Source of the DNA: Nanobdellota archaeon
Lineage (GTDB): Archaea; Nanobdellota; Nanobdellia; Parvarchaeales; Parvarchaeaceae
Length of the DNA stretch: 64,000 nucleotides
Direction of reading: 5' to 3'
NCBI GenBank assembly: GCA_021818905.1
Contig: JAKASS010000002.1
Coordinates: 24,142 to 88,141, forward strand
In this document: positions 1 through 64,000 of the stretch, piece after piece
Layout: each line of letters starts with the position of its first letter
Position numbering within the stretch: position 1 is the first letter of the stretch
Position numbers and translations under genes: made by a program
The notes under the pieces: generated by a model
The model's database searches: none
What the model was told of the DNA's origin: nothing
What the model saw: only the letters and a program-made list of their open reading frames with translations

Positions 1-191
1 ATTTTGCGAAGCGCCTTTTAGAAACAATCTAAATCTTTGTTCTTGTTCATCTAAGCCATATAGTTTCTTACCAGCGTCGCTGAATCGCAACCTTGATTCA
101 AGAGTTCTCTGTGCTGAATTGAACAAAACTGAATTATGTTCTTCGGCATACCTCATGAATTCATCTAAAGACATCCTTGTTTTCAAACTCA
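1..191 (-). CDS. hypothetical protein, N-terminal part only (gene continues beyond window start)
   Basis: Minus-strand ATG at 191 opens frame MSLKTRMSLDEFMRYAEEHNSVLF... running off the window edge; not in ORF track because it is truncated. Confidence 0.3.
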
Positions 192-367
192 TACCTTTAC
201 AACCTCCACACTTTTACTATCCACCCAATTTTACTAATATTTCTAATCTCTATCCATTTAAATATGTTTCTTTATAAAAATTTCTAAAATTATAGTAAGA
301 AAATTGCAATTTTTACAACTTAATCTGCATTTAAACTTTTATTTAAGTAGAAAGTAGCAAAAATTAT

Positions 368-811
368 TTATAAATCTAACCGCATTTCTACTTCTCCAGT
401 TTTAACGAAATCGCATTTTTCATAGAACGGAATATTATCTTGAGAACAATTTAATATTATCTTATAACACTTGATTTTCTTTGCTTCTGACACTAAATAA
501 TTTACAAGGTCTTTTCCTACCCCTATTCCACGGTGATTGCTATCAGTCACAACATTTTCTATATGTGCGTAAGGTCTACCGCCATGAGAAAGATTAAGCT
601 GGATAAGCAATGTTGCGCTACCTACTATCTTACCTGCATATTCGTAAACGGCTACGCGATAGTCTTTATTCTTTAGCATCACTTTTAGAGTGTCTTTCAA
701 CGCTGACTTCGGCACTTTTTCGTCTTCTTCTTTCTTAGGGCTAAGCTGATATATTACAGATAACAGCTCTTCAATATCAGAGAGTTCTGCTAGTCTAACG
801 TTTCGTTGCAT
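368..811 (-). CDS. GNAT-family N-acetyltransferase
   Basis: 147 aa; acetyl-CoA binding motif region HRGIGVGKDLVNYLVSEAKK typical of GNAT fold; immediately downstream of sugar nucleotidyltransferase and phosphohexomutase. Confidence 0.7.
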   Translation of the reverse strand: MQRNVRLAELSDIEELLSVIYQLSPKKEEDEKVPKSALKDTLKVMLKNKDYRVAVYEYAGKIVGSATLLIQLNLSHGGRPYAHIENVVTDSNHRGIGVGKDLVNYLVSEAKKIKCYKIILNCSQDNIPFYEKCDFVKTGEVEMRLDL

Positions 812-834
812 AAATTTATTAGTGACGGAATATC

Positions 835-1548
835 TTATTTAAGTCTTTTTATCTTAACGATTAGTGTTTCTGCTTCTCTCAATTGCTCTGGCGTGTTTAT
901 TCCGAACCAAAAAGAAAGTTTTCTTTCGATGAATCGAAAGCCTCTCTCACCTAGCACTTTTACTGCGTGTGTAAGGAACTTTTCGCCGCTATTTTTATCA
1001 ACTGGTATGTCTTTATATATGTCGAAAAATGCCTTTGGCATTATGTAACTACCTGTATTTGCTACGCCAACGCCACTTCTTTGTTTTTCTAATATTTCGT
1101 TTACGTAACCATATTTATCCGTTATAAGGACACCATAGTTACTTACATCGGTGACCTCAAAGCCAAAAACCGTTGGCGTATTATCATCTTTTAGTCCATC
1201 CCAATCCATGTCGTACAAATCATCTCCCATTAGTACTAGAAAAAAATCATCAGTTATGTAATCCCTAGCTGCGAACAGGGCCGCAGCTGTTCCTTTATCA
1301 TCGCCTTGTGTGCAGTATACTATATTATATTTGCTAAGTTTTTCCAAAAATTTTCCTTTATCTTTATTGTTTACAACTATTATTATCTTAAAATCAGATT
1401 TGATTAGTTTCTCTATCTTACGCTCTATTATTGATTTTCCATTTAGTTCGAGAAGCGGCTTGGGGGTTGTTAAAAGCACGTGGTCTGAAGTGTTTCTTCT
1501 CATGCGTTTTCCTTCGCCTGCCGCTAGTATAACGACTTCTCTAACCAT
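835..1548 (-). CDS. sugar-1-phosphate nucleotidyltransferase (GlmU N-terminal-domain-like)
   Basis: 237 aa; N-terminal LAAGEGKRM nucleotide-binding signature of NTP-transferase family; overlaps upstream mutase gene by 8 nt (operon). Confidence 0.75.
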   Translation of the reverse strand: MVREVVILAAGEGKRMRRNTSDHVLLTTPKPLLELNGKSIIERKIEKLIKSDFKIIIVVNNKDKGKFLEKLSKYNIVYCTQGDDKGTAAALFAARDYITDDFFLVLMGDDLYDMDWDGLKDDNTPTVFGFEVTDVSNYGVLITDKYGYVNEILEKQRSGVGVANTGSYIMPKAFFDIYKDIPVDKNSGEKFLTHAVKVLGERGFRFIERKLSFWFGINTPEQLREAETLIVKIKRLK

Positions 1549-2941
1549 TCTCTATTTCCCCCATGACAAATTTTTGTCCAATCGCAAGGAAAGAATCGCA
1601 AGCTTCCTTTGTCTTGCCTTCTGAATTTATTTTTATTACCGGGGCCGTATTCGACGCCCTTATCAGCACTCTACCCGTTTCGTTGTAAAGCAGTATTCCG
1701 TCCATATATATGCTTTTATAAGAAGTTAATCTCGACTTTTTCTTTATCTTTTCTATTATTTTGAACTTTATAGAATCATCACATTTTATTTCTACTACGC
1801 CACTTGTGAAGTATGATGGGGTCATATCCACAAGCTCGGATAATTTTTTGCCTGACCATGACAATGCTTCGAGTATCTTAAGGCTGCCGAATATGGCGTC
1901 ATCCGCACAATTGACTTCTGGAAAGGCCGTATGACCCGAATACTGCCCACCAAACAACGCGCCTTGTCTTAGAACTTCATAAGCGCAATAACTGTGACCT
2001 ACTCGCACTATAACTGGTTCTCCACCTATCTTTTTTATATAGTCTCCCACCGCAGAAGAGCAGGTTATATCGTATACTATTTTCTTACCGGGGTTCTGAG
2101 ACAGCATATAAGCTGCTAGAAGAGGAATAGTTATGTTCCCAGAGGCGAATATACGCCCAGTTTCGTCTACGAATGCTACTCTGTCCCCGTCACAATCATA
2201 CCCTATGCCGATGTCTGCTTTTTCTTCAAGTACTTTTTTCTTTAGACCCTGCAACGATTCTTCGGAGGGTTCTGAAGCTCGGTTCGGAAAGGTTCCATCT
2301 AGCTCTTTATTTATGAACTTAGCGTCCTGTTTTAGCTTGACTGAAACCTTCGGGACTACGATAGAAGTAACACTATTTCCAAAATCAAAAACTACCCTGA
2401 ACTTTGATCTAAGCGTTATCTTAGAAGAAACAAACTCTACATAGTCTTTTACTATGTCGTCTTCTGATATGCTGCCCTTATGGGCAGGGGCGTTAAAGTT
2501 TCCGCTAAAGAAAATCTTTTTTACATTTTCCAAACCAGTTCCATCAGACAATGTTATTCCTGTCTTGTCTGCAAGTTTAAAACCATTCCATTCCGGGGGC
2601 AAGTGTGATGCAGTAATCATTATCCCCCCCGCAAGCCCTCTAAACCATGTACCAAAGTAAAGTAACGGTGTCGGCACCAGGCCGAAATCTATAACATTGC
2701 AACCGGACGCAATCAGTCCCTTCAGAAGAGCTTTGTGAAGCGACGGGCTACTAAGTCTTACGTCTCTTCCTACTCCAACTTTATTTCCTGCGCCTAGAAA
2801 AGTACCAAAAGCAAGACCTACCCTCTCCGCGATATCCTCATTCAAATCTTTACCGTAAATCCCGCGTACGTCATAAGCCCGGAATGTGTTTATAACTTCA
2901 GTAGAATTTATATCCAGTTTCGACTTATTATGTGCCGGCAT
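1541..2941 (-). CDS. glmM: phosphohexomutase (phosphoglucosamine mutase / phosphomannomutase family)
   Basis: 466 aa; catalytic phosphoserine loop GGIMITASHLPPEWNGFK (TASHNP-type), metal-binding DCDGDR motif. Confidence 0.8.
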   Translation of the reverse strand: MPAHNKSKLDINSTEVINTFRAYDVRGIYGKDLNEDIAERVGLAFGTFLGAGNKVGVGRDVRLSSPSLHKALLKGLIASGCNVIDFGLVPTPLLYFGTWFRGLAGGIMITASHLPPEWNGFKLADKTGITLSDGTGLENVKKIFFSGNFNAPAHKGSISEDDIVKDYVEFVSSKITLRSKFRVVFDFGNSVTSIVVPKVSVKLKQDAKFINKELDGTFPNRASEPSEESLQGLKKKVLEEKADIGIGYDCDGDRVAFVDETGRIFASGNITIPLLAAYMLSQNPGKKIVYDITCSSAVGDYIKKIGGEPVIVRVGHSYCAYEVLRQGALFGGQYSGHTAFPEVNCADDAIFGSLKILEALSWSGKKLSELVDMTPSYFTSGVVEIKCDDSIKFKIIEKIKKKSRLTSYKSIYMDGILLYNETGRVLIRASNTAPVIKINSEGKTKEACDSFLAIGQKFVMGEIENG

Positions 2942-2974
2942 AGTTTATACCAAGATAATTAATCTATTAAAACC

Positions 2975-4050
2975 TTAGTTCTTAACAGAAATTACTTTTA
3001 ATCGGAAACCTTCTGCATAATCCTCTGGCGGGAGGGTGTTAACAAAGACATTTTGACCTAGCTCTACTCCTGCTAAGTTTAATATCCTGGGATAAATTTC
3101 TAGATGCATATGTAATTTTGGTGAATATTTTGTATCATGAAAAGAAAAGTTGTAGGCTATATCACCGAACATCTCTTTATTTGTCTTAAGAACCAACTTT
3201 AGTATATCTGCTAGGTCCCCCCTCTCTTTTTTGTTTGTATCCCCAAGATAAGTTATGTGCCTTTTTGGCAAAACCATGGATTCGCCGGCAAACCTAGATG
3301 CGAATGGTGCTATTGCTACGAAGCTGTCGTTTTCTGTTAGAACTCTACCTCTCTCTATTTCGGTTTTTAGAGCATCTTCATAAATACACGAGCCATGTTT
3401 CTTTGTATATCTGCTCGCTGCTCGTGCTTCTTTCTCTATCGTCCCTGTAAACACCGGCCAAGCCATTATCTGTGTATGCGCATGTTCTAAGCTCGCACCT
3501 CCTCTACTACCGTAATTTCTGTATATCTGTACATATTTGATATTTTTCTGCTGTAAAGCTCATTTCCACGTGATATCAGAACATCGAGCCACATAGTTAG
3601 TCGATTTAAATTTAAATCTTCCAAAACATCTGTGTGGCACGGGCTATCTACCACAATCTCATTATAACCGTATCCCCCTATCGATGCAAACAATCCATTT
3701 TGTCCGACATTATGTAGAATATTTGAATTCTTTGTAAGAGATGGGAATTTGTTCTCTATAACTCTTATTTCCCAAGGTTCTCTAGCTCTAAACACTTCAA
3801 CGTTTAAATCCTCTTTTCCGGGCTCAAAAACGCACTTTGCGATCCTAGACTCTAACTCTGAACTTCTGTCAAACGCATCTGATTTATTTTTGTATTCTTC
3901 TGTCGTTATAGAAGCTAGATATTGCTTTCCTCTAAGTCGAGATATTATAGTCTTATAGCCGTTTCTGTAATCTGTTCTTATTTCGCTAGGGTTGTCATTT
4001 GCTGAGTTATTAGATAAAACTAACTCCAGCATATTTGGTTTTTTAGGCAT
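2975..4050 (-). pseudogene. galT: galactose-1-phosphate uridylyltransferase-like (HIT superfamily, class I GalT) split by a frameshift
   Basis: N-part ORF 3487..4050 and C-part ORF 2975..3466 are in different frames; C-part frame opens upstream to ~3559 and encodes ...KYVQIYRNYGSRGGASLEHAHTQIMAWPV (HxHxQ active-site motif) and FVAIAPFASRF / LHMHLEIYP GalT C-half motifs; frames switch at an A5 run (plus 3543..3547). Confidence 0.6.
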
Positions 4051-4140
4051 GTTTAGGCCAAGAATGGTCCCTGTATAAATACCTTAAAAACTCACAAGAT
4101 ACCTAAATAACTATAACGATTAATCCTGACAGGAATAAAA

Positions 4141-4213
4141 CGCCCCAAGCGAGATTCGGACTCGCGTCAATGCCGTGACAGGGCACTATCCTAGACCGCT
4201 AGACTATTGGGGC
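4141..4213 (-). tRNA. tRNA-Asp (anticodon GTC)
   Basis: Minus-strand cloverleaf: 7-bp acceptor GCCCCAA/TTGGGGC, anticodon loop CTGTCAC, T-arm GCGAG-TCCGAAT-CTCGC, discriminator G73; local GC-rich island in AT-rich spacer; T-loop has atypical C55. Confidence 0.65.
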
Positions 4214-4279
4214 TTAATTTTTATATGAAGCCATTTATTTTAATAGCTTTTCTCTTCCTACGAACCTAGTTTTTCAAAA

Positions 4280-5647
4280 TCATTTTATATTCAGTATAAG
4301 AGAATTTGATTTCTTTTTGTAAGATTTACCTTCCGCCGAATTAAACGAGCAGCTTGCCGAGCGTAGACCTATGCTTCCAACTATTCCTAACTTACTCTTT
4401 ATTTCGTACATAAGTAAAATTTCGTCGTTTGGCTGCAGCTCTACCTCTCTCCAAGTTATACTCAAGCCATTATCTGACCTCCCTATCTTTCCTTCTTTTG
4501 GCCCTATAGATGAAACTTTTAATGCGTGGGCGGGAACATAGTCTACGATAACTAAGTCTTTAAGTACTTTCTTCGAAACATTTCTTATTTTTAATGCGAT
4601 TTTCACATCGACAAAGCCGCCTACCACTTTATGCTCTACTACTTCTTTAGAGATTACAAGTTTACGATTAAGATAAAAGAATGTAAATATAGCTATTATG
4701 ATTATTGCAACTATAAGATAAATTGGCAGATAAGAAACGGTATAAGAAATCGTAACTGACTGGCCGGGGGCAAGGGAAGCAACCGTCGCTGTTTTAGATA
4801 TTATGAATGCCGAGTTAAACTGGCTTACCGAAAGAGAAAAATTACCAGCTGAAAGATTCTCGTTGCCTGTATTTACTACAGTTACAGAATAAGTGCCGCC
4901 AAATAAATTAATATTATTAGAAGAAACTTTTGAAAGCGAAACATACGGCAAAATTTCGATGACGGTATAATTTACCGCTTTTTCTTCCGTTCCATAGTTT
5001 GTTGAAATAGACAGATTGTAAGTTCCTGGGGCGAGATTCCTGTTTAATGGCAAAGAAAAGGAAAATTGATCTAACCCGAGCGTAGACAAAGTTACTTGGC
5101 TTGAAGAGGCGACAACTTTCTGATTATTAGAATTATTAAGTTCATAAGATAATGTAACATTTGCACCCTGCCCTAAAATATTTTGTAGACTTACATTGAA
5201 ATTTAATGGTTCCACAGGTTTCATTGATGCTGGCGCAGAAATCTTATAGATAAGATCGTATACCGGAACAATGGGCGCAAAGAAATTAAAGTAACTTGAT
5301 ACATTGTTTTCAGTGTAATATACATTAATTGTAACTGGATAAGAGGATATATCGCCATTTGGCACAAATGAAAACAGAACATTCTCCGATTCTCCCGAAG
5401 CTAGGACAAAAGATAGTGGTTTTATACCGATGCTTAAAAAATAGCCTTCATTTTCTATTTTCGTAAGCCCAACATCGAATGAAATGTTTTCAGAATAAGT
5501 TTGATTATTATAAAAACCTATATTAAAAAATGAGTTTGAGTTACTCGGGATGGTAATCGGTTGACCTGACACAGGCTGTAATGCACTTACTGTACCTACC
5601 GAGAGTAATAACAATGAAAGGAATATCGCAATTCCAATTTTTCTCAT
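4280..5647 (-). CDS. type I membrane surface protein, probably N-glycosylated
   Basis: 455 aa; N-terminal signal peptide (MRKIGIAIFLSLLLLSVGTVSA), S/T/N-rich ectodomain with many N-x-S/T sequons, single C-terminal TM (LIVAIIIIAIFTFFYL) plus ~140 aa cytoplasmic tail. Confidence 0.5.
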   Translation of the reverse strand: MRKIGIAIFLSLLLLSVGTVSALQPVSGQPITIPSNSNSFFNIGFYNNQTYSENISFDVGLTKIENEGYFLSIGIKPLSFVLASGESENVLFSFVPNGDISSYPVTINVYYTENNVSSYFNFFAPIVPVYDLIYKISAPASMKPVEPLNFNVSLQNILGQGANVTLSYELNNSNNQKVVASSSQVTLSTLGLDQFSFSLPLNRNLAPGTYNLSISTNYGTEEKAVNYTVIEILPYVSLSKVSSNNINLFGGTYSVTVVNTGNENLSAGNFSLSVSQFNSAFIISKTATVASLAPGQSVTISYTVSYLPIYLIVAIIIIAIFTFFYLNRKLVISKEVVEHKVVGGFVDVKIALKIRNVSKKVLKDLVIVDYVPAHALKVSSIGPKEGKIGRSDNGLSITWREVELQPNDEILLMYEIKSKLGIVGSIGLRSASCSFNSAEGKSYKKKSNSLILNIK

Positions 5648-5717
5648 AAATTACTAATAAAATTGAGATATTTAAGCATTAGCAGACATAAAGCCAGCTA
5701 ACGATGAGAATGCATTT

Positions 5718-6869
5718 CTAAGCTTTTAGAAGACTATAATAAAGATGCAAAATCTTGTCTACAGAGGTTTTTACAGAAAACATTTCAGCTACCTTATAAG
5801 TTGAATATCTCCTACAGTTTTCAAATATCTTAATCGCCTTTTTTACCATGTCTTTTTTGCTTCGTCTATCAAAGACCTCTCCACATCTCCCATGTAAAAG
5901 AAACTCTGCTTGTGCCGAATGATCCGGTACCAGTATAGGTAATCCTCTAGCCATAGCTTCTATATCTACCAAACTTAATGTTTCAAAAAGCGACGGGTTA
6001 CAAAAAACATCCGCGGCGCCATAATAATATTTAATAAGGTCCTCTGGGATAAAACCGGGAAAACTTACATTTTTTAAATTCAATTTAGTGGCCATCGCAA
6101 CACATTTTTCTAAGTACGGCCCACCGCCGGCTATTATTATTCTAAAATCCTTCTTTTCAAATAATTTAGCAGCTTTTATAAGAAATTTTAAATTCTTTTC
6201 CGGGCTGACTCTACCAAAATATAACAAGATTTTTTCATAATTTTTAATCCCCAGCTTTTTCCTAGCTTCGAATCTAGAAACCTTCTTTATTTTATTTAGG
6301 CATATCCCAGACGGTATAACTTCTATAAAATTTTTAAGATGCAATTTTTCTTTTATTAATCTTTTTACATATTGTGACGGCGCAATTATAGCGTCGCTTT
6401 TTCTATAAATCCAACGAAGATACCTCATCAAAAGCAACCTCTCAAAAATTCGAAGGAATTTATTCTTTGGGAGGTAGCTAGAAAGCACTTCTTCTGAAAA
6501 TACTAAGGTGTGGAGTGTGCTTACTAATTTTGCATCTGTAAATTTTTGATGCCTCTGCGCTAAAAACCCCATACTAAATGGTGTGTGGAAGTGTAGTATA
6601 TCTGGTCTTAACTTTTGTATATTTATCTGGAATTCAGGTCTCATTGCTATTGTATATTGAGGATAACTCCTAAAGTGCACCCCCCCCATAACCACAAGGT
6701 GCTTATCTTTTTTCTGAAGCATTTTAGTCTCTTTAGTTCCGGCGGTGAATACATAAACTTCGTGCCCCCGCCTCTCTAACTCTTTTCTCGTGTTTAAAAT
6801 AGAAGTTACTACACCATCAACTGAAGGAAGATAAGAATCCGTATAAAATACTATCCTTAGTTTTTTCAT
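5718..6869 (-). CDS. GT4-family glycosyltransferase
   Basis: 383 aa; GT-B fold with conserved C-terminal E..ALEAMARGLPIL region; N-terminus FYTDSYLPSVDGV; paralog of 20431..21612. Confidence 0.8.
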   Translation of the reverse strand: MKKLRIVFYTDSYLPSVDGVVTSILNTRKELERRGHEVYVFTAGTKETKMLQKKDKHLVVMGGVHFRSYPQYTIAMRPEFQINIQKLRPDILHFHTPFSMGFLAQRHQKFTDAKLVSTLHTLVFSEEVLSSYLPKNKFLRIFERLLLMRYLRWIYRKSDAIIAPSQYVKRLIKEKLHLKNFIEVIPSGICLNKIKKVSRFEARKKLGIKNYEKILLYFGRVSPEKNLKFLIKAAKLFEKKDFRIIIAGGGPYLEKCVAMATKLNLKNVSFPGFIPEDLIKYYYGAADVFCNPSLFETLSLVDIEAMARGLPILVPDHSAQAEFLLHGRCGEVFDRRSKKDMVKKAIKIFENCRRYSTYKVAEMFSVKTSVDKILHLYYSLLKA

Positions 6870-6891
6870 ATTTGTATTTTAAAGACTTGTA

Positions 6892-7899
6892 CTATTTAAT
6901 TGCGGATACGAATGGCTCTTTACGCTTTCCTAATATACGATCAATCTCTTTAAGTTCTTCTTCATTTATATCTGTAGGTATCTCTGGCACTACATTTAGT
7001 ATAATATCTCCTCTTCGCCCTTGCTTATCAAATATACCTCTTCCCTTTACTACGACTCTATTCTCTCCTTTTTTTAATAATATTTTTTCTTTACCTTCCG
7101 GGGTATCTAAGTCAAAAGCCTTTCCGTTTATTATATCTCTCACATCTACATGCAATCTAGATATTAAGTTTAAACCATCTATGTCAAACTTATCGTCTCC
7201 TTCTAAATGGAAAACGACGTATAAATCTCCGTTACTGCCACGGGCACCGCTTTCACCTTTGCCGCGGATAATCATATAAGTTCCTTCTGATATGGTCTTT
7301 CTTATAGGAATGCGGATAGTTTCTTTCCTGTATATGTATCCATATCCCTTACAAACCTCGCATTTTTTGTCGATTATAAATCCTAAACCTCCGCAGCTAT
7401 TACAATCCGACATCATTATAAATGTCGACCCGAAATCTCTGGATGTTTGTCTTATTTTCCCGCTGCCTTTACATCTCTGACAAGCGCGTTTCTCTTTAGC
7501 CCCACTTCCTTTGCAGGCATCGCATTTTGATTTATTCTTTACTTCTATCTCTTTAAAGTCCTTATTAAAAAGGTCATAAACGCTTAAATTTAAATCGACT
7601 CTTAAATCTTCACCTTTAGAATGAAAAAATAAATCATTGAATATGTTAGTAAATCCTCTAAAACCGAATATGTCTTCATTTTCGAACTCTTCGAATTGTG
7701 TTTTCTCGTTCCCTGCGCGTCCCTTATTGGTTAAAGTCCTGTATGCCTCATTTATTTCTTTGAATTTTTCCTCTGCAGCTTTGTTACCTGGATTTAAATC
7801 AGGGTGGTATTTCTTCGCAAGCGCCTTAAAAGCCTTTTTTATGTCTTCGTCAGCAGCATCCCTAGCCAAGCCCAATACTTCATAAGGGTCTCTGCTCAT
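6892..7899 (-). CDS. dnaJ: chaperone DnaJ (Hsp40)
   Basis: 335 aa; J-domain with HPD (KKYHPDLNP), four CxxCxGxG zinc-finger repeats. Confidence 0.9.
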
Positions 7900-7937
7900 A
7901 TTTTTAGATTATTTTCGGCTTAGTTTATATACTAAGA

Positions 7938-9740
7938 TTATTCTCGTTTCCCGGAATCGGGATCTTGTTCCCCTGATTTATCTTGCTTCGTAGATTTGTA
8001 GAGCTCAGTTCCTATTTTATTCATTAATTGAGTAAGTTTCTCTTTATCTTCAGTTATTAAATTTAAATCGTCTTTATTTATATCCTCTTTGGCCCTCGCT
8101 ATAGTTTCCTCTGCCTCTTTTCTGTCATTTTCACTTATCTTGTCTTTAAGCTCATTTATCGTCTTTTCTAGCGAATATGCTAAAGAGGAAACTTCATTCT
8201 TTTGTTCTATGCTCTCCCTTCTTTTTTTATCTTCTTCCTCATTTTCTTTTGCATCTTTCATCATTTTATTTATCTGGTCTTTCGAAAGCTTATTGGGGGC
8301 GGTTATAGTTATTTTTTGTACTTTGCCTGTAGCTAAATCCTTGGCTGAAACGTTTAAAATCCCATTTGCATCTATATCAAAAGTAACTTCTATTTGAGGT
8401 ATACCTCTCGGGGCAGGCGGTATCCCTTCTAGATTAAAAGTACCTAAACTTATATTATCCTTAGCCATCGGTCTCTCACCTTGTAAAACGTTTATGGTTA
8501 CTGTTGTTTGATAATCATCTGCTGTTGAAAACGTCTTACTAGTTTTTATTGGGATTGTAGTATTTCTTTCGATAACGGGAGTTGCAATGCCACCCATCGT
8601 TTCTATACTAAGGGTAAGTGGGGTTACGTCGAGTAAAACTATATCTTTTATATCTCCAGAAAGAACTGCGCCTTGTATGGCTGCACCAAGAGCCACAGCT
8701 TCCATCGGGTCTACACTGTGCTCTAGCTTGTCACCAAATATGTTTGATAAGAATTTTTGTACTATTGGCATCCTTGTTGGACCCCCAACTAGTATGATTT
8801 TTGATATACTTTCTTTTGGAATTCCCGCATCTTTAAACACATTTTCTATCGGCTGTCTTGATCTTTCTATTATCGGCTCTATCAGGTTTTCAAACGTCGC
8901 TCTAGATATCTCCATCTCAAGGTTTCTCGGGCCTTCATTTGTTACAGTTATGTATGGCAAATTTATATCGGTCTGTATAACGGTAGAAAGTTCTATCTTT
9001 GCTTTTTCTGCAGCGTCCTTTATTCTCTGGTACGCTACTTTATCCTTCTTTAAATCCAAGTTCTCCTTCGATTTAAAATCATTTATTATATAATCAATCA
9101 ATGCATTATCCATATCAACGCCGCCTAATTGGACGTCCCCCGACGTTGCAAGGACTTCAAATGTCCCGTTACTTATTTCCATTAAGGTAACGTCCAAAGT
9201 TCCGCCACCGAGGTCGTAAACAAGTATCTTTAAGTCTTTTGATTTATCGAGCCCATACGCCATTGCAGCTGCGGTAGGTTCGTTTATTATCCTAACTACT
9301 TCTAAGCCAGCTATCGCCCCCGCATCCTTAGTTGCTTGTCGTTGATTATCATTAAAATATGCTGGAACCGTTATAACGACTTTATTTACTTTTGCCCCTA
9401 GAAATCCTTCTGCATCTCGTTTTATTTTCTGTAATATAAAGGCTGATATTTGTTGAGGTGTGTATTTTTTACCATTTAAAGTATAAACAAAATCTGTACC
9501 CATCTTTCTCTTCGCAGCAAAGACGGTGTTTTCCGGGTTAGATACTGCCTGTCTTCTTGCTGGCTCGCCGACTAGTAGTTCATCGTTCTTTGTAAATGCG
9601 ACAACTGAAGGAAACATTTTCCCTGCAACAGTTGCTCCTTCTGCGCTTGGTATTATTGTAGGTTTCCCCGCGATAACTACCGCCGCTTGTGAGTTTGATG
9701 TTCCTAAATCGACGCCTATTATTTTTTCTTTTTCTGTCAT
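7938..9740 (-). CDS. dnaK: chaperone DnaK (Hsp70)
   Basis: 600 aa; Hsp70 signatures [29 protein letters not shown]. Confidence 0.95.
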
Positions 9741-10168
9741 ATAGATATCTTAACCTTTGGATATCTTATTATTTTCCCATTTAAGATATATCCAGCTTGT
9801 AATTCTTCGACTATTTTTCCACTTTTATCATCAACCTTCTCAGTCAGTATGGCTTCTGCTAGCTGTGGAGAGTATTCTTTGCCTATCACCTCCATTTTTT
9901 CTAGGCCATACAAGCTCAAAACCAATTTCAAAGACTTAGAAAGAGTTAATACCTTTTCGTCGTTGTCATTTTTTAATACGCTTTCGAAATCGTCCAGCAC
10001 TTTGAGCATATCAACTATTAATCTTTCATTTGCATTTTTGTATTGCTCTGCTAGTTCCCTCTCCTGGGTTTTTCTGTAGTTCTCTACTTCTGCAAGTAAG
10101 TATAAATACTTAGACTTGTAATCTTCTTCAGGCCGTTCTTCTCCCTTAGCGTCATTTTCTTTTACCAT
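9737..10168 (-). CDS. grpE: nucleotide exchange factor GrpE
   Basis: 143 aa; coiled-coil N-part and GrpE-like C-part; 4-nt overlap with dnaK start, giving grpE-dnaK-dnaJ operon order. Confidence 0.8.
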   Translation of the reverse strand: MVKENDAKGEERPEEDYKSKYLYLLAEVENYRKTQERELAEQYKNANERLIVDMLKVLDDFESVLKNDNDEKVLTLSKSLKLVLSLYGLEKMEVIGKEYSPQLAEAILTEKVDDKSGKIVEELQAGYILNGKIIRYPKVKISI

Positions 10169-10232
10169 AAAGGCTATGTTAAGATATTATTCTCAGATTA
10201 TAAACATTTATAAGCATTTTTATGGCTGGTAG

Positions 10233-10670
10233 CTATTTCTTTTTCTTTTCGTGCTTTGGTTCTTCCTGTGCATTGGAAGGAGAAACTTTTGGTAGTGGGA
10301 TTACAGATGGTAACTGTAGCATTTTTGATAAGGATATTGCTTCTAATGTACTAATGTTTAAGCCTGCCTGGAGAACCTCTATATTTACGGATTCATCGCG
10401 CTTCTTAGGGTCTTGCCAATTTTCATATATCTCTTCAAGATTTTCTCCAGTGTAAACTACAAAGCCTTGTATCAATATCCTACCAAGTTCGTCCGAGCCA
10501 TTTCCATTAAACACAGCATCAAATTTGAAGTCAAATTTTAATAACTTTGCATTTTCAACTTTTTCCACATTTTCTATACTTATTTTGGTCGATATACTCA
10601 TCTGGGTTTCTGGAGAAATCATTTTTTCGCGCTTTGCATTAACACTTGTTATAAGATAGTTTATAATCAT
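10233..10670 (-). CDS. hypothetical protein with poly-Lys C-terminus
   Basis: 145 aa ORF, divergent from the glucosidase gene across an AT-rich promoter region; no recognisable motif. Confidence 0.35.
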   Translation of the reverse strand: MIINYLITSVNAKREKMISPETQMSISTKISIENVEKVENAKLLKFDFKFDAVFNGNGSDELGRILIQGFVVYTGENLEEIYENWQDPKKRDESVNIEVLQAGLNISTLEAISLSKMLQLPSVIPLPKVSPSNAQEEPKHEKKKK

Positions 10671-10795
10671 TCAACTTTAATAAAATCTGTCTATTTAAAT
10701 GTTTCTATAACTAAGACTAAAGATGGCCCTTTTATTGGTTTAACGGTATTTCAATAAAACTCATAAAAGTCCATATTAACTAATAATTATAAGGT

Positions 10796-12685
10796 ATGGA
10801 TAACAAATTACACGTTCTTTCAAAAAACGGGGCATTTTTATTTAGATTCAATGATGGTGAATTTGGATCAAAATGGTGCGGTTTATGGAAGAAGTCTACA
10901 AAATATTTTGATTATTTTGCGTTTAAAATAAATGGAGAATATTTAAATCCTGGAAACTTAAAATCTTTTGATTTTTATAATTCGCAATTAGCCAGGCATA
11001 CTTTTTCATGTAAAAATCTAACCATAACCGAGGATGTTGTTTGTTTGGATGATGCTATAATAATAACTATAAAATCTGATTTGAATTTTAGACTAGACGT
11101 GGAGGTGGGCGTTAATATAAGAGATAGATCAGAAAATTATACAAAAGGCAAAAGGTATGCTTTAAGCCAAGAAAATAAAAAATTAAGTGTCTCTTATGGT
11201 GCAAAAACTGCTTATATTATATTCGATACTGGCAGCTTTACAAAAAACGAATATTATGGCATACATTCACCAGGACAGTATTCTATAGAAAAGGGCTTTA
11301 GTAAATATCTTGACGACGGTTCTATAGAGAATAAATATGTACCGGGAACGATAGTCGCCGATATTCCCAAAAATGGCGAATTTAATCTAATCCTATCAAT
11401 AAGAGATCTAGACAATGAAAGCATTCATAAGATTATAAAAAATAGCGTCTTTTCTGTTAAGCAATATGAAGAAATAATCAATAGCGTATGCAATTATTAC
11501 GGCGATATAAATTTAATAAACAAAAATTTTTTAAAGGATATCTTAGATGCTACATATTCATATGCTAACCTGATAGAAAAGGAGATTTATGCCGGGTTTC
11601 CTTACTTCAATGAATTTTGGACTAGAGATGCTCTTCTTGTTCTCCCGTCTTTCTTATCCTTGAATAACCCGATATTTGTAAAAGATATTCTCAAAAAGAT
11701 CGCTTACAATAGTGGCAACATAGGAATTCCAAATGTTTTTGAAAGCAATCTCAAACCGCTTGATGCACCTGCTCTTTTCTTGATAACTTTGCATGAATAT
11801 TTTATGTGGACAAACGATAAAGCGATTTTGCTAGAATTGGCTGATTTTATAAGAGGTCTAATAAAAAATGGACTTTCTTACCTAGAAAATGGACTAATAC
11901 ACGATAACGGAAGGGCATCTTGGATGGATTCTATAGACAGAGAATACTCTATAGAGGTACAGGCTCTTTGGGAAAAGGCATTAAAAGATGGCGTAGATAT
12001 CTTAAATTTTTTAGAAGATGACACAAGTGACCTGATAGCAATTGCAAGAAATTTACACATTAGATTCTCTGCTTATAAGAGAGGCAGTTATTTCTCTGAT
12101 CAGCTTGGCAAAGATATAAATTCCGGAAATCAAATAATCCCTGCATTTTTAAAAATAATCGAAAACGATGACGCGAAAATAATATTAAAGAATGCTGAAG
12201 AAAAGCTTCTTTCGGAATTCGGGGTCTTAAGCGTTGCAAAAGATGACCCAACATATAATTTTAATGGCTATCAAAATGGCGCGATTTGGCCATTGCTCAC
12301 CGCTATGCTTGCTGGTGCAGCCTATTGGTATGGAAACGAAAACCTAGGCAAAAAGTGTCTTAGCATCCTAAGAGAGAAAAATCTTTCTGCTCAATGTTCT
12401 TCTAGAATAAATGAGATATTCCAACCGGATGGGATACCAAAGGGCTGTCCTTCCCAGGCGTGGTCAATAGGACTTATTCCTCAAATCTTAGACAAGCATG
12501 TCTTGGGAATAGGCATGGACGCCCCGCATAGGATGATAAAAATAAGGGCCCCAATAAAAGGAATTAAAGTCGAACGAATACTATTCGTAGAAAACCAAGA
12601 GATTAAATTGAGCTTTCTAGACGGGGCGGTTTTCTCAAATAAAGCTATTACTGAATCTGAGGACGGTTTTATTATAAGTTTTTAA
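10796..12685 (+). CDS. amylo-alpha-1,6-glucosidase / glycogen-debranching-enzyme-like (alpha/alpha-toroid glycoside hydrolase, GDE_C type)
   Basis: 629 aa; motifs NEFWTRDA (FGRD-like) and GAIWPLLTAMLAGAAYWYG characteristic of GDE_C family. Confidence 0.55.
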   Translation: MDNKLHVLSKNGAFLFRFNDGEFGSKWCGLWKKSTKYFDYFAFKINGEYLNPGNLKSFDFYNSQLARHTFSCKNLTITEDVVCLDDAIIITIKSDLNFRLDVEVGVNIRDRSENYTKGKRYALSQENKKLSVSYGAKTAYIIFDTGSFTKNEYYGIHSPGQYSIEKGFSKYLDDGSIENKYVPGTIVADIPKNGEFNLILSIRDLDNESIHKIIKNSVFSVKQYEEIINSVCNYYGDINLINKNFLKDILDATYSYANLIEKEIYAGFPYFNEFWTRDALLVLPSFLSLNNPIFVKDILKKIAYNSGNIGIPNVFESNLKPLDAPALFLITLHEYFMWTNDKAILLELADFIRGLIKNGLSYLENGLIHDNGRASWMDSIDREYSIEVQALWEKALKDGVDILNFLEDDTSDLIAIARNLHIRFSAYKRGSYFSDQLGKDINSGNQIIPAFLKIIENDDAKIILKNAEEKLLSEFGVLSVAKDDPTYNFNGYQNGAIWPLLTAMLAGAAYWYGNENLGKKCLSILREKNLSAQCSSRINEIFQPDGIPKGCPSQAWSIGLIPQILDKHVLGIGMDAPHRMIKIRAPIKGIKVERILFVENQEIKLSFLDGAVFSNKAITESEDGFIISF

Positions 12686-13234
12686 TTACTGCTTTACTTT
12701 ATTTAAAATACTTTTCAATTGTTTTGACAATTCATCGATGTCTAAATTGTTTAAAATATAATAATCGGAGGTTGCTATAACATCTGCTATACCGTATTTA
12801 AGCTCCTGCGCTTCACGCCACTCAAATTCGCTGAATTCAGTAACATCACTAGAATTATGGCGCTTCTTTATCCTTTCAAATCTTATCCGTTTGTCTGTCA
12901 TTATAGCGATAGAAACTGGGTGGTAGCCGTCTTTCTTTAGTCTCTCTATCTCTCCAATGTTTCTCACGCCATCTAATACGACCAAGTCACTAGTCTTGAA
13001 TGCATTATCAATTTCTTTCTTTACAAGATTTAATACGTAGTATCTCGATATTTCTCTTATCTTCAGAACATATTTTCTAAGGGAAACGTTATTTATCTCT
13101 AGACCTTTTTCGGTCATCTCTTTTCTAACTGCGTCTCCCATCCGTATGGATCTTAAACCTTCAGATTTAAGTAAATCTACGGCAGTAGATTTTCCGCTGC
13201 CTGGCATACCGGTTATTGCAATTACCAATTTCAT
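12686..13234 (-). CDS. UPF0200-type P-loop nucleotide kinase (dephospho-CoA-kinase-like)
   Basis: 182 aa; Walker A ITGMPGSGKST followed by MGD..R motif as in archaeal UPF0200 proteins. Confidence 0.55.
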   Translation of the reverse strand: MKLVIAITGMPGSGKSTAVDLLKSEGLRSIRMGDAVRKEMTEKGLEINNVSLRKYVLKIREISRYYVLNLVKKEIDNAFKTSDLVVLDGVRNIGEIERLKKDGYHPVSIAIMTDKRIRFERIKKRHNSSDVTEFSEFEWREAQELKYGIADVIATSDYYILNNLDIDELSKQLKSILNKVKQ

Positions 13235-13809
13235 ATCAGACTACCTATGGAGTATAATATATATTTAGGATATCCTAAGTAAGGCATCACAGTTTCAACT
13301 TCGCCAATTACTGCACTATATGGTATATCAATTTCAAATGGTAATGAAGCTGGATTTGCATCGCCTTTGGTAGTATAATAATATGTATCGTTTACTATCG
13401 TTTCGTTTATTACTCTATGTATAATCTGTTCCGTAATGCCTTCGTAAGTGGCGGTGTAGATTATAATGTCGCCTACTTTTATCTGATTAGCGGGCACCTT
13501 ATATGCTATCACCAGTGATCCTATATTTATGCCATTTTGGAAAGGCCATGCACTTGTTACTGAAGAATTAAAACCATTCTGAGTGAGCCATTCATAGTAG
13601 GTTAACTGTATAGTCGGCCCATTATGTTCCATGCTACCAGAAACGACCGCGCTTATATAAGAAACTGGCGTAAAGGCATAAACTGACGGCAAGGCTACGT
13701 AAACGAACAGCAAGTATATTATTACTATATATAAAATTATAGAATAATATTTTTCGCCGGAAAAAAGATCCTTTAGTAAAGCTTTTATTTTACTTCTCTT
13801 TTTTTTCAT
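13231..13809 (-). CDS. signal peptidase I, archaeal Sec11 type
   Basis: 192 aa; N-terminal TM anchor, catalytic Ser box VVSGSMEH (SGSMEP-type). Confidence 0.7.
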   Translation of the reverse strand: MKKKRSKIKALLKDLFSGEKYYSIILYIVIIYLLFVYVALPSVYAFTPVSYISAVVSGSMEHNGPTIQLTYYEWLTQNGFNSSVTSAWPFQNGINIGSLVIAYKVPANQIKVGDIIIYTATYEGITEQIIHRVINETIVNDTYYYTTKGDANPASLPFEIDIPYSAVIGEVETVMPYLGYPKYILYSIGSLI

Positions 13810-13830
13810 ACCTTCTTATTGAATTTGGGA

Positions 13831-14103
13831 TTAGAATAATCCAAGTAACTGCTTCTTTGCAGTTTTAAGGTCTTCTTCTGTTTTTTCTAATACTTTCTTA
13901 AAAACTTTCTCGACGTCTTTTTCGTCTGTTTTTATCACGAATACTGAAGACTTGTCTAGCGGATGTTCTATAACAAACCCCGCAAAGCTTACTCCGGATA
14001 CAGAATCTGCCTCTTCCTTGAGTAGATTTAAAACTGATTGCGAACCGCCTTTAACTCGGAACTTTATTGAAGAATCTGTCTTTTCCAAAACCTTAATTTC
14101 CAT
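13831..14103 (-). CDS. rpoL: DNA-directed RNA polymerase subunit L (Rpo11)
   Basis: 90 aa; MEIKVLEKTD...FRVKGG...LLKEE...VSFAGFVIEHPL matches RpoL/Rpb11 pattern. Confidence 0.7.
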   Translation of the reverse strand: MEIKVLEKTDSSIKFRVKGGSQSVLNLLKEEADSVSGVSFAGFVIEHPLDKSSVFVIKTDEKDVEKVFKKVLEKTEEDLKTAKKQLLGLF

Positions 14104-14169
14104 CTATTTTATATGTCTTTATCCCTTTTTAATAGTTTCTCTATGATATTGATTTGTTTGCTTGAATTT

Positions 14170-16434
14170 TTATTCGCACTTAGTGTAACCACAATTTTTG
14201 CATATGTAACATCCATTTTCGAATATTAGCGTATGCTGTTGGCAAGATGGACATGTATTCGATTTTATGCTCGCATCTCCATCTATTGCACTATGCAGCG
14301 TTGCATTTGGCGAATTAACGTCTCTCTTCTTCATCACAAGTTCTATACTCTTGGCTATTGCATCTGGGACAGATAAAAGCTGTATTCCATTGAACCAGGT
14401 TGAATTACCGCCTTTTATCCCCCTAAGAGTCCTAACTATCCTAGCGGCATTTCCGCCGGATTGTAAGTATACGCTTATTAAGCGACCTATCGCCTCGGTA
14501 TAGCTCTTTTCAGTTTCTCCTGAGCGACCCATGCTTATGAAAACCTCTTTTATTTCGTCTTTTTCGTTTTTATTTATCGTTACATAAAGGTTGCCCTGTG
14601 GGGTTGGAAGTTTTATTGTCGTTCCAGTCATCATATATGGTCTTTCTTCTTCGACGGTTATTTTTTCTTTGTCCTTTTCGATCTCATCTGTGGCCTTAAG
14701 AATATCCCGCTTAGAGCCCCCTCTGTACACCGTTATAGATTTGCAGCCCAGCTTCCAAGCATATAAGTATATCTTGTTAACGGTCTCTCTGTCTGCTGAA
14801 CTCTCTAGATTTACAGTAGAAGATATGGAAGAGTCTATATGTTTTTGGATAGTTGCTTGCATCTTTACTCTGAAGAACGGGTCTATTTTGTGAGACACAA
14901 TGAACTGGGGCGGCAGCGATTTCGTATCTTTTACCGCAAGAGTCTCCATATATGTTTTGACAAACGGATCTGAAACTTCAAAATTCTCGGCAGAAAGCGA
15001 TTCAGATCTTCTGATATAACTCAAAGCGTATATTGGTTCCACGCCGCCACTTACACCGGCCATCGTAGAAATGGAACCAGTTGGCGCTATTGTTAGAATA
15101 CAACAGTTCCTCAAACCTACACTTGATATCTTCTTCTTCAAAGTTTCTGGAAGCCGTTTTACAAAATCTCTTTCTAAGTGTTTAGTTTTATTAAACCCCT
15201 TAAATGAACCTTTTATAGCTGCTATGTTAGAACTTTCATCATAAGCTATTTCTTTTATCCTCTTAAATAAATCGTCTGCAAATGCTATCGCTTCTTCTGA
15301 GTCGTATTTTATATTCATGTCTATGAACATGTTTGCTAGCCCCATAACGCCCAATCCTATCCTCCTAGCGTACATCGTTTCCTCGGATTGGGACTTCAAA
15401 GCATGTCTTGAATAGCTATAATCTAGAACATTGTCCAAAAACCTTACTGCATATCGTATCGCTTTTTCTAGATTTTCCCAATCAACCTTTGGATTTTTAG
15501 TAAATGACTGTAGAACAAATTTATTAAGGTTTATAGCACCTAAATCGCAGGCCCCATAATTTTCTAAAGGCTGTTCTGCGCACGGGTTCGTAGAACGTAC
15601 TACCATCTTTTCATCGTACTCTGTAGGCGATTCTCTTTTAATCCTGTCCCAGAACATTATCCCTGGATCTCCAGTATTTAGTGCAGTATCTATAATTTTA
15701 TTCCAAAGTTCTCTGGCATGTATCGTTTTTCTTTTTTCTACCTTATCATTCTTAAAATGAAGTTCGTAGTCATCGCCTCTTTCTACGGCCTGCATAAAAT
15801 CATCATAAACCTTTACACTTATGTTTGCAAACCGTACACTTACTTTATCACTTTTTACTGTAACAAATTCCTCTATGTCTGGGTGATGGACGTCCATTGT
15901 TATCATTAAAGCCCCTCTTCTCCCAATTTGCCCTATTATTCCAGTGGTAACCGAATAAAGTTCCATGAACGAAACCGCGCCGGTTGTAAACCTTGCTGCA
16001 TTATTTACGGGCGTGCCTTTTGGCCTAAGGACAGATATGTCGATTCCAACTCCGCCCCCGTAAGAATAAGTTTTTGCCATCTCCTTAGCACATTCATATA
16101 TGCCTTCTATCGAATCTTCCTTTAGTGGCAGATAATAGCAATTTAAAAGAGAAACGTTTCTATTAGAACCTGCACCGAATAGGATTCTGCCGCCCGGCAC
16201 AAATTTAAAATCCTCTAGCAACCAAGAAAATTTCTTTTCAAATTCTTTTTTCTTATCATCTGAGTCTTCTACGCTTGCAATTGCTTTAGCGACACGTTTC
16301 CACATTTGGGCAGGTGTCTTTTCTAATGCTTTGCTGTCTAATGTTCCCAAAGCGTATTTCTCATAGAAGATTCTTGCTTGTAATTCATCATTTTTAAAAA
16401 AACCTAAAGTTTCTTTAGGCAACTCAATTGGCAT
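14170..16434 (-). CDS. nrdJ: ribonucleoside-triphosphate/diphosphate reductase, class II (adenosylcobalamin-dependent)
   Basis: 754 aa; RNR active-site motif STNPCAEQPL, C-terminal Cys-rich zinc ribbon; GGAGG Shine-Dalgarno 3 nt upstream of start. Confidence 0.85.
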   Translation of the reverse strand: MPIELPKETLGFFKNDELQARIFYEKYALGTLDSKALEKTPAQMWKRVAKAIASVEDSDDKKKEFEKKFSWLLEDFKFVPGGRILFGAGSNRNVSLLNCYYLPLKEDSIEGIYECAKEMAKTYSYGGGVGIDISVLRPKGTPVNNAARFTTGAVSFMELYSVTTGIIGQIGRRGALMITMDVHHPDIEEFVTVKSDKVSVRFANISVKVYDDFMQAVERGDDYELHFKNDKVEKRKTIHARELWNKIIDTALNTGDPGIMFWDRIKRESPTEYDEKMVVRSTNPCAEQPLENYGACDLGAINLNKFVLQSFTKNPKVDWENLEKAIRYAVRFLDNVLDYSYSRHALKSQSEETMYARRIGLGVMGLANMFIDMNIKYDSEEAIAFADDLFKRIKEIAYDESSNIAAIKGSFKGFNKTKHLERDFVKRLPETLKKKISSVGLRNCCILTIAPTGSISTMAGVSGGVEPIYALSYIRRSESLSAENFEVSDPFVKTYMETLAVKDTKSLPPQFIVSHKIDPFFRVKMQATIQKHIDSSISSTVNLESSADRETVNKIYLYAWKLGCKSITVYRGGSKRDILKATDEIEKDKEKITVEEERPYMMTGTTIKLPTPQGNLYVTINKNEKDEIKEVFISMGRSGETEKSYTEAIGRLISVYLQSGGNAARIVRTLRGIKGGNSTWFNGIQLLSVPDAIAKSIELVMKKRDVNSPNATLHSAIDGDASIKSNTCPSCQQHTLIFENGCYICKNCGYTKCE

Positions 16435-17100
16435 TCATCCTCCTTATTATTTACAGTAAGTTGTTGGCTGTTTTTAAACCTAACTGAACAAAAATACAAT
16501 AATTTATTCTGTAATGTCTTCTAGCGATATAACTCTAATGCAGGTCGGTTTCACGGGGTCACGTGTTCTATAGCAACGAATCCTTTTATTCCATAGTTCA
16601 TCTGAAATTTTCAGTCTGCAGAAGCTTATTATATTCTCTTCTGTTGGTTCTAAAGCAAAATTGAGTTCAAAAAGTTCCTTAAAATATTCCTTATAAAATT
16701 TTGCTTTATCTTGATTTTTGGAATTCCGCGCGGCGAGTAGCGCTTGGTCAAAATCCTTTCTATTTGAGTGGCATCATCCAATTTTGCTTCTAAAAGCACA
16801 GTCTGATTGGTCCAGAATTCCTCCGAATAAATGCCATTGTTAATCAGTTTCTTAACGAGACGTATTCCTTCGAGCGAGTTTAGACATACAAAATTTGGAT
16901 TGCCTTTTATTCCGTAATATATATTTTACATATCTGTATAGACGGGCGGTTTTAAACCCTCACTTAAAATCGAGGAAAGGCATTGCCTTTTTGTTGCATG
17001 GTAATATGTTCCCATATTTTATTTACAGATAATTCTGATATAAAAAAGAACATGATGATGATACCGACGCACTTGAATATGACCTCACTGATTTTTAAAA

Positions 17101-18603
17101 ATAGGAGGTGATCCAGCCGCACGTTCCCGTACGGCTACCTTGTGGCGACTTAACCCTACTCACTGAGTCTAGATTCGGTTATCATTAATACGACAGTCTC
17201 ATCTAGATCCAACTTGTCTGGTTTGACGGGCAGTGTGTGCAAGGAGCAGGAAAGTATTCACCGCGCTTTGTTGAAACGCGGTTACTACGGATTCCGCCTT
17301 CACGAGGCCGAGTTACAGACCTCGATTCGAACTAGGATAAAGATTGTAGGATTGGCTTCTCCTTTCGGAGTTGCTTCCCATTGCCTTTACCATTGCAATT
17401 CGCGTGTAGCCCAGAAGATTAGGGTCATACTGACCTACCGTCGCCCTCACCTTCCTCTTTCTTTCGAAAGCAGTCTCCATATTTTGCTCGTTCATAACGG
17501 ATTACACGTTAGCAAATATGGAAGAGGGTCTTGTTAGTTACCCGACTTAACGGGACGTCTCAAGATACTAACTGATGATGGCCATGCAACACCTTTCAGC
17601 GTATTAGGCAAGTTCTTCAGACTGGCCTTCATCTTGCTGTCGCTTCTGGTAAGATTCCCGGAGTTGAATCCAATTGAACCGCAAATTTCACCCGTTTTTG
17701 TGCTCCCCCGCCAATTCCTTTAAGTTTCGACCTTGCGATTATACTCCCCAAGTGGCTTACTTAACGCCTTCGCTGTCACACTGCATTTCCTCAAGGAAAT
17801 GCAACGTATAGTAAGCAGCGTTTACTGCTAGGGCTACCCGGGTATCTAATCCGGTTCGTTCTCCTAGCCTTCGTCCCTCACCGTCAGGTCCGTTCTGGGA
17901 ATGCGCCTTCGCCACTGGTGGTCTTTTCCAGATTAAAGGATTTTACTCCTACCTAGAAAGTTCCCATTCCCCCTCCCGGCCTCTAGTCTGAAAGTATTCA
18001 TACCATATTGTCCAGTTAAACTGAACGATTTAAGCACGAACTATTCAAACCAGCTACGAACGCTTTAGACTCAATAATAATGGTCACCACTCGAGCGACG
18101 GGTATTACCGCGGCTGCTGGCACCCGTTTGCCCCGCTCTTATTCGCCATGCCATTTAAAAACATGGCAAAAGTTCCTTCTTAAAAAGAAGAAACACTTGG
18201 GATCCCCCTATCACACTTTCGTGCATTGTAGAGTTTTCGGGACTGCTGCACACCGTAGCGCTAGGGTCCTTGTCTCAGTACCCTTCTTGGGGAAACCACT
18301 TCCATGGCCCCTACTGATTTTAGATTTGGTGAGCCGTTACCTCACCAACAGTCTAATCAGGCATAGACCGATCGTAATGCGATTTATAACGGTAATAGTC
18401 ATAAACCTTTCACAATAAAATCGTTTCAGAAACTATTGCTATGGAGTATTAACCTCAGTTTCCCGAAGATATTCTCCTCATTACGGTACGTTATCTATGT
18501 GTTGCCTAAGCCGTACGCTATCAACCCTTACCGGGCAGATAAAACTTGCATGTCTCATTCGAATCCCAATAGCAGTGACCTCCAGCAGGATCAACTGGAA
18601 TTG
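17101..18603 (-). rRNA. rrs: 16S ribosomal RNA (unlinked, no adjacent 23S/5S)
   Basis: Minus strand: 5' end ATTCCAGTTGATCCTGCTGGAGG (revcomp of 18581..18603), 515-region GTGCCAGCAGCCGCGG (18105..18122 revcomp), 1390-region, 3' end GGATCACCTCCT (revcomp of 17103..17114). Confidence 0.9.
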
Positions 18604-18877
18604 TGCGTCGATATCATCATACATGAATATGAATTCTTGCACTCATTTCTCTCATCTGCTTATTTCTAAGCATCGAACTTATTTGTAGTCTACTATATGA
18701 AAATCGCGTCTTCACAGCACCTTTTTAGGCACTCTGGCGCATCCGGGATATTGTAGACGATTACTTATTGAGAACGAACAGCTTTAAATACTTTTTTGGG
18801 CAGTAAAATTTATTTTTGTTATAATATTATATGTTATACTCTAAGTTATCGCAGAAATATTTTGTTATAAATGGGTC

Positions 18878-19213
18878 TCATTGCTCTTTAGATTCTGAGT
18901 TTGTATCTGTTGATTTATCCAAATCGTCACCTTCAATAACTTCTACATTTATTCTAAATGGCTTTGAGCCAAAAGTTCCAAGTTCTGCTGAAGCATATGG
19001 CAAGGTGTAAGCGCCTGCCGCTTGTACCATATCTAAGTCGTAAGGCAATATTTTTGAATAGCTTATTTTTTGTGAATACCCCTCTTGTATTCCACTCATA
19101 AGCGCATGCGATTTTTCAGTTTCTAAAATAGAGAAGCCAATTACAACTCTAGAAATGGTTTTTCCCAATTTACCTTCTAGCTTGTCTTTTCCCATATCGT
19201 ACTTTATAGACAT
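18878..19213 (-). CDS. hypothetical protein
   Basis: 111 aa ORF with acidic C-terminus; no recognisable motif. Confidence 0.3.
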   Translation of the reverse strand: MSIKYDMGKDKLEGKLGKTISRVVIGFSILETEKSHALMSGIQEGYSQKISYSKILPYDLDMVQAAGAYTLPYASAELGTFGSKPFRINVEVIEGDDLDKSTDTNSESKEQ

Positions 19214-19313
19214 TCATTGTTTATAAGTGTTTATTTTACAGTAGTTAATACAAAAATTATGCTAATCTTTCATTTTTGGATAGTATTTTATAATACATTA
19301 ACCGTAAATTTTA

Positions 19314-19865
19314 ATGCGACGCTTTATTCTGTATTCAAGGATAGGGTATACGGGGCCATTCAGAGGCTCATTGTTAGATGCCGGTAGACTTGACACGGTT
19401 TATCAATGTATTTTGACTTCTCTTTTCGTATCACACGGAATAAGGCGCGACGTAGAATTTCACGTATTCCTATACGGAAAACCAAATCCGCCACTTCACT
19501 TAACTGTAGACGGAAGGGCCTTACATGATGTAAGAATCGATGAGAACACCTGGAAAGACATATTGAATAAAGTACTGAGCGGGGGTGCTCACCCGGGTAT
19601 CAGCATTTCTAAGGAAGGGATAGAAACTTATACCAAACTGCTTAAAGAGAAATATATATTGAGTGAAAAAGGCGAGGACATAGCTACAGTCACTTTTGGA
19701 GACCCTACTTTTTTTGTCGGAGACCATGTCGGATTGCCCAAAAAATTTGAGGACTCGTTATCAAAAAACGGCGCTAAAAAAATATCAATCGGCCATGAAA
19801 GATATCTTGCGGCTTCTGCGCTAGACATAACGAATTATGTACTTGACGAAAAAGGGGTAATATAA
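19314..19865 (+). CDS. trmY: tRNA (pseudouridine54-N1)-methyltransferase TrmY (SPOUT, DUF358)
   Basis: 183 aa; GRLDTVYQCILTSLFVSHGIRRDVEFHVFLYGKPNPP closely parallels Methanocaldococcus TrmY GRLDLLCRCV...HDIRRDVVFY..LYGQPNPP. Confidence 0.7.
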   Translation: MRRFILYSRIGYTGPFRGSLLDAGRLDTVYQCILTSLFVSHGIRRDVEFHVFLYGKPNPPLHLTVDGRALHDVRIDENTWKDILNKVLSGGAHPGISISKEGIETYTKLLKEKYILSEKGEDIATVTFGDPTFFVGDHVGLPKKFEDSLSKNGAKKISIGHERYLAASALDITNYVLDEKGVI

Positions 19866-19882
19866 GTTCTGACGTGCGTAGA

Positions 19883-20311
19883 CTAACGAATAAGGCCTTC
19901 TACTTCCTTTTTTATATTTAGCCGTATGTATTCGGCCTGCTTATCACTTTCGTAAAGATGCCTTGGCCACATAAAACCTTTTAGCCCATCCCCTTTGTTT
20001 CTCGGTATTATATGTATATGCAGATGGGGCACGCTTTGACTGATCGTATTATTTATTATGATCAGAATGCCTTCCGAAGACATTGATTTCTTTACTGCTT
20101 CTGATAGAATTTTAGTATTTTTGAACAATTTTGATACCAGTTCATCCGGAACGTCCATTATCGTTTCAAAATGTTCCTTTGGTATGACCAAACAATGGCC
20201 ATAGAAGACTGGTTTATAATCCAGAAATGCAAACGTTGTCTCGTCCTCAAAAACGACATTCACGCTTTCCTCCCTCTTTACAAATGCGCAAAATTTACAA
20301 TCATATTCCAT
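19883..20311 (-). CDS. HIT-family hydrolase (Hint-like)
   Basis: 142 aa; histidine triad HLHIHIIP. Confidence 0.8.
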   Translation of the reverse strand: MEYDCKFCAFVKREESVNVVFEDETTFAFLDYKPVFYGHCLVIPKEHFETIMDVPDELVSKLFKNTKILSEAVKKSMSSEGILIIINNTISQSVPHLHIHIIPRNKGDGLKGFMWPRHLYESDKQAEYIRLNIKKEVEGLIR

Positions 20312-20430
20312 ATAGTTATTTGGCGCTGATTATTAATTAAGTTCTCCGCATCAAAAAGCTTGTATTATGTAAATTTACTACTAAACATTCGTATCAACAA
20401 GTATTAAAATAGGGTACTTCTTATAATTAC

Positions 20431-21612
20431 GTGGAAAAGCTGAAGATAGCGTTCTACACTGACAGCTATCTCCCCATAAAAGACGGTGTTACAAGGTATA
20501 TTGTAACAATGCGTAAAGAACTAGAGAGGCGGGGACATGAAGTCTTTGTAATAACAGCTGGAGACCAAAAGACCCAGGAATTAGCCGAAAATGATCCGCA
20601 TCTTATAGTGCTTAGGGGGATAAAATTTATAGACAACAAATCGATTTTGGCTCTTGACCCGACTGTGCTTTTGCAGGCGATAAATGGCAGAAATTTTGAT
20701 ATAATACATGCACAGAGCCCATTTTCTGTTGGTTTATCCGCTGCGTTTATATCTAAAATCACAAAAGCTAGGCTAGTTACTACTTTTCACACGCACTTTT
20801 TCCACAGGCTAGCACTTTCTAAGTACATATCCTATGTCTCGGGTTTTCTTTCTTCTAATCGGTTTTTGATTAAAATATCTAAATTCTTTATGGTGGGGTA
20901 TCTAAAACTATATTACTTTGGTTGTGATAAAGTGATTTCTCCATCGAAATTTGCTAAGAGACTCCTTCGAAGAAATGGTATAAAAAATGTAGAAGTTATC
21001 GAGAACGGCGTTGAGATAACAGATACGCTTAAAATAAGTAAAAACGAAGCCAGACAATTAATTGGGTTTTCAAAAAGGGATAGAATAATACTATACCTAG
21101 GAAGGGTAGATAAGGAGAAAAACTTAGAATTTCTCTTAAAGGCGGCTAGACCTCTTGCTAAAAAGGGCTTTAAGATAATAATTGCCGGGCGTGGGCCACA
21201 CCTTGACGAATACAGAAACAAGAGTATGATCATGGGGCTCGAAAATGTGTATTTCCCGGGTTTTATAAAAGAAGAAGAAAAAAGATATTATTACCGAGCA
21301 GCAGATATCTTCTGTAATCCTTCTACATTTGATACGGCATGTTTAGCTGATATAGAGGCAATGAACTTCAACCTACCGATACTTGTGCCGAAAATAGGCG
21401 CTCAGGCAGAGTTCCTTAAAAAAGGGAACGGCGGGGAAACATTTAGTACGAACAACATTTCTGAATTTGTTGTGAAGGCGATGAAAATAATTAAAAGTAA
21501 AAGACGTTATATCCCAAGATTTGTCGCCAGAAAATTCAACATAAAAGTTTCGGCTGATAAACTTATCGCACTTTACAAAAGAGTATTATCAAATAAGCAC
21601 ACTATTTTTTAA
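20431..21612 (+). CDS. GT4-family glycosyltransferase (paralog of 5718..6869)
   Basis: 393 aa; N-terminus MEKLKIAFYTDSYLPIKDGV...RKELERRGHEVFVITAG nearly collinear with the other GT4; C-terminal EAMNFNLPILVP. Confidence 0.8.
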   Translation: MEKLKIAFYTDSYLPIKDGVTRYIVTMRKELERRGHEVFVITAGDQKTQELAENDPHLIVLRGIKFIDNKSILALDPTVLLQAINGRNFDIIHAQSPFSVGLSAAFISKITKARLVTTFHTHFFHRLALSKYISYVSGFLSSNRFLIKISKFFMVGYLKLYYFGCDKVISPSKFAKRLLRRNGIKNVEVIENGVEITDTLKISKNEARQLIGFSKRDRIILYLGRVDKEKNLEFLLKAARPLAKKGFKIIIAGRGPHLDEYRNKSMIMGLENVYFPGFIKEEEKRYYYRAADIFCNPSTFDTACLADIEAMNFNLPILVPKIGAQAEFLKKGNGGETFSTNNISEFVVKAMKIIKSKRRYIPRFVARKFNIKVSADKLIALYKRVLSNKHTIF

Positions 21613-21615
21613 TAC

Positions 21616-22695
21616 ATGCAAAAAAAATTAAAAAATGCTATTTCTGTTATAACGAGATGCAGGGGGGACAAAGGATTCTACGCCAGTTCAGAAAGATACA
21701 AATATGAATATTGGACGCGAGACCTGTGTTACTGTGTTAATTCGCTTATTTCCTTAGGCTTTGCAAAAGATGTTAAAAACCAACTTCTTACAATATGGAA
21801 AAAGCAGGCTATGAACGGAGAAGTGCCACGTTACATGATAGATAAACGTTTTAAATGGTTACCTGGAAAGTTATTTACGAAAATACGGAATGGGAAGATT
21901 CTAAGCACTATAAAATCGTTGGATACCATGGAAACGCGATTCAATAAATGGACGATTGACTCAACGCCATTAACGGTTATAGCTACCTACAAATATGCAG
22001 CGGCTTCTGGCGATTCACACATAATAGAAGCGCTAAAGCCACAAATAGAAAAGGCACTTCGGTATACAAAACTGCATGTGAGAGATTTTCTTATACGGGG
22101 CGGTGACTGGAGAGATTCTATGCCGTGGCTTAGAAACAAATTTCTTCTTTCCAATAACGTAATGCTTTACGAACTCTATAAAATACTTGGAGAAGGTGGA
22201 AAGGCAACCATAATAAAAGATAGAATAAACTCCGAATTTTGGAATGGCGAGTACTATACAGATTTTATCGGTAGTGTAAACTTTGATTGCTTTGGCGCAT
22301 CATCAGCCGTTCTTTCTGGTATAGTGCCAAGAGGTCATTTTAAAAAACTCTCAGAGAAGATTTTATCTGCATCTTCAAAATATGGCATAAAGAATATGGT
22401 GGAAGTTAAACCTGTGAACCGCGAAGAAAATGGTGCAAATGAAAGCTGTAATCAGAGATATGCTATTTGGCCGCTAGTAAATACGTATGCAATAATGGCT
22501 ATTAGAAAAATGGGAGCAAATGCCGCTGCTGAAAAAGAACTTAAAAAGATGGAAAATTTATTAGGCTTTCGCGAATGGTACAATCCTGATACTGGCGATG
22601 GCCACGGTAGCAGGGAGCAATTGTGGAGCGCCGTAGCTTATTACGAGTTGATAAAGGTGCTTAGATACTCAAATTTATTGTACACTTATAGGTAG
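21616..22695 (+). CDS. alpha/alpha-toroid glycoside-hydrolase-like protein (short GDE_C / GH63-like)
   Basis: 359 aa; YEYWTRD motif like 10796 gene, WSAVAYYEL C-terminal pattern; starts 4 nt after GT4 stop. Confidence 0.4.
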   Translation: MQKKLKNAISVITRCRGDKGFYASSERYKYEYWTRDLCYCVNSLISLGFAKDVKNQLLTIWKKQAMNGEVPRYMIDKRFKWLPGKLFTKIRNGKILSTIKSLDTMETRFNKWTIDSTPLTVIATYKYAAASGDSHIIEALKPQIEKALRYTKLHVRDFLIRGGDWRDSMPWLRNKFLLSNNVMLYELYKILGEGGKATIIKDRINSEFWNGEYYTDFIGSVNFDCFGASSAVLSGIVPRGHFKKLSEKILSASSKYGIKNMVEVKPVNREENGANESCNQRYAIWPLVNTYAIMAIRKMGANAAAEKELKKMENLLGFREWYNPDTGDGHGSREQLWSAVAYYELIKVLRYSNLLYTYR

Positions 22696-22732
22696 TAAAA
22701 GTATTTATATTGGTGCTTTTCTTTAAAATGCT

Positions 22733-23389
22733 ATGGAAAGTAGTCTCGAACGTATAATAGAACTAGCAAAGACGATGAGAAAAACTGGTAGAGTAGCCGA
22801 TACTCCTTACTTCTTTAAATCAAAACATGGTCTATTTGGATCAAGATATGGAAAAAGAACTAAAAAATATGGCATAGAAATATCTATAGAAGACGAGTAC
22901 AATACGCTTACTAAAATGCATGAAGTGATACCTGAAAATTCCCCTAAACCGATTACACTTATAAGAGATGATAAAGGGTCTACAAATGGCTATCTTATGA
23001 CTATTGTACCTGGAAAGAAATTAGAACGGTATTTCTCTGTCCCAGACAAAGCTAGAAAAAGCCTTGCTAGCGCATTAACAAAACTGCGTGAAAGTAATGT
23101 AGTACATGGGGATTTAAGAACTAAAAATATACTTGTAACGGGGGATAATATAAGTATAATAGACCCTTTTGGTACAAATTGCTACGCTGATTACAGAAAA
23201 AAAGACGCCGAACAAGATGCGGTTTTTGAAAACTCTATCATGAAAGCATTCCCACCGCACACGCAAACTTCTGGAAATCCATATGGTGTCCTATTAGCCC
23301 TTGTGGACCGATTTAAATACGGGTTTAATGCCAGGGTAGCTTACCATATCGGAAATAGGGGTTCAACAAATATTCCATACTTGCGATAA
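22733..23389 (+). CDS. small atypical protein kinase, RIO/Bud32-like
   Basis: 218 aa; catalytic loop VVHGDLRTKNILV and metal-binding IIDPFG (DFG-like) as in RIO/Bud32/Kdo-kinase family. Confidence 0.45.
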   Translation: MESSLERIIELAKTMRKTGRVADTPYFFKSKHGLFGSRYGKRTKKYGIEISIEDEYNTLTKMHEVIPENSPKPITLIRDDKGSTNGYLMTIVPGKKLERYFSVPDKARKSLASALTKLRESNVVHGDLRTKNILVTGDNISIIDPFGTNCYADYRKKDAEQDAVFENSIMKAFPPHTQTSGNPYGVLLALVDRFKYGFNARVAYHIGNRGSTNIPYLR

Positions 23390-23412
23390 GTTAATAAAGC
23401 GTAACTAAGACT

Positions 23413-23525
23413 TGGGGTCAGCCGGATTTGAACCGACATCAAACGCTTTCTTCTAATCATCCTTTAAAAGTCATTTTTCCAGACGAGCTGGAGGCGTTTG
23501 TTCTACCTGGTTAAACTATGACCCC
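23413..23525 (-). tRNA. tRNA-Trp (anticodon CCA) with ~40-nt intron in anticodon loop
   Basis: Minus strand: acceptor GGGGTCA/TGACCCC, D-arm, anticodon stem AACGC/GCGTT with loop CTCCAG|intron|A, T-arm GTCGG-TTCAAAT-CCGGC; total 113 nt. Confidence 0.7.
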
Positions 23526-24056
23526 TTAGGTAAAGATTTTATACTTATCCTTATTCTCCATCTCTTCCAGTATCCTTCCTTCTATGCTCCTCATGATATT
23601 GGAAGAAAGTTGTAGTCTCTCGTCTATTTCTACATAAGACTCAAAAGGCTTTTTCTTTCGTTCTTCTAATAGTTTTTGTGTAAGCTTTTTACCCATCCCT
23701 GGAATTAGCTCTAAAGCATGTAGTCTTACGTTTATGGAGCCAAGCGTGTTTATTGTTCCTACATATTTCTTTTCGTTTTCTTGTACAATCTTGTGAACGA
23801 ACTCTTTTAGGCTGTCAAGACCGGTTTCTGTCAATTTACTTGGCGTTATTCTACCGATTATATGGTGTATCTCGTCTCTCTTATTTTCGCCTATGTAAAC
23901 TCTTTTTCCAGCCTCTACAGTTACGTTCTTTTTCAAAGCGGCGATTAACAATGAAAGAGAATCGGTCAATATGACTGCGGATGAGTGCCTATCTTTAGAA
24001 TCTACGATGCCATAGGGTAGGTATTCTAAAACATATGCGTATTCGTCCTTTCCCAT
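23526..24056 (-). CDS. conserved archaeal HhH-containing nucleic-acid-binding protein (DUF655/COG1491-like)
   Basis: 176 aa; helix-hairpin-helix LIPGMGKKLTQKLLEER; conserved position downstream of rpl21e-rpoF. Confidence 0.4.
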   Translation of the reverse strand: MGKDEYAYVLEYLPYGIVDSKDRHSSAVILTDSLSLLIAALKKNVTVEAGKRVYIGENKRDEIHHIIGRITPSKLTETGLDSLKEFVHKIVQENEKKYVGTINTLGSINVRLHALELIPGMGKKLTQKLLEERKKKPFESYVEIDERLQLSSNIMRSIEGRILEEMENKDKYKIFT

Positions 24057-24078
24057 ATTATATTGTTAGCTGTGCCGA

Positions 24079-24408
24079 TTATAAATGCTTCTTTATAACG
24101 GCGAGAATTTTCTTTATATCGTCTTCTTTTATCGTAGATTTAAGAGGGGCTAGTATTGCTCTAACTTGATCGACTGACGCGGGCGCTGCGTCTATAAGTA
24201 TTCTTACATAGTCATCCCGAATATCTAGGTTCAGACCGATTATCTCATTGAAAGCTTCATCAAAGTTGTTTACTTTAACATTTTTCTTTATGTGTTCAAT
24301 AAGCCTTTTTCCTGATTCGTGGGCCGTATCGATATAATCCATATACTTTTCTTTGAGTTCTGTCTCGCTCAGTAGCTTTTCATCTATTATTTCGTATTCC
24401 ATATTCAA
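24079..24408 (-). CDS. rpoF: DNA-directed RNA polymerase subunit F (Rpo4)
   Basis: 109 aa acidic protein between rpl21e and DUF655-like gene, matching the conserved archaeal rpl21e-rpoF arrangement; 4-nt overlap with L21e gene. Confidence 0.5.
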   Translation of the reverse strand: MNMEYEIIDEKLLSETELKEKYMDYIDTAHESGKRLIEHIKKNVKVNNFDEAFNEIIGLNLDIRDDYVRILIDAAPASVDQVRAILAPLKSTIKEDDIKKILAVIKKHL

Positions 24409-24695
24409 AGTTTCTTAAGATGAACTGGCAGCAAATCAACGGTTTTAGCCATTGTTCCTTGCATTACCTGTACCGTGTAGGCACGTCCTTTTTTCTTCAA
24501 TACGATGCCATTTATCCCAAAGAAACGCCGGTGTGGTATGTTTCTCTGAACTGATGCGCTTGGATCTATTAAAACGCGCTCACCTTCATTAAAAGATTGC
24601 AATGCCTTTTTTAAATCTATCTTGCCTCTGTCTTTTTTTCTTAATGCCAATCGTCTTCTTGAACGGTGGTGGGCGCCTTTTCCGGTTATTGACAT
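24405..24695 (-). CDS. rpl21e: 50S ribosomal protein L21e
   Basis: 96 aa; HRRFFGINGIVLKKKGRAYTVQV matches L21e core (HK.YHGKTG.V). Confidence 0.8.
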   Translation of the reverse strand: MSITGKGAHHRSRRRLALRKKDRGKIDLKKALQSFNEGERVLIDPSASVQRNIPHRRFFGINGIVLKKKGRAYTVQVMQGTMAKTVDLLPVHLKKL

Positions 24696-24750
24696 ATCTA
24701 TATCTTAGCCAATTTAGAGTATTTATATCTACCTAAACTGAGCAAATAAA

Positions 24751-24833
24751 TGCAGAGGGTGGGATTTGAACCCACGAAGGCCTGAGCCATAAGGTCCTTA
24801 GCCTTACACGTTTGACCGCTTCGCTACCTCTGC
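24751..24833 (-). tRNA. tRNA-Leu (type II, long variable arm); anticodon reads AAG
   Basis: Minus strand 83 nt: acceptor GCAGAGG/CCTCTGC, discriminator A73, variable arm TGGCTCAGGCC, T-arm GTGGG-TTCAAAT-CCCAC; anticodon loop CTAAGGA. Confidence 0.7.
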
Positions 24834-24927
24834 TTTGATAAACTTAATTTGATTGTTTATTGATTATAAATATTGCACGATTTCTAAACTATTTTCTATA
24901 ATTACTTTCCATAAATTTATTATTTCG

Positions 24928-26007
24928 TTAATTATTCCCTGTTATCAAACAGAATACTGATTTACCTTTAAATAGGGCCGGGTGCGTTTTATTTATTTTC
25001 AAAGTTCCGGCAAACGAAGCTGCGCCGCCTAGTTCTGAATATATCCTTGATTCATGTAATTTTCTGCGCGCAAATTCTAACTCTGCGTCACTCACGCTTA
25101 AAGCTAAACCATTTGTTTCTTTTAGCGCTTCAACGCCTTCAAAACCAAATGTTGGGTATCCAACCGCGATGGCATCCGCTTTTGTGTTTGAATGCATATA
25201 AGTTAATCGTTTATGCTGGTTATACGCCCTCACTAACGGGTCACATCCTCTAGCTTGCACCGCTATGAGCCTAGGCAATTTATTTATCATCTTGATTTTT
25301 CTTAATTCCTTAATTCCTTTGTATAATGCGGCTAATAGAGTGGCGTTTCCAACCGGCAAAATGATAAAATCAGGTAATTTTCCTAATTGGTCAAAAATCT
25401 CAAAAACTATACTTTTTTGCCCTTCTTTTCGATAATGATAATCGCCACATAGAAATATGTTGTTTACTTTTGAAAATAATTCTGCTGTCCCTAAGGCCGT
25501 ATTAAAATCCCCTTTAATCTCGACTATCTCAGCACCGGCCTTCTTAATTTTGGCTATCTTTTCAATTTTAGCATCTTTACTGATGAATATCGTGCACTTT
25601 TTTCCAAATCTTTGGGCGTAAGTTGCGATAGAAAATCCCATGTTGCCAGTTGATGCGCAACAGACTTCTTTAAATCCTAATTCGATCGCCTTTGTTATTT
25701 CTACAGATGAACCGCGGTCTTTGAATGAATTAGTTGGGTTATGTGTTTCAAGCTTTAACATCAAGTTGACGTTACCTATCTTATAATTAACAATGGGAGT
25801 TCCCCCCTCACCCAAGCTTAAGAGTTTTCCTGATGTCGGAAAAAATTGTTTGTATTTAGAATGTTTTATTTTCCCGCTGCCTAAATCAATTTTGTCAGGA
25901 TATTTGTAATCGACTTCGAGTATAGAATTGCATTTATTGCACCTATACATCTGGCTCTTGGGGCCATAAATTGACGTGCACGATGTGCATTTTAAACTAT
26001 ATTTCAT
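24928..26007 (-). CDS. thrC: threonine synthase
   Basis: 359 aa; N-terminal Cys4 ribbon (CTSC...CNKC), PLP-lysine motif NPTNSFKDRGSS, fold-type II PLP enzyme. Confidence 0.8.
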   Translation of the reverse strand: MKYSLKCTSCTSIYGPKSQMYRCNKCNSILEVDYKYPDKIDLGSGKIKHSKYKQFFPTSGKLLSLGEGGTPIVNYKIGNVNLMLKLETHNPTNSFKDRGSSVEITKAIELGFKEVCCASTGNMGFSIATYAQRFGKKCTIFISKDAKIEKIAKIKKAGAEIVEIKGDFNTALGTAELFSKVNNIFLCGDYHYRKEGQKSIVFEIFDQLGKLPDFIILPVGNATLLAALYKGIKELRKIKMINKLPRLIAVQARGCDPLVRAYNQHKRLTYMHSNTKADAIAVGYPTFGFEGVEALKETNGLALSVSDAELEFARRKLHESRIYSELGGAASFAGTLKINKTHPALFKGKSVFCLITGNN

Positions 26008-26055
26008 AATGTACTTGACACAGACTATATCAGGTTATAATATTTAAAATCTAAT

Positions 26056-26129
26056 TGGGGTAGCTGGGATTTGAACCCAGAACAACGGACCCCCGAAGCC
26101 CGCATCATACCAAGTTAGATCACCACCCC
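26056..26129 (-). tRNA. tRNA-Pro (anticodon CGG)
   Basis: Minus strand 74 nt: acceptor GGGGTGG/CTACCCC, anticodon stem CGGGC/GTCCG loop TTCGGGG, T-arm CTGGG-TTCAAAT-CCCAG. Confidence 0.65.
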
Positions 26130-26154
26130 GATTTTAAGTGATTGAATATAATGC

Positions 26155-27156
26155 TTATAACTCTTTTCTTGTATACTTAGGATAAGTCCCGGGTTTCATT
26201 ACAACGCTATCTGTTTTTATTGCGATACCCTTCTTGCCTTCGATTATGTCTTGCGACGATAAAACTGAGTTCCCAAGCCCGATTAATTCGCCTTTAAGAG
26301 TCGAAAGGAACACCGTATTTCCAGAATCAAATTTATTCATTTTTACCAGGCCTGGAACAGCAAGAGGAGAACCATGACAAATGGTATCAACCGCGCTGTC
26401 AGAAATATAAACTTTTGGTAAAAAATCTATGGCAGACTCTATGTTCTGCATACAATACGATAAGAACCTGTCATCGTTTTCTTTTTCTTTATAGTACATC
26501 GCGTCATCAAGGTCCTGTAGGGTAACTAGGTTGTCTTTCTCTGTTAAATTAGATACTTTTGTCCTTCGCAACTCTGACATGTGCGCGCCTACGCCTAATT
26601 TTTCCCCCATATCGTGTATAAGTTTTCTTATGTAAGTCCCAGACTCTACGCCGGTCCTAAATAGCACGTCGTTCCCTTCCACTTCCAGTATGTCTAGATA
26701 ATAAATCTCACGTTCTCTGTACTGTCTTTTGACACTTGACCTAACCGGCGGCAGTTGCATTATCTTACCTGTAAACTCTTCGAATGTTTTTGATATCTTA
26801 TTTATTTTAACTTCGCTATGTAGGTGCATTAACGCTACATATTCCTTTCCGCCAAAGAGAAGAACTGATATAGCTTTGTTTGCAGAGTTTATCGCTAAAG
26901 GTAATAGCCCTGTCACGTTGGGATCCAGAGTACCGGAATAGCCTATTTTTGAAACGCCGATAGGAGAAAGTATATTTTTAGCTATAACCGCGGCGGTTTT
27001 AGACCTAGTTCTTGGTGGTTTATCTAAAAGTATCATGCCAAAATCTAATTTTTGAGAAAGGTTGCGCTTTTCTGGATAGCAACCATGAGAATCATCGGTA
27101 CTTTCATCTGAAAAAACAATGATTTCTTTTTTAATATCTTCTAATGGCAGTTTCAT
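26155..27156 (-). CDS. cbf5: tRNA/rRNA pseudouridine synthase Cbf5 (H/ACA RNP catalytic subunit, TruB family with PUA domain)
   Basis: 333 aa; TruB motifs GYSGTLDPNVTGLLPL and C-terminal PUA region. Confidence 0.85.
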   Translation of the reverse strand: MKLPLEDIKKEIIVFSDESTDDSHGCYPEKRNLSQKLDFGMILLDKPPRTRSKTAAVIAKNILSPIGVSKIGYSGTLDPNVTGLLPLAINSANKAISVLLFGGKEYVALMHLHSEVKINKISKTFEEFTGKIMQLPPVRSSVKRQYREREIYYLDILEVEGNDVLFRTGVESGTYIRKLIHDMGEKLGVGAHMSELRRTKVSNLTEKDNLVTLQDLDDAMYYKEKENDDRFLSYCMQNIESAIDFLPKVYISDSAVDTICHGSPLAVPGLVKMNKFDSGNTVFLSTLKGELIGLGNSVLSSQDIIEGKKGIAIKTDSVVMKPGTYPKYTRKEL

Positions 27157-27196
27157 CGTAATAGTAGTATGCTGGTATTAAAGTGCTTTAATAAGA

Positions 27197-27757
27197 TTAT
27201 CTCCACTTTTTCATTCGTTTGGTTATATATTCTAGGCATACTTTTCTAAGACTGTCAGCAGACAACGCAGAAGAGTTCACTACTAAATCAAAAGGCGCCA
27301 TGTCATCTGCTATTTTTATTTTATATAAAGTATAATATATTTTAGATGATAGCCTGTCTTTTTCCTTCATAAACTTAAGGGCCTCGCCGTAACCCACGTT
27401 ATCGCGCTGTGAAACCCGCCAAGCTCTTGTCTCTAGATCGACTTTAAGGTATATCTTTATAGTTCTTTCATCGTTTATCTTCCAAGAAGCGACCCAGCTA
27501 TCTAAAACTAAATTGTCATGCTCTTTAACGTATTTTAATATATAGTCATCGAGTAGCTTGTCGTATTTTAAATGCTTAAGTCTAAACTTGACCACATCTA
27601 GCCCCTTTTGCGATTCCCAAAATTCAAAATCTCTTGGCGGCATTATCTCACGTAATTTTGAACTCGCCGAAAAATATTTAAGATTGAGCTCCTCACTAAT
27701 CCCTTTTGCTAAAGTCGATTTACCGGATGCCGTTAACCCAGATATTATAATTTTCAT
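27197..27757 (-). CDS. cmk: cytidylate kinase, archaeal type
   Basis: 186 aa; P-loop IISGLTASGKST; conserved cmk-cbf5 adjacency in archaea. Confidence 0.6.
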   Translation of the reverse strand: MKIIISGLTASGKSTLAKGISEELNLKYFSASSKLREIMPPRDFEFWESQKGLDVVKFRLKHLKYDKLLDDYILKYVKEHDNLVLDSWVASWKINDERTIKIYLKVDLETRAWRVSQRDNVGYGEALKFMKEKDRLSSKIYYTLYKIKIADDMAPFDLVVNSSALSADSLRKVCLEYITKRMKKWR

Positions 27758-27758
27758 A

Positions 27759-30700
27759 TTAAGATGTTGGGCTTGCGTTTATTGGTGTACTAGCGAGTAA
27801 TTCACTGTTGTTGCTGAATACTTCAGGCAGGTAGCTGAGATTGGCACAATAATCAACTGCAGAAGGTGACACTGAACAGAAGTCGCTTTGATTTAGTAAA
27901 TTGTACTGACTTAATGCCGTATAATTTATTGCGTATACGTTTATGTTAGTCAAGACTTGATTCCCTATGCTTAACAAGCTATCCTGCGGTAGACCATCAG
28001 TAAATATCTCCGTAAAACCAGGTACTGTCTCATTCAAAAGATAAAGTTTTACAAAGAGTGTATCCAATGACTTTTCTGGTAAATAAAGTACCCCTGGCCC
28101 ATTTCCATAAATCTGCGTATTTATCGGAGCGACTTCATATCCTCCCGTAGCAGCATAGCCCCCCATATTAAGATTTACGGTATTTGTGTCGTTAAGTATC
28201 ATAATTCCCCCCGGTATAGCGCTCGAATTAGTTGTAACCCGATCGCATCCGACACCGAAGACGCAGAAGTTTTCTATAGGTAATGGATTTGAAACTTGTT
28301 TGGTCAGCGCATTATAAACTATACCATACACTACCTGACTCTGCACGAAAGACGAATTTGTATAATTATAAGGTATTAAAACTTCTACTAAAATAGTAAC
28401 TGAAGAATTCCACGGCACTCCGTCTATAACCATATTTGATTCTATCGGACCTAAACCGGCACTGCTGCTACCCCCAAAAATTGCAAGATTCTGGTAGTCT
28501 TTATTACCTATGTTATTAGAATTTGCTGACGGCCGATCTTCCGCCATCGGAGTAAATTCGGTTAGATTCAAGGCTATAGTAGATATCGCCGAAAATTTCT
28601 CGACTTCGCTACCGCTTATAACTGCGTACGTAGGATTATGTATAAAGTTAAGGTATGTAGAATACTGGTAGGGCGACGTAGCTTCAAAGAAATAATCTGC
28701 TATCATAGATTGGTAGCCATATGCATTACTTCCGTCAGCCACAGCCGTTCTATTCGCAATAGCTTCTTCCCAATAACCGTAATCCCACCAAGATATTATG
28801 GAGGTATTAACTGGCGTATTGTAGTTTATCCAGAGCATTGTTGGCCCCCACAAAGCTAATCCGCTTCCACTTCCTTGTGATGTTAGATAAGAGGCTTGTA
28901 GGCTATTATTAAGGTCGACTACAAGAAATATTATGGCAACCAATATAATTATTGCGCTTACCGCAAACGCGGTTTTCTTAGAAGATTTTAAGATGTTGTT
29001 AACATATTTTACGACAAAAGTAACTATAAAAACCGCAGCGAACGGCAGAACTATAATGCCTATAAAGCCAACCGATTCAAGAAGCTGGTTCTGCAAATTT
29101 GCAAAAAGCATGGCAAGAATATAAAATATAAAGGCTACCATGTACACGGATTTGTGCGATGTTTTCTCATCTAATTTATCAAAAAAGAACGCTAAAAGCA
29201 GTATGATGATTATGCCAAAAATTCCATATTCATAGTAAGTGGTAGTTTGTTCTGCTAAGAAAAGAGAAACTAACAAAATAAGAGAAACTAACGTCATAAA
29301 GACAATTGAAGTTAATGAACGTTTAACATTGGCCCCTTTTCTATTCAGACCAAACCAAACTAAAGGGATAAATGCGGCAAAAACGAAAACTAAAAGCACG
29401 GACGTCGGGCCTGAGCCTTGAGTTGTGTAATTGCCTCCGAAAATAAGCAACAAAAATGGTAAAATTGCTAAGAAAGGCAGATACCAATGTTTGAAGCCCT
29501 TAAGAAAGTAATAAAGAAGAAAGATTCCTCCCAACAAAAGAAGTAGAAAGTTTATGCTTATAGCATTTGCGCCTGTACCAATCAGACCTCCTGCATCGAC
29601 CATTCTATCTAAGAGTGTAGTCTGGCCATATTCTGCAATGGTCTGCGTTACTGGATTTGCTGCGCTTATACCTAACGGTGACTGAATTTCAGATAGAAGA
29701 TGTGAGAAAATACTGGAAAGTTTGCCAGCTAGAGCCAAAAGGGCAACAAGTATTATTGTGCTATAGATAGCAATTGATGCGCCTATATTAACAAAAGGAA
29801 TTTTTAATTTGTTTCCATATCTATCATAAATAAGTAGTTTAAACAGAACCATCGCATAGCAGAGATAAATCGCGTAATATTGGGCACCTGTAACCAATGA
29901 GTCCGGGGTCAATGTAACGAAACTTGCTAATATCGGGATAAAAAGTGCAAAGGGCAAGAAAGCATAAAGGTCTCCTTTTTTGACATAATTAAATAATATC
30001 ATTATTATGTATACCAAAGGTACCAAAAAGAAAAGAAATTTAGAAAACCCACTAGAATCTGCTGTTAAAGCAGTTGCAAAAGCAACCATAAATCCGTAGA
30101 GTATTTTTGATCTTGTTTCTTTTGATTTAAGCGCTTTTACCAAAAAGTAGACTGCAAGTAATATCATCAAGAAACCCATTGCATCTTTGGTGGAGAAGCC
30201 TGCAGTTGTTCTATTTAACAAGGTCTGAAATACGGGCATCATAAAGCCGCTTAACGCTGCTATCCAATAATCACCGAATAATTCTAAACATATAAAAAAT
30301 AATATGACTGTAGCCAAAGCTGCGACTATTACCGGGTATATCATAAACCACGTCATAGAAGTCGCCGCGGGGAATATTGGCGTTAAAATACGAAACAAAA
30401 AGGCGCCAAAGAAAGAGATTAATAGTGGATCGCCTCTAGTAACCGCACCTATAGGTAAGTATTGTATGTGGTTTATTATCGGGACGGTACCGGTATGTAT
30501 TATCGTGTTCATTTGGATATAAAACGTATATGGGTCTAAACCGGTTAATGAACCCCCCATATTTAGATAGCCATTGCCTATTAATGGTGATGCGCCAAGG
30601 GCAGGTAGACTTGCAGAACGTATAACAACTCCTATCACTATTGCGATTACAAGCAGGATATAAAACAGAACTCTCTTTTGTATGAATACATTATACAGCG

Positions 30701-30953
30701 TTCTAAAAACTTTTTTGGCAGAATCAAAGTTTACTTGTATCTCAACTTCTGTTATTTTTTCCTTTTTAGCTGGCTTAAGCTGTTCTAATCCAGAACTCTC
30801 AGTCTTTAATTTATCCAATCGCGCCTGCCGTTTTTTTAGTTCTTCAAGCTCTTTCCTCAGTCTGATGTTTTCAGTTTCAATTTCTTTATCTACTCTTTTT
30901 TCAGCACGCTCTGTCTCAGATTCTATCTTTTTTAGCTCATCGTCTTCAGTCAT
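27759..30953 (-). CDS. aglB: oligosaccharyltransferase AglB (STT3 homolog) with N-terminal coiled-coil extension
   Basis: 1064 aa; ~13 TM helices followed by the STT3 signature SWWDYGYW and a large N/S/T-rich extracytoplasmic C-domain; first ~95 aa are E/K-rich coiled coil. Confidence 0.85.
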   Translation of the reverse strand: MTEDDELKKIESETERAEKRVDKEIETENIRLRKELEELKKRQARLDKLKTESSGLEQLKPAKKEKITEVEIQVNFDSAKKVFRTLYNVFIQKRVLFYILLVIAIVIGVVIRSASLPALGASPLIGNGYLNMGGSLTGLDPYTFYIQMNTIIHTGTVPIINHIQYLPIGAVTRGDPLLISFFGAFLFRILTPIFPAATSMTWFMIYPVIVAALATVILFFICLELFGDYWIAALSGFMMPVFQTLLNRTTAGFSTKDAMGFLMILLAVYFLVKALKSKETRSKILYGFMVAFATALTADSSGFSKFLFFLVPLVYIIMILFNYVKKGDLYAFLPFALFIPILASFVTLTPDSLVTGAQYYAIYLCYAMVLFKLLIYDRYGNKLKIPFVNIGASIAIYSTIILVALLALAGKLSSIFSHLLSEIQSPLGISAANPVTQTIAEYGQTTLLDRMVDAGGLIGTGANAISINFLLLLLGGIFLLYYFLKGFKHWYLPFLAILPFLLLIFGGNYTTQGSGPTSVLLVFVFAAFIPLVWFGLNRKGANVKRSLTSIVFMTLVSLILLVSLFLAEQTTTYYEYGIFGIIIILLLAFFFDKLDEKTSHKSVYMVAFIFYILAMLFANLQNQLLESVGFIGIIVLPFAAVFIVTFVVKYVNNILKSSKKTAFAVSAIIILVAIIFLVVDLNNSLQASYLTSQGSGSGLALWGPTMLWINYNTPVNTSIISWWDYGYWEEAIANRTAVADGSNAYGYQSMIADYFFEATSPYQYSTYLNFIHNPTYAVISGSEVEKFSAISTIALNLTEFTPMAEDRPSANSNNIGNKDYQNLAIFGGSSSAGLGPIESNMVIDGVPWNSSVTILVEVLIPYNYTNSSFVQSQVVYGIVYNALTKQVSNPLPIENFCVFGVGCDRVTTNSSAIPGGIMILNDTNTVNLNMGGYAATGGYEVAPINTQIYGNGPGVLYLPEKSLDTLFVKLYLLNETVPGFTEIFTDGLPQDSLLSIGNQVLTNINVYAINYTALSQYNLLNQSDFCSVSPSAVDYCANLSYLPEVFSNNSELLASTPINASPTS

Positions 30954-31012
30954 AAGTGATTTAATAGTATAAAGAAAACGCTGGTGCTTTTAAATCTTTC
31001 TTGTGACTACAT

Positions 31013-31810
31013 TCAAAAGTGCTGGCTAGACAAATCCCATTCGTCGTGCTTCCATAAAAGAAAGTCTGGATTATTCAGAAATTTAAAATGTTCTGGATGT
31101 GAAATATATTCATCATAAATACTTTTGTTTGAATCTAAAAACTCTATCTTTGGCGCGTCCATATGAGTTATCGATACATTTTTGTAATTCTGGTTTAAAA
31201 CTATGGTCTTTTTATCTGTTAAATAGACTGCCCCACCATGCATCTCCATAATCGGTTTATAGTTTGATTCAAATTTAGAATTTACCAAGTTTGCTTCAAT
31301 CAATAGCTCTTTACCAATATTTACGGAGATATGACCGTAATTTGGTTCCATTATGACTTTATCACCCGCTTTTGCGTGTATTAGTTTTATATCATAACTG
31401 CCGTCTTCGCATCTTTTCTGCAATATATAAATAACTTCACCAGAGACTACCTCATAAAGTTCAGGGTACATCAGATCGTCTTTGCAGATTGGATGATAAT
31501 GCCCAAAAGTCTTATTAAATTCTCCACCCAGGTTATAGTTCATGATAACCGTAACGTCGTATCTCATGTCGTGCGCTTCGAATATAGTATTATTCTTACG
31601 TTGACCCGCGGCCCTAAACATATAGTATAAGCCATCATCTTTATTTTTGTTATTTATAAAATTCTGGTTAAAAAGTACGTTTTTCATATCAGAAAGTTTC
31701 CTCACGGAAAAAGGAACTTCTTCCCTATCTGCGTATAGCTTCCTTATTTTTTCATCATAGTCTAGCTCTACTGCATTTACATTTAGACGCATATTAGTCC
31801 TTATATCCAA
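31013..31810 (-). CDS. cupin-type glucose-6-phosphate isomerase (cPGI)-like
   Basis: 265 aa; TFGHYHP metal site, VRKLSDM, and PELYEVVSGEVIYILQ / IMEPNYGHISVNIG cupin motifs paralleling Pyrococcus cPGI (TKGHFH ... RRLSDM). Confidence 0.55.
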   Translation of the reverse strand: MDIRTNMRLNVNAVELDYDEKIRKLYADREEVPFSVRKLSDMKNVLFNQNFINNKNKDDGLYYMFRAAGQRKNNTIFEAHDMRYDVTVIMNYNLGGEFNKTFGHYHPICKDDLMYPELYEVVSGEVIYILQKRCEDGSYDIKLIHAKAGDKVIMEPNYGHISVNIGKELLIEANLVNSKFESNYKPIMEMHGGAVYLTDKKTIVLNQNYKNVSITHMDAPKIEFLDSNKSIYDEYISHPEHFKFLNNPDFLLWKHDEWDLSSQHF

Positions 31811-31831
31811 TAATATTAAAGTGTTTTTAAA

Positions 31832-33367
31832 TTATATCTTAAAATGCAAAAACTTGTCTAATCTACTTAATTTTAAGAAAAAGTTTATGTCCTTCCTGGT
31901 CAATACGCCCATCACATATATAATAAAAAGATAAAGAACAAAGCTTCCGATAAGAATAACCGGAAGCAGCGCCAAAGAAACCGTTTTGTCTAAAATGTAT
32001 ATAATCCCGCCCATGAGTAGCGATGCTATTGTAATTTTCAGCATGACAAAATAAGGCAAAGTTATTTTTATATATTTTGAAGTAAAATAAAGGTTTACCG
32101 TCAGTATGGCCGTGCTCGAAAGTAATATTACAAATGCTGCGCCGGTGGCAAAAAATATAGGAACTAAAATCAGTGTGCTAATAAGACCAACAACTGCACC
32201 GGCTACGCTAGAATACAAAACATATTTTTGCTTGCCTATAGCACTTACAATATTCGTTAAAGGACCAAACAAGGCCATTAAAAACGTGGCGACCATGACG
32301 ATTATGAATGGGGTTTCGGCCCCTAAAAATGAAGAACGGTAAAAGTAAGAGATTAAAGGCCCTGCAGCAATTATTCCCCCTATTAATAATGGTATGGTAA
32401 ACATAGATACGTACCTCAATATTAAATTCATAAACCCGTAAAATTTATCAAGCTGTTTTGTCTCAAAATATTTTGTATTTGTAGAGAAAAATGCTGAGCT
32501 AAGAGCACTTGCTGGCATTGCTATAAGAGCTGCAAGATTCCATCCAACGGCAAAAAATGAAACTGACGATAAATTTGGTGCAAAGACTCCGAGGATAAGT
32601 ACTATCGCTGAGCCGTAAAAATAAGATATCAGATTATGCCCGTATGAGAACCAGTTATACCTGTGAAACTCACTTAATTCTTTCTTAGGCACGGGTCTCT
32701 CTTTTTGAATCTTATTTTTGCGTAATAATTTATAAACAAAATATAGGGCGACGGCCGCTACAATTATATAAATAACATCATAAAACGCTATAACACCTAG
32801 AAGACCTAAACCAAAAAATACTATGGCAACTTGCACAAGTCTTAAAGCGTCAAAGGTTATACCGGAAAAAAAAGTGTATTTAATTTTCTGGTAACCTACG
32901 TATACATTGGTAGCAAAGCCTTCGGTTATTCCATAGAAAACTATACCCAACGCCAAAATCTCTATAAGACTTTGCATTTGCGGTACCCTATACGCTGCTG
33001 CAATTGGCCCGGCTAAAACGAACATTACAATTGAACCTAATATGGAGCTTATTATAAGTATCATAAGATAGTGCTTCACCAACCAATTTAGCTTTCCAAA
33101 TTCGTTATGCACTCTATATTTTGCTATTCCATATTGCACAGCGTTTCCTAACCCAAGTAATGCGATCGTTGTGAACATTGCCCAATAAATCGTGGCTATC
33201 GTGTATATACCATAATCTATAGAGCCTAAGAATCTTACAAGAAATATGCTAACAATAAAAGCTATGAACGACTTTGACAAAAATCTAAAAAAGTAGTAGA
33301 GGCTATTTGATGCAACTAAAGATTGCTCTGTTTCGATTTCGGAAGCCCTTTCGTCAGTTTCATCCAT
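31832..33367 (-). CDS. MOP-superfamily polysaccharide/oligosaccharide flippase (Wzx/AglR-like)
   Basis: 511 aa, ~14 predicted TM helices, polysaccharide-biosynthesis-protein architecture; adjacent to aglB. Confidence 0.7.
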   Translation of the reverse strand: MDETDERASEIETEQSLVASNSLYYFFRFLSKSFIAFIVSIFLVRFLGSIDYGIYTIATIYWAMFTTIALLGLGNAVQYGIAKYRVHNEFGKLNWLVKHYLMILIISSILGSIVMFVLAGPIAAAYRVPQMQSLIEILALGIVFYGITEGFATNVYVGYQKIKYTFFSGITFDALRLVQVAIVFFGLGLLGVIAFYDVIYIIVAAVALYFVYKLLRKNKIQKERPVPKKELSEFHRYNWFSYGHNLISYFYGSAIVLILGVFAPNLSSVSFFAVGWNLAALIAMPASALSSAFFSTNTKYFETKQLDKFYGFMNLILRYVSMFTIPLLIGGIIAAGPLISYFYRSSFLGAETPFIIVMVATFLMALFGPLTNIVSAIGKQKYVLYSSVAGAVVGLISTLILVPIFFATGAAFVILLSSTAILTVNLYFTSKYIKITLPYFVMLKITIASLLMGGIIYILDKTVSLALLPVILIGSFVLYLFIIYVMGVLTRKDINFFLKLSRLDKFLHFKI

Positions 33368-33404
33368 ACAGGATTATCTTCTTAGTTCTTAGGTATTTAT
33401 TAAT

Positions 33405-33773
33405 GTGTTTTCATTAAATTTAATGCTGAGTATAATGTATAATATTCTTTTGTTACTGTTAGTTTCTGCTTCGTTTCCTGTAGGGTATATAATCGGGACG
33501 TATACCGAATCCGAGATAGAAGCTTTTTCTGAAAAGATAAAAGTAGACCGTTTTCTAAATGTTTACTTCGTACTATTGGAAGTACTTGTAATGATATTAC
33601 TAGTATATTTTGATAGCCAATTCTATATAATTGTTGCCGCCGCCCTAGTGATAATAAATCTGGCTCTATCTGCGTTTTATACCTCCATAAAAGCCGACCT
33701 TGTTAAGATAGTGGGCTATGAAGTGGCGTTTCTTGTCCTAACGCTTGTGATTTCTTCGATTATTCTATTATGA
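33405..33773 (+). CDS. small integral membrane protein, hypothetical
   Basis: 122 aa with 4 hydrophobic segments; 4-nt overlap with ychF start. Confidence 0.35.
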   Translation: MFSLNLMLSIMYNILLLLLVSASFPVGYIIGTYTESEIEAFSEKIKVDRFLNVYFVLLEVLVMILLVYFDSQFYIIVAAALVIINLALSAFYTSIKADLVKIVGYEVAFLVLTLVISSIILL

Positions 33774-34909
33774 AAGTTGGAATAATAGGCAGAACCAATG
33801 TAGGGAAAAGCACTTTTTTCAAAGCATTAACCTTGGAAGACGTGCAGATAGAAGACAGACCATTTACAACTATCGAACCAAATCGGGGCATTGCATATGT
33901 TACAGTAAAGTGCCCCGAAAAAGAATTCGATACTAAATGTGTGCCACATAACTCTCCTTGCGTAAGTGGCGTGCGATTCGTGCCGCTTGAGATAATAGAT
34001 GTAGCTGGTTTGATAGAGGGCGCAAATGAAGGAAAGGGCTTGGGGAATAAATTCCTAAGTGATGCAATGGAAGTAGATGGTTTGATCCAAGTAATAGACA
34101 TATCTGGTAAAACTGACGGCACGGGAAACCAGACAATAAATTATGATTCAAAAAGGGACGTTGAGATGGTGAGAAAAGAATTGAAATTATGGGTAAAATC
34201 AATAATATTAAGAGTAAAGTTGCACGGAACGGAAGATTTATCCGAGGCTGTATACAAGGCATTGTCTGGTATAAAGTTTAGCTTTAACACCGTAAAAGAG
34301 GCAATAAAAAATTTAAACATAAAAACGCTAGATGAGAGTTCCGCAGAACTAATAAGCGACTATGTTTTAAGCCGAGACAAGCCAATGATTATCGCGGCAA
34401 ATAAAATGGATGCGACTGAAAATTTAAAGGAACGCCTAGAAGATTTAAAATCTAACTTTGAATATCCGATTATTTCATGCTCCGCCGCTGCGGAACTCAC
34501 GCTTAAGGAAGCTAGCAAACACGGTTTTATAGATTATTATGATGATTCGATAAAGATAAAAAGGGACCTAAACAGAGAACAAATCAAAGCGATTGATATA
34601 ATAAGCAAAATAATAAAGAAACATGGTAATACTGGCGTCCAGCAGGCGCTAAATGAATTGGTATTTGGACTTATGAAAAATAAGGTTGTATTTACCGTAG
34701 AAGATGAGAAGAAATTGTCGGACGGCAGGGGTAGAATCTTACCGGATGCTTATATAGTTAATCAAAATGCTACCCCGCGTGATGTCGCTGAGCTTGTACA
34801 TTCTGAAATTGCAAAAAACTATAGAGGCGCGATAGACTGTAGGAATGGCCTAAAAGTAAAAAATGACGAACCTATAAAAAATTGTCAGGTATTAAAGATA
34901 ATAGTATGA
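33770..34909 (+). CDS. ychF: Obg-family P-loop ATPase/GTPase YchF/OLA1-like with TGS domain
   Basis: 379 aa; G1 IGRTNVGKST, G3 DVAGL, YchF-type GLGNKFLSDAMEVDGLIQV; C-terminal TGS-like region. Confidence 0.75.
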   Translation: MKVGIIGRTNVGKSTFFKALTLEDVQIEDRPFTTIEPNRGIAYVTVKCPEKEFDTKCVPHNSPCVSGVRFVPLEIIDVAGLIEGANEGKGLGNKFLSDAMEVDGLIQVIDISGKTDGTGNQTINYDSKRDVEMVRKELKLWVKSIILRVKLHGTEDLSEAVYKALSGIKFSFNTVKEAIKNLNIKTLDESSAELISDYVLSRDKPMIIAANKMDATENLKERLEDLKSNFEYPIISCSAAAELTLKEASKHGFIDYYDDSIKIKRDLNREQIKAIDIISKIIKKHGNTGVQQALNELVFGLMKNKVVFTVEDEKKLSDGRGRILPDAYIVNQNATPRDVAELVHSEIAKNYRGAIDCRNGLKVKNDEPIKNCQVLKIIV

Positions 34910-35694
34910 GGAACACACAGATTTTTCTTAAAGACCGAAATATAATGAGTAAAATAGTAGCCTCTGCGGAATTAAACAAAGATGATATAGTACTAGAAAT
35001 AGGGAGCGGGGATGGCAGGCTTACAAGAGAGCTTGCTGAAAAGGCCGCAAGGGTTTACGCTGTAGAGAGAGATCTTAATCTACTTGATTCATCAAAGATC
35101 GCGCTAAAAGAATTAAAAAATGTTGAATTGATAAATGCAGATGCACTGGAAATCGACTTTCCTGAGGATGTAACCAAGATAGTATCTAACCTACCTTACG
35201 CTATTTCTTCTCCAGTAACCACAAAAATCGTATACTTTCTTAATAAGCGGCCGAACTCGTTTGCTATTTTAATGTATCAAAAAGAATTTGGAGAAAGAAT
35301 GCTCTCTATACCCGGTATAAGAGATTATTCCATGCTTTCAGTATTCTGTCAATACACTTGCGATATAGAGAGAATAATAAACGTGAACAAAGCTTGTTTT
35401 AGACCGATGCCTTCAGTCGATTCGATAGTGATAAAACTTTCGCCTAAACGTATAACAATAGACGAAGGGTTTCTAGCGTTTTGCAGAGCGATATTCCAGC
35501 ACAAAAAGAAGAACCTTTATTCTGCGATACTTGATAGCCGAGAGAAAATGGCATTGCATACAAAACCTGAATTAAAAGCGCGCCTTGAAAAACTAGATGA
35601 ATCTTTTATGAGGAGGAAGGTTTTTTTATTTGAGGTAGATGAGTTACTTAATATATACAAAGAGATGGTTAAATTAGGTATATGCCAAAAGTAA
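34882..35694 (+). CDS. ksgA: 16S rRNA (adenine1518/1519-N6)-dimethyltransferase KsgA/Dim1
   Basis: 270 aa; SAM motif VLEIGSGDGRLT and NLPYAISSP. Confidence 0.85.
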   Translation: MSGIKDNSMRNTQIFLKDRNIMSKIVASAELNKDDIVLEIGSGDGRLTRELAEKAARVYAVERDLNLLDSSKIALKELKNVELINADALEIDFPEDVTKIVSNLPYAISSPVTTKIVYFLNKRPNSFAILMYQKEFGERMLSIPGIRDYSMLSVFCQYTCDIERIINVNKACFRPMPSVDSIVIKLSPKRITIDEGFLAFCRAIFQHKKKNLYSAILDSREKMALHTKPELKARLEKLDESFMRRKVFLFEVDELLNIYKEMVKLGICQK

Positions 35695-36404
35695 AGATAG
35701 TTAAGAAAGAGAGAGTTGGCTTTTATGCCGCTCTCAAAGCCTTCTCACAGAGATTCACAATCGTAGAAATAGAAAATATACTTATAGCATGGATAGTACT
35801 TTCTCTTGCTTTTGCCTACGTCTTAGACGGCGGTGCTATTGCCACGGGCGGATTTATACTCGTTTTTGTAGCGTCTGCCATAGTTCTTGGCTGTGGATTC
35901 ATAATGCACGAGCTAATGCACAAGTTTACTGCACAAAAATATAGGTACCGCGCAGAGTTTAGGATATGGGTCTGGGGGATATTTCTTGCTATCATAACCG
36001 CATTATTTGGTTTTATCTTCGCTGCACCCGGAGCAACGTATTTTGAACCGGATCCAAGAGAACAATTTCTAGACCCAAAGGGGTTTAGAGAACGCTATGG
36101 AATGATTTCTTTTGCCGGACCGAGAATAAATATTATATTCGGTTTCATATTCTTGGGTTTCTTTTTACTACTTACGCTAGTTGCTGGTAAAGTTAGCTCA
36201 TCTTGGGTGGCGTTCGGGATCTTGGTAACCGCTTTAGGTTCGTACATAAACTTCTACCTGGCCGCGTTTAACTTAATCCCGATAAATCCTCTGGATGGTT
36301 ACAAAGTAATAAATTGGAACAAAAAAATATGGATAACTTTCTTTGTTATAGCTATCGCGATGACGATAATTAATTTCATCTACGTCGTACCGGCTATTTT
36401 CTGA
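35682..36404 (+). CDS. site-2-protease family (M50) intramembrane zinc metalloprotease
   Basis: 240 aa polytopic membrane protein; HExxH in TM (FIMHELMHK) and NLIPINPLDG (LDG) motif. Confidence 0.6.
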   Translation: MPKVKIVKKERVGFYAALKAFSQRFTIVEIENILIAWIVLSLAFAYVLDGGAIATGGFILVFVASAIVLGCGFIMHELMHKFTAQKYRYRAEFRIWVWGIFLAIITALFGFIFAAPGATYFEPDPREQFLDPKGFRERYGMISFAGPRINIIFGFIFLGFFLLLTLVAGKVSSSWVAFGILVTALGSYINFYLAAFNLIPINPLDGYKVINWNKKIWITFFVIAIAMTIINFIYVVPAIF

Positions 36405-36457
36405 TAATCGATCCCAAAAAGCATAAAGCATTTATAATAAGTAGAACAAATCTCCTT

Positions 36458-37150
36458 ATGGCTAAGTTCTATTTCAAAAAGGCCCTGAAATCTGGAGGTT
36501 ATATAATTACAGCTTTTCAAACGGTCGGCTATATATCTATATTAGCCAGCAGATATCTCGAAGAGAAGGGTGCGATAAAAGATATAGGTTTCATAGACTT
36601 AGACATCGAAATGCCTGTGGCTGTAATTGATCGTGGCGAAATAAATTTTCCAGTAAGGATACTACAAGCAGAAAATTCAATTTTCATAAATTCTCAGTTT
36701 CCGTTGGATCCAGATGCTATAAAGGAGCTGATATCACAGATATTTGAGATATACAAGAAATATAAATTCGAGGGCATAATCTGCCTAGACGGCCTTGCGA
36801 TAGATAAAGGAAAGGAAGTCAGTGAACTCTATTATGCATCTAGCAGAAATGGCTTTCAGCCTGCAAATGCGAGAAAGCTAGAGGATGGCGCAATAATAGG
36901 TCTAAATGCTGAGTTGACTTTAAGGGCTAAAATGGAGGACGTTCCAGTAACGCTTTTGATGGCAGAGACTCACTCCGAAATACCAGACGGCTTAGCGGCG
37001 GCTACATTGATTAATGCGCTTGCACCTCTTGGCATACACGTTGACACAAGAGAACTCGTATCAGAATATAGGCAAACGCTTGCAAAGATAGACGAGATGC
37101 TGAAGAAAATAAACAAGAAGGAAGAACCTAAAACCGACTTATATGGCTAA
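36458..37150 (+). CDS. proteasome-assembly chaperone PAC2 family (PbaB-like) with C-terminal HbYX motif
   Basis: 230 aa; N-terminal ITAFQTVGYISILASRYLEEK resembles PbaA/B LPGIGHVGRLAAEHL core; protein ends ...TDLYG (hydrophobic-Tyr-X). Confidence 0.45.
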   Translation: MAKFYFKKALKSGGYIITAFQTVGYISILASRYLEEKGAIKDIGFIDLDIEMPVAVIDRGEINFPVRILQAENSIFINSQFPLDPDAIKELISQIFEIYKKYKFEGIICLDGLAIDKGKEVSELYYASSRNGFQPANARKLEDGAIIGLNAELTLRAKMEDVPVTLLMAETHSEIPDGLAAATLINALAPLGIHVDTRELVSEYRQTLAKIDEMLKKINKKEEPKTDLYG

Positions 37151-37158
37151 ATTTTGGC

Positions 37159-37572
37159 CTATAGATTTTTAAACTTTTCTCTTTTTTCTGCGACTTCGTT
37201 AAGATATTTTGATACATGGTCATCCATAAATGAAGTGGAATAAGCAACTATGTCTTTTATAGGAACCCATTTATAGGATTGGAAAAAGTGGGATACTTCT
37301 GGTCCTCCCTTTATATAATCAGCCACGTATACAAAATAAGTAAGTTTCGGATTTTCGCTCGGTACATATTTAAAAACCCTATCGGTTAGCTTATAGCTTA
37401 CCATCATACCGCCCAAAAAATCATTTATTTCCTTTCTTGGACTGCTCTCCTCTGTCAAATTTATGAAAGGAAAAACCCATGTAGCTCTAGGGAGAAGTTT
37501 GTCTTGGTCCTTTAATTTAACTAGCAAAACCAAGTTATCTTTTAAAACTATTATGGAAGCTCTACGCTGCAT
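37159..37572 (-). CDS. hypothetical protein (weak Nudix-like pattern)
   Basis: 137 aa ORF; no firm motif. Confidence 0.3.
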   Translation of the reverse strand: MQRRASIIVLKDNLVLLVKLKDQDKLLPRATWVFPFINLTEESSPRKEINDFLGGMMVSYKLTDRVFKYVPSENPKLTYFVYVADYIKGGPEVSHFFQSYKWVPIKDIVAYSTSFMDDHVSKYLNEVAEKREKFKNL

Positions 37573-37657
37573 ATCTTTTTAATAAATCCACTCGTATAAA
37601 TGCATTAAAACAGATAAAATTACGATAATATTTATAGCGTAGACAGCTAAGATACTT

Positions 37658-37948
37658 ATGTACAAAGCAAATGCTATAGTATTGATAGTACTTGTTGTGC
37701 TTGTGGTTGCTGCAGCACTATTTTATACAAACACCGGAGAGAACCATCGTACCGTTTCCGTAGGCCTGTGTGAGCTAGAATGTCAGAACATTACAGCACA
37801 TGGTGCTACGTACACAAATTACTGCGCTGCAAAGAACATAAGTTATGGTTATTCTTGTGCGATATCACAGACTGCTAACTCATCGATATGCGGGAATCCT
37901 ACAACAGTTTACGTAACAGACAGTTGTCAACTTGTAGACGTCGGCTAG
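37658..37948 (+). CDS. small secreted cysteine-rich protein
   Basis: 96 aa; N-terminal hydrophobic signal/anchor (IVLIVLVVLVVAAALF), 8 Cys in 70 aa, N-x-S/T sequons. Confidence 0.4.
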   Translation: MYKANAIVLIVLVVLVVAAALFYTNTGENHRTVSVGLCELECQNITAHGATYTNYCAAKNISYGYSCAISQTANSSICGNPTTVYVTDSCQLVDVG

Positions 37949-38042
37949 GCGTGTGCATAACTGTCTTGTAGCGTGACTAGATACTCATCAAAATTACCCC
38001 GTTCCTGCACACAAAGTAGAAAATGAGGAGTTATGCACAGGC
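37948..38042. mobile_element. MITE-like 95-bp element with 11-14 bp terminal inverted repeats, flanked by 14-bp direct duplication GTAGACGTCGGCTA
   Basis: Direct repeats at 37934..37947 and 38043..38056 are identical; TGTGCATAACT (37952..37962) is the perfect reverse complement of AGTTATGCACA (38029..38039). Confidence 0.4.
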
Positions 38043-38061
38043 GTAGACGTCGGCTAAATGC

Positions 38062-38763
38062 TTATCGTCGTTTTCGCTTTGAAGATTTATTTTGACGTGA
38101 TTTCTTCGATTTTTTTCCCCCTGTGACTGCCGGGAGACTGTTGTCTATTTCGCCAAGTTTTCTTATCTTTTCGTTCAAGAAAGAGATTCTATTCTCTTTT
38201 TCGCCGACTACTTGTGATGTTTCCATATGCACCAAGGTGCCATTGCAGTTTGCACAACGAAAGTCATTCTCGAGGGCTTGCTTTAATTCATATTGCCTGT
38301 TGCATGTTTCGCAGATATAAAAGTCATTGGCCTTGTTAAGGTCTATGGATTTCTTCGCTTGTTGTATTTCATCCTCATATTCCTTCTTTATAAGGAAAAT
38401 CAACCTTTCCGGGTTTGCTTTCCAATAGTAAGTATACCACGCCTTTGCGCCCTTCTTTTTCTTCGTATACGAAACCAAATTTTTGTTATATAGTTTATAC
38501 AAGAACTTTCTTATTGCGTTCGCCTTTTCGAATTTCAACTTCTTTGCTAAGGTATTCTCCTCCATTGGACCTTTTGCGATTAAGTACTTGAACACTTCCA
38601 AGCCTTTTTCGCCGCTGAGATCGACAACGTATTTAACCGCTTCTTCTAGCGAAAGAAGCTTGTTTATGTTTATTACCACTTTCTGAGGCTTTTGTTGCTT
38701 AACCGCAGGTTCCCTTTTTCTGCTTTTAGAAACTTTCTTTCCTCGTTTTATTTTCTTAGCCAT
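38062..38763 (-). CDS. tfe: transcription factor E (TFE alpha, TFIIE-alpha homolog)
   Basis: 233 aa; winged-helix region plus C-terminal zinc ribbon CETC...CANC; unusual K-rich N-terminal 40 aa and K/R-rich tail. Confidence 0.7.
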   Translation of the reverse strand: MAKKIKRGKKVSKSRKREPAVKQQKPQKVVININKLLSLEEAVKYVVDLSGEKGLEVFKYLIAKGPMEENTLAKKLKFEKANAIRKFLYKLYNKNLVSYTKKKKGAKAWYTYYWKANPERLIFLIKKEYEDEIQQAKKSIDLNKANDFYICETCNRQYELKQALENDFRCANCNGTLVHMETSQVVGEKENRISFLNEKIRKLGEIDNSLPAVTGGKKSKKSRQNKSSKRKRR

Positions 38764-38798
38764 ATCAGTATAATGTGCTGCTTATCATATAAATTTGA

Positions 38799-40034
38799 TT
38801 ATAAGTGTGAGAAAAGTAACGTTCCTAGCGGCGTTAAGAATAGGAAAAAAACAGAGAAGAATATTATAACTCCGTTTGTAGCGTTCCAAAGTAATTTTTT
38901 GTCCTTTATTGTGTATCCCAATAGCTCATTAACTATCTTACACCCGTCTGTGATATAAAATATCGGCAAGAAATTTGCCAATCCTAAGCCTAGTGATATG
39001 ATGGCAATCCATAAGAATAAGCCATCAAACCAGTATAAGGTTTGTGATGTCGCATTATTATTCGGATAGGCATTTTGAGAAATCGGCGATATGAGGAACT
39101 GAGCTGGTTCTGTTGCTATGAATCCCGCATATATTCCTATATAGCTATGATTTGTCGTATTTATCGACGCGTTGTATGTCGTCTTTATGTCGTAAACCAC
39201 TCCAGAAGACGTGGTTAAATTAATGTACCGCCCGGGGATTACGCTTAATTTTGATTCTGCCTGCAGTACCGTCGAGAATTGCTGTCCGTTTATTTGTGTT
39301 ATTGTGGCATTTACCGGAAGACTTGCATTTGCTGCTGGGCTATTCGGAACCACGCTTATTACTTGCAATGCCAATGGCGCAAACGATACAGCGTGTATGG
39401 CTACTATATAATTTGAAAGCAAAAGGTAAATTACGAGAAATAAAATACCTAGTATGATGTTTGTAAAAGACCCAGCTGAAAGGACTTTAAGCCTGTCAAA
39501 TCTACTTGCTTTTTCAAATTGCTTCTCATTTGGCTCTACAAAAGCCAGGGGGAGGAAAGCGAGGAAAAAGCCGAAACCTGACGCCTTTAGTTTTATTTTC
39601 TTTGAAAGCGCGACTATTCCGTGTGATCCCTCATGAAGAGCGACCACTACTATCAATGCGATAAGCCAATAAAATATCGGTACCCCCACTATACCTGGAA
39701 CTCCGGACACGGGCAAAACGAGATCTAATGCGGCCGGCGTCGAACTTGGGTGGGACATCATCAAATTTAAGTATGGGATAAGGAGATAGAGCATGAATCC
39801 TATCGATGCGACGGCGGCTATTACCCCAATAATTGCGTAAACGTTTATAATTCGTTTATACTTAGATAGCCGCTGCATTATTTTCAGGCCCAGTTTGGTC
39901 CTGTAAATGAACAGTATCTTGCCTTCTATCGAGAACTTTTTCCTATTCCATAGAACAAATGCAATGACTATCGCGAATACTATCAGTGCAAGTATATTAT
40001 TTTCATTTGCATAAAAGAAAGTTGCAAGTGACAT
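38799..40034 (-). CDS. M50/site-2-protease-like membrane metalloprotease with extracytoplasmic domain
   Basis: 411 aa; TM-embedded HExxH (ALHEGSHG), multiple TM helices, central N/S/T-rich loop, C-terminal FYITDG. Confidence 0.55.
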   Translation of the reverse strand: MSLATFFYANENNILALIVFAIVIAFVLWNRKKFSIEGKILFIYRTKLGLKIMQRLSKYKRIINVYAIIGVIAAVASIGFMLYLLIPYLNLMMSHPSSTPAALDLVLPVSGVPGIVGVPIFYWLIALIVVVALHEGSHGIVALSKKIKLKASGFGFFLAFLPLAFVEPNEKQFEKASRFDRLKVLSAGSFTNIILGILFLVIYLLLSNYIVAIHAVSFAPLALQVISVVPNSPAANASLPVNATITQINGQQFSTVLQAESKLSVIPGRYINLTTSSGVVYDIKTTYNASINTTNHSYIGIYAGFIATEPAQFLISPISQNAYPNNNATSQTLYWFDGLFLWIAIISLGLGLANFLPIFYITDGCKIVNELLGYTIKDKKLLWNATNGVIIFFSVFFLFLTPLGTLLFSHL

Positions 40035-40040
40035 GCTTGC

Positions 40041-40229
40041 CTAGACCTTCAGTTTTCTCAGTTCTTTGTGCTTTGGCCTAAGCGCCTGCCTGCCGCACCG
40101 CCTGCACCTTACTTGTATTGGCCTAAGAAGTTTCGGGTTGGAAATCCTTATCTTTGCGTTACAATTCCTGCAAACATAAACATTTTTAAAAAGCCTTGAA
40201 TCCGCGACTGGATTATTTCGCTCTGCCAT
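40041..40229 (-). CDS. rpl40e: 50S ribosomal protein L40e
   Basis: 62 aa basic protein; CRNCNAKIRI...RCRRCG zinc ribbon and KHKELRK tail typical of L40e. Confidence 0.7.
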   Translation of the reverse strand: MAERNNPVADSRLFKNVYVCRNCNAKIRISNPKLLRPIQVRCRRCGRQALRPKHKELRKLKV

Positions 40230-40270
40230 ATTACGTATTTATTATACCTTCTTAGATTATATATAAGCTT

Positions 40271-40792
40271 TTGTCCGCTTTAGATTATATTATGTACATA
40301 GACCTTATACAGAAAAATGACAAAGAAATTGTTGATAGGCTCAAAAAACTTGGATTTGATAACATATTCGACATAGAACGTAGTTCGATAACGGATGTCG
40401 ATGATAAACTTCCTTTCGAACTAAAACTATACGATGGAAAAGACTACAATTTTATAATACAAAAGGGGAAATCCAATGCTATCACAGATCTAGACAAAAA
40501 TGCGTTATTCTTGAACAAAGGCTTATGCTCAAAACTTAAAGAAAACCGCATGTTTGTAATATTCAAACTGTCATCCTTGATAGGATCCACTGATTTTTTC
40601 CGCACATATAAAAACTTCTTGATAAACGGGAAACTATGCGATGACTATAGCGTACCTGCACTTTATGTTTCCTTTGCGGGTGTCAAGGAACAAATAAAAT
40701 CTCCTGCGCAACTTGTCGCCTTTGCCGAGGCTTTCGGGTATAACCTTAAAAACTACAATAAATCAGTGGAGCTTTTATTAAAAATAAAGTAA
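40271..40792 (+). CDS. rnp3: RNase P protein component 3 (Rpp30/Rnp3)-like
   Basis: 173 aa; C-terminal VPALYVSFAGVKEQIKSPAQLVAFAEAFG parallels Rpp30 CPVFISSGATTPEELRGFEEIKVLASTIG. Confidence 0.45.
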   Translation: MSALDYIMYIDLIQKNDKEIVDRLKKLGFDNIFDIERSSITDVDDKLPFELKLYDGKDYNFIIQKGKSNAITDLDKNALFLNKGLCSKLKENRMFVIFKLSSLIGSTDFFRTYKNFLINGKLCDDYSVPALYVSFAGVKEQIKSPAQLVAFAEAFGYNLKNYNKSVELLLKIK

Positions 40793-40835
40793 CTTAAAAA
40801 CTTTTATATTAGTAACAATCTAATTAATCGAGATT

Positions 40836-41756
40836 ATGTCTTCAGCAACCATAGTATTGCTATTCGCTGTACTGGCTCTTATATTGGTTGGGTTTGGCGC
40901 GATAGTAGGGTATCTTGTAGGTGATTTACTGGTAATAATGTCCTTATTCTTCGTTTTGGCGATAGGACTCAACATATTCTCGTATTACAAAAGCGACTAT
41001 CTCACTATAAAGATGACCCGGACTAAGATTATAGAACGAGAAGATAATCCTCGATTCTATGATCTTGTGAAGAAAGTGGCGGATATGGCAGGACTGCCAA
41101 TGCCAAGAGTCGGGATAATGAATTCGCCATCTCCAAACGCATTTGCTACGGGAAGAGACAAGAACCATGCGGTTGTCGTCGCAACTGGTAGCATACTTGC
41201 AATGCTAAATGACGACGAAATGGAAGCCGTTTTAGGCCACGAAATTAACCACATAACTCACAGGGATATACTTGTTTCATCTGTAGCCGCGACTATGGCA
41301 ACTATAATATCTTATATAGGCAACATAATACTTTTTTCCGAGCTTTTCGGCGGAATAAACAACAGAAACGGTAATACAACTATACTTTTGATAGTATCTG
41401 CTATACTTATCCCGTTAGGGGCGACATTTGTAAGACTGGGAATCTCTAGATCTAGAGAACTATACGCAGATATCGGAAGCGTAAGGCTTGTAAGAAAACC
41501 TGACGAGTTGATATCTTCGCTTCAAAAAATAAGCAAACCTGTCGTCAATAGCGCAAAAAGAGGTCCTTTTGGCATGGGAATGCCTAAACCTACCGGCGAA
41601 ATGGGCCAAAACTCTCAAGGCGCAGCATACTCATCGTTATTCATAGTAAACAATCTTAATGGAAGTGCACTGTTAAATCTCTTTTCTACGCATCCTACGT
41701 TGGAGAAAAGGGTCGCCGCTATATTAGCAGAAAAGCAAGCAATAGGAATGTATTAG
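40836..41756 (+). CDS. htpX: HtpX-family M48 membrane zinc metalloprotease
   Basis: 306 aa; 2+2 TM topology, zinc site LGHEINHITHRD, downstream ELYAD. Confidence 0.8.
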   Translation: MSSATIVLLFAVLALILVGFGAIVGYLVGDLLVIMSLFFVLAIGLNIFSYYKSDYLTIKMTRTKIIEREDNPRFYDLVKKVADMAGLPMPRVGIMNSPSPNAFATGRDKNHAVVVATGSILAMLNDDEMEAVLGHEINHITHRDILVSSVAATMATIISYIGNIILFSELFGGINNRNGNTTILLIVSAILIPLGATFVRLGISRSRELYADIGSVRLVRKPDELISSLQKISKPVVNSAKRGPFGMGMPKPTGEMGQNSQGAAYSSLFIVNNLNGSALLNLFSTHPTLEKRVAAILAEKQAIGMY

Positions 41757-41810
41757 TGCAAATTATTCCTAGATTAACGTATTAATCTTTTATAATATAT
41801 CCTTTGATAT

Positions 41811-41884
41811 GCTCCCGTAGTCTAGCTTGGACAGAACATTGCCCCGCGAAGGCGAAGACGCCGGTTCAAATCCGGCCAGGGGCA
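41811..41884 (+). tRNA. tRNA-Arg (anticodon GCG) candidate, atypical
   Basis: 74 nt: T-arm GCCGG-TTCAAAT-CCGGC, anticodon stem TTGCC/GGCGA with loop CCGCGAA (C at position 33), acceptor GCTCCCG/CAGGGGC with one C-A mismatch. Confidence 0.5.
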
Positions 41885-41960
41885 GCTTTGCGTTGTAGCA
41901 GCCAAAGAATACCAAAACACTAACCACATAATTTTTATTCAGGGGATACATGGTATAAAC

Positions 41961-43079
41961 ATGAATAACCTGTTAAAAGAGCGTGTAGAAAAGATTTTTG
42001 ATAAAATCGACGACAAAGACGTCTCACATATAATAATAAACAATGATATAAGCCCACAAATAGACTCTACGTTCTTCTACCTTACCGGAGTTAGCAGTGG
42101 AATATTCGAAAGATCTTTTGCGGTGGCATACGCAGACGGCGATGTGACAATTATAACCGGTGCTCTTGAGGCGGAGAGCGCTCGTAAGACTGATCTAAAA
42201 GTAATCGTAGTTGACAAAAAACCCAACGATGAATTTAAGACACAATTATTACAAGTACTAAAAGGCCATAAAAAGATTGGCGTAAATTACGGCGGACTAA
42301 CTGCAAAGAATTATCTTTGGCTCTGCGAGGCTGTAAAAGATTCTAAGATTGTAGACGTTAGTAATCCTATAGAGCACGCAAGAATGATAAAAGACGAAGT
42401 CGAGATAAAACTAATCAAAAGGTCTGCCGAAATCGCAAGCGCCTCGTTCTATCCGATAAAGGAAGCTATAAAAGAAGGCTTAAAAGAGACTGAAATGGCT
42501 GCTATAGTCAATTATAATATGATGAAACTTGGTGCAACTGGTGCATCTTTCGAAACCATATTTGGAAGCGGAAAAAATAGTGCCGAGCCACACTATGTTC
42601 CAAGGGACGATAGGATACTAAAAGGCGACCTTATAGTATGCGATTATGGGGCGAGGTATAAAAGATACTGCTCTGATACTACAAGAACATTCGTGATGGG
42701 AAACTCGGATGGAAAGAAAAAGAAAATTTACAACACTGTATTCGAAGCACAAAGAGCTTCGTTAGACATTATAAAGGCTGGAGCAAACGGACTTGACGTT
42801 TACAAGGCCGCGGCAAATGTTATAGACAAAAATGGGTATCATGGCCTATTTACGCATGGTGTAGGCCATTCGCTAGGCTTAGATGTACACGATAGCACAA
42901 TCCTTAATCCATACGGAGACTATCCGCTTGAGGAAGGCATGGTCTTAACGGTCGAACCAGGTGTATACGTACCTGGTTTTGGCGGCGTAAGAATAGAAGA
43001 CGACATTGTAATAACCAAGAAAGGATACGAAATTTTAACGACAGCACCGAAAACCTGGGATGAGATGATAATCGCCTAA
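41961..43079 (+). CDS. pepQ: Xaa-Pro aminopeptidase/dipeptidase (M24B)
   Basis: 372 aa; pita-bread fold metal ligands in HGVGHSLGLDVHD and VLTVEPGVY ... IED. Confidence 0.8.
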   Translation: MNNLLKERVEKIFDKIDDKDVSHIIINNDISPQIDSTFFYLTGVSSGIFERSFAVAYADGDVTIITGALEAESARKTDLKVIVVDKKPNDEFKTQLLQVLKGHKKIGVNYGGLTAKNYLWLCEAVKDSKIVDVSNPIEHARMIKDEVEIKLIKRSAEIASASFYPIKEAIKEGLKETEMAAIVNYNMMKLGATGASFETIFGSGKNSAEPHYVPRDDRILKGDLIVCDYGARYKRYCSDTTRTFVMGNSDGKKKKIYNTVFEAQRASLDIIKAGANGLDVYKAAANVIDKNGYHGLFTHGVGHSLGLDVHDSTILNPYGDYPLEEGMVLTVEPGVYVPGFGGVRIEDDIVITKKGYEILTTAPKTWDEMIIA

Positions 43080-43085
43080 GCAGAA

Positions 43086-43370
43086 TTAACAAAACCGACA
43101 CTTATTAATTTTCTTAGCCTTGTAGCTGAATCTATCTTCTCTAATTTTAGCAAAGTATTCGATTAGGTTTTCCCCATAAACTAGTTGCATCAAGTACCTA
43201 TGCGCTTTATTATCCAGCTCCAAATCGCTGTACACCAATGCATAAGGCATAGCTACGAATTTGCTGCTTGCGTCATATGGCCTCTTCAAAGACTTGTATT
43301 CGCTAATAACTCCTGCGCTTGTTTCAGTTACAGAACTATGTCCCTTCAAATAAATCCCCTTATGCACCAA
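43086..43370 (-). CDS. hypothetical protein
   Basis: 94 aa ORF ending ...KCRFC; no motif. Confidence 0.25.
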   Translation of the reverse strand: MVHKGIYLKGHSSVTETSAGVISEYKSLKRPYDASSKFVAMPYALVYSDLELDNKAHRYLMQLVYGENLIEYFAKIREDRFSYKAKKINKCRFC

Positions 43371-43571
43371 ATTGATTTTCTTGATGTCTGCGTAGTTTAC
43401 TTTAGGGTCTGTCTATGGTCAAGACGGTAAAATAATATGCGTGATTGCAAATTTAGATCGTATCCGACAGGCCATGTAGTCAAAACGCACTATTACTGAG
43501 CGAATCGCGGAGCCAACATCCAAGGGAAAGAAAGTAGTTTATAAATGTATCATTTTATTTTGCGGCAATCC

Positions 43572-44345
43572 CTAATATAGACTATGAAAATTTTGCATGT
43601 CTGCGACTACGCTGTTCGACTCTAAGTTTCTCAATCTTTTCCCGCATTTTTCATAGGCATTTACTAGAGACAAACCAGAATCACTAGGACGGGTACATAC
43701 GACTATAGAACCTTCGGCTATATTTTCATTTTTTAAGATCGAAGAACAAAGCACATCTCGGATTTTTCCCCAGCGGCCCCAAATTAAATCGAGTATATTC
43801 GAAGCATAAATCATGTATACTCCGGGTTCGTTTATCGCTGCTACGGCCTTTTCCAGCGAGCTTCTTACTAGGCATACGCTGGGCTGCCTTTGGACAACGG
43901 GTCTTTCGCTTATTCCAGGAAAATGCGAATTTCTTGGATTAACGGTTTTGTAATGCCTTTCCAGCTCTTTAACATAGTCCTCCTCGCGCTCGTTTGAATT
44001 ATATATATCAACCACTTTCCTAAAGTTTTCCAACTGCCAGCGACTAAGGTCGACAAGCGTTATGGATTTTAGAGGACGGCCTAGCTCACCAATCAGTTCT
44101 AAATTTTGAGTTCCGCCACCACAAATTCCAATATATCTCTCTACCGAAGAAAGCCTGTCGCTTCCTATCTCTTTTCCCAAGTTGGATAAGCACTCGTTAG
44201 ATACCGGGTAGCACGAGACGAAGCATGAACTAAATAAACCGGGCTTTGTTAAAGGCAGTATTAGAAGCTTTTCAAGCCCACGCGCCTTATAGCCGCTAAC
44301 CTTTATTTTGTCTGTAAGACTTGCACCAGACATTTGACTCGTCAT
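43572..44345 (-). CDS. hypothetical protein, possible Rossmann/SAM-methyltransferase-like
   Basis: 257 aa; glycine-rich YIGICGGGTQN followed by LVDLS acidic strand; weak. Confidence 0.3.
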   Translation of the reverse strand: MTSQMSGASLTDKIKVSGYKARGLEKLLILPLTKPGLFSSCFVSCYPVSNECLSNLGKEIGSDRLSSVERYIGICGGGTQNLELIGELGRPLKSITLVDLSRWQLENFRKVVDIYNSNEREEDYVKELERHYKTVNPRNSHFPGISERPVVQRQPSVCLVRSSLEKAVAAINEPGVYMIYASNILDLIWGRWGKIRDVLCSSILKNENIAEGSIVVCTRPSDSGLSLVNAYEKCGKRLRNLESNSVVADMQNFHSLY

Positions 44346-44847
44346 TAGGTTTTAAAGAAATTAGCATCTATTTAAAGGTATGCTTATGCAGAGCGTTGTA
44401 GTTTAATTACCAATAAAACTACAAAATCGGGAATAAAACTACAAGATGATTTGGCCAGTAACAGCTCCGAAAGTGGAAGTCTTAAATAAAGCGGACTACT
44501 CTAAGCTATTATGGCAAAGGTGAAGGTTACTTTTAAAGTCGATTCTTTTCGCATGGAAACTAAGGAATTTGACTTGGCTGATTCGGCGCAGGCGGAAGCC
44601 TTGGATATTCTCTTGAAGAAGCATCCGGAACTAAAACTTAAACCACCAAGAAAAGAGACTAAAATCTAGCCGCCCCTCAAGGAAGAAAAGCGAATCAAAA
44701 AGATCGAGGAATACTATTAGAAATGGTTAATAGAGACTAAGAAAGAATGGATCAAGCTGGGCGGAAAAGTTTAGAGTAACTACAGAATTTGAGGGTTATA
44801 ATATTATTAAAAATTAATTTAATAATCTAATGACACTTTAATAATAT

Positions 44848-45267
44848 ATGCAAAATAAAGAAATACTGAGAAAGCTTCAAGAATATAATAAGATATTAGA
44901 CGAGTTGCAGGCTGCTGGCGTGTTAAACTCCGCAAATTTGGTTTCTTCATATGGTGAATATGTAGCATGTAAGCGTTTACACTTAACACGCAATAGTAAC
45001 TCTAATCAGAAAGGATACGATGCATTAGACAAAAAAGATAAAAAATATCAAATAAAAGCTCGTAAAGATAGTAGACGTAGTAAAGGTATGGTATTCCTTA
45101 TAAAAAGAGAAAAAATAAAGGATTTCAATTATTTAATTCTAGTAAAATTCGATTTTTATTGGGACATAAAATACATGCTTAAACTTTCTCAAAAGGATGC
45201 AAAAAGAGAGTGGTCTAACGGAAGGATAAACGAAACGATAGACTTAGTTAAGAAATTTAAAATATAA
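44848..45267 (+). CDS. hypothetical protein with PD-(D/E)xK-nuclease-like core (Hjc/restriction-endonuclease-like)
   Basis: 139 aa; N-terminal helix, then GEYVA ... KGYDALD ... KYQIKARK arrangement resembling E / D / (E/Q)xK catalytic triad spacing; adjacent to IS remnants. Confidence 0.3.
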   Translation: MQNKEILRKLQEYNKILDELQAAGVLNSANLVSSYGEYVACKRLHLTRNSNSNQKGYDALDKKDKKYQIKARKDSRRSKGMVFLIKREKIKDFNYLILVKFDFYWDIKYMLKLSQKDAKREWSNGRINETIDLVKKFKI

Positions 45268-45431
45268 AAATTAATGTTTTTGAATAAAGATCGTTTTTTT
45301 AGATTTAATTCTTCTTTTTCATTAAGTTTTTTCTGAGTTTTTCTAAAACCACGAGCCGTCGCCATACCAATTCATTTTCTTTACATGTTTCTATAACGAC
45401 TACTGCTTTTTTAGGGTCCAGATATTCCTTT

Positions 45432-45836
45432 GTGAACAGCTTGACGTCCTCGTTCATCACTTTGTCGACTTTATTGTACATTACGCTTGGCGGGACTGCT
45501 TACATCCCTTTCGGAAGTAATGCCAGTGGTAAGCCAAGAGGAAAATCTTGGGTATGGAGAAAGATGTTCAATTACTTCGTCTACCAGAGAGAGGAGTTTA
45601 TGGGACACTATCACTTGAGAAGCAACATAGAAACGACCAACTTTATGATAAAAGCCAAGTTTGGCGATGTGGTTAGAAGCAAGAATAAGACCGCACAAAT
45701 AAACGAGGTCTTGTTAAAAGTCCTTTGCCATAACATAGTTGTGCTTATACAATCGATGTTTGAGCTAAATATAGAGCCAGAATTCTTATCGAATAAAACT
45801 ACAAACGAGGTGATTAAACTACAGAAAAACAATTAA
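45432..45836 (+). pseudogene. IS4/IS5-like DDE transposase, C-terminal fragment
   Basis: 134 aa ORF whose upstream part is degraded; C-terminal RSNIETTNFMIKAKFGDVVRSKNKTAQINEVLLKVLCHNI resembles the conserved C-terminus of IS5-family transposases. Confidence 0.5.
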
Positions 45837-45862
45837 ACGACAACGCCCTTGTGCAGGGCGTT

Positions 45863-46805
45863 GGGCACTGTTACCAAATACGGTTGGTGAATGTTAATTA
45901 CATCGGCTGCCATCTTTATTTAAGGTAAAAAATGGAAAACCGATGTAATTATTGTAAAAGTAGCAGCGCAGCCTTAAATGGTTTTAGAAAGACGAAAAAC
46001 AGGGGAAACATACAGCGATACCGCTGTATGTCCTGCGGTAAGACGTTCGTGGAAAACGGCGGTTTCAGGTGGAAACACCATGCGAAACGCACCATAATCG
46101 GCAGTATTCACCTCCATCTGATAGGATCGTCGCTTAGGGACGCTGCAAAGTTCCTTTCCGTGTCCGTTGATTCCGTATTCAGGTGGTTTCTTGAATACGG
46201 AAAAATGATCATAGGATACGTAAAGGACATGAAGCCTTTCAGGACGGAAAGGCTTCACATGGACGAGATGTCCGTAAAGACGCGTGGGAAGTCCTTTTAC
46301 GTATGGGCTTCCATCTGCAGGGAGAGCAGGTTTGCCACGGCTTTTCTCGCTTCCGACAGGACGAAGAAGAACGCCAGACTGCTGATGAAGGAGTCCCCGC
46401 CAGCCATGAACATCACCACGGACGGAGCCTTCGGATACGGATCCGTAATAAAAGACTTAAAAGGCTTGGGGTATCACCACGACCACTATCACCGCTGCGC
46501 TTCCTTCGAGGACAAGAAGGACAATAATCTCATAGAAAGATGGAATAATTCCTATCGTGCTAATACCCACGAGCTTCGCGGGTTCAAGGAGCTTTACACT
46601 GGAGACTTGTTCGTAAGATTGTGGACGTTCTACTATGACTTCATAAGGCCGCATTCTTCCCTCGGCAGGACCCCTGCTGAAGAAGCGGGACTTGTAAGGT
46701 ATCACGAAGGCGATGATTGGTTCGGACGGTGGGAACGATGGGTCGAGAGAGCTTCGCTCTCTTTTTATTTGGCTTATATATCAACCGTATTTAGTAACAG
46801 TGCCC
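45863..46805 (+). mobile_element. IS6-family insertion sequence (~943 bp) with 26-bp imperfect terminal inverted repeats
   Basis: Left IR GGGCACTGTTACCAAATACGGTTGGT (45863..45888) vs reverse complement of right IR (46780..46805) GGGCACTGTTACTAAATACGGTTGAT, 24/26 identical; IR start GGCACTGTT matches IS26/IS6-family IR consensus GGCACTGTTGCAAA; element is markedly GC-richer than flanks. Confidence 0.7.
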
Positions 46806-46981
46806 AGGAATCTGCCAAATCCTTCCTTCGAGGTCTCCGTGTATCCCTCTTTTATTATTTTTCCATGTTCTTCCACCACTACATAGCTCTGCCTCTTTCC
46901 CGTGTTTATCGACACTACCCTCCCTGCCGTCTTTTCCGTTTCTCCCATGTTCCCTTCGCCTCCGAAAGCGACGACCTTTGA
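45932..46981 (+). CDS. tnp: IS6-family DDE transposase with N-terminal zinc ribbon (frame reads through right IR)
   Basis: N-terminal CNYC...CMSC ribbon; DDE region HMDEM ... ITTDGAFGY ... NNLIERWN collinear with IS26 Tnp (DETYIK ... IVTDKA ... NNLIEQDH); no stop codon before right IR so ORF continues 59 codons into flanking DNA. Confidence 0.7.
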   Translation: MENRCNYCKSSSAALNGFRKTKNRGNIQRYRCMSCGKTFVENGGFRWKHHAKRTIIGSIHLHLIGSSLRDAAKFLSVSVDSVFRWFLEYGKMIIGYVKDMKPFRTERLHMDEMSVKTRGKSFYVWASICRESRFATAFLASDRTKKNARLLMKESPPAMNITTDGAFGYGSVIKDLKGLGYHHDHYHRCASFEDKKDNNLIERWNNSYRANTHELRGFKELYTGDLFVRLWTFYYDFIRPHSSLGRTPAEEAGLVRYHEGDDWFGRWERWVERASLSFYLAYISTVFSNSAQESAKSFLRGLRVSLFYYFSMFFHHYIALPLSRVYRHYPPCRLFRFSHVPFASESDDL

Positions 46982-47122
46982 CTTGTCGTCGCTTTCCGTA
47001 AACTATTTATTCTCTCTCTTTATTATGCCCCACGATCATAAGTCGCAATCAGCATTAGAATATCTCTTGACCTATGCACAAGCGTAGATAAGTTTTATTA
47101 GAACAAATTGCATAAAATAACA

Positions 47123-48646
47123 ATGGCAAAGCTTGAATTAAGTGAATATTTTTCTGAAATTTATAAAAAAGGCGAAGTGCCGCGATTTAAGGTATTCGTA
47201 GATGGAAAATGGATCGATGCTAAGGAAACTACGGATTTGGTAAGCCCAGTCGATGAAAAGGTCGTCGCACAAATAAGCGCTGTGTCTGCTGAACAGGTAA
47301 AAATGGCTTTGGACTCTGCGGGCGCAAATAAAAACAAGATACGTGACATGGCTGCCATAGACAGATTAGAATTGCTAAATCGGATAAGACAAGAATTAGC
47401 CCGGCACAAAGATGAGATAGTAAAAGTCTTGATGATAGAATCTGGTAAAGCATTTAGGGCCGCTAGCGGAGAACTAAATGCTGCTTTGGAGAGAATGCGA
47501 CTTGGTATGGAAGACTCAAGAAAGATAATGGGGGAGTATATGCCAGGAGACTGGTCTAGCGACACTGCCCAGAAAGTTGCACTTGTTATAAGAGAGCCCA
47601 TCGGCGTAGTGCTCGGCATTTCTCCGTTTAATTATCCAGTCTATACTTCGATAGCAAAAGTTCTGCCAGCGCTTCTTGCCGGCAACTCTGTCGTAATAAA
47701 GCCCCCTAGCGCAGATCCATTGGCATTTCTTATGTGCACAGAGATATTCAGAAAAATGGGCTTACCTAGCGGCACATTGCAAGTATTGACTGGCAGCAGG
47801 GAAGAAGTAGGCGACCTGCTTATAAAAAGCGATGAAGTTAACATGATAAGTTTCACTGGCAGCACAAACGTAGGAAAGCACATATCATCTATTGCTGGTC
47901 TTAAGAAAATGCACTTAGAACTCGGCGGTAAAGCTTCGGCGGTCGTGCTAGATGACGCTGACCTAGACTTGGCGGCAAAAGAATGTGTAAAAGGTTCCAT
48001 AGAGCTCGCAGGTCAAAGATGCGATGCTGTCAGCAGAATCCTAGTGGTAGAGAAAGTCTACAATGAATTTATAACCAAAATAAAAACCCACCTTAAAGAT
48101 TATAAGCTCGGTAACCCCTTTGATGGCGAGGAAATAACCGTCGGACCAGTAATAAGCATAAAAGCGGCTAAGAGAATAGACGGAATGCTGCAAGATGCTA
48201 TTAAGAAGGGCGCTAAACTACTTGCAGGTGGAAAATACGATGACGCTTATTACGAACCTACGCTTCTCATAGACGTACCACTAACCGCTGAAATAGCAAA
48301 TGAAGAAACATTTGGTCCTATTATAACAGTAATAAAAGTGAAAGACATCGAAGATGCGATAAGAGTTGCGAATAATTCTAATTACGGACTAGATTCCTGT
48401 GTCTTTACGGAGAATTTCTATAAGACCTGGGAAGTAATGAAAGCACTGAAGGCGGGTAATGTGACTCTAAATGCTGCGCCTTCGCATGGTACTGCTTATT
48501 TCCCTTTCGGCGGGATAAAAGATTCCGGCCAAGGAAAAGAAGGGGTAGGATACAGTATAGAAGAAATGACAGTAATGAAGACGATGATCTTTAATCTAGC
48601 TCCAAAAAACCTCGGCAAAAAATACACCGGCGAATTTAAGGACTAA
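47123..48646 (+). CDS. NAD(P)-dependent aldehyde dehydrogenase (possibly non-phosphorylating glyceraldehyde-3-phosphate dehydrogenase, GAPN)
   Basis: ~507 aa from ATG 47123 (track uses TTG at 47108); ALDH motifs ELGGKA and catalytic Cys region AGQRCDA. Confidence 0.75.
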   Translation: MAKLELSEYFSEIYKKGEVPRFKVFVDGKWIDAKETTDLVSPVDEKVVAQISAVSAEQVKMALDSAGANKNKIRDMAAIDRLELLNRIRQELARHKDEIVKVLMIESGKAFRAASGELNAALERMRLGMEDSRKIMGEYMPGDWSSDTAQKVALVIREPIGVVLGISPFNYPVYTSIAKVLPALLAGNSVVIKPPSADPLAFLMCTEIFRKMGLPSGTLQVLTGSREEVGDLLIKSDEVNMISFTGSTNVGKHISSIAGLKKMHLELGGKASAVVLDDADLDLAAKECVKGSIELAGQRCDAVSRILVVEKVYNEFITKIKTHLKDYKLGNPFDGEEITVGPVISIKAAKRIDGMLQDAIKKGAKLLAGGKYDDAYYEPTLLIDVPLTAEIANEETFGPIITVIKVKDIEDAIRVANNSNYGLDSCVFTENFYKTWEVMKALKAGNVTLNAAPSHGTAYFPFGGIKDSGQGKEGVGYSIEEMTVMKTMIFNLAPKNLGKKYTGEFKD

Positions 48647-48711
48647 CTAATATTATATGAAATAAGGCCTTTGTAAACATTAAATAGGCAAAAATACATG
48701 ATTTTATACAT

Positions 48712-48909
48712 ATGACAATGCAGAAGTGGGAGAGAGTGATAGAACTAAGCATAATCGGTGTCGTTCTTTTTATAGGACTAGTTTCTATTTTATACAGCTG
48801 GATAGACGGCGCCATCGGTGGAATTGTAAATGTATATGTGCTCACTGCAATCGCCGCCGTATTATCATTCCTTATAGTTTACGCGATAAAGGTATTTGAC
48901 AAAGGCTAG
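48712..48909 (+). CDS. small two-TM membrane protein, hypothetical
   Basis: 65 aa ORF with two hydrophobic helices. Confidence 0.3.
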   Translation: MTMQKWERVIELSIIGVVLFIGLVSILYSWIDGAIGGIVNVYVLTAIAAVLSFLIVYAIKVFDKG

Positions 48910-48911
48910 AT

Positions 48912-49241
48912 ATGCGTACCAAAAAAAGGTATCTGCTGGTCGAAATCAGCGGTATTACTTCCGCAGAAGAATTTGAGAAGGCGGTGCGCTCTACATTGAA
49001 TAACCTGGAACCTCTGATTTCCATAAAGGCGAACCTGCGGATAATAAAAGATTGCTTTTCTAGCACACCGGACAGTATTTTAGGTATATTGAGCGTAGAC
49101 AATTCTTACAAAAATCAAGTGATATTCTTATTATCTTTAATTGGTAAGTTTTATAAATCAAACCTGCTTACCTTAAAAAGTAGTGGTAGTCTAAAAAAGA
49201 TAAAATTGGAGGAAACTAGATATGGAACAAATGCCAAATGA
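48912..49241 (+). CDS. rnp2: RNase P protein component 2 (Pop5/Rpp14)-like
   Basis: 109 aa; RYLLVEI start and position immediately upstream of psmA match the first gene of the archaeal exosome/proteasome superoperon. Confidence 0.5.
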   Translation: MRTKKRYLLVEISGITSAEEFEKAVRSTLNNLEPLISIKANLRIIKDCFSSTPDSILGILSVDNSYKNQVIFLLSLIGKFYKSNLLTLKSSGSLKKIKLEETRYGTNAK

Positions 49242-49932
49242 TTTAATGGGTTATGACCGTGCAATCACGCTCTTCAGCCCAGATGGTAGACTTTTACAAG
49301 TAGAATACGCTCGAAAGACTGTCTCTCAGGGTTCTGCTGCATTGGCTTTGGCCGGCAAGGACTCCATTGTTTTCGTGGCCGATAAAAGACTTCCTGAAGT
49401 GGAAAAACTTATAGTTACAGAAAGCATAGAAAAAATATTTAAAATAGACGAATTTGCTGGCGTTGCGATATCAGGTATGATAGCAGATGGCCGCGCGCTT
49501 ATAGAAAAGGCTCAGTTAGAAGCGCAACAGCACCGCGTCACTTACAACGAACAGGCGGATATGTTACTTCTTATAAAAAAGATCAGTTCTGAAATGCAAG
49601 CTTTCACGCAGTACGGTGGCGCAAGACCTTACGGTGTAAGCATGTTGTTCGGAGGGTTAAGAAATGAAAAGCCGGTCCTATTCATGTTAGAACCAAGCGG
49701 GATATTTTTCCAGTACAAGGCAGTGGCCATAGGCGAAGGTTCACAAGCTATAAACAAGAGCTTGGAAGAAGGATATAAGACAGACATGGATACTGATGCA
49801 TTGATAAAGGTCGCTATAAAAGCCATGAAAGTTGGCGGTATAAAACTACATCCCGACAGATTTGAAATAGTCATCATCAATGCTTCTGGTTTTAGGAGAC
49901 TTGGAAAAGAAGAGATATCAGCATACATCTAA
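49222..49932 (+). CDS. psmA: proteasome subunit alpha
   Basis: 236 aa; N-terminal YDRAITLFSPDGRLLQVEYA signature. Confidence 0.9.
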   Translation: MEQMPNDLMGYDRAITLFSPDGRLLQVEYARKTVSQGSAALALAGKDSIVFVADKRLPEVEKLIVTESIEKIFKIDEFAGVAISGMIADGRALIEKAQLEAQQHRVTYNEQADMLLLIKKISSEMQAFTQYGGARPYGVSMLFGGLRNEKPVLFMLEPSGIFFQYKAVAIGEGSQAINKSLEEGYKTDMDTDALIKVAIKAMKVGGIKLHPDRFEIVIINASGFRRLGKEEISAYI

Positions 49933-49949
49933 GCAATCTCATCAAATAC

Positions 49950-50624
49950 ATGGAAGATAGAGTAATAGCAAGACTTCAGATCGAAGACAAAAGATTCGAG
50001 ATTTTTGTCGACTGTGAAAAGGCGATGGCCATAAAAGAAGGCAAAAACGATGATATAACTTCTGCACTTTTAGTCGACAAGATATTCAAGGATATAAAGA
50101 AGGGTGAAGTCGCTGGCAATCTTGACAAGACTTTTGGCACAGAAGATGTAAACAAAGTAGCTCTAGAGATAATAAAAAGAGGGGAAATCCAGATCAGCAG
50201 TGCGTACAGAGAAAAGCAGACTGTGATGCTAAAGAACAGGATAATAGACAACATAGCTTCCATGGCTATAGATTCTATGACAAACTTACCAATACCAAGA
50301 AAAAGGATAGAACTTGCTATGAATGAAGTGCATCATAATTTTGATTTGAATAAACCAGAGAAAGAACAGACAGAAGATGTCCTTATAAAGCTTAAAAAGA
50401 TCTTACCTATAAAACTAGGGGAATTCTCCTACTTGGCTGAGATACCATTGGCCTACGCAAACGACTCAATGTTATCTTTAAAAAGGTTAGCAGACATTAA
50501 AAGTAATACAAGAAATGACAACGGGATAAGTGTTACTTTCTCGGTAAAAGCTGGAAGTGAAGGAGAGCTTTTAAGTAAATTAAAGAGTGTGACGCATGGC
50601 ACAATAATGCTAAGGAGAATATAG
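49950..50624 (+). CDS. sdo1: ribosome maturation protein SBDS/Sdo1 homolog
   Basis: 224 aa; conserved position between psmA and rrp4; FYSH-like N-terminal region. Confidence 0.65.
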   Translation: MEDRVIARLQIEDKRFEIFVDCEKAMAIKEGKNDDITSALLVDKIFKDIKKGEVAGNLDKTFGTEDVNKVALEIIKRGEIQISSAYREKQTVMLKNRIIDNIASMAIDSMTNLPIPRKRIELAMNEVHHNFDLNKPEKEQTEDVLIKLKKILPIKLGEFSYLAEIPLAYANDSMLSLKRLADIKSNTRNDNGISVTFSVKAGSEGELLSKLKSVTHGTIMLRRI

Positions 50625-50629
50625 AAAAT

Positions 50630-51304
50630 ATGGCACAGCTAAAAAATTATGACATTGTTACCCCTGGCGAATTGCTTTCTGAGGAAGGCGATGGCGGAAA
50701 CGGTACTTATGTCGAAAATGGCAAGACATTCTCAAAATACTTTGGAATGCTACAAGTGAATGAACGGGGGGCAAGCGTAACTCCTCTTACCGGAGTATAC
50801 AAGCCAAGAGAAGGCGATGACGTAATAGGGCAAATAGTAGAGGTTAGCAGCAAATATTGGGTGGTAGACATAAACGCGCCATATTACACTAGACTAGATT
50901 CAAGAGATGTTAATTTCAGGGCCGACATAGACGACCTCGCCCGATATATGCAGATGGGTGATTTGATTTTTGCTAGAGTATTTAGAATATACGCGAACCA
51001 CGCAGCCGATGTTTCGATGAGAGGCACAAAATACGCCAAGTTGCCATCAAAGATGATAACAAAGATAGACCCTATGAAACTCCCTAGACTTATAGGCAAG
51101 GAAGGCGCGATGATAAACTTAATAAAAAATGAAACGCATTGCGAAATCGTAATAGGACAGAACGGGATTATATGGGTAGGCGGCGACAAAGAACAAATGA
51201 ACTTAGCTATTTCGGCTATAAATCTAGTCGAAAGCGAATACCACATTCCTAGACTAATGGAAAAAGTAACGGAGATGTTTGAAAATGTACGAAGAAAGAT
51301 TTGA
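50630..51304 (+). CDS. rrp4: exosome complex RNA-binding subunit Rrp4 (S1 + KH)
   Basis: 224 aa; S1 and KH domain pattern, operon position. Confidence 0.8.
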   Translation: MAQLKNYDIVTPGELLSEEGDGGNGTYVENGKTFSKYFGMLQVNERGASVTPLTGVYKPREGDDVIGQIVEVSSKYWVVDINAPYYTRLDSRDVNFRADIDDLARYMQMGDLIFARVFRIYANHAADVSMRGTKYAKLPSKMITKIDPMKLPRLIGKEGAMINLIKNETHCEIVIGQNGIIWVGGDKEQMNLAISAINLVESEYHIPRLMEKVTEMFENVRRKI

Positions 51305-51986
51305 TAAAAGAGCGTTTGACGAATTGCGGCCAATGGAGGCTGAGACAGGCCTGATAGCTAATGCGAATGGCAGTGCTAGATTTAGAATAGGAAACACGGA
51401 AGCTATCGCAGCTGTGTACGGTCCGCAAGAGGTGAAACCGAAGCACTTTGAAAAGGTTGACCGAGGTATTATAGTTTGTAAATATGATATGATGCCATTT
51501 TCTGTCCCAGACAGGGCCAAACCAGGTTTCGATAGAAGAGATATGGAAATAAGCGATGTAATAACAAACGCACTAAGCCGCGCAATATTATTAAAAGAAT
51601 TTCCAAGGTCTATGATAGACGTGCGCGTTTACGTAAGCCAAGCCGACGCTGGTACCAGGTGTGCAAGCTTGACAGCTGCTTCGATGGCATGCGCAGACGC
51701 TGGCCTTCCTATGAGAGACTTAGTTGCTGCGGTTGCAGCTGGAAAAATCGGCGACAGCGTATGTTTAGATTTAACTAAAGAAGAAGAAGATTTCCACGAA
51801 GGCGGTGCAACGGATGTACCTATTGCATTTTTGCCTTCCAAGAACGAGATTGTGCTCTTGCAACTTGATGGTAAAGTAAGCAGGGAAGATCTTAAGAAAA
51901 TAATAGAGATGGGGAAACTCGGTGCGCACAAAATCTATGAGTTAGAGAAGAAGGCACTGAAAAGGAGGTTTTCAAATGAAAGTTAA
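51279..51986 (+). CDS. rrp41: exosome complex exonuclease Rrp41 (RNase PH domain, catalytic)
   Basis: 235 aa; RNase PH domain pattern incl. DGSARFRIGNTEAIAAVYGP. Confidence 0.85.
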   Translation: MKMYEERFDKRAFDELRPMEAETGLIANANGSARFRIGNTEAIAAVYGPQEVKPKHFEKVDRGIIVCKYDMMPFSVPDRAKPGFDRRDMEISDVITNALSRAILLKEFPRSMIDVRVYVSQADAGTRCASLTAASMACADAGLPMRDLVAAVAAGKIGDSVCLDLTKEEEDFHEGGATDVPIAFLPSKNEIVLLQLDGKVSREDLKKIIEMGKLGAHKIYELEKKALKRRFSNES

Positions 51987-53292
51987 GGTTAGAGGTATTT
52001 ATTCGACTGCAATAACAAAGCTTTTGCTAGACTCTGGCTTTGAAATAACCCAGGCTGCGGATGCGATAAAACAAGCGCTTAATCTGTCTGATGACTCTGC
52101 GCCGGATGTAATGATAGAAGATGTTGACACTAAAGAAGGAATCTACGTTTACGGTTCAGACCCTGGCAAGATAGTAGAAATCCTCAAGAAACACCTGAAA
52201 GAAAGCGTATTCTACAAAGAGGACATAGGTAAAATCTACTGTGGTATAATAAAGAATACTGATCAAAAATCTAAATCTATAGTAATCGCTCTTCCAGATG
52301 ATGAAGAAGGCGTACTAGATTTGAAAAACTTCTGGGGCTACGTAAAACCGGGATCTAAGATATTAGTACAATCAAAAGGCACTTATGACGGCAAGATAAT
52401 GCTTTCTACGCAGCTAAGGATATTCGGAGAGAACGTAATAATAATAAAGAATGGCTTCACAAAAATGAGCAGGGGCATACGTTCACACGAAGACAGAGAC
52501 AAATTAGACGAGATAGCTAAAGGAATGGACCTTAAAGACTGGGGGATATTATGGGTACAGGGCGCAGAAAACAGGGAAGAAGATGTACTTAGACGTGAAC
52601 TAGAATCACTTATGGAAAAAGAAAAAGAAATAACTGAAAAGTTCAACTCTTCCACCGAGCCGGCTACATTGTATGAAGGCATAGATAAATATTTCACGCT
52701 CTTCGGAAAAGAGGACAAAGCGAGATTAGACGATATCCGAAAGAAAGTCATGCCTACTATACCAAAGCACCACATGCTGAAATCTGCGGGATATACAATA
52801 CTTACAGATTTCGCTGAGAACCTAATGGACCGCGCTTCTGATTCTGAAATGTCTCAGAAAGTAGCAGAAACTCTGTTAAGATATGGCCCTATAAAGAACA
52901 AGATGTATAGACTTGCATTTACAAGATTAAACGGGACATCCTATAGGGTAGACGGCATACTTGAGGATGTGGTAGTTGAAAACAATGATGTAAAATCCCT
53001 AAGGCTTACGAACAGAAACGATTGGGGAGAAAAAACTTACATAGTCGAAGCTGGCAAGGATTATGTCGTTGTAAAGCGAGGGGATTCCGAGGACAGAATA
53101 TTAACTCTAAAGCCTGAAATATTTCCTAAGTTTGCGAAGATAACTACATTTGATATAACAGCAAAGAAAGAAAATGGGGCGGTCACCGTATCTAACGATA
53201 ACAGGATAGAAAAACTACGGAAGAAGGGCGAGATAAGCCATGAACTCGAAGAGTCGCTTAAAAAGGCACTTTCGGAGATAAGCAGCATATGA
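51976..53292 (+). CDS. fau-1: FAU-1-like ribonuclease (archaeal RNase E/G-like RNA-binding protein)
   Basis: 438 aa; N-terminus VRGIYSTAITKLLLDSGFEI matches FAU-1 family start (RIRGIYATALTKL...); overlaps rrp41 end and rrp42 start. Confidence 0.55.
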   Translation: MKVKVRGIYSTAITKLLLDSGFEITQAADAIKQALNLSDDSAPDVMIEDVDTKEGIYVYGSDPGKIVEILKKHLKESVFYKEDIGKIYCGIIKNTDQKSKSIVIALPDDEEGVLDLKNFWGYVKPGSKILVQSKGTYDGKIMLSTQLRIFGENVIIIKNGFTKMSRGIRSHEDRDKLDEIAKGMDLKDWGILWVQGAENREEDVLRRELESLMEKEKEITEKFNSSTEPATLYEGIDKYFTLFGKEDKARLDDIRKKVMPTIPKHHMLKSAGYTILTDFAENLMDRASDSEMSQKVAETLLRYGPIKNKMYRLAFTRLNGTSYRVDGILEDVVVENNDVKSLRLTNRNDWGEKTYIVEAGKDYVVVKRGDSEDRILTLKPEIFPKFAKITTFDITAKKENGAVTVSNDNRIEKLRKKGEISHELEESLKKALSEISSI

Positions 53293-54050
53293 GCATTGAA
53301 AACTACGATTACATAAGAGAGATGGCCGAGAAATCTATTAGAGCAGATGGCCGCAAAGAAAACGATAGACGTAATTTGGTGATAAAAACAGGAGTTATAA
53401 ATCACTCCGATGGTTCAGCTTATTTAGAGCTGGGTGGCACTAAAGTACTAGCTGGCGTAAAAATACTTCCCGGCGAGCCGTTCCCGGACAGGGCTGACGA
53501 AGGGGGGCTTATAGTAAATTTCGAGGCTTCTGAATTAGCAAGTAACTACCAGTCAGACAGGATAATGTATTCTGTAGAAGTGGGAAGAGTGACAGACCGC
53601 GGCATAAGAGAGTCAAATTTGATTGACATGAAAAAACTCGTTATAGAGGTCGGAAAGAAAGTTCTTTTCGTTTACATAGACATATTCGCTCTAAATAATG
53701 AAGGAAATCTTTTAGATGCTGCCAACATGGCCGCATTAACCGCACTATTAGATGCTAAGTACAAAGTCGAGGGGAGCGAAGAAAAGATACAGCTACCATT
53801 AAACCACGAGAAACTCTCTATAAGCCACACGTTTGCAAAGATAGGAAATACAATATTATACGATCCAAGTCTGCCAGAAGAAAACCTAGCTGACGCTAGG
53901 CTATCTATCGCAGTAAGCGACAAGGTGAATTCCATGCAAAAAGGAAAAGTCGGCTTTTTTACTCCCGAAGAAGTGGACTATTGCGTTGGCAAGGCATTTG
54001 AACTAAAGCATGAGAATAAGACTTTATTAATGCATCATACTAAAAAATAG
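53289..54050 (+). CDS. rrp42: exosome complex subunit Rrp42 (RNase PH-like, non-catalytic)
   Basis: 253 aa RNase PH-like domain, operon position. Confidence 0.8.
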   Translation: MSIENYDYIREMAEKSIRADGRKENDRRNLVIKTGVINHSDGSAYLELGGTKVLAGVKILPGEPFPDRADEGGLIVNFEASELASNYQSDRIMYSVEVGRVTDRGIRESNLIDMKKLVIEVGKKVLFVYIDIFALNNEGNLLDAANMAALTALLDAKYKVEGSEEKIQLPLNHEKLSISHTFAKIGNTILYDPSLPEENLADARLSIAVSDKVNSMQKGKVGFFTPEEVDYCVGKAFELKHENKTLLMHHTKK

Positions 54051-54052
54051 CT

Positions 54053-54226
54053 ATGGAAGAATACAATAAATTTGAGAGAGCCCGGCTTGTGGGCGCCAGG
54101 GCTTTGCAGCTTGCACTTGGAGCACCAGCTCTTGTAAAAGTCAACAAAAAGGAAGATAGGTACATAGACATCGCAAAACGTGAGCTAGAGAAAGGCGTGC
54201 TACCTATAACAGTAAGAAAAAGTTGA
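54053..54226 (+). CDS. rpoK: DNA-directed RNA polymerase subunit K (Rpo6)
   Basis: 57 aa (below the ORF-track cutoff); MEEYNKFERARLVGARALQLALGAPALV...EKGVLPITV matches RpoK/Rpb6 core (FEKARIIGARALQIAMGAP ... GVIPITV). Confidence 0.7.
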   Translation: MEEYNKFERARLVGARALQLALGAPALVKVNKKEDRYIDIAKRELEKGVLPITVRKS

Positions 54227-54244
54227 TTTTAAATCATCCCTAAA

Positions 54245-55558
54245 ATGGCATTTGACAGTCTAGCGAACAGGCTTAAAGAAGGCATAAAGAAGTTACTTAA
54301 TTCTACAGGAAATGAAAAAGTCGAAGAAGTAATAACAGAGATACGCAAGGCTTTACTCGAAGGCGACGTAGATCCATCCCTCATAGAGAGATTCATACAA
54401 AAAGTAAGAGACGACATAAAATCCAAGAAAGGCAAAGGTCTACTTACGCGTGAAAGAGTGATAGATGTAATATACAATAACCTTGTCGACGTACTTGGAT
54501 CTACAGAAACAAAAATAGACGTTAACACCGTACCTTACAAGATATTACTGGTAGGTCTTTTCGGTTCCGGAAAAACCACCACTGCTGCAAAACTTGCAAA
54601 TTACTATAAGAAACGCGGCTATAGAGTACTACTTTTAGGTCTAGACACCTTCAGACCGGCTGCTTTCGAGCAGCTTACACAACTAAGCAAGCAAATAAAC
54701 GTAAAAATAGCGAGTGCCGGGAAAAACCCAGTAGATATAATAAAAGCCAACGTCGCTTCTTTCAAGAACTATGATATAATAATAGGCGACAGCGCCGGTA
54801 GAGACGCTTTGGACGAGAATCTTGTGAAAGAAATAAAAGGCGTGAACGAAGCCTTCAAACCGAACAATGTTACGCTAGTTATACCTGCCGATCTCGGACA
54901 GAACGCAAGCGTGCAGGTAAAGGCATTTCACGAACTGCTCGGGATAAACAGCATAATCTTAACAAAGACGGACGGTACGGCTAATGGCGGCGGCGCGCTT
55001 ACCGCGGCTTATATCAGCGGTGCAAAGGTTGTATTCATCGGGACTGGAGAGAAAATAAACGAACTAGAAGAATTTGATCCAAAGAAGTTCGTATCTAAAT
55101 TGCTTGGCCTTGAAGGGTTAGAATCATTGTTAAAGAAGGCTGAAGAAGAAAATATACAAGTAAATGAAGAAAGCGTAAAGAAGGTAATAAAAGGTGAATT
55201 TAATCTAATGGATATTTATGACCAATATGCTAGCACAAAGAAGCTGGGACCAATGGATAAACTTGCTAGCCTTATACCCGGTATGCCGACTTCTGGCAAT
55301 ACCAAAGAATTGCTAGAAAAACAAGGCGAGAACATAGGCAAGTTCACTACGATAATGGATTCTATGACAAAACAGGAGCTTGAAGAACCAAATACGATAA
55401 ACTCTGCAAGGATAAAAAGGATAGCAAATGGCAGCGGACAGACCGAAGAACTAGTAAGAGAGCTTCTAGACCAGTATAAGAAGATGAAGACTGTAATGAA
55501 AATGTCAAATAATAAACAGATTTCTGGCCTTATGAGAAGATTTGGTGTAAAGTTATGA
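54245..55558 (+). CDS. srp54: signal recognition particle protein SRP54
   Basis: 437 aa; NG-domain GTPase motifs LLVGLFGSGKTTT, DTFRPAA, TKTDG; Met-rich M-domain. Confidence 0.9.
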   Translation: MAFDSLANRLKEGIKKLLNSTGNEKVEEVITEIRKALLEGDVDPSLIERFIQKVRDDIKSKKGKGLLTRERVIDVIYNNLVDVLGSTETKIDVNTVPYKILLVGLFGSGKTTTAAKLANYYKKRGYRVLLLGLDTFRPAAFEQLTQLSKQINVKIASAGKNPVDIIKANVASFKNYDIIIGDSAGRDALDENLVKEIKGVNEAFKPNNVTLVIPADLGQNASVQVKAFHELLGINSIILTKTDGTANGGGALTAAYISGAKVVFIGTGEKINELEEFDPKKFVSKLLGLEGLESLLKKAEEENIQVNEESVKKVIKGEFNLMDIYDQYASTKKLGPMDKLASLIPGMPTSGNTKELLEKQGENIGKFTTIMDSMTKQELEEPNTINSARIKRIANGSGQTEELVRELLDQYKKMKTVMKMSNNKQISGLMRRFGVKL

Positions 55559-55707
55559 AATGCTCAATATGCGAAAAAGAGATAGAAACTACCTTTTTAG
55601 GGAAAATAAAAGGCAATTACGTAAAGGTTGGTGGCAAATTGCACCCCGTCTGTAACGTTTGTTTCAACACGAATAGAGAAGACATAAAAACTAAAATTAA
55701 TAAATGA
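55555..55707 (+). CDS. small zinc-ribbon protein, hypothetical
   Basis: 50 aa, CxxC...CxxC (C4,C7,C33,C36); ATGA overlap with srp54 stop suggests translational coupling. Confidence 0.3.
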   Translation: MKCSICEKEIETTFLGKIKGNYVKVGGKLHPVCNVCFNTNREDIKTKINK

Positions 55708-55729
55708 TGGCCAACTTAGATTCTTAATT

Positions 55730-55804
55730 GGGCTCGTAGCTTAACTTGGACAGAGCAGCAGACTTCTAATCTGCGGGTTGGGGGTTCAAATCCCTTCGAG
55801 CCCA
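55730..55804 (+). tRNA. tRNA-Arg (anticodon TCT)
   Basis: 75 nt: acceptor GGGCTCG/CGAGCCC, anticodon stem GCAGA/TCTGC with loop CTTCTAA, T-loop TTCAAAT, discriminator A. Confidence 0.8.
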
Positions 55805-55926
55805 ATTATCAGTACATTGCCATGTAAATTTTGGCAAATCTGCCTCGCAGAATGCTTGCCATAGCTTACCAGTTGCGTTTTCTGAAAATGGGTACCCCTT
55901 AGAACCCGCCCAAGATTTAACTCATT

Positions 55927-56367
55927 TTGGCAAATCACCAAAAGATGTTTTTAACTGTTCTGCCAACAAATGGTATGAACAGAAAATATTCTATAGAGTT
56001 AAAAGAGCAGGCGATAAAACTTGCGGAAAGCGGCAAAACTAAGAGGGAAATAGCCAACACCCTGGATATTTCATATTATACAATCCATAAGATGGTTTAT
56101 GGCCATTGCGTTTCCCGAAAACACTCTCAAGATGTAAAAAACAAGGCAAGGGAACTTATAGAGAAAGGCGTATCAAAAGGTCGTGTAGCTTACGAACTAG
56201 GCATCCCTTTAGGCACGCTGGCGCACTGGGACATTCCGAGTCCAAACCCGCCGAAAAGCTACGGTAAAGAAATCAAGGACAAAGCAGCGCAGATGGTTCT
56301 GTCTGGAATGTCGATATCGGAAACGGCTAAACAATTAGGTACGCTTGTGCATAAGTCCCTTAAATAA
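55927..56367 (+). pseudogene. transposase N-terminal HTH fragment (IS630/IS3-OrfA-like), truncated
   Basis: 146 aa with two helix-turn-helix segments (KTKREIANTLDISYYTIHKMV; SISETAKQLG) and no catalytic domain; located just 3' of tRNA-Arg. Confidence 0.45.
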
Positions 56368-56412
56368 GCCTAAGTCTGTCCGATTCGTTCAGATCTTCTC
56401 TCTGCTGGCGCT

Positions 56413-56652
56413 TCAGCCGATCAGTCTATTGTAAAGCATCACCTTCAGCTTGATCTCGTTCTGCACGGACTTCCATCTTCGGGAGCATACGTGCTCCCCG
56501 AACCTCCGCTTAAAGGCGGAGAAGAAGGATTCTACCAGCCATCTTTTCCCGTATCCGACCTTTTCCTTCCATTTCTTCTGGTAGTAACGCATCACTTCAC
56601 GTTCATTGAATAGTACGGTGCCATCGGTAACGGGAGGATCATACCAATTAAA
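56413..56652 (-). pseudogene. IS5-like transposase C-terminal fragment
   Basis: Open frame FNWYDPPVTDGTVLFNEREVMRYYQKKWKEKVGYGKRWLVESFFSAFKRRFGEHVCSRR... carries the conserved IS5-family C-terminal RW.VE..F...KR.FG motif; GC-richer than flanks; begins directly after the stop of the upstream gene. Confidence 0.5.
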
Positions 56653-57942
56653 TTACGAAGATAACTCTGACTTTTTCGGACTGCTCTGACTGCTGCTTAC
56701 ATAACCATAATTAGGTGTTCCTGTCGTAACACTAACATTTGCAAAACTATTTGTTAAAATAGAAGTCTGCAAGTTATCTGAAGATTCTGCTGTATCCTCG
56801 CCGAAATTATAATATGATGGAAAATAGGACAGGCCGTTAATAGCATTGTTATAATATAACAAACTAAGATTTGCATTCAATGACTCAAAATAAGTAGAAG
56901 CCCCATTTCCTGGCCCCCCAAATACGAACTCTGTATCGTAAGGTATAAAAGATGGTGCAACATAGTAAGGAGTTACTATTATAGATATATTTGTCGCGTT
57001 TATGTTTAGGCTAACATTATCATAAAAATGCGGCTTGTAAGAAACCTTTCCATCCGTGACTGTAAAACCCTGCGAATAGCCAAAAGAAATCATTGAGTGC
57101 CCGTCAACAATATAGGTCTTTATTAGCAGCGTAATATTCATAGGTAAGTTAGTGCTAATTCTATTGCTGGCAGCATAAGCGTATACATTCTGTGTCGCTC
57201 CGTTTGCATTGGTATATACAAGGATTTCGCCGTTTCCGCTTATCGAAGAAGAACTGATATTAGCATCCAAAGCGGAGGAGTTCCAAATGTTGTCATCGAG
57301 ATAATAGTAGCCTGCCGACGTATCAAACTGTGCAACATCCTGGAGCCAAAAAACCTGGGTTTTATTTCCATCGTATGAGACATTTGCGACCACATTTAGC
57401 TGTAAACCTGCCGTACTCGGCGAAAGACCGCCCGGCAATGTTGCATTGTAAGCCATTATTTTACTTATGCTCGCAATGCCTAAAACTTCGCTTGTTTGGA
57501 TTTGATAAGCAGACAGCTGGCCGGAATTGCTTGTGATGCCATAACTCGCTATGCCAGTAGAGAAAATCGTCCTATTAAATTTATCTGGTACAATAGAATA
57601 TGTAAAATCAGATTCGGCTACTATATTATAAGCGCCCGGATTTAAAAGTACATGTGCCATCCCAGAAGTCACCGGGCCAGAATATACTTGTGTACCGTTG
57701 CTATAGCTTACTTCTAGATTTCCAGAGATTGAACCAGTAAAATGGATATCCAGCGCTCCAACCCACGTTGCATTCACCGAAGCTGTAAACTTTGGACCAG
57801 AAGTAAGAAAGCCAGATGCATAGACAAAAATCATTATAAACGCTATAATGCCTATTATCGCTAGTTTATTCAGACTTGATGACCTAGACTTTTCGTTGCT
57901 TTTACCAAGTATCTCATTTATTTCCTTCTCGTAGCCCTCCAT
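56653..57942 (-). CDS. S/T/N-rich surface protein with N-terminal signal anchor
   Basis: 429 aa; N-terminal TM (LAIIGIIAFIMIFVYASGFL) then low-complexity extracytoplasmic domain with many sequons; no C-terminal anchor. Confidence 0.45.
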   Translation of the reverse strand: MEGYEKEINEILGKSNEKSRSSSLNKLAIIGIIAFIMIFVYASGFLTSGPKFTASVNATWVGALDIHFTGSISGNLEVSYSNGTQVYSGPVTSGMAHVLLNPGAYNIVAESDFTYSIVPDKFNRTIFSTGIASYGITSNSGQLSAYQIQTSEVLGIASISKIMAYNATLPGGLSPSTAGLQLNVVANVSYDGNKTQVFWLQDVAQFDTSAGYYYLDDNIWNSSALDANISSSSISGNGEILVYTNANGATQNVYAYAASNRISTNLPMNITLLIKTYIVDGHSMISFGYSQGFTVTDGKVSYKPHFYDNVSLNINATNISIIVTPYYVAPSFIPYDTEFVFGGPGNGASTYFESLNANLSLLYYNNAINGLSYFPSYYNFGEDTAESSDNLQTSILTNSFANVSVTTGTPNYGYVSSSQSSPKKSELSS

Positions 57943-57999
57943 AAATAGAATAATTATTGCTCTTTTATATTCTTAAATTAAAAAACTATTTTTAAAGAT

Positions 58000-58085
58000 T
58001 GGGCCCAAAGGGATTCGAACCCCTGATCTTCCGCATTTTGAGCAAACTCGTCAAGCGGACGTCGTAACCACTGGACCATGGACCC
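58000..58085 (-). tRNA. tRNA-Val (anticodon GAC) with ~13-nt intron
   Basis: Minus strand 86 nt: acceptor GGGTCCA/TGGGCCC, anticodon stem TCCGC ... GCGGA separated by loop TTGACG plus 13 extra nt, T-arm AGGGG-TTCGAAT-CCCTT. Confidence 0.6.
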
Positions 58086-58138
58086 ACATTACTCCTAAAA
58101 GGACAAACACTTAAATATCTTTTGTAATAACATAGGAT

Positions 58139-59431
58139 ATGCATTACGATTTAAACTATGTCAATGAAAACAAGGAAGAGCTGGTCTCTTCTATAAAGAG
58201 GAGATTTCTTATTCCTCCTATAAAGAACCCTGTTGATAAAATAATAGAATTAAACGAAACTATTAAAAAACTTAGAAAAGACGTAGACGAAATGCGACAT
58301 CAAAGAAATGTCGTAAGCATGAAATTCTCAAAACAAAAGGAAAAAGTTGAATCTAAAGAAATGGAACGAATGAAAATAAGAAAGCTGATGGATGACATAA
58401 AAAACAGAGAAAACGAGATCGCATTAAAAGAAGAAGCAGCAAAAAAATTATTTTTATGGTTACCTAATGTAATAAGCAAAGAAACGCCAGATGGCAAAGA
58501 TGATACTTATAATGTAGAAATAAGAAAGTTCGGAAAAATAGCCAAAAGAAATTTCGAGATTAAAAACCACATAGATTTGGGTGAAAGAAGAGATCTTATA
58601 GATGTTGAAAGCGCTGCAAGGGTAGTTGGTAGTAGGTTCTTTTATCTAAAAGGCCGGTTGGTGCAACTAGCACTGGCTTTAGAGATGTATTCTATCTCAA
58701 AAATCGCGGAGAAAGGATATACCCCTGTTATACCGCCATTTATGCTAAAGAAAGAAGTTTATGGTGGGATAGCACATATGGCTACCTTTGAAGACGCGTT
58801 ATACAAGGTAACTGGATTAGAAGATACAGGCGAAGAAGACAGGTTCCTTATATCGACTACTGAACACCCAATTATAGCCAGATATGCCGATACCAATATC
58901 TCAGAAAAGGACCTGCCGATAAAGTTAGTTGGGGTAAGTCCTGCGTTCAGGAAAGAAGCCGGCGCCCATGGAAAAGATACCAAGGGTATATTCAGGCTAC
59001 ACCAATTCGACCAGACGGAGCAGATAGTGTTTTGCAAGCCGGAAGATTCACGTAAACTGCATGAAGAGATGCTTAGCAATGTCGAAGAGATGTGGAAAGA
59101 GCTTGACGTGCCATATCGAGTAGTAGACTGCTCCACCGGGGACATGGGAATAAGAGACGTACACCAATATGATATCGAAGCCTACCTGTACTCGCAGGAA
59201 AAGTACAGAGAGGTAGGGTCATTCGACGACACCAGCGACTGGATAGCAAGGCGACTAAATATAAGATACGCGAATAACCAAGGAAACAAAAAATACGTCA
59301 ACACCCTGGACGGCACTGGTCTACCGATACAAAGGACTATAATCGCGATAATGGACACTTATCAGGACAAGGACGGCGTAATAAAAGTACCGGAAGTCCT
59401 TGTGAAATATACTGGGTTCAAAGAGATCTAG
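58139..59431 (+). CDS. serS: seryl-tRNA synthetase
   Basis: 430 aa; N-terminal coiled-coil arm, class II aaRS motifs (FRKEAGAHGKDTKGIFRLHQFDQTEQ; GLPIQRTIIAIMDTYQD). Confidence 0.8.
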   Translation: MHYDLNYVNENKEELVSSIKRRFLIPPIKNPVDKIIELNETIKKLRKDVDEMRHQRNVVSMKFSKQKEKVESKEMERMKIRKLMDDIKNRENEIALKEEAAKKLFLWLPNVISKETPDGKDDTYNVEIRKFGKIAKRNFEIKNHIDLGERRDLIDVESAARVVGSRFFYLKGRLVQLALALEMYSISKIAEKGYTPVIPPFMLKKEVYGGIAHMATFEDALYKVTGLEDTGEEDRFLISTTEHPIIARYADTNISEKDLPIKLVGVSPAFRKEAGAHGKDTKGIFRLHQFDQTEQIVFCKPEDSRKLHEEMLSNVEEMWKELDVPYRVVDCSTGDMGIRDVHQYDIEAYLYSQEKYREVGSFDDTSDWIARRLNIRYANNQGNKKYVNTLDGTGLPIQRTIIAIMDTYQDKDGVIKVPEVLVKYTGFKEI

Positions 59432-59517
59432 ATAGTCACCGCCGCTGGGGCAATGAACTTTTAAGTGAACAGATTATTTATTCTAGCGCTACCTATAGTT
59501 ATTACACGGGCAAACTT

Positions 59518-60297
59518 ATGGCAGGCGGGATAGAAAATCTTGTTGGCGATTCTATAACTAGACCTACAAATGCCATAAAGCGACCTTACAAACTCGTAGA
59601 TATAATACAAGAGACGCCGAATGTAAAGACCATGCGATTCAAATCCGAATTGGGGAGGAGATGGACTTTAAGCCGGGACAATTCGTACAGATAGGATATA
59701 GCAGCGATGGCTCCAAAATCGACGTTCAAAGGCCATATTCGATAGGCTCTGCTCCACGTTCTGATGTCATGGATTTTTACATCGAGATGATTAACGGCAA
59801 ACTTACTTCTGTTCTGGACAAGGCTAGCGTGGGGGAGATTTATAACCTAGGCGCGTCAAACGGCAAAAACTTTGAATATTCTCTCAGCCAGAATAAAAAA
59901 ATCGTTGTTCATAGCGGCTGCGACCGGCATCGTACCATTCATATCCATGTTAAGATACATCGAACGAAATCAGATACGAGAGGACATAGTGGTTTTATAC
60001 ACCGTCGGGACAAAAGCTGACATAATAAGGGCCGCTGAGCTAGAAGAATTTAATAAAAAAGGAATAGCAAAAGTCGTTATAACCCTTACACAACCGGCGG
60101 AAAGCCCTGACTGGACGGAAGAGACCGAAAGAATTGATGTGGCCAAGATAAATAAATATGTGCCAGATGTAAAAGAAAGAACGGCTTACCTTTGCGGCTC
60201 AAACCAGTTTAACTCTGCGATGACGGATCTTTTAAAATCGTGCGGCATGCCTGCAGATAAAGATCACATAAAGCACGAGGTGTGGGGCGGCCACTAA
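59518..60297 (+). pseudogene. FNR-like FAD/NAD(P)-binding oxidoreductase (PyrK/ferredoxin-NADP-reductase-like) with two compensating frameshifts
   Basis: Three collinear coding segments in frames F (59518..~59655: MAGGIENLVGDSITRPTNAIKRPYKLVDIIQETPNVKTMRFKSELG), F+2 (59661..~59895: FKPGQFVQ...RPYSIGSAP...) and F again (59872..60297: LFIAAATGIVPF... NAD-binding); switches at G4 (59652..59655) and A7 (59893..59899) runs. Confidence 0.6.
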
Positions 60298-60423
60298 ATT
60301 CAGCGTTAGAGAGTTTTCAACGACCCGAGTAATACCATAGTAATACCTAAAAACTATTTATAATCAGACCAATCTAAGTAATATTTATAAGCTAATAAAT
60401 ATGTTTGATTTTGGGAGGAAATT

Positions 60424-62604
60424 GTGGGCGTGAAAAAATCTTCTAGTCTGGAAACTCTTCTTGTTAAGAGTCCAAAGGTAAAAACTGCGTCGAAAGACGA
60501 CGCTAAATTAAGGCTGGTTTTGATATCCGAACCGGAACTTGCGACTAAGTTGAGCGATTATCAGGCTCTTTATAACGCCGGTCAAGTGATAGAGAAATAC
60601 GACGGCCGAATAGATGCCATAATACTAAACGGGGGGATGGCTCAGGTCCCTAGTAAATACAGCAAGAGGCGCGGGGAGAGATTTGACCTTCTGGAAGATC
60701 GGCTGAAAGAGACTTACGGTGAAAAAATATTCAAAGAAGTCAAAGGCGGCGCTTCCGGAAGCGATTCCATAGACTCCATGCCAGAAGCACTTCGCTTGGC
60801 GAGGGTCCAGATGAGGAATATACATGAACAGGCGAAGAACAAGGGCATACCTATCTATTACATATTCGCAGAGAACGACTACAAGAATGTAAGCGACCTT
60901 ATAACTGTGTTTGACAAGGTAAAAGCATACGTTGATAAGAACCAGGACAAGGAAGAGACGGAAGATGGCTTCCCGGATATGGTAAAGGGTGTTGACCAAA
61001 GCCTTCTCGCGTTCGTACAGAACAGCTACAAAATAAAGGCTTCCCAATGGAAGAACAAGGACAAGGGCGGGATAAAGGACATGGCTTTGAACATGTACAA
61101 ACAGTGGATCGCGTCCATATTCTCCGATAAGGAGAGTGGGGAGGACCAGACGCTTAAAATACTTGATGGACGGGAAGGAAAGGAATCGGCAGACTTAACG
61201 ACCATGAAAAGGTTTGAAAATGACCTAGAAATAAACGGCATCAAGATAAGGGCGATGCACGCGATCAATGGTCTTTACTCCGGAAACAACGAGGCTAAAC
61301 CTACCGAAAGAGGCGGCGTAATGGCGATAGACAACGCAAACAAAGACGCGCTGCACGGGAGATTAGTAGATGTATACATAAGGTCGCACGAATCTGCGAC
61401 GCAATTTACCGCAGTAGATTTCAATTCCAGAGAAAACCCGGTATATTTCATAAACTCGGGCCCTCTACAAAGCCTTGATTCACAGATAAGAAAGCACTCG
61501 AGCTGGAATAAAACTACAAACGCCAAAAGAGCCGACCAAGCCGAAGACAGTGCAATGCTGATATTCTCTATGAGCGCAGATTCTAGAGTCGACCTCCAGC
61601 ATGTCGGACTCAGGGCGCTTAAAGACGGGACCGATATATCCGCCCTTGAAAGAGCCGCTTCTAAAGAATTATACGAGACTGTGCAGATATCCGATGCGCA
61701 TGTAGGCGCGCCGAGCATGACTTCTTCTTACGAACTTATGGAAGCAATACCACTAGAGCTAGCAAAGAGCACGATACCAAAGGAGCACAGGTACCTGTTC
61801 TTCTTGGGAGACATGTTACACGGCGGATCCGACAAAGCATCTTGGACGGATATACTCTGGCCGCAAAGAGGCACTAGAGACGAGCTTCTTAAGAAGCTTA
61901 GGAGCGCGAAGACGGTGGAAGAAAAAGCCAACGTATTGAGAGAGCTTCTTGATGGCGTCGCTACTCCGGACCTGGGAAGACAGGCAAGAGAGGCAGACAA
62001 GGTCCTTATAAGTAAGATAGCAAACTATTTCGATACCGCTTATGTCGTGGACGGAAACCACGTAGAAAAGGCCGCTGGCCACGCAGGTGAAAGCGGTTTC
62101 CTTGGTCCGATACTCGAACACGCCGGCACGAGGGAAGTAAAGTATCCAGACCAGGTTTCATTAAGAAATGAGGACCTTACTTTAGGGCCTTATAATCTAT
62201 TCATGCTGCACAGCCCTGGTTATAGGGGTGGCGTGGATGCCGGCACGGCTTTGGCCTATAAGGTGATAAAAACGGGCAACGACAACGCGCAAATGGTCTT
62301 TGCCGGGGACTGCCACGAAGAACACGCCGTATTTTTCGCAAAGTATAACAATCAGACAGAAAAATGGGACACGTTCCTAGCGATGACTTCCGCGGCTTTA
62401 CAGGATGTTACCAGCTTTGAAAAGAAGATAGTCTCAAAGAACAAGTATACCAGAGGTTTTGAGATGACTTACCTGCCTACAAACCCTGAGATAGGGACAT
62501 CTTACATAAGACACACATTCATACCAGCACAGGCTCTAAGAAAAACTTTGGACAAGAACGGTGGTTCCGAACTGGAAAAGATCGTCAAATTAAGATATTC
62601 TTGA
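60424..62604 (+). CDS. tandem calcineurin-like metallophosphoesterase: degenerate N-terminal MPE-like domain + intact C-terminal MPE domain
   Basis: 726 aa; C-half has canonical MPE motifs ISDAHVG (DxH), FLGDMLHGGSD (GDxxDxG), VDGNHVEK (GNHE), FMLHSP, FAGDCHEEH; N-half has the same motif order with substitutions (LISEPE, ILNGGM, FAENDY, RSHES). Confidence 0.55.
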   Translation: MGVKKSSSLETLLVKSPKVKTASKDDAKLRLVLISEPELATKLSDYQALYNAGQVIEKYDGRIDAIILNGGMAQVPSKYSKRRGERFDLLEDRLKETYGEKIFKEVKGGASGSDSIDSMPEALRLARVQMRNIHEQAKNKGIPIYYIFAENDYKNVSDLITVFDKVKAYVDKNQDKEETEDGFPDMVKGVDQSLLAFVQNSYKIKASQWKNKDKGGIKDMALNMYKQWIASIFSDKESGEDQTLKILDGREGKESADLTTMKRFENDLEINGIKIRAMHAINGLYSGNNEAKPTERGGVMAIDNANKDALHGRLVDVYIRSHESATQFTAVDFNSRENPVYFINSGPLQSLDSQIRKHSSWNKTTNAKRADQAEDSAMLIFSMSADSRVDLQHVGLRALKDGTDISALERAASKELYETVQISDAHVGAPSMTSSYELMEAIPLELAKSTIPKEHRYLFFLGDMLHGGSDKASWTDILWPQRGTRDELLKKLRSAKTVEEKANVLRELLDGVATPDLGRQAREADKVLISKIANYFDTAYVVDGNHVEKAAGHAGESGFLGPILEHAGTREVKYPDQVSLRNEDLTLGPYNLFMLHSPGYRGGVDAGTALAYKVIKTGNDNAQMVFAGDCHEEHAVFFAKYNNQTEKWDTFLAMTSAALQDVTSFEKKIVSKNKYTRGFEMTYLPTNPEIGTSYIRHTFIPAQALRKTLDKNGGSELEKIVKLRYS

Positions 62605-62645
62605 TTTAAGCGCATACATATAAATGTAGGGTTTCTCTAAAGACG

Positions 62646-63716
62646 ATGAAAGCGGGAGAAAAGGAGTCAGAGGCGATAATTGACTTCATAAAAGCCAACG
62701 ATGACTTCTCGATTTTTTACCATCTGGATGGCGATGGCATAACAAGCGCGGCCATACTTGCCCAGGCCATAGAAAAACTCGGCAAAAGATTACATGGCGT
62801 AAGGCCGACTAATTATGAAGACTTTGAAAACGGCATAAATCTATCGGATTTTAGCGACACCATAGTAATCTGCGACTTGCAAGTGCTAGAAAGCTATATA
62901 CCCGAGCTAAAAGCCAAAAATCTTTGCGTGATAGACCACCATGAGGTCATAAATCATGCTGGCATCATCTACATAAACCCAAAAATGTGGGGAGACCTCA
63001 CTTATACCCCGTGTGCCCTATTGACCTATCGATTATTCGAAAAATTCGTGCCGGAATCGGATTGGGTCTCGGCTATCGGGCTTGTAAGTGACGCGGGCGG
63101 AAAAGAAAACGACAAATGGCTCCGCGAAGTCGCTGGAAAATACGGCGTCAAACTAAAAGACGACGAATACCTTTACGACAACGAATTTGGCTTGGTGGCT
63201 TCCATGCTGAATTCTATGACGTTGCAATATGGGCGTGAGGGTGCGGACGAGGCGCTGGGGATCCTGCTTCAGACTAGGTCACTGAACGAATTGCTGGCCA
63301 ACCAGAAGCTGGTCTCTGCCAACAACAACGCAAAGAAAGAGGTATACAGACTAAGGGAAGACTTTGAAAACAAAAAAGAAGCTTATGGCGACCTAATATA
63401 TTTCTTCGATGTGCCTTCCATAAAAAAACGCTATTCTTCGTCGGTGATAACCCCGTTGAGCATGGAAAAAGGTTATTACGGAAAGATCCTGGTGTTTATG
63501 ACCCGGGTAAACAGTGATACGATGCGCGTGAATATAAGGGCAAACGGCCTGGACGTAAAGCTTCCGCACGCTTTGAGGGGGATATTTACGAAAATCAAGG
63601 GCAATGGCGGTGGGCACGACCCTGCGGCCGGCGCTTCGATAAGGCCGCAAGACAAGGATAAATTTAAGACCCTCTTCGCAGAAGAAATAAGAAAACAGCT
63701 TGATAAAAAGCTTTAG
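62646..63716 (+). CDS. DHH-DHHA1 family phosphoesterase (NrnA/RecJ-like)
   Basis: 356 aa; DHH motifs HLDGDG, ICDLQ, VIDHH and DHHA1 GGGH. Confidence 0.7.
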   Translation: MKAGEKESEAIIDFIKANDDFSIFYHLDGDGITSAAILAQAIEKLGKRLHGVRPTNYEDFENGINLSDFSDTIVICDLQVLESYIPELKAKNLCVIDHHEVINHAGIIYINPKMWGDLTYTPCALLTYRLFEKFVPESDWVSAIGLVSDAGGKENDKWLREVAGKYGVKLKDDEYLYDNEFGLVASMLNSMTLQYGREGADEALGILLQTRSLNELLANQKLVSANNNAKKEVYRLREDFENKKEAYGDLIYFFDVPSIKKRYSSSVITPLSMEKGYYGKILVFMTRVNSDTMRVNIRANGLDVKLPHALRGIFTKIKGNGGGHDPAAGASIRPQDKDKFKTLFAEEIRKQLDKKL

Positions 63717-63757
63717 ATAGTTAAAAAAAGCATACAATGACATGGTAGTAAGATCGG

Positions 63758-64000
63758 TTTTACTTTGCGTGCATGGTTACACAAACCAACCGAAAGAATC
63801 TCACAGGCCATGGAAAAAGGTTGTGAGCGATCGATTGCATACTGCGCATAAATTGGCAGAATTTTTCAATGCGACCGGTGTTGTTACCTACTTAGTATTG
63901 TCCGGTGGCGCAATAAATAATGGAAACGTGGAAGCGGACGTGATTTATGAACACGCAAAGACCGAATTTCCAGATATCTTCAAGCTAGTGACAGACGTTA
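63758..64000 (+). CDS. hypothetical protein, 5' part only (possible DUF218/YdcF-like), runs off window end
   Basis: Open frame MVVRSVLLCVHGYTNQ...LVLSGGAINNG continues to the window edge. Confidence 0.25.

Follow-up and report, generated by a model that had tools for sequence, protein, structure and literature searches.

A tightly coupled GT4 glycosyltransferase–hydrolase gene pair beside an orphan minimal kinase: a candidate two-gene alpha-glucoside module in Parvarchaeota

A 64,000-nucleotide stretch of Parvarchaeota DNA (the window, that is, the whole stretch analysed) carries a tightly coupled gene pair encoding a GT4 glycosyltransferase and a compact glycoside hydrolase, followed by a minimal kinase (Table 1). 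The pair most likely makes and cleaves an alpha-glucoside, and the locus can be read, at about even confidence, as a two-gene GT4–hydrolase module beside an unrelated passenger kinase. An earlier note on this DNA had described three co-oriented genes; these ORFs do exist, exactly at the coordinates and lengths of Table 1, and are separated by 37 nt (22696-22732), as that note reported, and by 3 nt (21613-21615) instead of its 4 nt. The host belongs to the Parvarchaeota (DPANN) and not to the Thermoplasmata, in whose setting the locus had been placed. Purifying selection acts on all three genes (dN/dS of 0.037 for the GT4, 0.07 for the hydrolase, and 0.16 for the kinase, against a relative with 99.4% 16S identity); therefore, they are genuine genes, not ORFs that arose by chance.

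Table 1. Features of the locus and related genes in the window
Feature	Position	Strand	Details
Sugar-1-phosphate nucleotidylyltransferase	835-1548	-	Pfam NTP_transferase, 79.5 bits
Phosphogluco/phosphomannomutase	1541-2941	-	Pfam PGM_PMM_I-IV
Paralogous MGS-like GT4	5718-6869	-	383 aa; shares 45% identity with the GT4 at 20431; no linked hydrolase
Genuine two-domain GDE_C protein (archaeal-type debranching enzyme / GH176-like)	10796-12685	+	629 aa; Pfam GDE_C, 84.9 bits
GT4 glycosyltransferase gene	20431-21612	+	393 aa; GTG start; first gene of the pair
Hydrolase gene	21616-22695	+	359 aa; second gene of the pair
Hydrolase–kinase spacer	22696-22732	+	37 nt; BRE/TATA-like box AAAAGTATTTATAT, ~29 nt before the kinase ATG
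Kinase gene	22733-23389	+	218 aa; variable slot, outside the conserved module
Intron-containing tRNA gene	23413-23525	-	Rfam tRNA, 53.7 bits; 3' end bounds the kinase slot

The assignment of the first gene to family GT4 is borne out by Pfam Glyco_transf_4 (PF13439; 98.8 bits against a cutoff of 28.5) and Glycos_transf_1 (PF00534; 93.2 bits against 26.4), so that both GT-B Rossmann halves score above the gathering score, and the motifs GR..EK (GRVDKEK) and PSxx(D/E)..EAM (PSTFD...IEAM, D/E-x7-E) are kept across 24 DPANN homologs. Its top NCBIfam match, over the full length, is the alpha-monoglucosyldiacylglycerol synthase NF049988, at 117.2 bits versus an equivalog cutoff of 400; its best PDB match is PimA, and its relatives bear the JGI label 1,2-diacylglycerol 3-alpha-glucosyltransferase. 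Judged by sequence, the enzyme is a retaining glycosyltransferase of the MGS/PimA-like branch, the characterised members of which glycosylate membrane lipids. It has the GT-B fold and the GT4 family in common with alMGS (Acholeplasma laidlawii, GT4, NF049988), PimA, and IagA/BgsA; the alMGS alignment spans residues 5-354 against model positions 2-351, and like alMGS the protein is about 390 aa long, very basic (pI 9.9), and free of TM segments, with a predicted cytoplasmic or peripheral location. High pI is widespread in this genome, the hydrolase and the kinase also lying at about 9.6. A second GT4 paralog (P0035, 100% identical to ORF 5718-6869 by tblastn and Pfam-supported), from a subfamily widespread in Parvarchaeota, parallels the MGS/DGS situation. 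Unlike alMGS, however, the locus GT4 comes from an archaeon, whose lipids are ether-linked, and has a glycoside hydrolase as its partner, a pairing not described for MGS. The genes at 835-2941 probably supply NDP-sugar to both GT4s, a functional link that we infer.

The second gene had been called GDE_C-like, of which the placement in the (alpha/alpha)6 debranching-enzyme/GH63 superfamily stands, whereas the GDE_C assignment fails: Pfam gives no GDE_C match to the hydrolase at E<=0.1 (only 3 of 34 family members match), and the protein belongs to a separate family of ~350 aa that is nearest to GH100, GH176, and GH63. At 359 aa it is indeed about half as long as a full debranching enzyme (629 aa for the GDE_C protein of the window, 620 aa for PDB 7VMA), but it represents an entire enzyme with a single (alpha/alpha)6 domain of clan GH-G-like type rather than a truncated debranching enzyme; its family keeps a size of 346-366 aa throughout, and the barrel begins at residue ~2. 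Similarity to the GDE_C protein of the window is at the motif level only, and because that protein is encoded by a true GDE_C gene, the 359-aa hydrolase is not the debranching enzyme of this genome. The WTRD motif singled out earlier is present (YEYWTRD, residues 30-36) and forms part of the clan GH-G catalytic set, namely the fixer R35-D36, the general acid W165-x-D167, the general base E320, and Q335 of the -1 subsite. Across 13 close homologs, D167 (W-R-D), E320 (GF.EWY), and R35-D36 (WTRD) do not vary, and in a set of 34 their conservation is 90% or higher; moreover, the catalytic residues align with GWKDS of 7VMA, FPEYYD of InvA, and the residues given in the GH176 preprint. The enzyme is predicted to be an inverting alpha-glucosidase, with neither a signal peptide nor a TM segment predicted.

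Comparison with known families places the hydrolase among several relatives, GH133 and GH15 also appearing among its fold matches; clan GH-G itself comprises GH37, GH63, and GH100, with GH176 as a proposed member. GH176 (TgAMY, PDB 7VMA) provides the best single-sequence PDB match (E=8e-5) and shares the W-x-D acid motif (GWKDS versus DWRDS), the R-D fixer, and the Glu base. GH176 (TgAMY; Arthrobacter alpha-1,2-glucosidase) and GH133 GDE_C are inverting alpha-glucosidases; their two-domain architecture (~620 aa, with an N-terminal beta-sandwich) was considered for the hydrolase and rejected, since the latter consists of the barrel only. The GH100 alkaline/neutral invertases (Anabaena InvA/InvB, PDB 5GOO/5Z73) are single-domain, as are GH37 and the 359-aa hydrolase; however, they are only 14% identical to it and ~100 residues longer, it does not conserve their substrate (+1 subsite) residues, and nothing points to sucrose metabolism. 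Pfam Glyco_hydro_100 matches 6 of the 34 family members, not the hydrolase itself. With the GH63 enzymes MgH (TTHA0978) and GgH (PDB 5OHC) the hydrolase shares the clan GH-G barrel, the match being confined to the C-terminal 56 residues: Pfam MGH1-like_GH (PF22422; 36.1 bits, gathering score 27) covers only residues 283-338, corresponding to model positions 295-356 of 356, and no full-length GH63 MgH/GgH match was found (NCBIfam NF047898, GgH, 23.4 versus 550 bits). Because neither the hydrolase family nor the GT4 subfamily contains a characterised member, the sugar and acceptor proposed for the pair are extrapolated from remote homologs, which for the hydrolase are 14-20% identical.

The proposed pairing of a synthase with a hydrolase holds across Parvarchaeota, where the two genes lie -16 to +11 nt apart in several flanking contexts; this tight coupling and conservation argue that they form a functional module. 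In L011, tandem hydrolases occur and the GT4 is missing; no GT4 accompanies the distant homologs of the hydrolase that are found in CPR bacteria and other DPANN, which suggests that the hydrolase can act alone on a common substrate. In the proposed mechanism, the cytoplasmic, very basic, retaining GT4 would use an NDP-sugar, furnished by the PGM and nucleotidyltransferase genes of the window, to attach a hexose, probably glucose, in alpha linkage, and the hydrolase, encoded directly downstream and probably co-translated, would split a terminal alpha-glucosidic linkage in an inverting reaction. One enzyme would thereby add and the other remove an alpha-glucosyl group on the acceptor they share, in a cycle of build/trim or synthesis/turnover type, and the kinase would be an accessory gene with no committed role in the glycoside pathway. 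The gene structure, the fold, the conserved catalytic residues, and the conservation and close coupling of the pair are directly shown by the data; which sugar and acceptor are used, and the cycle itself, are inferred. For this proposal as a whole the scales are evenly balanced.

The acceptor specificity of GT4 enzymes is notoriously poorly predictable from remote homology. A membrane-lipid or lipid-linked acceptor is slightly favoured over a soluble one; against it, all characterised single-domain GH-G enzymes use small soluble glycosides. The alternative of a soluble cycle, in which the GT4 makes an alpha-glucoside or alpha-mannoside compatible solute or a disaccharide in one step (e.g., a trehalose-, sucrose-, kojibiose-, or glucosylglycerate-like product), the hydrolase degrades this product once the cell has no further need of it, and the kinase is irrelevant, is a possible, though distinctly less probable, explanation. 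The nearest structural relatives of the hydrolase cleave such compounds (sucrose for GH100, trehalose for GH37, the MgH/GgH substrates for GH63, and kojibiose for GH176), and its single-domain form, its MGH1-like and GgH C-terminal motifs, and its tight coupling to the GT4 are all consistent with this view; the GH63 MgH/GgH systems follow a synthase-plus-hydrolase logic for an alpha-glycoside that is conceptually that of the pair. Sucrose-phosphate-synthase-like GT4s also occur among the PDB matches of the GT4, but lipid glycosyltransferases clearly outscore them (1e-33 versus about 1e-5 to 1e-8), and no TreT match was found for the GT4. The known glucosylglycerate and mannosylglycerate synthases belong to GT81, GT55, and GT78. 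Since the best homologs of the GT4 are lipid glycosyltransferases and not members of these families, the specific analogy with glucosyl- or mannosylglycerate cycles drawn in the earlier note lacks direct support, although a soluble alpha-glucoside cycle in the wider sense survives; an adjacent phosphatase gene is also missing.

Glycan metabolism was likewise considered, either as synthesis and trimming of a glycogen-like alpha-glucan or as assembly and trimming of dolichol-linked N-glycans for AglB, and is judged improbable. JGI names one hydrolase ortholog glycogen debranching enzyme, the GT4 has weak glgA-type matches (38-43 bits) and an Agl16 match (33 bits), and the GH133 and GH15 fold matches point the same way; in addition, genes for AglB, a Wzx-like flippase, and GPI follow at a distance of 4-10 kb downstream, and eukaryotic N-glycans are trimmed by the GH63 glucosidase I. 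However, the glgA and Agl16 scores fall far under their cutoffs, the genome has its separate full-length GDE_C, housekeeping genes intervene between the pair and aglB, and in L003 and L012 the pair occupies a different context with aglB absent among the called genes. Having no signal peptide or TM segment, the hydrolase cannot trim extracellular glycans.

The third gene encodes, as had been recognised, a RIO/Bud32-like kinase core, with IIDP following HGDLRTKN (residues 125-132); the gene is intact and under purifying selection, and its product is an orphan minimal kinase of the RIO/Bud32 fold. K29, E53, H125-G-D127, N132, and D144 are invariant within its family, which is rare: a search of 5.8 billion proteins yielded only 3 clusters, and one of 1.84 billion representatives gave 365 weak matches. 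The kinase scores below the trusted cutoff of every family, the marginal Pfam matches to RIO1 (28.5, cutoff 22) and WaaY (22.4, cutoff 20.3) excepted; Pfam APH matches only 22 residues of the catalytic loop (23.9 bits, no significant stretches). It was compared with the minimal eukaryotic-like kinases RIO1/RIO2, KEOPS Bud32, the LPS kinases WaaP/WaaY/Kdo kinase, the effector kinases NleH/OspG, and the archaeal tRNA kinase ArkI, from which it differs by a family-specific conserved C-terminus (NARVAYH..GS) and a tiny, patchy distribution without a Kae1 neighbour; the N-terminal wHTH and flexible loop of RIO1/RIO2 are missing from it. That the kinase is KEOPS Bud32, placed here by coincidence, is largely refuted and now appears extremely improbable. 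TIGR03724 scores 36.5 versus 125 bits and covers residues 85-173 only, none of the 81 nearest relatives is a Bud32 (under the Bud32 model none exceeds E=3.5e-11), and no Peptidase_M22/Kae1 was found within the 64-kb window, where a Kae1–Bud32 association was sought. Nor does the kinase show the universal single-copy distribution of a Bud32, as it is absent from syntenic Parvarchaeota loci.

Membership of the kinase in a single three-gene cluster, as had been suggested, extends only to the closest relatives, the contents of the slot being different in other Parvarchaeota; in short, the kinase falls away from Bud32, and the GT4–hydrolase pair is syntenic in relatives while the trio is not. An operon of all three genes, with a Pep2/maltokinase- or WaaP/WaaY-like kinase acting on the sugar or glycolipid that is the substrate or product of the pair, is quite unlikely. 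The kinase is absent or replaced in L001, L003, L012-16, and L048, which are most of the genomes keeping the pair, and its 51%-identical homolog adjoins neither a hydrolase nor a GT4. The Pep2-like identity is not upheld, as no maltokinase occurs among its Pfam, NCBIfam, or PDB matches, and sugar-kinase matches are no better than protein-kinase matches. The archaeal BRE/TATA-like box AAAAGTATTTATAT in the spacer may be the kinase's own promoter-like element; about 40 nt upstream of the kinase are also conserved in L006, despite the hydrolase stop codon lying elsewhere there. The dS of the kinase (0.25 versus 1.6-1.9 for its neighbours) is discordant as well, albeit dS is noisy or saturated here and two other genes are also low. 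Because the closest relatives keep the kinase with the pair, a lineage-specific link may exist. The kinase occupies a hypervariable slot beside the 3' end of a tRNA, where relatives hold other genes; the homologous tRNA stands beside DUF655 in L001, L006, L009, and L016.

Returning to the GT4–hydrolase pair, a bolder reading concerns its lipid acceptor. Parvarchaeota have been reported to be without lipid biosynthesis and dependent on external lipids (PMC7779479). In such a symbiont the pair might remodel the head groups of scavenged host lipids, the GT4 placing alpha-glucose on archaeol or tetraether cores taken from the host, and the hydrolase stripping it, or the host's own sugar; this reading is rather doubtful. 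It is also a possibility that the ~350-aa hydrolase family of DPANN and CPR would rank in CAZy as a new family of its own, made up of minimal GH-G enzymes typical of ultra-small symbionts.

These findings bear on annotation as well as on biology. The current labels of the hydrolase, "glycogen debranching enzyme" and "hypothetical", are not justified, and the kinase is easily mislabelled as Bud32 or RIO, with equally little justification; its position illustrates a hypervariable cargo slot beside a tRNA in tiny genomes. With a soluble alpha-glucoside as substrate, the pair would constitute a new minimal synthase/hydrolase cycle, and with lipids as substrate, it would be among the first concrete enzymatic handles on how DPANN lipid auxotrophs modify host-derived membranes; either way, it draws attention to a clan GH-G branch of ~350 aa that is uncharacterised and encoded in many DPANN and CPR genomes. 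Were the remodelling reading true, an episymbiont would be tailoring a membrane that is beyond its own synthesis.

The retaining-type GT4 glycosyltransferase and the inverting hydrolase of GH-G type (the CAZy clan of inverting α-glycosidases) are tightly coupled and inherited together, and each is under constraint. Together with the downstream kinase, they form the three co-oriented genes described in the earlier note, and their positions are reproduced exactly, all on the forward strand; the 37-nt spacer is borne out, and the shorter one measures 3 nt instead of the 4 nt claimed. Likewise, the reported WTRD motif of the hydrolase is found as YEYWTRD at residues 30–36, and the HGDLRTKN catalytic loop of the kinase lies at residues 125–132, followed by IIDP. 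Compared with L006, a homologous locus whose 16S is 99.4% identical, dN/dS is 0.037 for the GT4, 0.072 for the hydrolase, and 0.159 for the kinase; all three genes are genuine and under purifying selection.

Features of the window, in order of position
Feature	Position	Strand	Remarks
NTP_transferase	835-1548	-	sugar-activation cluster
PGM/PMM	1541-2941	-	sugar-activation cluster
galT-like gene, split	2975-3466 (C-domain ORF), 3487-4050 (N-domain ORF)	-	
Membrane protein	4280-5647	-	455 aa; weak CARDB/Wzt_C similarity
GT4 paralog, MGS-like	5718-6869	-	45% identical to the GT4
GDE_C protein	10796-12685	+	629 aa, two-domain; archaeal-type debranching enzyme/GH176-like
16S gene	17103-18601	-	archaeal; isolated
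GT4	20431-21612	+	GTG start, 393 aa
Hydrolase	21616-22695	+	359 aa
Kinase	22733-23389	+	218 aa
tRNA gene	23413-23525	-	113 nt; Rfam match, missed by ARAGORN
IS240-type DDE transposase	45932-46981	+	adjoins aldehyde dehydrogenase
Thermopsin-family acid protease	56653-57942	-	
Second tRNA	58000-58085	-	86 nt; Rfam alone, ARAGORN negative
ORF without Pfam match	60424-62604	+	726 aa; surrounding GC higher (0.45)

The proposed synthase-plus-hydrolase pairing is conserved across Parvarchaeota loci: among hydrolase orthologs at least 45% identical with upstream sequence available, a GT4 ortholog (57–87% identical) lies immediately upstream, with the exception of L011. The gap between the two genes is +3 nt in the window and L006, +5 in L001, +6 in L048, and +11 in L016, and the genes overlap in L013 (−7 nt) and in L003 and L012 (−16 nt). 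The pair is flanked by TrmY-HIT and DUF655 in the window, L001, and L016, by extra inserted genes in L048, and by M50 protease-TFIIE and AAA_14 in L003 and L012; since the flanking context differs among loci, the pairing is more than inherited gene order. Distant hydrolase homologs (≤42% identity) have neither an adjacent GT4 nor any recurrent neighbour, which shows that the pairing arose inside Parvarchaeota from a hydrolase able to function alone too.

The GDE_C label (a debranching-enzyme domain) first given to the hydrolase is wrong; a full-length GDE_C protein is encoded elsewhere in the window, so an enzyme of the invoked type exists separately in this genome. The compact hydrolase family has paralogs, namely the tandem pair without a GT4 at L011:4960-7144, a second copy (40% identical; L043:7261-8337) in the MAG carrying L009, and a 39% copy with other flanking genes in ARMAN-5 (L019:7989-9053), and is widespread in CPR/Patescibacteria MAGs too.

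The Thermoplasmata host presumed earlier is wrong. Every genome encoding one of the closest homologs is a Candidatus Parvarchaeota MAG (hydrolase identity 83% and 80%, same gene order), the 16S on the long syntenic contigs L001 and L016 is ~95% identical to that of the window, and the pair also occurs in Acidifodinimicrobium, a basal Parvarchaeota family (PMC7779479); because of these matches, the source is a DPANN archaeon of ARMAN-4/5 type. An identical hydrolase, within the same GT4-hydrolase-kinase arrangement, is present in NCBI assembly GCA_027328365.1. Neither 23S nor 5S genes were found by Rfam in the 64-kb window, and the rRNA genes are therefore unlinked; ORFs listed over the 16S gene (e.g., 18080-18418) are spurious. 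The thermopsin-family protease is consistent with an acidic habitat, and the transposase segment (45932-48646), with a GC of 0.46 vs. ~0.38, may have been recently acquired.

The kinase, which the earlier note wrongly counted as part of the cluster, is an orphan passenger beside the pair, as the contents of its slot (the interval between the hydrolase stop and the tRNA 3′ end) change by lineage while the pair persists. The tRNA, probably intron-containing, and DUF655 beyond it are kept in L001, L006, L009, and L016. The slot that the tRNA delimits is itself conserved across Parvarchaeota loci, but its gene content is hypervariable. The slot holds the kinase (92% identical) in the window and L006-8/L010, a kinase merely 39% identical in L009 despite a hydrolase of 83% and DUF655 of 95%, a GT2 with a 135-aa ORF in L001, AhpC with a 141-aa ORF in L048, and nothing in L016 and L013. 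In the Acidifodinimicrobium-type loci (L003:7191-8369, L012:9194-10372), its occupant is an AAA_14 ATPase that matches PDC-S01, a candidate defence family in PADLOC (E=2e-18), and a tRNA adjoins here as well. The neighbourhood of P0015, a kinase 51% identical, is unrelated. In the comparison of the window with L006, dS is 0.25 for the kinase vs. 1.9 and 1.6 for the adjacent GT4 and hydrolase, a difference consistent with recent independent exchange of the kinase, although dS is noisy and is also low for HIT and Rpo4. Across 19314-27156, dS is mosaic despite near-identical 16S (0.25–0.39 for kinase, Rpo4, and HIT; 1.6–2.2 for GT4, hydrolase, TrmY, and PALP enzyme), which suggests frequent recombination among Parvarchaeota populations. 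The box AAAAGTATTTATAT inside the 37-nt spacer, ~29 nt upstream of the kinase ATG, and the occurrence of the same ~40 nt ahead of the L006 kinase, although the hydrolase ends further upstream there, suggest a separate promoter and a near-leaderless transcript.

GT4 enzymes make α-glycosidic bonds from NDP-sugars, and GH-G enzymes hydrolyze terminal α-gluco(manno)sides; the pair may act on one α-glucoside in a make/trim or synthesis/turnover cycle. The GT4 assignment is confirmed by strong Pfam matches to both fold halves and by the kept motifs GR..EK and PSxx(D/E)-x7-EAM. Its top three NCBIfam matches are all glycolipid synthases, each below its equivalog cutoff: α-monoglucosyldiacylglycerol synthase (MGS; 117 bits, E=1e-33, end-to-end), GlcN-phosphatidylglycerol synthase, and IagA/BgsA. 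The best solved relative is the lipid-acceptor GT4 PimA, and many relatives independently carry the JGI label "1,2-diacylglycerol 3-alpha-glucosyltransferase". No TM segment was found in the GT4, whose pI of 9.9 is second-highest among 32 window ORFs computed (paralog, 9.86). Judged by this homology, the acceptor would be a lipid or lipid-linked; judged by the relatives of the hydrolase, the substrate would be a small soluble glycoside. The lipid reading has a slight edge. The paralog clusters with phosphogluco/mannomutase, sugar-1-P nucleotidylyltransferase, and the split galT-like gene, which would supply NDP-hexose; this cluster (835-6869, −) includes a tRNA-Asp and adjoins DnaJ-DnaK-GrpE. 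At 27759-33367 (−), 4–10 kb downstream of the trio, an AglB/STT3 oligosaccharyltransferase (1064 aa), a cupin-type glucose-6-phosphate isomerase, and a Wzx-like Polysacc_synt flippase form a possible N-glycosylation neighbourhood.

The locus is a synthase/hydrolase pair of a kind already known, here using a minimal GH-G family that is uncharacterised. Because Parvarchaeota are reportedly without lipid biosynthesis (PMC7779479), an MGS-like enzyme in two copies is intriguing as a tool, speculatively, for remodelling scavenged host lipids.

What the first reader, a model, noticed from the sequence alone, without database searches (positions are those of the whole stretch)
37934..38056. MITE-like insertion with a 14-bp target-site duplication between convergent genes
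GTAGACGTCGGCTA occurs twice, 95 bp apart. Between the copies a 95-bp segment is bounded by perfect 11-bp inverted repeats TGTGCATAACT / AGTTATGCACA. The first copy encodes the last codons of the Cys-rich protein and the second copy would regenerate the same end (...VDVG stop). That layout is exactly what a TSD-generating insertion leaves. The alternative is a large terminator hairpin, but a 14-bp perfect direct repeat is very unlikely by chance.
Basis: seen in the sequence. Interest (0 to 1): 0.5.

Follow-up and report, generated by a model that had tools for sequence, protein, structure and literature searches.

The report
Small transposon insertion between two genes
A roughly 100-base non-coding mobile element, with ends like those of an IS5-family insertion sequence left in the same genome, has inserted exactly where two convergent genes of a tiny DPANN archaeon abut; it is a real but fairly ordinary transposon footprint.

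Summary
GTAGACGTCGGCTA occurs at 37934-47 and 38043-56, and these copies enclose perfect 11-bp inverted repeats.

Four related Parvarchaeota genomes have the same gene order, but their two stop codons lie 0-4 nt apart. The window carries 109 extra bp, so this is an insertion with empty sites.

A homologous element (77% identical, ends identical) sits in a different context in another DPANN genome (L016). Two further related 18-bp termini lie in the window. One lies 57 nt beyond the stop codon of a truncated IS5-family transposase gene.

Aligning the six termini shows that the conserved end starts at S-T-A. The element is therefore most likely 102 bp (37945-38046), with 18-bp imperfect inverted repeats and a 7-9 bp duplication centred on a 13-bp palindromic target. 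The perfect 14-mer then arises because the target's outer arms (TAG/CTA) mimic the element's tips. A true 14-bp duplication is not excluded.

Multi-copy status, an intact parent element and activity were not shown: I found one complete copy in about 84 kb.

No Rfam match, no shared RNA fold inside the stem, and no Cas1, PolB or integrase gene were found.

Verdict: a MITE-like derivative related to the IS5 family, a new member of a known kind, of modest interest.

The parts
37658..37948 (+). Gene for a 96-aa Cys-rich protein with an N-terminal membrane helix. Its last codon(s) and stop are the insertion target. The protein is unchanged by the insertion; the stop is now TAG instead of the inferred TAA.
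   Evidence: ORF. Twelve homologues all end ...(V/I)G*. Junction table.
37934..37947 (.). Copy 1 of the perfect 14-bp direct repeat GTAGACGTCGGCTA (native end of the gene).
37938..37944 (.). Left copy of the inferred 7-bp target-site duplication ACGTCGG, the centre of the 13-bp palindromic target TAGACG-T-CGGCTA.
   Evidence: Boundary inference from six aligned termini and from the L016 flanks ACTTTTG/ACTGTTA, 5 of 7 identical (read).
37945..38046 (+). It is non-coding and has 47% GC in a 38.7% GC genome.
   Evidence: Absent from four relatives. Homologue in L016 at 2146-2248, 77% identical. GC values.
37945..37962 (+). Left terminal inverted repeat CTAGGCGTGTGCATAACT (18 bp). It is identical in the L016 copy.
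37963..38028 (+). 66-nt interior, 68% identical to the L016 copy, with a conserved 9-mer AGTAGAAAA. The two copies share no fold here.
38029..38046 (-). Right terminal inverted repeat (minus strand CTACGCCTGTGCATAACT). It matches the left repeat at 16 of 18 positions and the IS5-remnant terminus at 15 of 18.
38047..38053 (.). Right copy of the inferred 7-bp duplication ACGTCGG.
   Evidence: As for 37938-37944.
38043..38056 (.). Copy 2 of the 14-bp direct repeat. With the next A it would restore ...VDVG-TAA, 4 nt from the TFE stop.
38062..38763 (-). Convergent gene for transcription factor E (TFIIE-alpha domain), 233 aa. Its 3' end (38062-38145) encodes a 27-aa Lys/Arg-rich tail found in no homologue.
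56339..56356 (+). Terminus GTACGCTTGTGCATAAGT of an IS5-family remnant, related to the small element's ends.
   Evidence: 0.04 matches expected by chance, 2 extra found. Alignment 17 of 19.
56416..56652 (-). 79-aa C-terminal fragment of an IS5-family DDE transposase. Its stop codon lies 57 nt before the terminus at 56339-56356, and it reads towards that terminus. It is truncated at the stop of the thermopsin gene (56653).
   Evidence: translation. Pfam DDE_Tnp_1 2e-8. NCBIfam transpos_IS5_2 1e-16, profile positions 229-287 of 289. Best annotated relative is a Sulfolobus IS5-family transposase, 43.5% identical.
47070..47087 (-). Second related terminus (CTACGCTTGTGCATAGGT), apparently solo, at the edge of a cluster of IS fragments.

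Best explanation
A short non-autonomous DNA transposon (MITE-like) inserted at the point where the Cys-rich protein gene and the TFE gene meet tail to tail. It is most likely a deletion derivative or end-mimic of an IS5-family insertion sequence. The inferred mechanism is as follows. A DDE transposase supplied in trans bound the two 18-bp inverted ends (CTAGGCGTGTGCATAACT / AGTTATGCACAGGCGTAG). It made staggered cuts placed symmetrically around the centre of a 13-bp palindromic target (TAGACG-T-CGGCTA) formed by the last codons and stop of the Cys-rich gene. Gap repair then duplicated 7 bp (ACGTCGG), or possibly 9 bp. Because the target's outer arms TAG and CTA happen to equal the element's tips, the visible direct repeat is 14 bp. 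The first bases of the element (C-TAG) complete the last Gly codon and supply a new stop, so the protein is unchanged. The TFE stop is also untouched, which explains why the insertion is tolerated in a very compact genome. Shown: the insertion with empty sites, the inverted ends, a homologue at another site in another genome, and related ends next to an IS5-family transposase remnant. Inferred: mobilisation in trans, the exact boundaries and duplication length, and the parent family.
For: Empty sites: L006, L007/L008, L009 and L050 have identical synteny with the stop codons 0-4 nt apart, against 113 nt here. Removing 109 bp restores a 4-nt spacer. The repeat architecture is beyond chance. The insertion is the same in independent assemblies. 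Second family member: L016 2146-2248 in 'Nanoarchaeota archaeon FK2.bin89' (about 50% GC, against 38.7% here) lies in a different context, upstream of a pilin-like gene and beside an MNT/HEPN pair. It has an identical left arm, 16 of 18 in the right arm, and a 68% identical interior. Related termini: an 18-mer search with up to 3 mismatches finds two extra sites where 0.04 are expected. One lies 57 nt beyond the stop of a transposase fragment, which reads towards it; the fragment matches IS5 family E=1e-16 and DDE_Tnp_1 2e-8. Six termini share S-T-A-S-R-C-N-TGTGCATA, and the bases outside are unrelated. The L016 flanks are 5 of 7 identical immediately outside those tips. The closest annotated transposase relative is a 1057-bp Sulfolobus IS5-family element with 19-bp inverted repeats and a perfect 9-bp duplication, so long duplications occur in this branch. 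Two Logan contigs of this genome end or start inside the element and inside the IS5 fragment, as happens at repeats. No RNA-family match and no shared interior fold.
Against: Only one complete copy was found in the window plus about 20 kb of flanks, and only one in 18 kb of the L016 contig. No further family members turned up in the species-representative genomes, JGI metagenomes, viral contigs, plasmids or phages with the patterns used. No intact cognate transposase or full-length parent with both ends was seen. The link to the IS5 remnant rests on about 18 nt of similarity. The perfect 14-bp repeat is more simply read as a 14-bp duplication if only this locus is considered. Under the 7-bp model, 7 extra matching bases must be put down to a palindromic target that resembles the element's tips. 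L016 has no clean duplication. A neighbouring change, the unique 69-nt extension of the TFE gene, is unexplained and shows the junction has had more than one event.
Confidence: 0.72

Rival explanations
1. The same kind of element, but with the first reader's anatomy: a 95-bp element (GGCG...GGC) and a true 14-bp target-site duplication, made by an enzyme with a long stagger such as a casposase-like Cas1 integrase or an unusual DDE transposase.
For: The repeat is a perfect 14 of 14. Casposases duplicate 13-15 bp and often insert at the 3' ends of genes. M. mazei casposons have 14-bp duplications whose end sequences are conserved between loci (PMC5137440; PMC4779613). The L016 right flank resembles the 14-mer, with only 1.2% of background windows scoring as well.
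Against: All six termini, including two next to unrelated flanks, carry the S-T-A tip that this model assigns to target DNA. In L016 the outer positions of a would-be 14-mer do not match each other, and its left flank is no better than 30% of background windows. The ends resemble an IS5-family remnant, not a casposon. No Cas1 or PolB gene is present among the window genes annotated. The papers read do not mention casposon-derived MITEs.
Confidence: 0.12
2. A small structured RNA gene, or a selected hairpin such as a bidirectional terminator or insulator between convergent genes, rather than a selfish element. The long stem would be an RNA helix and the direct repeat incidental.
For: The 18-bp stem with two conserved G-G mismatches is kept in both copies. 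There is one G-C to G-U change and two compensatory changes in small hairpins on the plus strand. The segment's GC content (47%) is above the genome average. The window copy folds better than shuffled sequence when trimmed to the stem (z = -3.3).
Against: No Rfam family matches even at E up to 10. The interiors fold differently in the two copies, and the L016 copy is no better than shuffled sequence (z = -0.9). The wider segment gives only z = -1.75. I saw no bulge-helix-bulge motif and no conserved C/D box by eye. No terminator-like signature is present. The segment is absent from four close relatives at this locus, and the pattern found nothing elsewhere in the species-representative genome collection apart from L016, which is unlike a needed RNA. 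The same 18 nt occur as solo ends next to a transposase remnant.
Confidence: 0.08
3. A scar of site-specific integration, or a repair-mediated filler insertion: a short DNA that carried its own copy of the 14-mer (an att-like core) recombined with the matching end of the gene. Alternatively, an 11-bp tandem duplication already existed and an element that duplicates only TA landed inside it.
For: The L016 right flank resembles the 14-mer. The 14-mer is a quasi-palindrome, like a recombinase core site. Every terminus has TA at positions 2-3, which would fit a TA duplication in a CTAG-type target.
Against: No integrase gene was found in the window genes annotated. 109 bp is too small to be an integrative element. 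The tandem-duplication variant needs an extra event that no relative shows. The closest annotated IS5-family relative duplicates 9 bp, not 2.
Confidence: 0.05

Closest known systems
Prokaryotic MITEs derived from IS elements, for example the Sulfolobus SM1-SM4 families and MITEAba12 (review PMC10969869)
   Same: About 100 bp, non-coding, terminal inverted repeats, flanking target duplication, an intergenic or gene-end location, and ends resembling those of an insertion sequence in the same genome. MITEs are already known in several archaea, and copy number can be as low as 1 per genome.
   Different: Multi-copy status is not shown: one complete copy in about 84 kb. No full-length parent with both ends was found. 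The host is a DPANN (Parvarchaeota-like) archaeon, a group not among the archaeal hosts listed in that review. The apparent direct repeat of 14 bp is unusually long.
IS5-family insertion sequences of archaea, ISC1058-like (represented here by the 1057-bp element on Sulfolobus islandicus pYN01, L058 870-1926)
   Same: The transposase fragment next to the related terminus is closest to this group (43.5% identity; NCBIfam IS5 family 1e-16). Both have inverted repeats of about 18-19 bp with a shared GCTT(T)GTG core by eye, and a long duplication (9 bp in the Sulfolobus element).
   Different: The small element has no transposase gene. Its ends are only loosely similar to the Sulfolobus ends. The duplication inferred here is 7 bp (9 possible), and the window holds only a 314-bp remnant of the IS.
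Casposons (Cas1-dependent self-synthesising transposons)
   Same: A duplication of 13-15 bp, insertion at the 3' end of a gene so that the gene end is regenerated, and inverted-repeat ends.
   Different: No Cas1 or PolB gene was found. The element is 100 bp, not 8-20 kb. Its ends match an IS5-family remnant. The comparative evidence puts the real duplication at 7-9 bp.

Membership tests
MITE (miniature inverted-repeat transposable element) | Small size and no coding capacity | tested here: met
   95-102 bp. No ORF of 40 aa or more is listed inside 37945-38046; only the two flanking genes overlap its edges.
MITE (miniature inverted-repeat transposable element) | Terminal inverted repeats | tested here: met
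   11 bp perfect, or 16 of 18 when extended to the conserved tips.
MITE (miniature inverted-repeat transposable element) | Flanking target-site duplication, with the element absent from the same site in relatives | tested here: met
   Perfect direct repeat (7-bp core, 14 bp apparent). Four relatives have the uninterrupted junction.
MITE (miniature inverted-repeat transposable element) | Multiple copies per genome at different sites | tested here: inconclusive
   One complete copy plus two related solo or IS-linked termini in 64 kb, and none in a further 20 kb or so. One copy at a different site in another genome. The rest of the home genome could not be searched.
MITE (miniature inverted-repeat transposable element) | Ends matching an autonomous element whose transposase can act in trans | tested here: inconclusive
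   15 of 18 (17 of 19 over the local alignment) identity to the terminus beside an IS5-family transposase remnant. No intact copy was found and no activity was tested.
IS5-family derivative | Ends and duplication length like those of IS5-family members of the same branch | tested here: inconclusive
   The ends match the local remnant. The nearest annotated relative has 19-bp inverted repeats and a 9-bp duplication. Here 7 or 9 bp is possible, and the subgroup is unresolved from a 79-aa fragment.
Casposon-derived element | Cas1 casposase (and PolB) in a parent element with the same ends | tested here: not met
   No Cas1 or PolB domain among the window genes annotated. The ends match an IS5-family remnant instead.
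Casposon-derived element | 13-15 bp target duplication | tested here: inconclusive
   The 14-bp perfect repeat is present, but six aligned termini place 7 of those bases in or mimicking the element's tips.
Known structured RNA family (Rfam) | Match to a covariance model, or a conserved fold | tested here: not met
   No match at gathering score or at E up to 10. The interiors of the two copies do not share a fold.
Archaeal bulge-helix-bulge processed or intron-like segment | Two 3-nt bulges on opposite strands separated by a 4-bp helix | tested here: not met
   Reading the predicted helix by hand shows single G-G mismatches, or one 3-nt bulge on one strand only. There is no staggered pair of bulges.

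The most novel reading that the evidence does not exclude
The 14-bp duplication is real and reflects an integrase with a fixed 14-15 bp 'ruler' of the casposase (Cas1) type. That would make this the first miniature, non-autonomous element mobilised by a casposase, spreading between DPANN archaea and targeting the 3' ends of genes. The resemblance to the IS5-remnant end would then be coincidental or reflect shared target and tip preferences.
Probability: 0.04. Interest if true: 0.65.

Novelty: new member of a known kind. Interest (0 to 1): 0.3.

Why it matters
DPANN archaea have very small, tightly packed genomes, and little has been written about their transposable elements. This locus gives a cleanly dated insertion with empty sites, the relic of a likely parent IS in the same window, and a homologue in a distant DPANN host whose ends are identical or nearly so. 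Together these suggest that small IS-derived elements move within, and perhaps between, these episymbiotic lineages.

It also shows where such an insertion can be tolerated. It sits exactly at the abutting stops of convergent genes, and the element's own tip rebuilds the stop codon.

On the practical side, it is a caution for annotation. A palindromic target that mimics the element's tips can inflate the apparent duplication (14 bp against 7-9 bp) and point to the wrong transposon superfamily. The core of the end sequence is also identical to the bacterial DnaA-box consensus, which fills pattern searches with replication origins.

Tried and rejected
**RNA and structure checks**
- Rfam at gathering score on the whole window and at E up to 10 on 37600-38400 found nothing at the locus. 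L016 also had no match.
- tRNA and tmRNA scan found nothing at the locus.
- RNA folding of both strands: only the terminal stem is shared between the two copies, so I rejected a structured RNA.
- A bulge-helix-bulge motif, C/D box and H/ACA features were checked by eye and rejected. The UGAUGA on the minus strand is not conserved in L016.
- Terminator and promoter scan found nothing at the element.

**Searches for more copies**
- Genome-collection scan with both 11-mers gave 38 hits. Of these, 37 are bacterial DnaA-box clusters or unrelated hairpins, and only L016 is homologous.
- Two metagenome scans gave no hits and one chance hit inside a bacterial gene.
- Three viral scans, plus blastn against plasmids and phages, found nothing.
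- A covariance model built from the two copies found no further copy in the window, the relatives' loci, 18 kb of the L016 contig or L049.

**Other leads**
- A second empty site for L016 could not be obtained because the database holds no close relative of that host.
- The TATA box upstream of the L016 copy probably belongs to the divergent pilin-like gene, so it is not evidence of an RNA promoter.
- The casposon lead: the literature confirms 13-15 bp duplications, but I found no Cas1 or PolB gene and no report of casposon MITEs.
- The IS6-like element in the window has unrelated 25-bp inverted repeats, so it is not the mobiliser.
- I looked for the origin of the TFE tail DNA by blastn-short against everything held, and found nothing.
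- Host divergence from shared proteins could not be measured, because the loci held share no genes.

Full report
**1.

GTAGACGTCGGCTA lies at 37934-37947 and 38043-38056. It occurs nowhere else in the window, even with two mismatches. TGTGCATAACT (37952-62) and AGTTATGCACA (38029-39) are perfect inverted repeats, set 4 and 3 nt inside the 95-bp spacer.

The 14-mer is itself a near-palindrome (TAGACG-T-CGGCTA), so the inverted repeat extends to 28 nt at 82%.

Copy 1 supplies the last codons of a 96-aa Cys-rich membrane protein (37658-37948) plus TA of its stop. Copy 2 followed by A would give the same end with TAA.

This is the only exact direct repeat of at least 14 bp within 300 nt in the window, against 0.125 expected per shuffle. 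A direct repeat enclosing an inverted repeat of at least 11 bp arose only 3 times in 200 shuffles.

The same sequence is present, 100% identical, in two independent assemblies, and the partial Logan contigs match over the halves they hold.

**2. It is an insertion**

The organism is a DPANN archaeon close to Candidatus Parvarchaeota (archaeal 16S; homologue names).

Homologues of the Cys-rich protein (82-67% identical) and of TFE (90-73% identical) led to four related loci: L006, L007/L008, L009 and L050. All have the same gene order. In all of them the two convergent stop codons are 0-4 nt apart, against 113 nt in the window.

Deleting one repeat copy plus the 95 bp leaves GGC-TAA-ATGC-TTA. 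That is a 4-nt spacer like those of the relatives.

**3. A second family member exists elsewhere**

I scanned one genome per species with both 11-mers and got 38 hits. Of these, 37 are bacterial. Most are clusters of DnaA boxes, because TTATGCACA fits the TTATNCACA consensus; the rest are unrelated hairpins.

One hit, L016 ('Nanoarchaeota archaeon FK2.bin89', about 50% GC against 38.7% here), is truly homologous. It is 77% identical overall and 68% in the interior. The left arm is identical over 18 nt and the right arm matches at 16 of 18.

Its context is unrelated. It lies 48 nt upstream of a large pilin-like gene and beside an MNT/HEPN pair.

Scans of JGI metagenomes, viral contigs, plasmids and phages found nothing further. 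A covariance model built from the two copies found no other copy in anything I held.

**4. It is not convincingly an RNA gene**

There is no Rfam match, even at a permissive threshold. Only the terminal stem is common to the two copies. Their interiors fold differently, and the L016 copy is no more stable than shuffled sequence.

By eye, I found no bulge-helix-bulge motif and no conserved C/D box. No terminator-like signature is present.

**5. Related ends sit next to a transposase remnant in the same window**

Searching with the 18-bp end and up to 3 mismatches found two extra sites where 0.04 are expected. They are 47070-47087 (minus strand, CTACGCTTGTGCATAGGT) and 56339-56356 (plus strand, GTACGCTTGTGCATAAGT).

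The second lies 57 nt beyond the stop of a 79-aa open frame on the minus strand (56416-56652), which reads towards it. That frame is the C-terminus of a DDE transposase:
- Pfam DDE_Tnp_1, E = 2e-8.
- NCBIfam IS5 family, E = 1e-16, matching the last 60 positions of the profile.

The remnant is cut off at the stop of a thermopsin gene. A Logan contig of the same genome starts inside it, and two others end inside the small element, as happens at repeats.

Similarity between the small element, the remnant and the other terminus is limited to the terminal 16-20 nt.

The closest annotated transposase is in a 1057-bp IS5-family element on a Sulfolobus plasmid. That element has 19-bp inverted repeats and a perfect 9-bp duplication.

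No Cas1, PolB or integrase gene was found among the window genes annotated. The only apparently full-length transposase ORF is IS6-like (it reads through its own right inverted repeat), and that element's 25-bp ends are unrelated.

**6. Boundaries**

I aligned the six termini from outer tip to inside. Conservation starts at S-T-A in every case:
- CTAGGCG (twice)
- CTACGCC
- GTACACC
- CTACGCT
- GTACGCT

The bases outside these tips are unrelated.

That gives a 102-bp element (37945-38046) with 18-bp inverted repeats (16 of 18) and a 7-bp duplication, ACGTCGG. In L016 the 7-mers just outside the tips are ACTTTTG and ACTGTTA, 5 of 7 identical. The outer positions of a would-be 14-mer do not match each other there.

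The duplication is centred on the middle T of the palindromic target. The target's outer arms TAG/CTA equal the element's tips, which is why the visible repeat is 14 bp.

A 9-bp reading (tips starting at TA) fits about as well: 6 of 9 identical in L016 by my own count, and 9 bp in the Sulfolobus relative. A true 14-bp duplication cannot be excluded from this locus alone. All these readings predict the same empty site.

**7. Mechanism and consequences (inferred)**

An IS5-family transposase acting in trans inserted the element into the palindromic end of the Cys-rich gene. The element's first bases (C-TAG) complete the Gly codon and supply the stop. Neither protein is altered, which is probably why the insertion survived between genes that otherwise abut.

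The hairpin now separates the two convergent genes by 113 nt. Any effect on transcription is speculation.

**8. What remains open**

- Copy number in the whole genome.
- An intact parent element with both ends.
- Whether the element is still mobile.
- How the two hosts came to share it, by descent or by transfer. The loci I hold share no genes, so host divergence could not be measured.
- The TFE gene here carries a 27-aa Lys/Arg-rich tail (38062-38145) that none of 40 homologues has. It lies right next to the insertion, and its origin is unexplained.

**9. Verdict**

It is probably wrong in detail: 7-9 bp rather than 14 bp, and 102 bp rather than 95 bp. One defining trait of a MITE, multiple copies, is unproven.

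This is a new member of a known kind. MITEs derived from IS elements are well known, including in archaea (PMC10969869). Interest is modest, at 0.3.

Noticed in passing
window 38062-38145 (minus strand): TFE carries a 27-aa Lys/Arg/Ser-rich C-terminal tail (DNSLPAVTGGKKSKKSRQNKSSKRKRR) where four relatives have (I/F)K(I/V)K-stop. None of 40 homologues aligns over it. That is about 69 nt of extra DNA directly beside the insertion, of unknown origin.
   Followed up: partly
window 45862-46806: An IS6-family-like element with 25-bp inverted repeats (96% complementary). Its transposase ORF (45932-46981; NCBIfam IS6 4e-22, DDE_Tnp_IS240 1e-11) reads through the right inverted repeat.
   Followed up: partly
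window 44390-45849: A possible further IS, bounded by 19-bp inverted repeats (44390-44408 / 45831-45849) with subterminal repeats. It contains an ORF (45432-45836) with a weak DDE_Tnp_1 C-terminal match (E = 0.003). The IS6-like element sits 12 nt from its right end.
   Followed up: partly
window 47024-47087: A short frame, MPHDHKSQSALEYLLTYAQA-stop, looks like the start of an archaeal pilin-type (class III signal peptide) gene cut short. Its last codons are the solo terminus at 47070-47087. The L016 copy of the small element also lies just upstream of a pilin-like gene.
   Followed up: no
window 55927-56367: A 146-aa protein with repeated helix-turn-helix motifs (HTH_Tnp_1 2e-11; below-threshold match to the CRISPR repeat-binding protein Cbp1) next to tRNA-Arg (55729-55805). 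Its last 10 or so codons are supplied by the terminus of the IS5 remnant.
   Followed up: no
window 17103-18601; 23413-23525; 58000-58085: The 16S rRNA gene stands alone, with no 23S or 5S rRNA match in the window. Two tRNA genes found by Rfam (113 and 86 nt) are missed by ARAGORN and probably contain introns.
   Followed up: no
L013, L015, L020, L028, L037, L046 (Microbacteriaceae genomes): These actinobacterial hits share long hairpins, of the form TGTGCATAACTC(C/A)(T/G)G...N...(C/T)(T/A)GGAGTTATGCACA, around GC-rich loops of about 50 nt. They are not plain DnaA-box clusters and may be a separate conserved element.
   Followed up: no
L051 2461-2945, 4023-4960, 6611-7563, 14638-15545 (contig of the L016 copy): The 18 kb around the second copy holds at least three, probably four, nucleotidyltransferase/HEPN-type toxin-antitoxin pairs, which suggests a variable, mobile-element-rich region.
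   Followed up: no
L003 end / L005 end; L056 start; L048 end: Short-read assemblies repeatedly break at these features. Two Logan contigs end inside the small element with a 14-nt overlap. One starts inside the IS5 fragment. An ENA contig of a relative ends 3 nt after the stop of the Cys-rich gene.
   Followed up: partly

Follow-up and report, generated by a model that had tools for sequence, protein, structure and literature searches.

In Archaea, the genes of the exosome and the proteasome are reportedly gathered in a superoperon, said to have been described by Koonin, Wolf and Aravind in 2001, in which a Pop5-PsmA-SBDS-Rrp4-Rrp41-Rrp42 core runs in one direction with tight junctions and continues into L37ae and RpoP. 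Another described system that is close to the locus studied here is RNase W (FAU-1), a protein of about 470 aa encoded by a free-standing gene, represented by the enzymes of P. furiosus (8rza/8wo8) and S. acidocaldarius (8rzf) and by an ortholog in H. volcanii, and composed of five parts: an N-terminal domain, an S1 domain, a 5'-sensor, a helical bundle and a DUF402-fold barrel. It cuts RNA by means of its C-terminal DUF402 domain (PMC11602121).

The window analysed here, a stretch of 64,000 nucleotides, comes from a Parvarchaeota archaeon (ARMAN-type, within the ultra-small DPANN) and not from the Thermoplasmata, which the sequence-only reading had taken as the setting. At positions 48912-55707 it holds the same core in one direction, with the difference that an RNase W gene splits rrp41 from rrp42. 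The ten ORFs of this block, all on the + strand (as are all features below), were confirmed at the coordinates and in the order given by that reading: Pop5, PsmA, SBDS, Rrp4, Rrp41, a 438-aa FAU-1 homolog, Rrp42, RpoK, SRP54 and a 50-aa zinc-ribbon ORF. The successive junctions measure -20, +17, +5, -26, -11, -4, +2, +18 and -4 nt, and this tight spacing (-26 to +18 nt) bears out the earlier argument from overlaps to co-expression.

Most of these genes could be named by Pfam and NCBIfam, in the majority of cases above curated cut-offs: PsmA (49222-49932; Pfam Proteasome E = 3e-50, the Proteasome_A_N signature, and a match of 264 bits, above the cut-off, to NCBIfam NF003075), SBDS, the ribosome assembly factor (49950-50624; TIGR00291 153 bits for a cut-off of 126, Pfam SBDS_N and SBDS domain II), the exosome cap subunit Rrp4 (50630-51304; NF003181 207 bits for a cut-off of 200, with N-terminal, S1 and KH domains), the catalytic ring subunit Rrp41 (51279-51986; TIGR02065 E = 7e-82, and E = 3e-69 to P. 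abyssi Rrp41, PDB 2pnz), the ring subunit Rrp42 (53289-54050; NF003282 E = 1e-61, RNase_PH and RNase_PH_C domains), RpoK, the Rpb6 homolog (54053-54226; NF002208 81.5 bits for a cut-off of 57), and SRP54 (54245-55558; Pfam SRP54 E = 8e-63, SRP_SPB and SRP54_N domains). Aligned with 2pnz, Rrp41 has its active-site motifs DRR, DAGTR and D-V-P intact; its start is more likely the ATG at 51285 (233 aa) than the TTG at 51279, because the gene call in locus L090 is also of 233 aa. Pop5/Rpp14 (48912-49241), the RNase P protein subunit, is weak by profile (Pfam PF01900 17.2 bits for a cut-off of 23; NCBIfam NF002986 E = 7e-5), and its identity is backed by position, since the syntenic gene matches PF01900 in loci L087 and L089.

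The conserved block extends one gene upstream, to a 65-aa ORF with two TM segments (48712-48909; no significant Pfam match) whose stop lies 2 nt before Pop5 and whose product is kept upstream of Pop5 in 27 loci, with 33-66% identity. Its ATG is preceded, at a distance of about 25 nt, by an AT-rich TTAAATA. At the other end, the 50-aa CxxC...CxxC zinc-ribbon ORF (55555-55707), which shares 4 nt with the SRP54 gene at its stop and belongs to no Pfam or NCBIfam family, recurs directly 3' of SRP54, its two cysteine pairs intact, in at least 17 Parvarchaeales loci, and a tRNA-Arg (TCT; 55729-55805, ARAGORN) just downstream probably marks the end of the transcription unit. As the sequence-only reading had seen, rpoK and not the L37ae/RpoP pair follows rrp42; it leads here to srp54 and the zinc-ribbon ORF, and in relatives to eno/rps2.

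None of Csl4, L37ae and RpoP was found among the approximately 50 ORFs of the window that were scanned. The absence of Csl4 from the block, also pointed out earlier, is thus real; however, it is no peculiarity of the block, as Cluster 2 DPANN lack Csl4 throughout while having Rrp4, Rrp41 and Rrp42, and the loss extends to Undinarchaeota plus all Cluster 2 DPANN (PMC7414124). The documented FAU-1 insertion covers fewer lineages than this published loss. Like the Csl4 (with DnaG) cap, the embedded FAU-1 is an S1-domain, presumably RNA-binding protein tied by gene context to the Rrp41-Rrp42 ring; unlike Csl4, with which it shares no homology of sequence or architecture beyond the generic S1 fold, it is tied to the ring by gene context alone.

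HMMER, Foldseek, AlphaFold and a residue table identify the 438-aa gene (51976-53292) as the ortholog that Parvarchaeota have of archaeal RNase W (FAU-1), its nuclease centre being degenerate. The homology to FAU-1 suspected from the sequence is firm: the protein matches the P. furiosus structures 8rza/8wo8 with E = 3e-30 (HMMER), canonical FAU-1 can be aligned with it over its full length, and its AlphaFold model (pLDDT 91.7) has 8wo8/8rza (E = 6e-36) and 8rzf as top Foldseek matches. All five parts are present, in an N-terminal, S1 and 5'-sensor-like region (aa 1-240, 51976-52695; Foldseek to RNase E S1/5'-sensor structures, 4oxp, E = 1e-9), a helical bundle (aa 241-305, 52696-52890) whose invariant pair H265/H266 corresponds to H271/H272 of P. 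furiosus, and a C-terminal ex-DUF402 beta-barrel with helices (aa 306-438, 52891-53289) that has kept the DUF402 fold (Foldseek 7d8g, 5zdm, 3cbt). On the other hand, the label of an "endonuclease-type RNase E/G protein" misread the family. The Pfam RNase_E_G match (35.4 bits, cut-off 25.5) is limited to profile positions 4-95 of 270 and TIGR00757 gives 30.9 bits against a cut-off of 326, so that the likeness concerns the non-catalytic S1 and 5'-sensor modules only; no RNase E catalytic domain is seen in the profile matches of the protein, and the nuclease of FAU-1 is in any case DUF402 (PMC11602121).

It is this nuclease centre that has gone. Of the P. furiosus residues, H326, K328, N404, D420, D424 and D437 are replaced (H326F, K328R, N404I, D420T, D424T, D437N), R355 and D364 are deleted and Y391 is lost, so that the catalytic positions read, in order, F, R, gap, gap, x, x, I, T, T, N; about 25 residues are deleted around the b5-b6 loop of the barrel, and Pfam PF04167 (DUF402) finds no match in the protein. 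The same catalytic residues are near-invariant in 46 free FAU-1 genes, with D420 and D424 in 46/46. The 5'-phosphate clamp is lost as well (R201V, T202Q, K174G), and equivalents of R12, K170, S172, R173 and R181 are kept in the N-terminal/S1/5'-sensor region. RNase W activity maps to DUF402 residues and the isolated domain is inactive once it carries D424K, whereas the full-length P. furiosus mutants H326A and D424K retain near wild-type activity in vitro (PMC11602121); catalysis is thus assigned to these residues from the isolated domain alone. Judging from its residues, the 438-aa protein most likely no longer cuts RNA, and with an altered 5'-sensor pocket even its mode of RNA binding is uncertain.

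The idea that the 3'-5' exosome has an active endonuclease of RNase E/G type physically joined to it, in a degradosome-like endo-plus-exo machine, does not stand up well for the window, and we consider it improbable. It can call upon the RNase_E_G match above cut-off and upon the overlapping, embedded gene, and could be true of those basal embedded lineages in which the DUF402 site is kept; but the match covers only S1 and 5'-sensor, and both the catalytic residues and the DUF402 match itself are missing. The bacterial RNA degradosome, with its RNase E scaffold and PNPase, likewise joins an S1/5'-sensor module related to RNase E to a phosphorolytic 3'-5' exonuclease of RNase PH fold; here, however, the pairing is one of operon only, and the protein has neither the RNase E catalytic domain nor the scaffold tail and is probably non-catalytic in this lineage. 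Could the barrel be a nuclease or phosphatase with a new set of residues? The kept fold and an omega of 0.026 for the C-terminal domain (about 0.03 in all three regions of the window FAU-1 against L007) would favour this; however, only 15/133 positions of the domain are invariant in the clade, its rate of change is about double that of the N-terminal part, and with E381 as the sole invariant acidic residue and no invariant His across the clade there is no plausible metal-binding constellation, so that we give such a rebuilt site little credence. Invariant positions among 25 Parvarchaeales sequences are 34% in the N-terminal/S1/5'-sensor region and 42% in the helical bundle. Finally, the lost catalytic and 5'-phosphate residues and the barrel deletion could be those of a functionless pseudogene in the making, a reading effectively refuted by the selection data: with this omega, an intact frame (fixed at 438 aa in Parvarchaeum-type sequences, 437-438 aa in most Parvarchaeales loci, 413-422 aa in Rehaiarchaeum-type ones), a confident model and conserved translational coupling, the gene is not a pseudogene.

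FAU-1 lies directly after rrp41 in 42/42 DPANN-type loci, which represent a wide range of species-level genomes and metagenomes, and rrp42 comes next in each locus that reaches far enough; such recurrence shows that the order is not due to chance. In the sequence surrounding FAU-1 in 46 loci from other archaea, an exosome gene was found in none. In the window, the gene overlaps rrp41 by 11 nt and rrp42 by 4 nt (ATGA), with a GGAGG 7 nt upstream of its ATG; overlap with or abutment on rrp41 is seen in 35/36 loci and the ATGA overlap with rrp42 in 30/36, and the keeping of these start/stop overlaps argues that FAU-1 and the ring subunits are made together. In the tree, the embedded genes group as one clade (99/100 bootstrap), within which the site-lost clade is nested (92/100 bootstrap). 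Embedding is therefore a clade-wide synapomorphy, with later and repeated loss of the active site. Five embedded lineages (L035, L037, L038, L040, L089) have an intact DUF402 site, so that embedding and inactivation are separable; L039 has partly lost it, and the DUF402 domain of Tiddalikarchaeum, with 36% identity to P. furiosus over 161 aa, yet carries H326E, D364N, N404I, D420N, D424A and D437N, a loss of the site independent of that in the window's lineage. Repeated loss is seen in embedded copies only, and these independent events suggest that the essential role of the embedded gene does not need catalysis. Since every genome with an embedded gene is a fast-evolving DPANN one, effects of lineage and of operon are confounded.

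A more serious objection is that the gene could be an rRNA-maturation factor of RNase W descent that sits in the ribosome-biogenesis/exosome superoperon for co-regulation only, like SBDS or Pop5, acting on pre-16S rRNA independently of the exosome and turned into an RNA chaperone or binding factor in Parvarchaeales as reduced genomes simplified rRNA processing. In agreement with this, the late steps of 16S rRNA maturation in H. volcanii, which is not known to possess an exosome, depend in part on RNase W, and free-standing FAU-1 is the rule outside DPANN; moreover, the superoperon already holds the non-exosome genes PsmA, SBDS and Pop5, so that position by itself is no proof of physical association. 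However, a place exactly between the genes of obligate heterodimer partners, with overlaps kept clade-wide, is tighter than co-regulation needs, and repeated catalytic loss is confined to embedded copies. We find this hypothesis rather unlikely, while taking it seriously.

The hypothesis towards which we lean makes the FAU-1 of the window an RNA-binding partner that has given up catalysis and is produced along with a Csl4-less exosome. Seen directly are the homology of the gene, its place in the operon and its conservation across the clade, the signals of coupling, the lost residues, the kept fold and the selection; from them we infer that the protein is non-catalytic, binds RNA and cooperates with the exosome, functionally or physically. 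A single move would have placed the RNase W gene between rrp41 and rrp42 in the ancestor of a DPANN clade comprising Parvarchaeales, Rehaiarchaeum, Tiddalikarchaeum and related 'Nanoarchaeota'/'Woesearchaeota' MAGs, and the gene would have stayed in the exosome core operon with its start/stop overlaps, being co-made with the ring subunits. In the lineage of the window, the nuclease centre of DUF402 later disappeared together with the 5'-monophosphate clamp, and strong purifying selection still acts on the fold as a whole, on the S1 and basic RNA-binding surface, and on the Arg/His-His patch at the centre. The putative partner would probably capture RNAs for the Rrp4-Rrp41-Rrp42 exosome or present them to it; pre-rRNA spacers and other 3' ends are the probable substrates. 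The Exo9 core of yeast and human, with RNase PH-like subunits that are inactive, offers a parallel of an enzyme fold kept by selection after catalytic loss within or beside the exosome, with the differences that the fold here is a DUF402 barrel in a different subunit and that its role as a subunit is hypothetical. What is new is that an RNase W gene became fixed between rrp41 and rrp42 in a DPANN clade, and that its site was later lost in the window's lineage.

The gene that separates rrp41 from rrp42 in the window (51976-53292, +) encodes a 438-aa protein that a sequence-only reading had described as FAU-1-like and of RNase E/G type. The first part of this description holds: the protein is a FAU-1 ortholog, in phmmer its residues 2-299 match the P. 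furiosus (Pf) FAU-1 structures 8rza/8wo8 with E = 3e-30, and canonical FAU-1 proteins (~470 aa) can be aligned with it along its whole length. Foldseek with an AlphaFold model (pLDDT 91.7, pTM 0.84, from a 32-sequence alignment) gives Pf FAU-1/RNase W as the best match (E = 6e-36) and Sulfolobus RNase W as the second, followed by the S1/5'-sensor part of RNase E and, for the C-terminal barrel, by the DUF402 phosphatases Sa1684, FomD and SC4828. The second part, which implied an RNase E/G-type endonuclease, went too far, only the S1/5'-sensor part matching RNase E/G. We reject a bacterial RNase E/G enzyme because the match to Pfam PF10150 (RNase_E_G; 35.4 bits, cut-off 25.5) spans only profile positions 4-95 of 270, the TIGR00757 score is 30.9 bits where the cut-off is 325.95, and the Foldseek match to RNase E (4oxp) is confined to the S1/5'-sensor part; the DNase I-like catalytic domain, Mg-binding Asp pair, Zn-link and small domain of RNase E/G were not found in the window protein.

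The FAU-1 family was renamed RNase W by Vayssieres et al. in 2024 (PMC11602121). According to these authors, its RNase E/G-like portion is an S1 plus 5'-sensor module for RNA binding and regulation only, the RNase E catalytic domain is absent family-wide, and the RNase activity has its seat in the C-terminal DUF402 domain (PMC11602121). DUF402 (Pfam PF04167) is detected in canonical proteins and in none of the Parvarchaeales homologs, and BLASTP of the window C-terminal domain against the Pf DUF402/C-terminus gives no match, so that the evidence on its fold comes from AlphaFold and Foldseek: the modelled barrel and helices match 7d8g (E = 4e-4, TMt 0.62), 5zdm and 3cbt. Judged by this model, the window protein appears to have kept the DUF402 fold and lost the DUF402 sequence signature. 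DUF402 (PF04167) is also the only domain in a large set of ~320-aa proteins (P0089-P0123), which cover FAU-1 over its C-terminal 42-67%; Aenigmarchaeota is the label of one of them and Aerophobetes (bacterial) that of another, and the RNase W nuclease domain may have its stand-alone relatives here.

The catalytic and ligand residues reported for RNase W are H326, K328, R355, D364, T378, Y391, N404, D420, D424 and D437, and in the isolated DUF402 domain activity is abolished by D424K and strongly reduced by H326A (PMC11602121). We aligned full-length FAU-1 ORFs from 80 genomic loci with the rebuilt Pf sequence (MAFFT table), in Pf numbering (8rza equals the 8wo8 index minus 3; 21/21 reference residues verified). 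The window protein carries H326F, K328R, N404I, D420T, D424T and D437N, and both R355 and D364 fall in a deletion of ~25 residues around the b5-b6 loop; from these changes, the known catalytic mechanism of RNase W is predicted to be lost. The 5'-phosphate clamp of RNase W, formed by R201, T202 and K174 with a contribution from R10 (PMC11602121), is equivalent to R169/T170/R142 of E. coli RNase E; in the window protein it is replaced (R201V, T202Q, K174G), on which pairwise HMMER and the MAFFT table agree. Residues K170, S172, R173, R181 and R12 are kept, and the central regulatory patch R10/R12, H271/H272 reads K, R, H, H, the HH pair being invariant in all sequences aligned.

Outside the exosome operon the DUF402 site is nearly invariant: this is so in 46 free-standing orthologs, all with D420 and D424, from Asgard, Bathyarchaeia, Thermococci, Hadarchaeota, Methanomethylicota and others, plus L088 (35% identity), a free-standing gene adjoining tmcA. 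Candidatus Tiddalikarchaeum anstoanum (GCA_902385255.1, L087:6001-7374), whose FAU-1 gene also lies between rrp41 and rrp42, has an otherwise well conserved DUF402 domain, with 36% identity to that of Pf over 161 aa (E = 4e-36), and yet the changes H326E, K328R, D364N, Y391F, N404I, D420N, D424A and D437N, a loss independent of the one in the window lineage. At L039, another DPANN-type locus, the site is partly degraded (H326R, D420Y, D437Q). That catalytic loss is repeated, and only among embedded copies, suggests a conserved role with no need for catalysis.

The operon itself is as first read: in an ORF check of the window, the ten ORFs noted from Pop5 to a terminal micro-ORF were all recovered on the + strand at their coordinates. 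Pop5 (48912-49241) has a weak match (17 bits, cut-off 23), the syntenic gene matching PF01900 in two relatives; it is followed by PsmA (49222-49932) and SBDS (49950-50624), both recognised by Pfam and NCBIfam, by Rrp4 (50630-51304; NF003181, 207 bits, cut-off 200) and by Rrp41 (51279-51986; TIGR02065, E = 7e-82). Downstream of the FAU-1 gene come Rrp42 (53289-54050), RpoK (54053-54226) and SRP54 (54245-55558), again with Pfam and NCBIfam matches, then the micro-ORF, a 50-aa zinc ribbon of the CxxC...CxxC type (55555-55707, +) overlapping the SRP54 stop by 4 nt, and, beyond the block, a tRNA-Arg(TCT) (55729-55805). With Pop5-PsmA-SBDS upstream and Rrp4, Rrp41 and Rrp42 together, this is an exosome superoperon; it differs from the known archaeal core operon and superoperon by the one inserted gene between rrp41 and rrp42. 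Junction distances from Pop5 to the zinc ribbon are -20, +17, +5, -26, -11, -4, +2, +18 and -4 nt. The FAU-1 ATG (51976) falls within the final rrp41 codons, with GGAGG 7 nt upstream, and its stop shares an ATGA with the rrp42 start.

The conserved block is slightly larger than first noted, as it begins with an ORF of 65 aa (48712-48909, +; two TM segments predicted), whose stop lies 2 nt before Pop5 and which is conserved as a protein at the same position in 27 related loci; a TATA-like TTAAATA was seen by eye some 25 nt upstream of the ATG of this ORF. Neither small ORF has a significant Pfam or NCBIfam family. The zinc ribbon is kept after SRP54 in at least 17 loci, Rehaiarchaeum included, and its pattern is not that of RpoP; the 65-aa ORF would put a small membrane protein at the front of an RNA-processing operon. 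IS genes stand on both sides of the region, a DDE IS240-type transposase upstream (45932-46981, +) and an HTH transposase with a fragment downstream (55927-56595, with an IS gene at 55927-56367), and synteny downstream of the window operon is unlike that of relatives such as L001. In one ARMAN-5-like genome (L002:9992-13317), an integrase and a primase-polymerase/D5-type helicase follow SRP54 and the zinc ribbon, which suggests an integrated element at the site where the window carries tRNA-Arg. Two large ORFs of the window, 60424-62604 (+, 726 aa) and 4280-5647 (-, 455 aa), have no significant Pfam family.

Thermoplasmata, across which the sequence-only reading had proposed to compare synteny, was the wrong frame. 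Close homologs of the window protein (56-100% identity, nearly all 437-438 aa) are annotated as Candidatus Parvarchaeota, Parvarchaeum (ARMAN-4/5) or Acidifodinimicrobium, and the contig of assembly GCA_027328365.1 that carries a 100%-identical copy is Parvarchaeota-type; Parvarchaeum belongs to the DPANN kingdom Nanobdellati (NCBI taxonomy). Near the operon, a gene for an acid protease of the thermopsin family (56653-57942, -), with a TM segment at the N-terminus, is consistent with an acidophilic host of the acid mine drainage type.

When synteny was compared in the proper frame (tblastn with the window's operon proteins as queries), FAU-1 was found directly after rrp41 in 42 of 42 DPANN-type loci, and rrp42 follows it in every one whose contig continues. 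The loci (L001-L040, L053, L087, L089 and L090) include Rehaiarchaeum, Tiddalikarchaeum and MAGs labelled Nanoarchaeota or Woesearchaeota; in other archaea, no exosome gene was seen near FAU-1 in any of 46 loci, with flanks of up to 8 kb per side. FAU-1 overlaps or abuts rrp41 in 35/36 loci and shares an ATGA with rrp42 in 30/36, and the block continues as rpoK-(eno)-rps2 in relatives and as rpoK-srp54-zinc ribbon in Parvarchaeum. The Rrp41 match upstream of FAU-1 at L038:244-937 is in two tblastn segments (244-666 and 680-937), and a frameshift, an assembly error or a split gene is possible there. FAU-1 is linked to a proteasome gene a second time, in a separate setting: in two loci of Asgard-type MAGs (L060:170-3371 and L075:2106-5303), a free-standing copy with an intact catalytic site comes immediately after psmA and psmB in the same orientation.

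The embedded genes form one clade (99/100 bootstraps; NJ tree of 298 N-terminal and helical columns). Since the site-lost group (Parvarchaeales, L033, L036) is nested within this clade (92/100) and the site-intact lineages L035, L037, L038, L040 and L089 are basal in it, there was one insertion and inactivation came later.

Could the window gene simply be decaying? A pseudogene is ruled out by an omega of ~0.03 together with the conserved length, all Parvarchaeum-type sequences having exactly 438 codons. With L007, its closest relative at 91% aa identity, omega comes to 0.029 for the N-terminal, 0.039 for the helical and 0.026 for the C-terminal part, with dS near saturation; dN/dS is limited to this pair, dS being saturated beyond it and an ungapped comparison with L025 misaligned. 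The C-terminal barrel is nevertheless the less constrained part, with a within-clade identity of 0.58 vs 0.74 (the ratio in canonical groups is ~1). On the Parvarchaeales stem it went through a burst of divergence: compared with site-intact DPANN relatives, the barrel has an identity of 0.17 and the N-terminal part one of 0.41. Within the clade 15 of 133 C-terminal positions are invariant, E381 being the sole acidic residue among them and no His being invariant, which makes it unlikely that a metal-dependent active site has been rebuilt.

The exosome into which this gene was inserted is itself unusual. According to Dombrowski et al. (2020, PMC7414124), Undinarchaeota and Cluster 2 DPANN, Parvarchaeota included, keep Rrp4, Rrp41 and Rrp42 and are without Csl4, the docking partner of DnaG, or any Csl4-domain protein; these authors set this apart as a distinctive kind, a "Rrp4-exosome", and took it to imply "a structural or functional difference". 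FAU-1 and RNase E are unmentioned in that paper, and the Csl4-less exosome was flagged in 2020 without a candidate explanation. Csl4, L37ae and RpoP were absent from the ~50 window ORFs scanned. The window Rrp41, when aligned with P. abyssi Rrp41 (2pnz), keeps the motifs DRR, DAGTR and D-V-P. We take these, after the work of Lorentzen and Conti, to be the phosphate-binding and catalytic motifs; as they are kept, the exosome of this organism is presumably active.

What, then, does the protein do? The sequence-only reading had proposed an endonuclease physically linked to the exosome; the window protein has lost the family nuclease centre, and this loss of the DUF402 residues disfavours an active endonuclease. 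The best-supported reading is that of a putative pseudo-nuclease, an RNase W ortholog without the family catalytic centre or the 5'-phosphate clamp. It would be made in step with Rrp41 and Rrp42, would keep an S1 domain and a basic RNA-binding surface, and may thus be an RNA-binding partner of the Csl4-less exosome, its likely task being pre-rRNA spacer processing or capture of RNA 3' ends. The main rival, less likely but credible, is co-regulation within the ribosome-biogenesis superoperon without physical association. In H. volcanii, RNase W contributes to 16S rRNA maturation at a late stage, the proposed substrate being the trailer spacer of the circular pre-16S rRNA once opened (PMC11602121). 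A 3'-5' exonuclease could enter where canonical RNase W cuts the 16S trailer, and this may plausibly explain why the gene was first taken into the operon. Kawai et al., as cited in a later paper, reported a homotrimer via the DUF402 domain, and one may speculate that such a trimer would fit the three-fold exosome. We regard as rather unlikely, if worth stating, the stronger version of the pseudo-nuclease reading, in which the dead RNase W would be a new subunit of the DPANN exosome, a lineage-specific S1-domain cap or accessory protein recruiting substrates after the loss of Csl4 and the DnaG docking site, possibly as a trimer docked through its former DUF402 barrel on the three-fold Rrp41-Rrp42 ring.

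In the literature on FAU-1/RNase W with exosome, operon, synteny, DPANN or Parvarchaeota, we found neither an RNase W in an exosome operon nor a catalytically degenerate RNase W (the wider literature may differ), and a 2026 preprint on exosome evolution deals with eukaryotes only and is silent on the FAU-1-exosome arrangement. RNase W and the exosome operon are each known; the arrangement and the degeneration are the new part. It was not until 2024 that RNase W was defined, as the first ribosome-biogenesis nuclease specific to archaea, and this locus connects it with the Csl4-less exosome by a clade-wide, translationally coupled insertion between rrp41 and rrp42. In natural replicates (Parvarchaeales, Tiddalikarchaeum and partly L039) the nuclease centre has been discarded and the protein kept, and the catalytic-dead and catalytic-intact orthologs are a ready set for biochemistry. 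If the exosome-subunit proposal is true, the exosome of the site-intact basal lineages would be of an 'endo plus exo' type, an archaeal analogue of the bacterial degradosome or of the eukaryotic Exo9-Rrp44. The locus offers a testable hypothesis on the rewiring of RNA decay and rRNA processing in reduced archaeal genomes, and possibly an archaeal parallel to the eukaryotic exosomes that recruit accessory RNases and pseudo-enzymes.

Follow-up and report, generated by a model that had tools for sequence, protein, structure and literature searches.

The window, the whole stretch of 64,000 nucleotides that was analysed, carries an archaeal SSU rRNA at 17103–18601 and is therefore archaeal. The ORF call returned two co-directional ORFs, separated by 41 nt, at the positions given in a preliminary description of this DNA, and that observation as a whole is confirmed. 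The features of the locus are as follows.

60414..60418, + strand: GGAGG, a putative Shine-Dalgarno-like element by sequence reading, 5 nt before the GTG of the metallophosphoesterase (MPE) gene
60424..62604, + strand: gene for a 726-aa tandem-MPE protein (ORF), GTG start, a DPANN-specific family that lacks annotation
60442..60468, + strand: short conserved motif S-x-L-E-x-L-L-x-K (residues 7–15) in the predicted disordered N-terminal tail
60499..61638, + strand: N-terminal MPE-fold domain (about residues 26–405) with a degenerate metal site
61639..62604, + strand: C-terminal MPE domain (about residues 406–726) with a complete two-metal site
62605..62645, + strand: spacer of 41 nt, with a TATA-like ATATAAAT at 62618–62625, 20 nt before the DHH start (sequence reading)
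62646..63716, + strand: gene for a 356-aa DHH-DHHA1 phosphoesterase, ATG start, compact and RecJ-like (Pfam and profiles)

Related loci occur in MAGs labelled Candidatus Parvarchaeota or Nanoarchaeota, which correspond to Parvarchaeales, an order of the tiny symbiotic DPANN archaea, including Parvarchaeum and Acidifodinimicrobium (PMC10134863). Among the MAGs with the gene pair are DAHXLI01, JAJZNV01, JAKAPK01, JAJYZA01, GCA_021798355 and GCA_049967895.

Architecture and active sites of the 726-residue protein

Every copy of the large protein in public sources is named “hypothetical protein”. When its single sequence was searched against Pfam, Metallophos aligned with residues 401–726 below threshold (17.3 bits, cut-off 21.5) and the N half had no match, while NCBIfam and PDB sequence searches returned noise only; weak single-sequence matches to HP0268, FGD1 and ABCA3 were also taken as noise. 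Three relatives (P0018, P0022 and P0026, with 28.3, 23.8 and 22.6 bits) do exceed the Metallophos cut-off, through the C halves of distant members. Nine close homologues, all full-length and about 720 aa long, were found among 5.8 billion clusters, and when 1.84 billion representatives were searched exhaustively with a profile, 33 matches emerged, those of full length having 630–966 aa. A 22-sequence alignment was too divergent for pattern scans; the close-family alignment gave zero hits in the metagenome collection and a second alignment gave 3 loci. A defence or phage origin of the MPE protein was ruled out by the lack of PADLOC and PHROGs matches and of viral contigs.

Structure comparison of the predicted model revealed the four-layer beta-sandwich MPE fold, and both halves match MPE folds structurally, so bearing out the proposal that two such domains lie in tandem. 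No described protein with this arrangement turned up when Pfam, NCBIfam, PDB and full texts were searched, in line with the earlier statement that no characterised relative shares it, and a survey of DP1 and B-subunit homologues lists no tandem-MPE group (PMC7544198).

The C half carries the ligand motifs of the superfamily (DxH / GD / GNH / H / GxxH; Pfam PF00149 clan). Its metal ligands D424, H426, D463, N545, H546, H596, D629 and H631 are invariant or nearly so in the 22-sequence alignment, which extends to about 20% identity. Apart from the start Met, all invariant columns of this alignment (D424, H426, G428, G462, D463, Q520, G544, H546, E556, H596, D605, H631 and G678) fall in the C half. 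An apparent loss of catalytic motifs in the orthologues of L013 and L014 was a regex artefact, the motifs being intact in the alignment. The complete set of canonical metal motifs claimed for this domain was thus found, except that two had been misquoted and actually read GDMLHGGSD and GNHVE.

In the N half, the would-be ligand positions are non-canonical (SEPE, NGG, ENDY, H279 and HES), and the superfamily's metal-ligand motifs are missing where SEPE, NGG and ENDY stand. These positions also drift among family members: the first motif appears as SEPE, SELE, SDME, SDVD or SNxx, the ENDY site as ENDY, GNTDY or GDKDY, and some members have N, D, P or Y in place of H279, and some RGS, NGS or GSM in place of HES. 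The GNTDY version, one residue off GNHD, looks like a decayed MPE site when read at the sequence level. Such drift, with the invariant columns confined to the other half, agrees with the earlier view that the N-terminal domain is inactive. Its conservation between orthologues is nevertheless close to that of the C half, and we therefore regard it not as a remnant but as a domain with a function. One conserved block of the N half reads W209-K-N-x-D-K-x-G-I-K-D.

The two halves have their strand/helix order in common in the predicted model, with two helical insertions in the N domain (about residues 83–140 and 150–232). They show no sequence similarity to each other when their alignments are compared (hhalign probability 0.2%), so that their likeness is one of fold and an origin by internal duplication is unproven; the term “pseudo-dimer” used previously implies a duplication that the sequence does not support and a symmetric packing that is hypothetical. 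Ahead of both domains, residues 1–24 are modelled with pLDDT<50. In the motif at residues 7–15, L9 is invariant in the close-family alignment and E10, L13 and K15 nearly so, and the motif was found again in distant family members, making it a candidate partner-binding peptide.

Relation to known metallophosphoesterase systems

DP1, the proofreading small subunit of PolD (PDB 5ihe, 6hms), is the top structural match of each half and also the top sequence-profile match, the latter being marginal (E=0.006) and covering motifs I–II of the C half. The full-length DP1 match differs in identity and aligned length from that of the N half; for this reason, and as the profile match lies on C-half motifs, we take it to represent the C half. 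DP1 belongs to the PF04042 family, whereas the 726-aa protein has no match to PF04042 or the NCBIfam DP1 model at E<=1, either over its full length or with either half. The protein further differs from DP1 in its pair of tandem MPE domains, where DP1 has a single one, in its last motif (GDxH, as opposed to GHxH in DP1) and in lacking the DP1 N-terminal domain. There is no OB-fold domain before its active domain, as the region there has the MPE fold and the secondary-structure map contains none. No DP2-sized ORF or other polymerase was found in the window, and no DP2 in any of the loci.

The B-subunits of Pol delta, alpha and epsilon (PDB 3e0j, 6p1h, 3flo, 5vbn) are eukaryotic and have inactive phosphodiesterase domains. 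They have no sequence similarity to the 726-aa protein, which they resemble by predicted fold, and their dead domain is joined to an OB fold, whereas here it is joined to a live MPE domain. Mre11 and SbcD have a Rad50/SbcC partner, in contrast to the present family, where no Rad50/SbcC gene was found in the flanks (about 2–10 kb) of any locus examined. A capping domain is not recognisable: Pfam Mre11_DNA_bind gives no match, and in the predicted model the MPE core is followed by about 60 residues at the C terminus. Compared with Mre11/SbcD dimers, one “protomer” is dead and covalently linked. The 726-aa protein looks like a nuclease-type MPE and yet lacks a family-level match to both DP1/B-subunits and Mre11/SbcD; it is a new architecture and family within a known superfamily.

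The DHH-DHHA1 partner and its linkage to the MPE gene

The downstream protein matches Pfam DHH (33.9 bits) and DHHA1 (36.4 bits), both over cut-off, and among 7 orthologues there is no variation at D28, D30, D77, D97-H98-H99, D149 and G321-G-G-H324, as would be expected for the active enzyme that had been proposed. Its best NCBIfam model is RecJ_archaeal (86 bits against a cut-off of 360), with lower scores for GAN (31 against 850) and for NrnA (NF053633; 22.1 against 350, in a C-terminal stretch only); RecJ models outscore NrnA in all orthologues tested. When the orthologue profile was compared to PDB, PfuRecJ (5x4h, 5.8e-14), 7bhi (1.2e-11) and the GAN of T. kodakarensis (4e-10) were followed by the PAP phosphatase 8a8k (7e-8). 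Archaeal RecJ/GAN/Cdc45 (5x4h, 5ghr; arCOG00427; NF053576, NF053575) is thus the best-scoring group and shares the catalytic motifs, but with 356 aa the protein is about 100 residues shorter than characterised archaeal RecJ/GAN (about 450–500 aa) and reaches neither the NCBIfam equivalog cut-offs nor full-length coverage (about 450–480 aa).

The canonical RecJ neighbourhood (S15/S3Ae/Pcc1) is absent from the window, where the exosome/proteasome superoperon lies upstream. In L014, S15/S3Ae are about 5 kb away, and at least one genome (L015) has a second DHH paralogue. A distant DHH orthologue (27% identical, L016) adjoins a GINS gene with S3Ae nearby and has no MPE neighbour, a setting which resembles the canonical RecJ/GAN context (PMC3307487). 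A GINS identity of the small ORFs beside PCNA was dropped, as these had no NCBIfam match.

The DHH gene directly follows the MPE gene, in the same direction, in 13 out of 13 assessable loci, a few of which may be near-duplicates (L001–L007, L011, L013–L015, L017 and L018; L019, which ends at the MPE stop codon, was left out). Three of these (L013–L015) were found from the DHH side and then confirmed as MPE family members. The spacers range from 12–69 nt, and most of the 11 that were compared carry a TATA-like element about 20–30 nt ahead of the DHH start, so that DHH may be transcribed from a promoter of its own. Among the pair-bearing loci, SerRS diverges down to about 51%. An N half devoid of the MPE fold and a pair not kept together elsewhere, the outcomes named in the preliminary description as speaking against it, were both not found.

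The pair is embedded in a conserved block with the order SerRS, (FNR-like), MPE, DHH, (EF1-beta, aS21), Pth2, NERD/Mrr-fold, PCNA, methyltransferase, SepF, where brackets mark genes that are present only sometimes. This long conserved housekeeping synteny rules out a mobile island. The immediate flanks vary, as the FNR-like gene and EF1-beta/aS21 may be present or absent and SerRS is relocated in L005, yet the MPE-DHH junction is unbroken in every assessable locus. We consider the combination of variable flanks and a constant junction a moderate argument for selection on adjacency. Outside this clade the pairing is lost on both sides: not only the distant DHH orthologue beside GINS but also the Pacearchaeota-type MPE homologues (about 20% identity, no DHH neighbour) lack it, and the pairing is hence clade-specific.

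Possible functions of the pair and history of the locus

The two proteins probably form a nucleic-acid end-processing pair. Its folds, conserved catalytic residues, degenerate N-terminal site, gene linkage and taxonomic range were observed; its substrate, polarity, physical interaction and cellular role are inferred. Of several possible explanations, we tentatively favour (with a probability of roughly 0.4) a lineage-restricted pair of cytoplasmic nucleases of Parvarchaeales-type DPANN, engaged in single-stranded end processing linked to replication or repair. The C-terminal MPE domain would be the catalyst: as a DP1/Mre11/SbcD-type phosphodiesterase with two metals, it is predicted to trim or cut the 3' ends of nucleic acids. 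The N-terminal domain, devoid of metal ligands, is predicted to be a built-in non-catalytic scaffold or a binder of substrate or partner, comparable to the dead domain of eukaryotic B-subunits or the second protomer of Mre11/SbcD dimers. The compact RecJ-type enzyme may contribute a second exonuclease activity, directed at short oligonucleotides or at single-stranded DNA/RNA, and the joint task of the two enzymes would be the processing of single-stranded nucleic-acid ends, with replication or repair as the most likely setting. Such a role is favoured because both domains are DP1/B-subunit-like and the partner is RecJ-like, because PCNA lies in the conserved block and GINS beside the distant DHH orthologue, and because contacts between DP1, GINS and GAN have been described (PMC6741145, PMC9023282).

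If this reading is right, the family represents an undescribed architecture within the MPE superfamily, a covalent pair of a dead and a live nuclease-type domain, which is confined to genome-reduced DPANN archaea and genetically locked to a RecJ-type exonuclease. Two conserved “hypothetical proteins” would gain a testable function, and the family could also shed light on the handling of DNA/RNA ends, or the recycling of nucleotides, in minimal archaeal cells. As both domains are most similar to DP1/B-subunits, the family could bear on the way in which catalytically dead phosphodiesterase domains became scaffolds in replicative polymerases. A more specific version, which we regard as improbable, derives the MPE protein from DP1/B-subunit stock, with a B-subunit-like dead domain and a live proofreading-type domain, and joins it with the RecJ/Cdc45-type enzyme in an accessory module of the replisome that is specific to DPANN and would be a version of the Thermococcus DP1-GINS-GAN connection. 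If true, the active-to-inactive transition behind eukaryotic polymerase B-subunits would have a living example in this protein.

The previously suggested two-step degradation of nucleic acids is reasonable and has some support from nucleotide-metabolism neighbours in the distant subfamily. These neighbours make nucleotide salvage a serious rival, which we judge to be possible but doubtful: the MPE and then the DHH enzyme would degrade imported or endogenous nucleic acids and oligonucleotides to mononucleotides that feed kinases, in organisms whose own nucleotide biosynthesis is limited. In 3 loci, the Pacearchaeota-type MPE gene is divergently paired with a gene for a 326–335-aa AAA_17 protein, weakly similar to archaeal adenylate kinase, and ThyX, dCMP deaminase, AA_kinase, DeoC and HD genes occur as neighbours. 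Active sites are intact in both window enzymes, a ribonucleotide reductase gene is also present in the window, and DPANN lineages related to the Parvarchaeales-type clade have been described as salvage-reliant (PMC10134863). On the other hand, the Parvarchaeales loci have no nucleotide-metabolism genes around the pair, the proteins nearest in structure and sequence are nucleases of replication/repair and not nucleotidases, no signal peptide or other sign of export was detected, and the kinase-like partner could instead mean polynucleotide end-healing. A mere salvage nuclease set would be a useful annotation without conceptual advance.

It is unlikely that the two genes are functionally unrelated, their adjacency being inherited synteny within one clade. 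The larger block from SerRS through Pth2 and PCNA to SepF is common to all 13 loci, the TATA-like boxes may give the DHH gene its own promoter, distant homologues on both sides have lost the pairing, and the history of the MPE gene is discordant with that of DHH. Against this, the junction stays intact while its immediate flanks change, and does so across the observed range of SerRS divergence.

The preliminary description had also pointed to cyclic oligonucleotides, pAp or c-di-AMP as substrates. We consider it quite unlikely that the pair consists of signalling or small-molecule phosphodiesterases degrading cyclic oligoadenylates, c-di-AMP, pAp or nanoRNA, similar to CpdA/Icc plus NrnA/GdpP. 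Such enzymes do occur in both superfamilies, and the DHH protein is NrnA-sized, with the weak C-terminal NrnA match (22 bits) and the PAP phosphatase match reported above, one relative even being labelled “nanoRNase/pAp phosphatase” by JGI. Nothing found points to cyclic-oligonucleotide or second-messenger substrates, however, and the closest relatives of the two enzymes are not CpdA/Icc or NrnA/GdpP but the polymer nucleases DP1, SbcD/Mre11 and archaeal RecJ/GAN.

That the 726-aa protein is the clade's diverged PolD small subunit, replacing DP1 by a dead B-subunit-like plus a proofreading domain, is very unlikely: DP1 leads its structural and profile matches and inactivated or atypical DP1 is known from archaeal lineages (PMC7544198, PMC12680538), but PF04042, NCBIfam DP1 and OB-fold matches are lacking, DP2 is absent from the window and every locus, and PolD has been reported across DPANN including Parvarchaeota (PMC6355029), so that a canonical DP1 is probably present in the clade.

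A separate observation concerns the history of the locus. By SerRS, the FNR-like protein and DHH, the window is nearest to L006 (84–92%) and far from L003 (51–66%), while this order is reversed for the MPE protein (49% identical to L006, 70% to L003). Judged from these identities, the history of the MPE gene conflicts with that of its flanks. The window has a mean GC3 of 0.38 (sd 0.07), against which its MPE gene stands at 0.53 and its DHH gene at 0.55; the counterparts of both genes in other lineages match their surroundings in GC3. Nucleotide identity to L001 steps from 76–88% to 90–96% at about 58.9 kb, within SerRS, which indicates either that the tract was recombined or that the assembly is chimeric, and leaves the existence of the genes unaffected.

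Discordant histories of the MPE gene and its neighbours

Protein identities between window positions 58139-63716 and the related loci L001-L007, which carry the same MPE-DHH pair, are uneven. Relative to L006, the tandem metallophosphoesterase (MPE) is only 49% identical, while the flanking proteins reach 89% (SerRS), 86% (FNR-like) and 84% (DHH); relative to L003 the order is reversed, with 70% for MPE, 54% for SerRS and 51% for DHH. The N and C halves of the MPE protein behave alike. The MPE gene has a history that is at odds with that of its immediate flanks, and this could be due either to in-situ gene replacement or to strong rate heterogeneity.

A second irregularity is seen in the comparison with L001. 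Nucleotide identity to this locus is 76-88% at 57.9-58.9 kb and rises to 90-96% at 58.9-63.7 kb, the step falling within SerRS at about position 58900. GC3 is 0.53 in the MPE gene and 0.55 in the DHH gene, compared with 0.38 (sd 0.07) on average for the window; the values of the two genes agree with the composition of L001. The identity step, taken together with the L001-like GC3, suggests that about 58900-63700 was either acquired by recombination or joined to the rest by chimeric assembly of the metagenome.

Between SerRS and the MPE gene, ORF and locus comparison identified a further difference:

59518-60297: FNR-like oxidoreductase gene, present as two overlapping ORFs

In related loci this gene is a single ORF of 248-259 aa. 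Compared with L001, the window lacks one nucleotide near 59651 and has an extra one near 59895, and these two indels, which offset each other, produce the split. Either the gene is a pseudogene here or the sequence is in error.

Conserved elements of the MPE protein

60442-60468: short motif L-E-x-(L/I)-L-x-K, residues 7-15 (conservation and predicted disorder)
61048-61098: W209-K-N-x-D213-K-x-G216-I-K-D-x-A221...Y225, residues 209-225 (highest conservation in the dead N half)

The first element lies in the N-terminal tail of the 726-aa protein, which is predicted to be disordered, and is found again even among distant family members; we consider it a candidate partner-binding peptide. The second, the most conserved stretch of the N half, is located in a helical insertion and may form a binding surface.

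Distant MPE and DHH homologues

L008 6914-7894, L009 2444-3424, L010 6852-7859: AAA_17 protein (Pfam) beside a distant MPE homologue
L016 5351-7047: region of a distant DHH orthologue, 27% identical to the window DHH protein
L015 55-1092, minus strand: second, divergent DHH-DHHA1 paralogue, 345 aa

In the Pacearchaeota-type DPANN loci L008, L009 and L010, the gene of the distant MPE homologue always has the same type of divergent partner, encoding a protein of 326-335 aa that scores above the Pfam threshold for AAA_17. This protein bears a weak resemblance to archaeal adenylate kinase, and its P-loop (GISGSGRE) is atypical. Genes for ThyX, dCMP deaminase, AA_kinase and DeoC surround this pair.

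At L016, where an MPE gene is absent, the DHH orthologue divergently adjoins a GINS gene (Gins51_C/Gins23-like), with S3Ae upstream and SRP54 downstream. The L015 paralogue, found in one Parvarchaeales genome, lies upstream of the MPE-DHH pair at a distance of about 5 kb and has archaeal RecJ models as its best matches, as does the DHH protein of the pair; a paralogue of this type was not found in the window.

Other features of the window

45932-46981: IS-type DDE transposase (DDE_Tnp_IS240/rve_3 domain match)
55927-56367: HTH transposase-like ORF
49222-55558: archaeal exosome/proteasome superoperon
23413-23525, minus strand: tRNA match, 113 nt

The DDE transposase has the maximal GC of the window (0.486) and a GC3 of 0.58. 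The superoperon encodes, in order, proteasome alpha, SBDS, Rrp4, two RNase PH proteins and SRP54; a gene for a 438-aa protein with an RNase E/G-family match is inserted between the two RNase PH genes. The tRNA match exceeds the usual length and may contain an intron.
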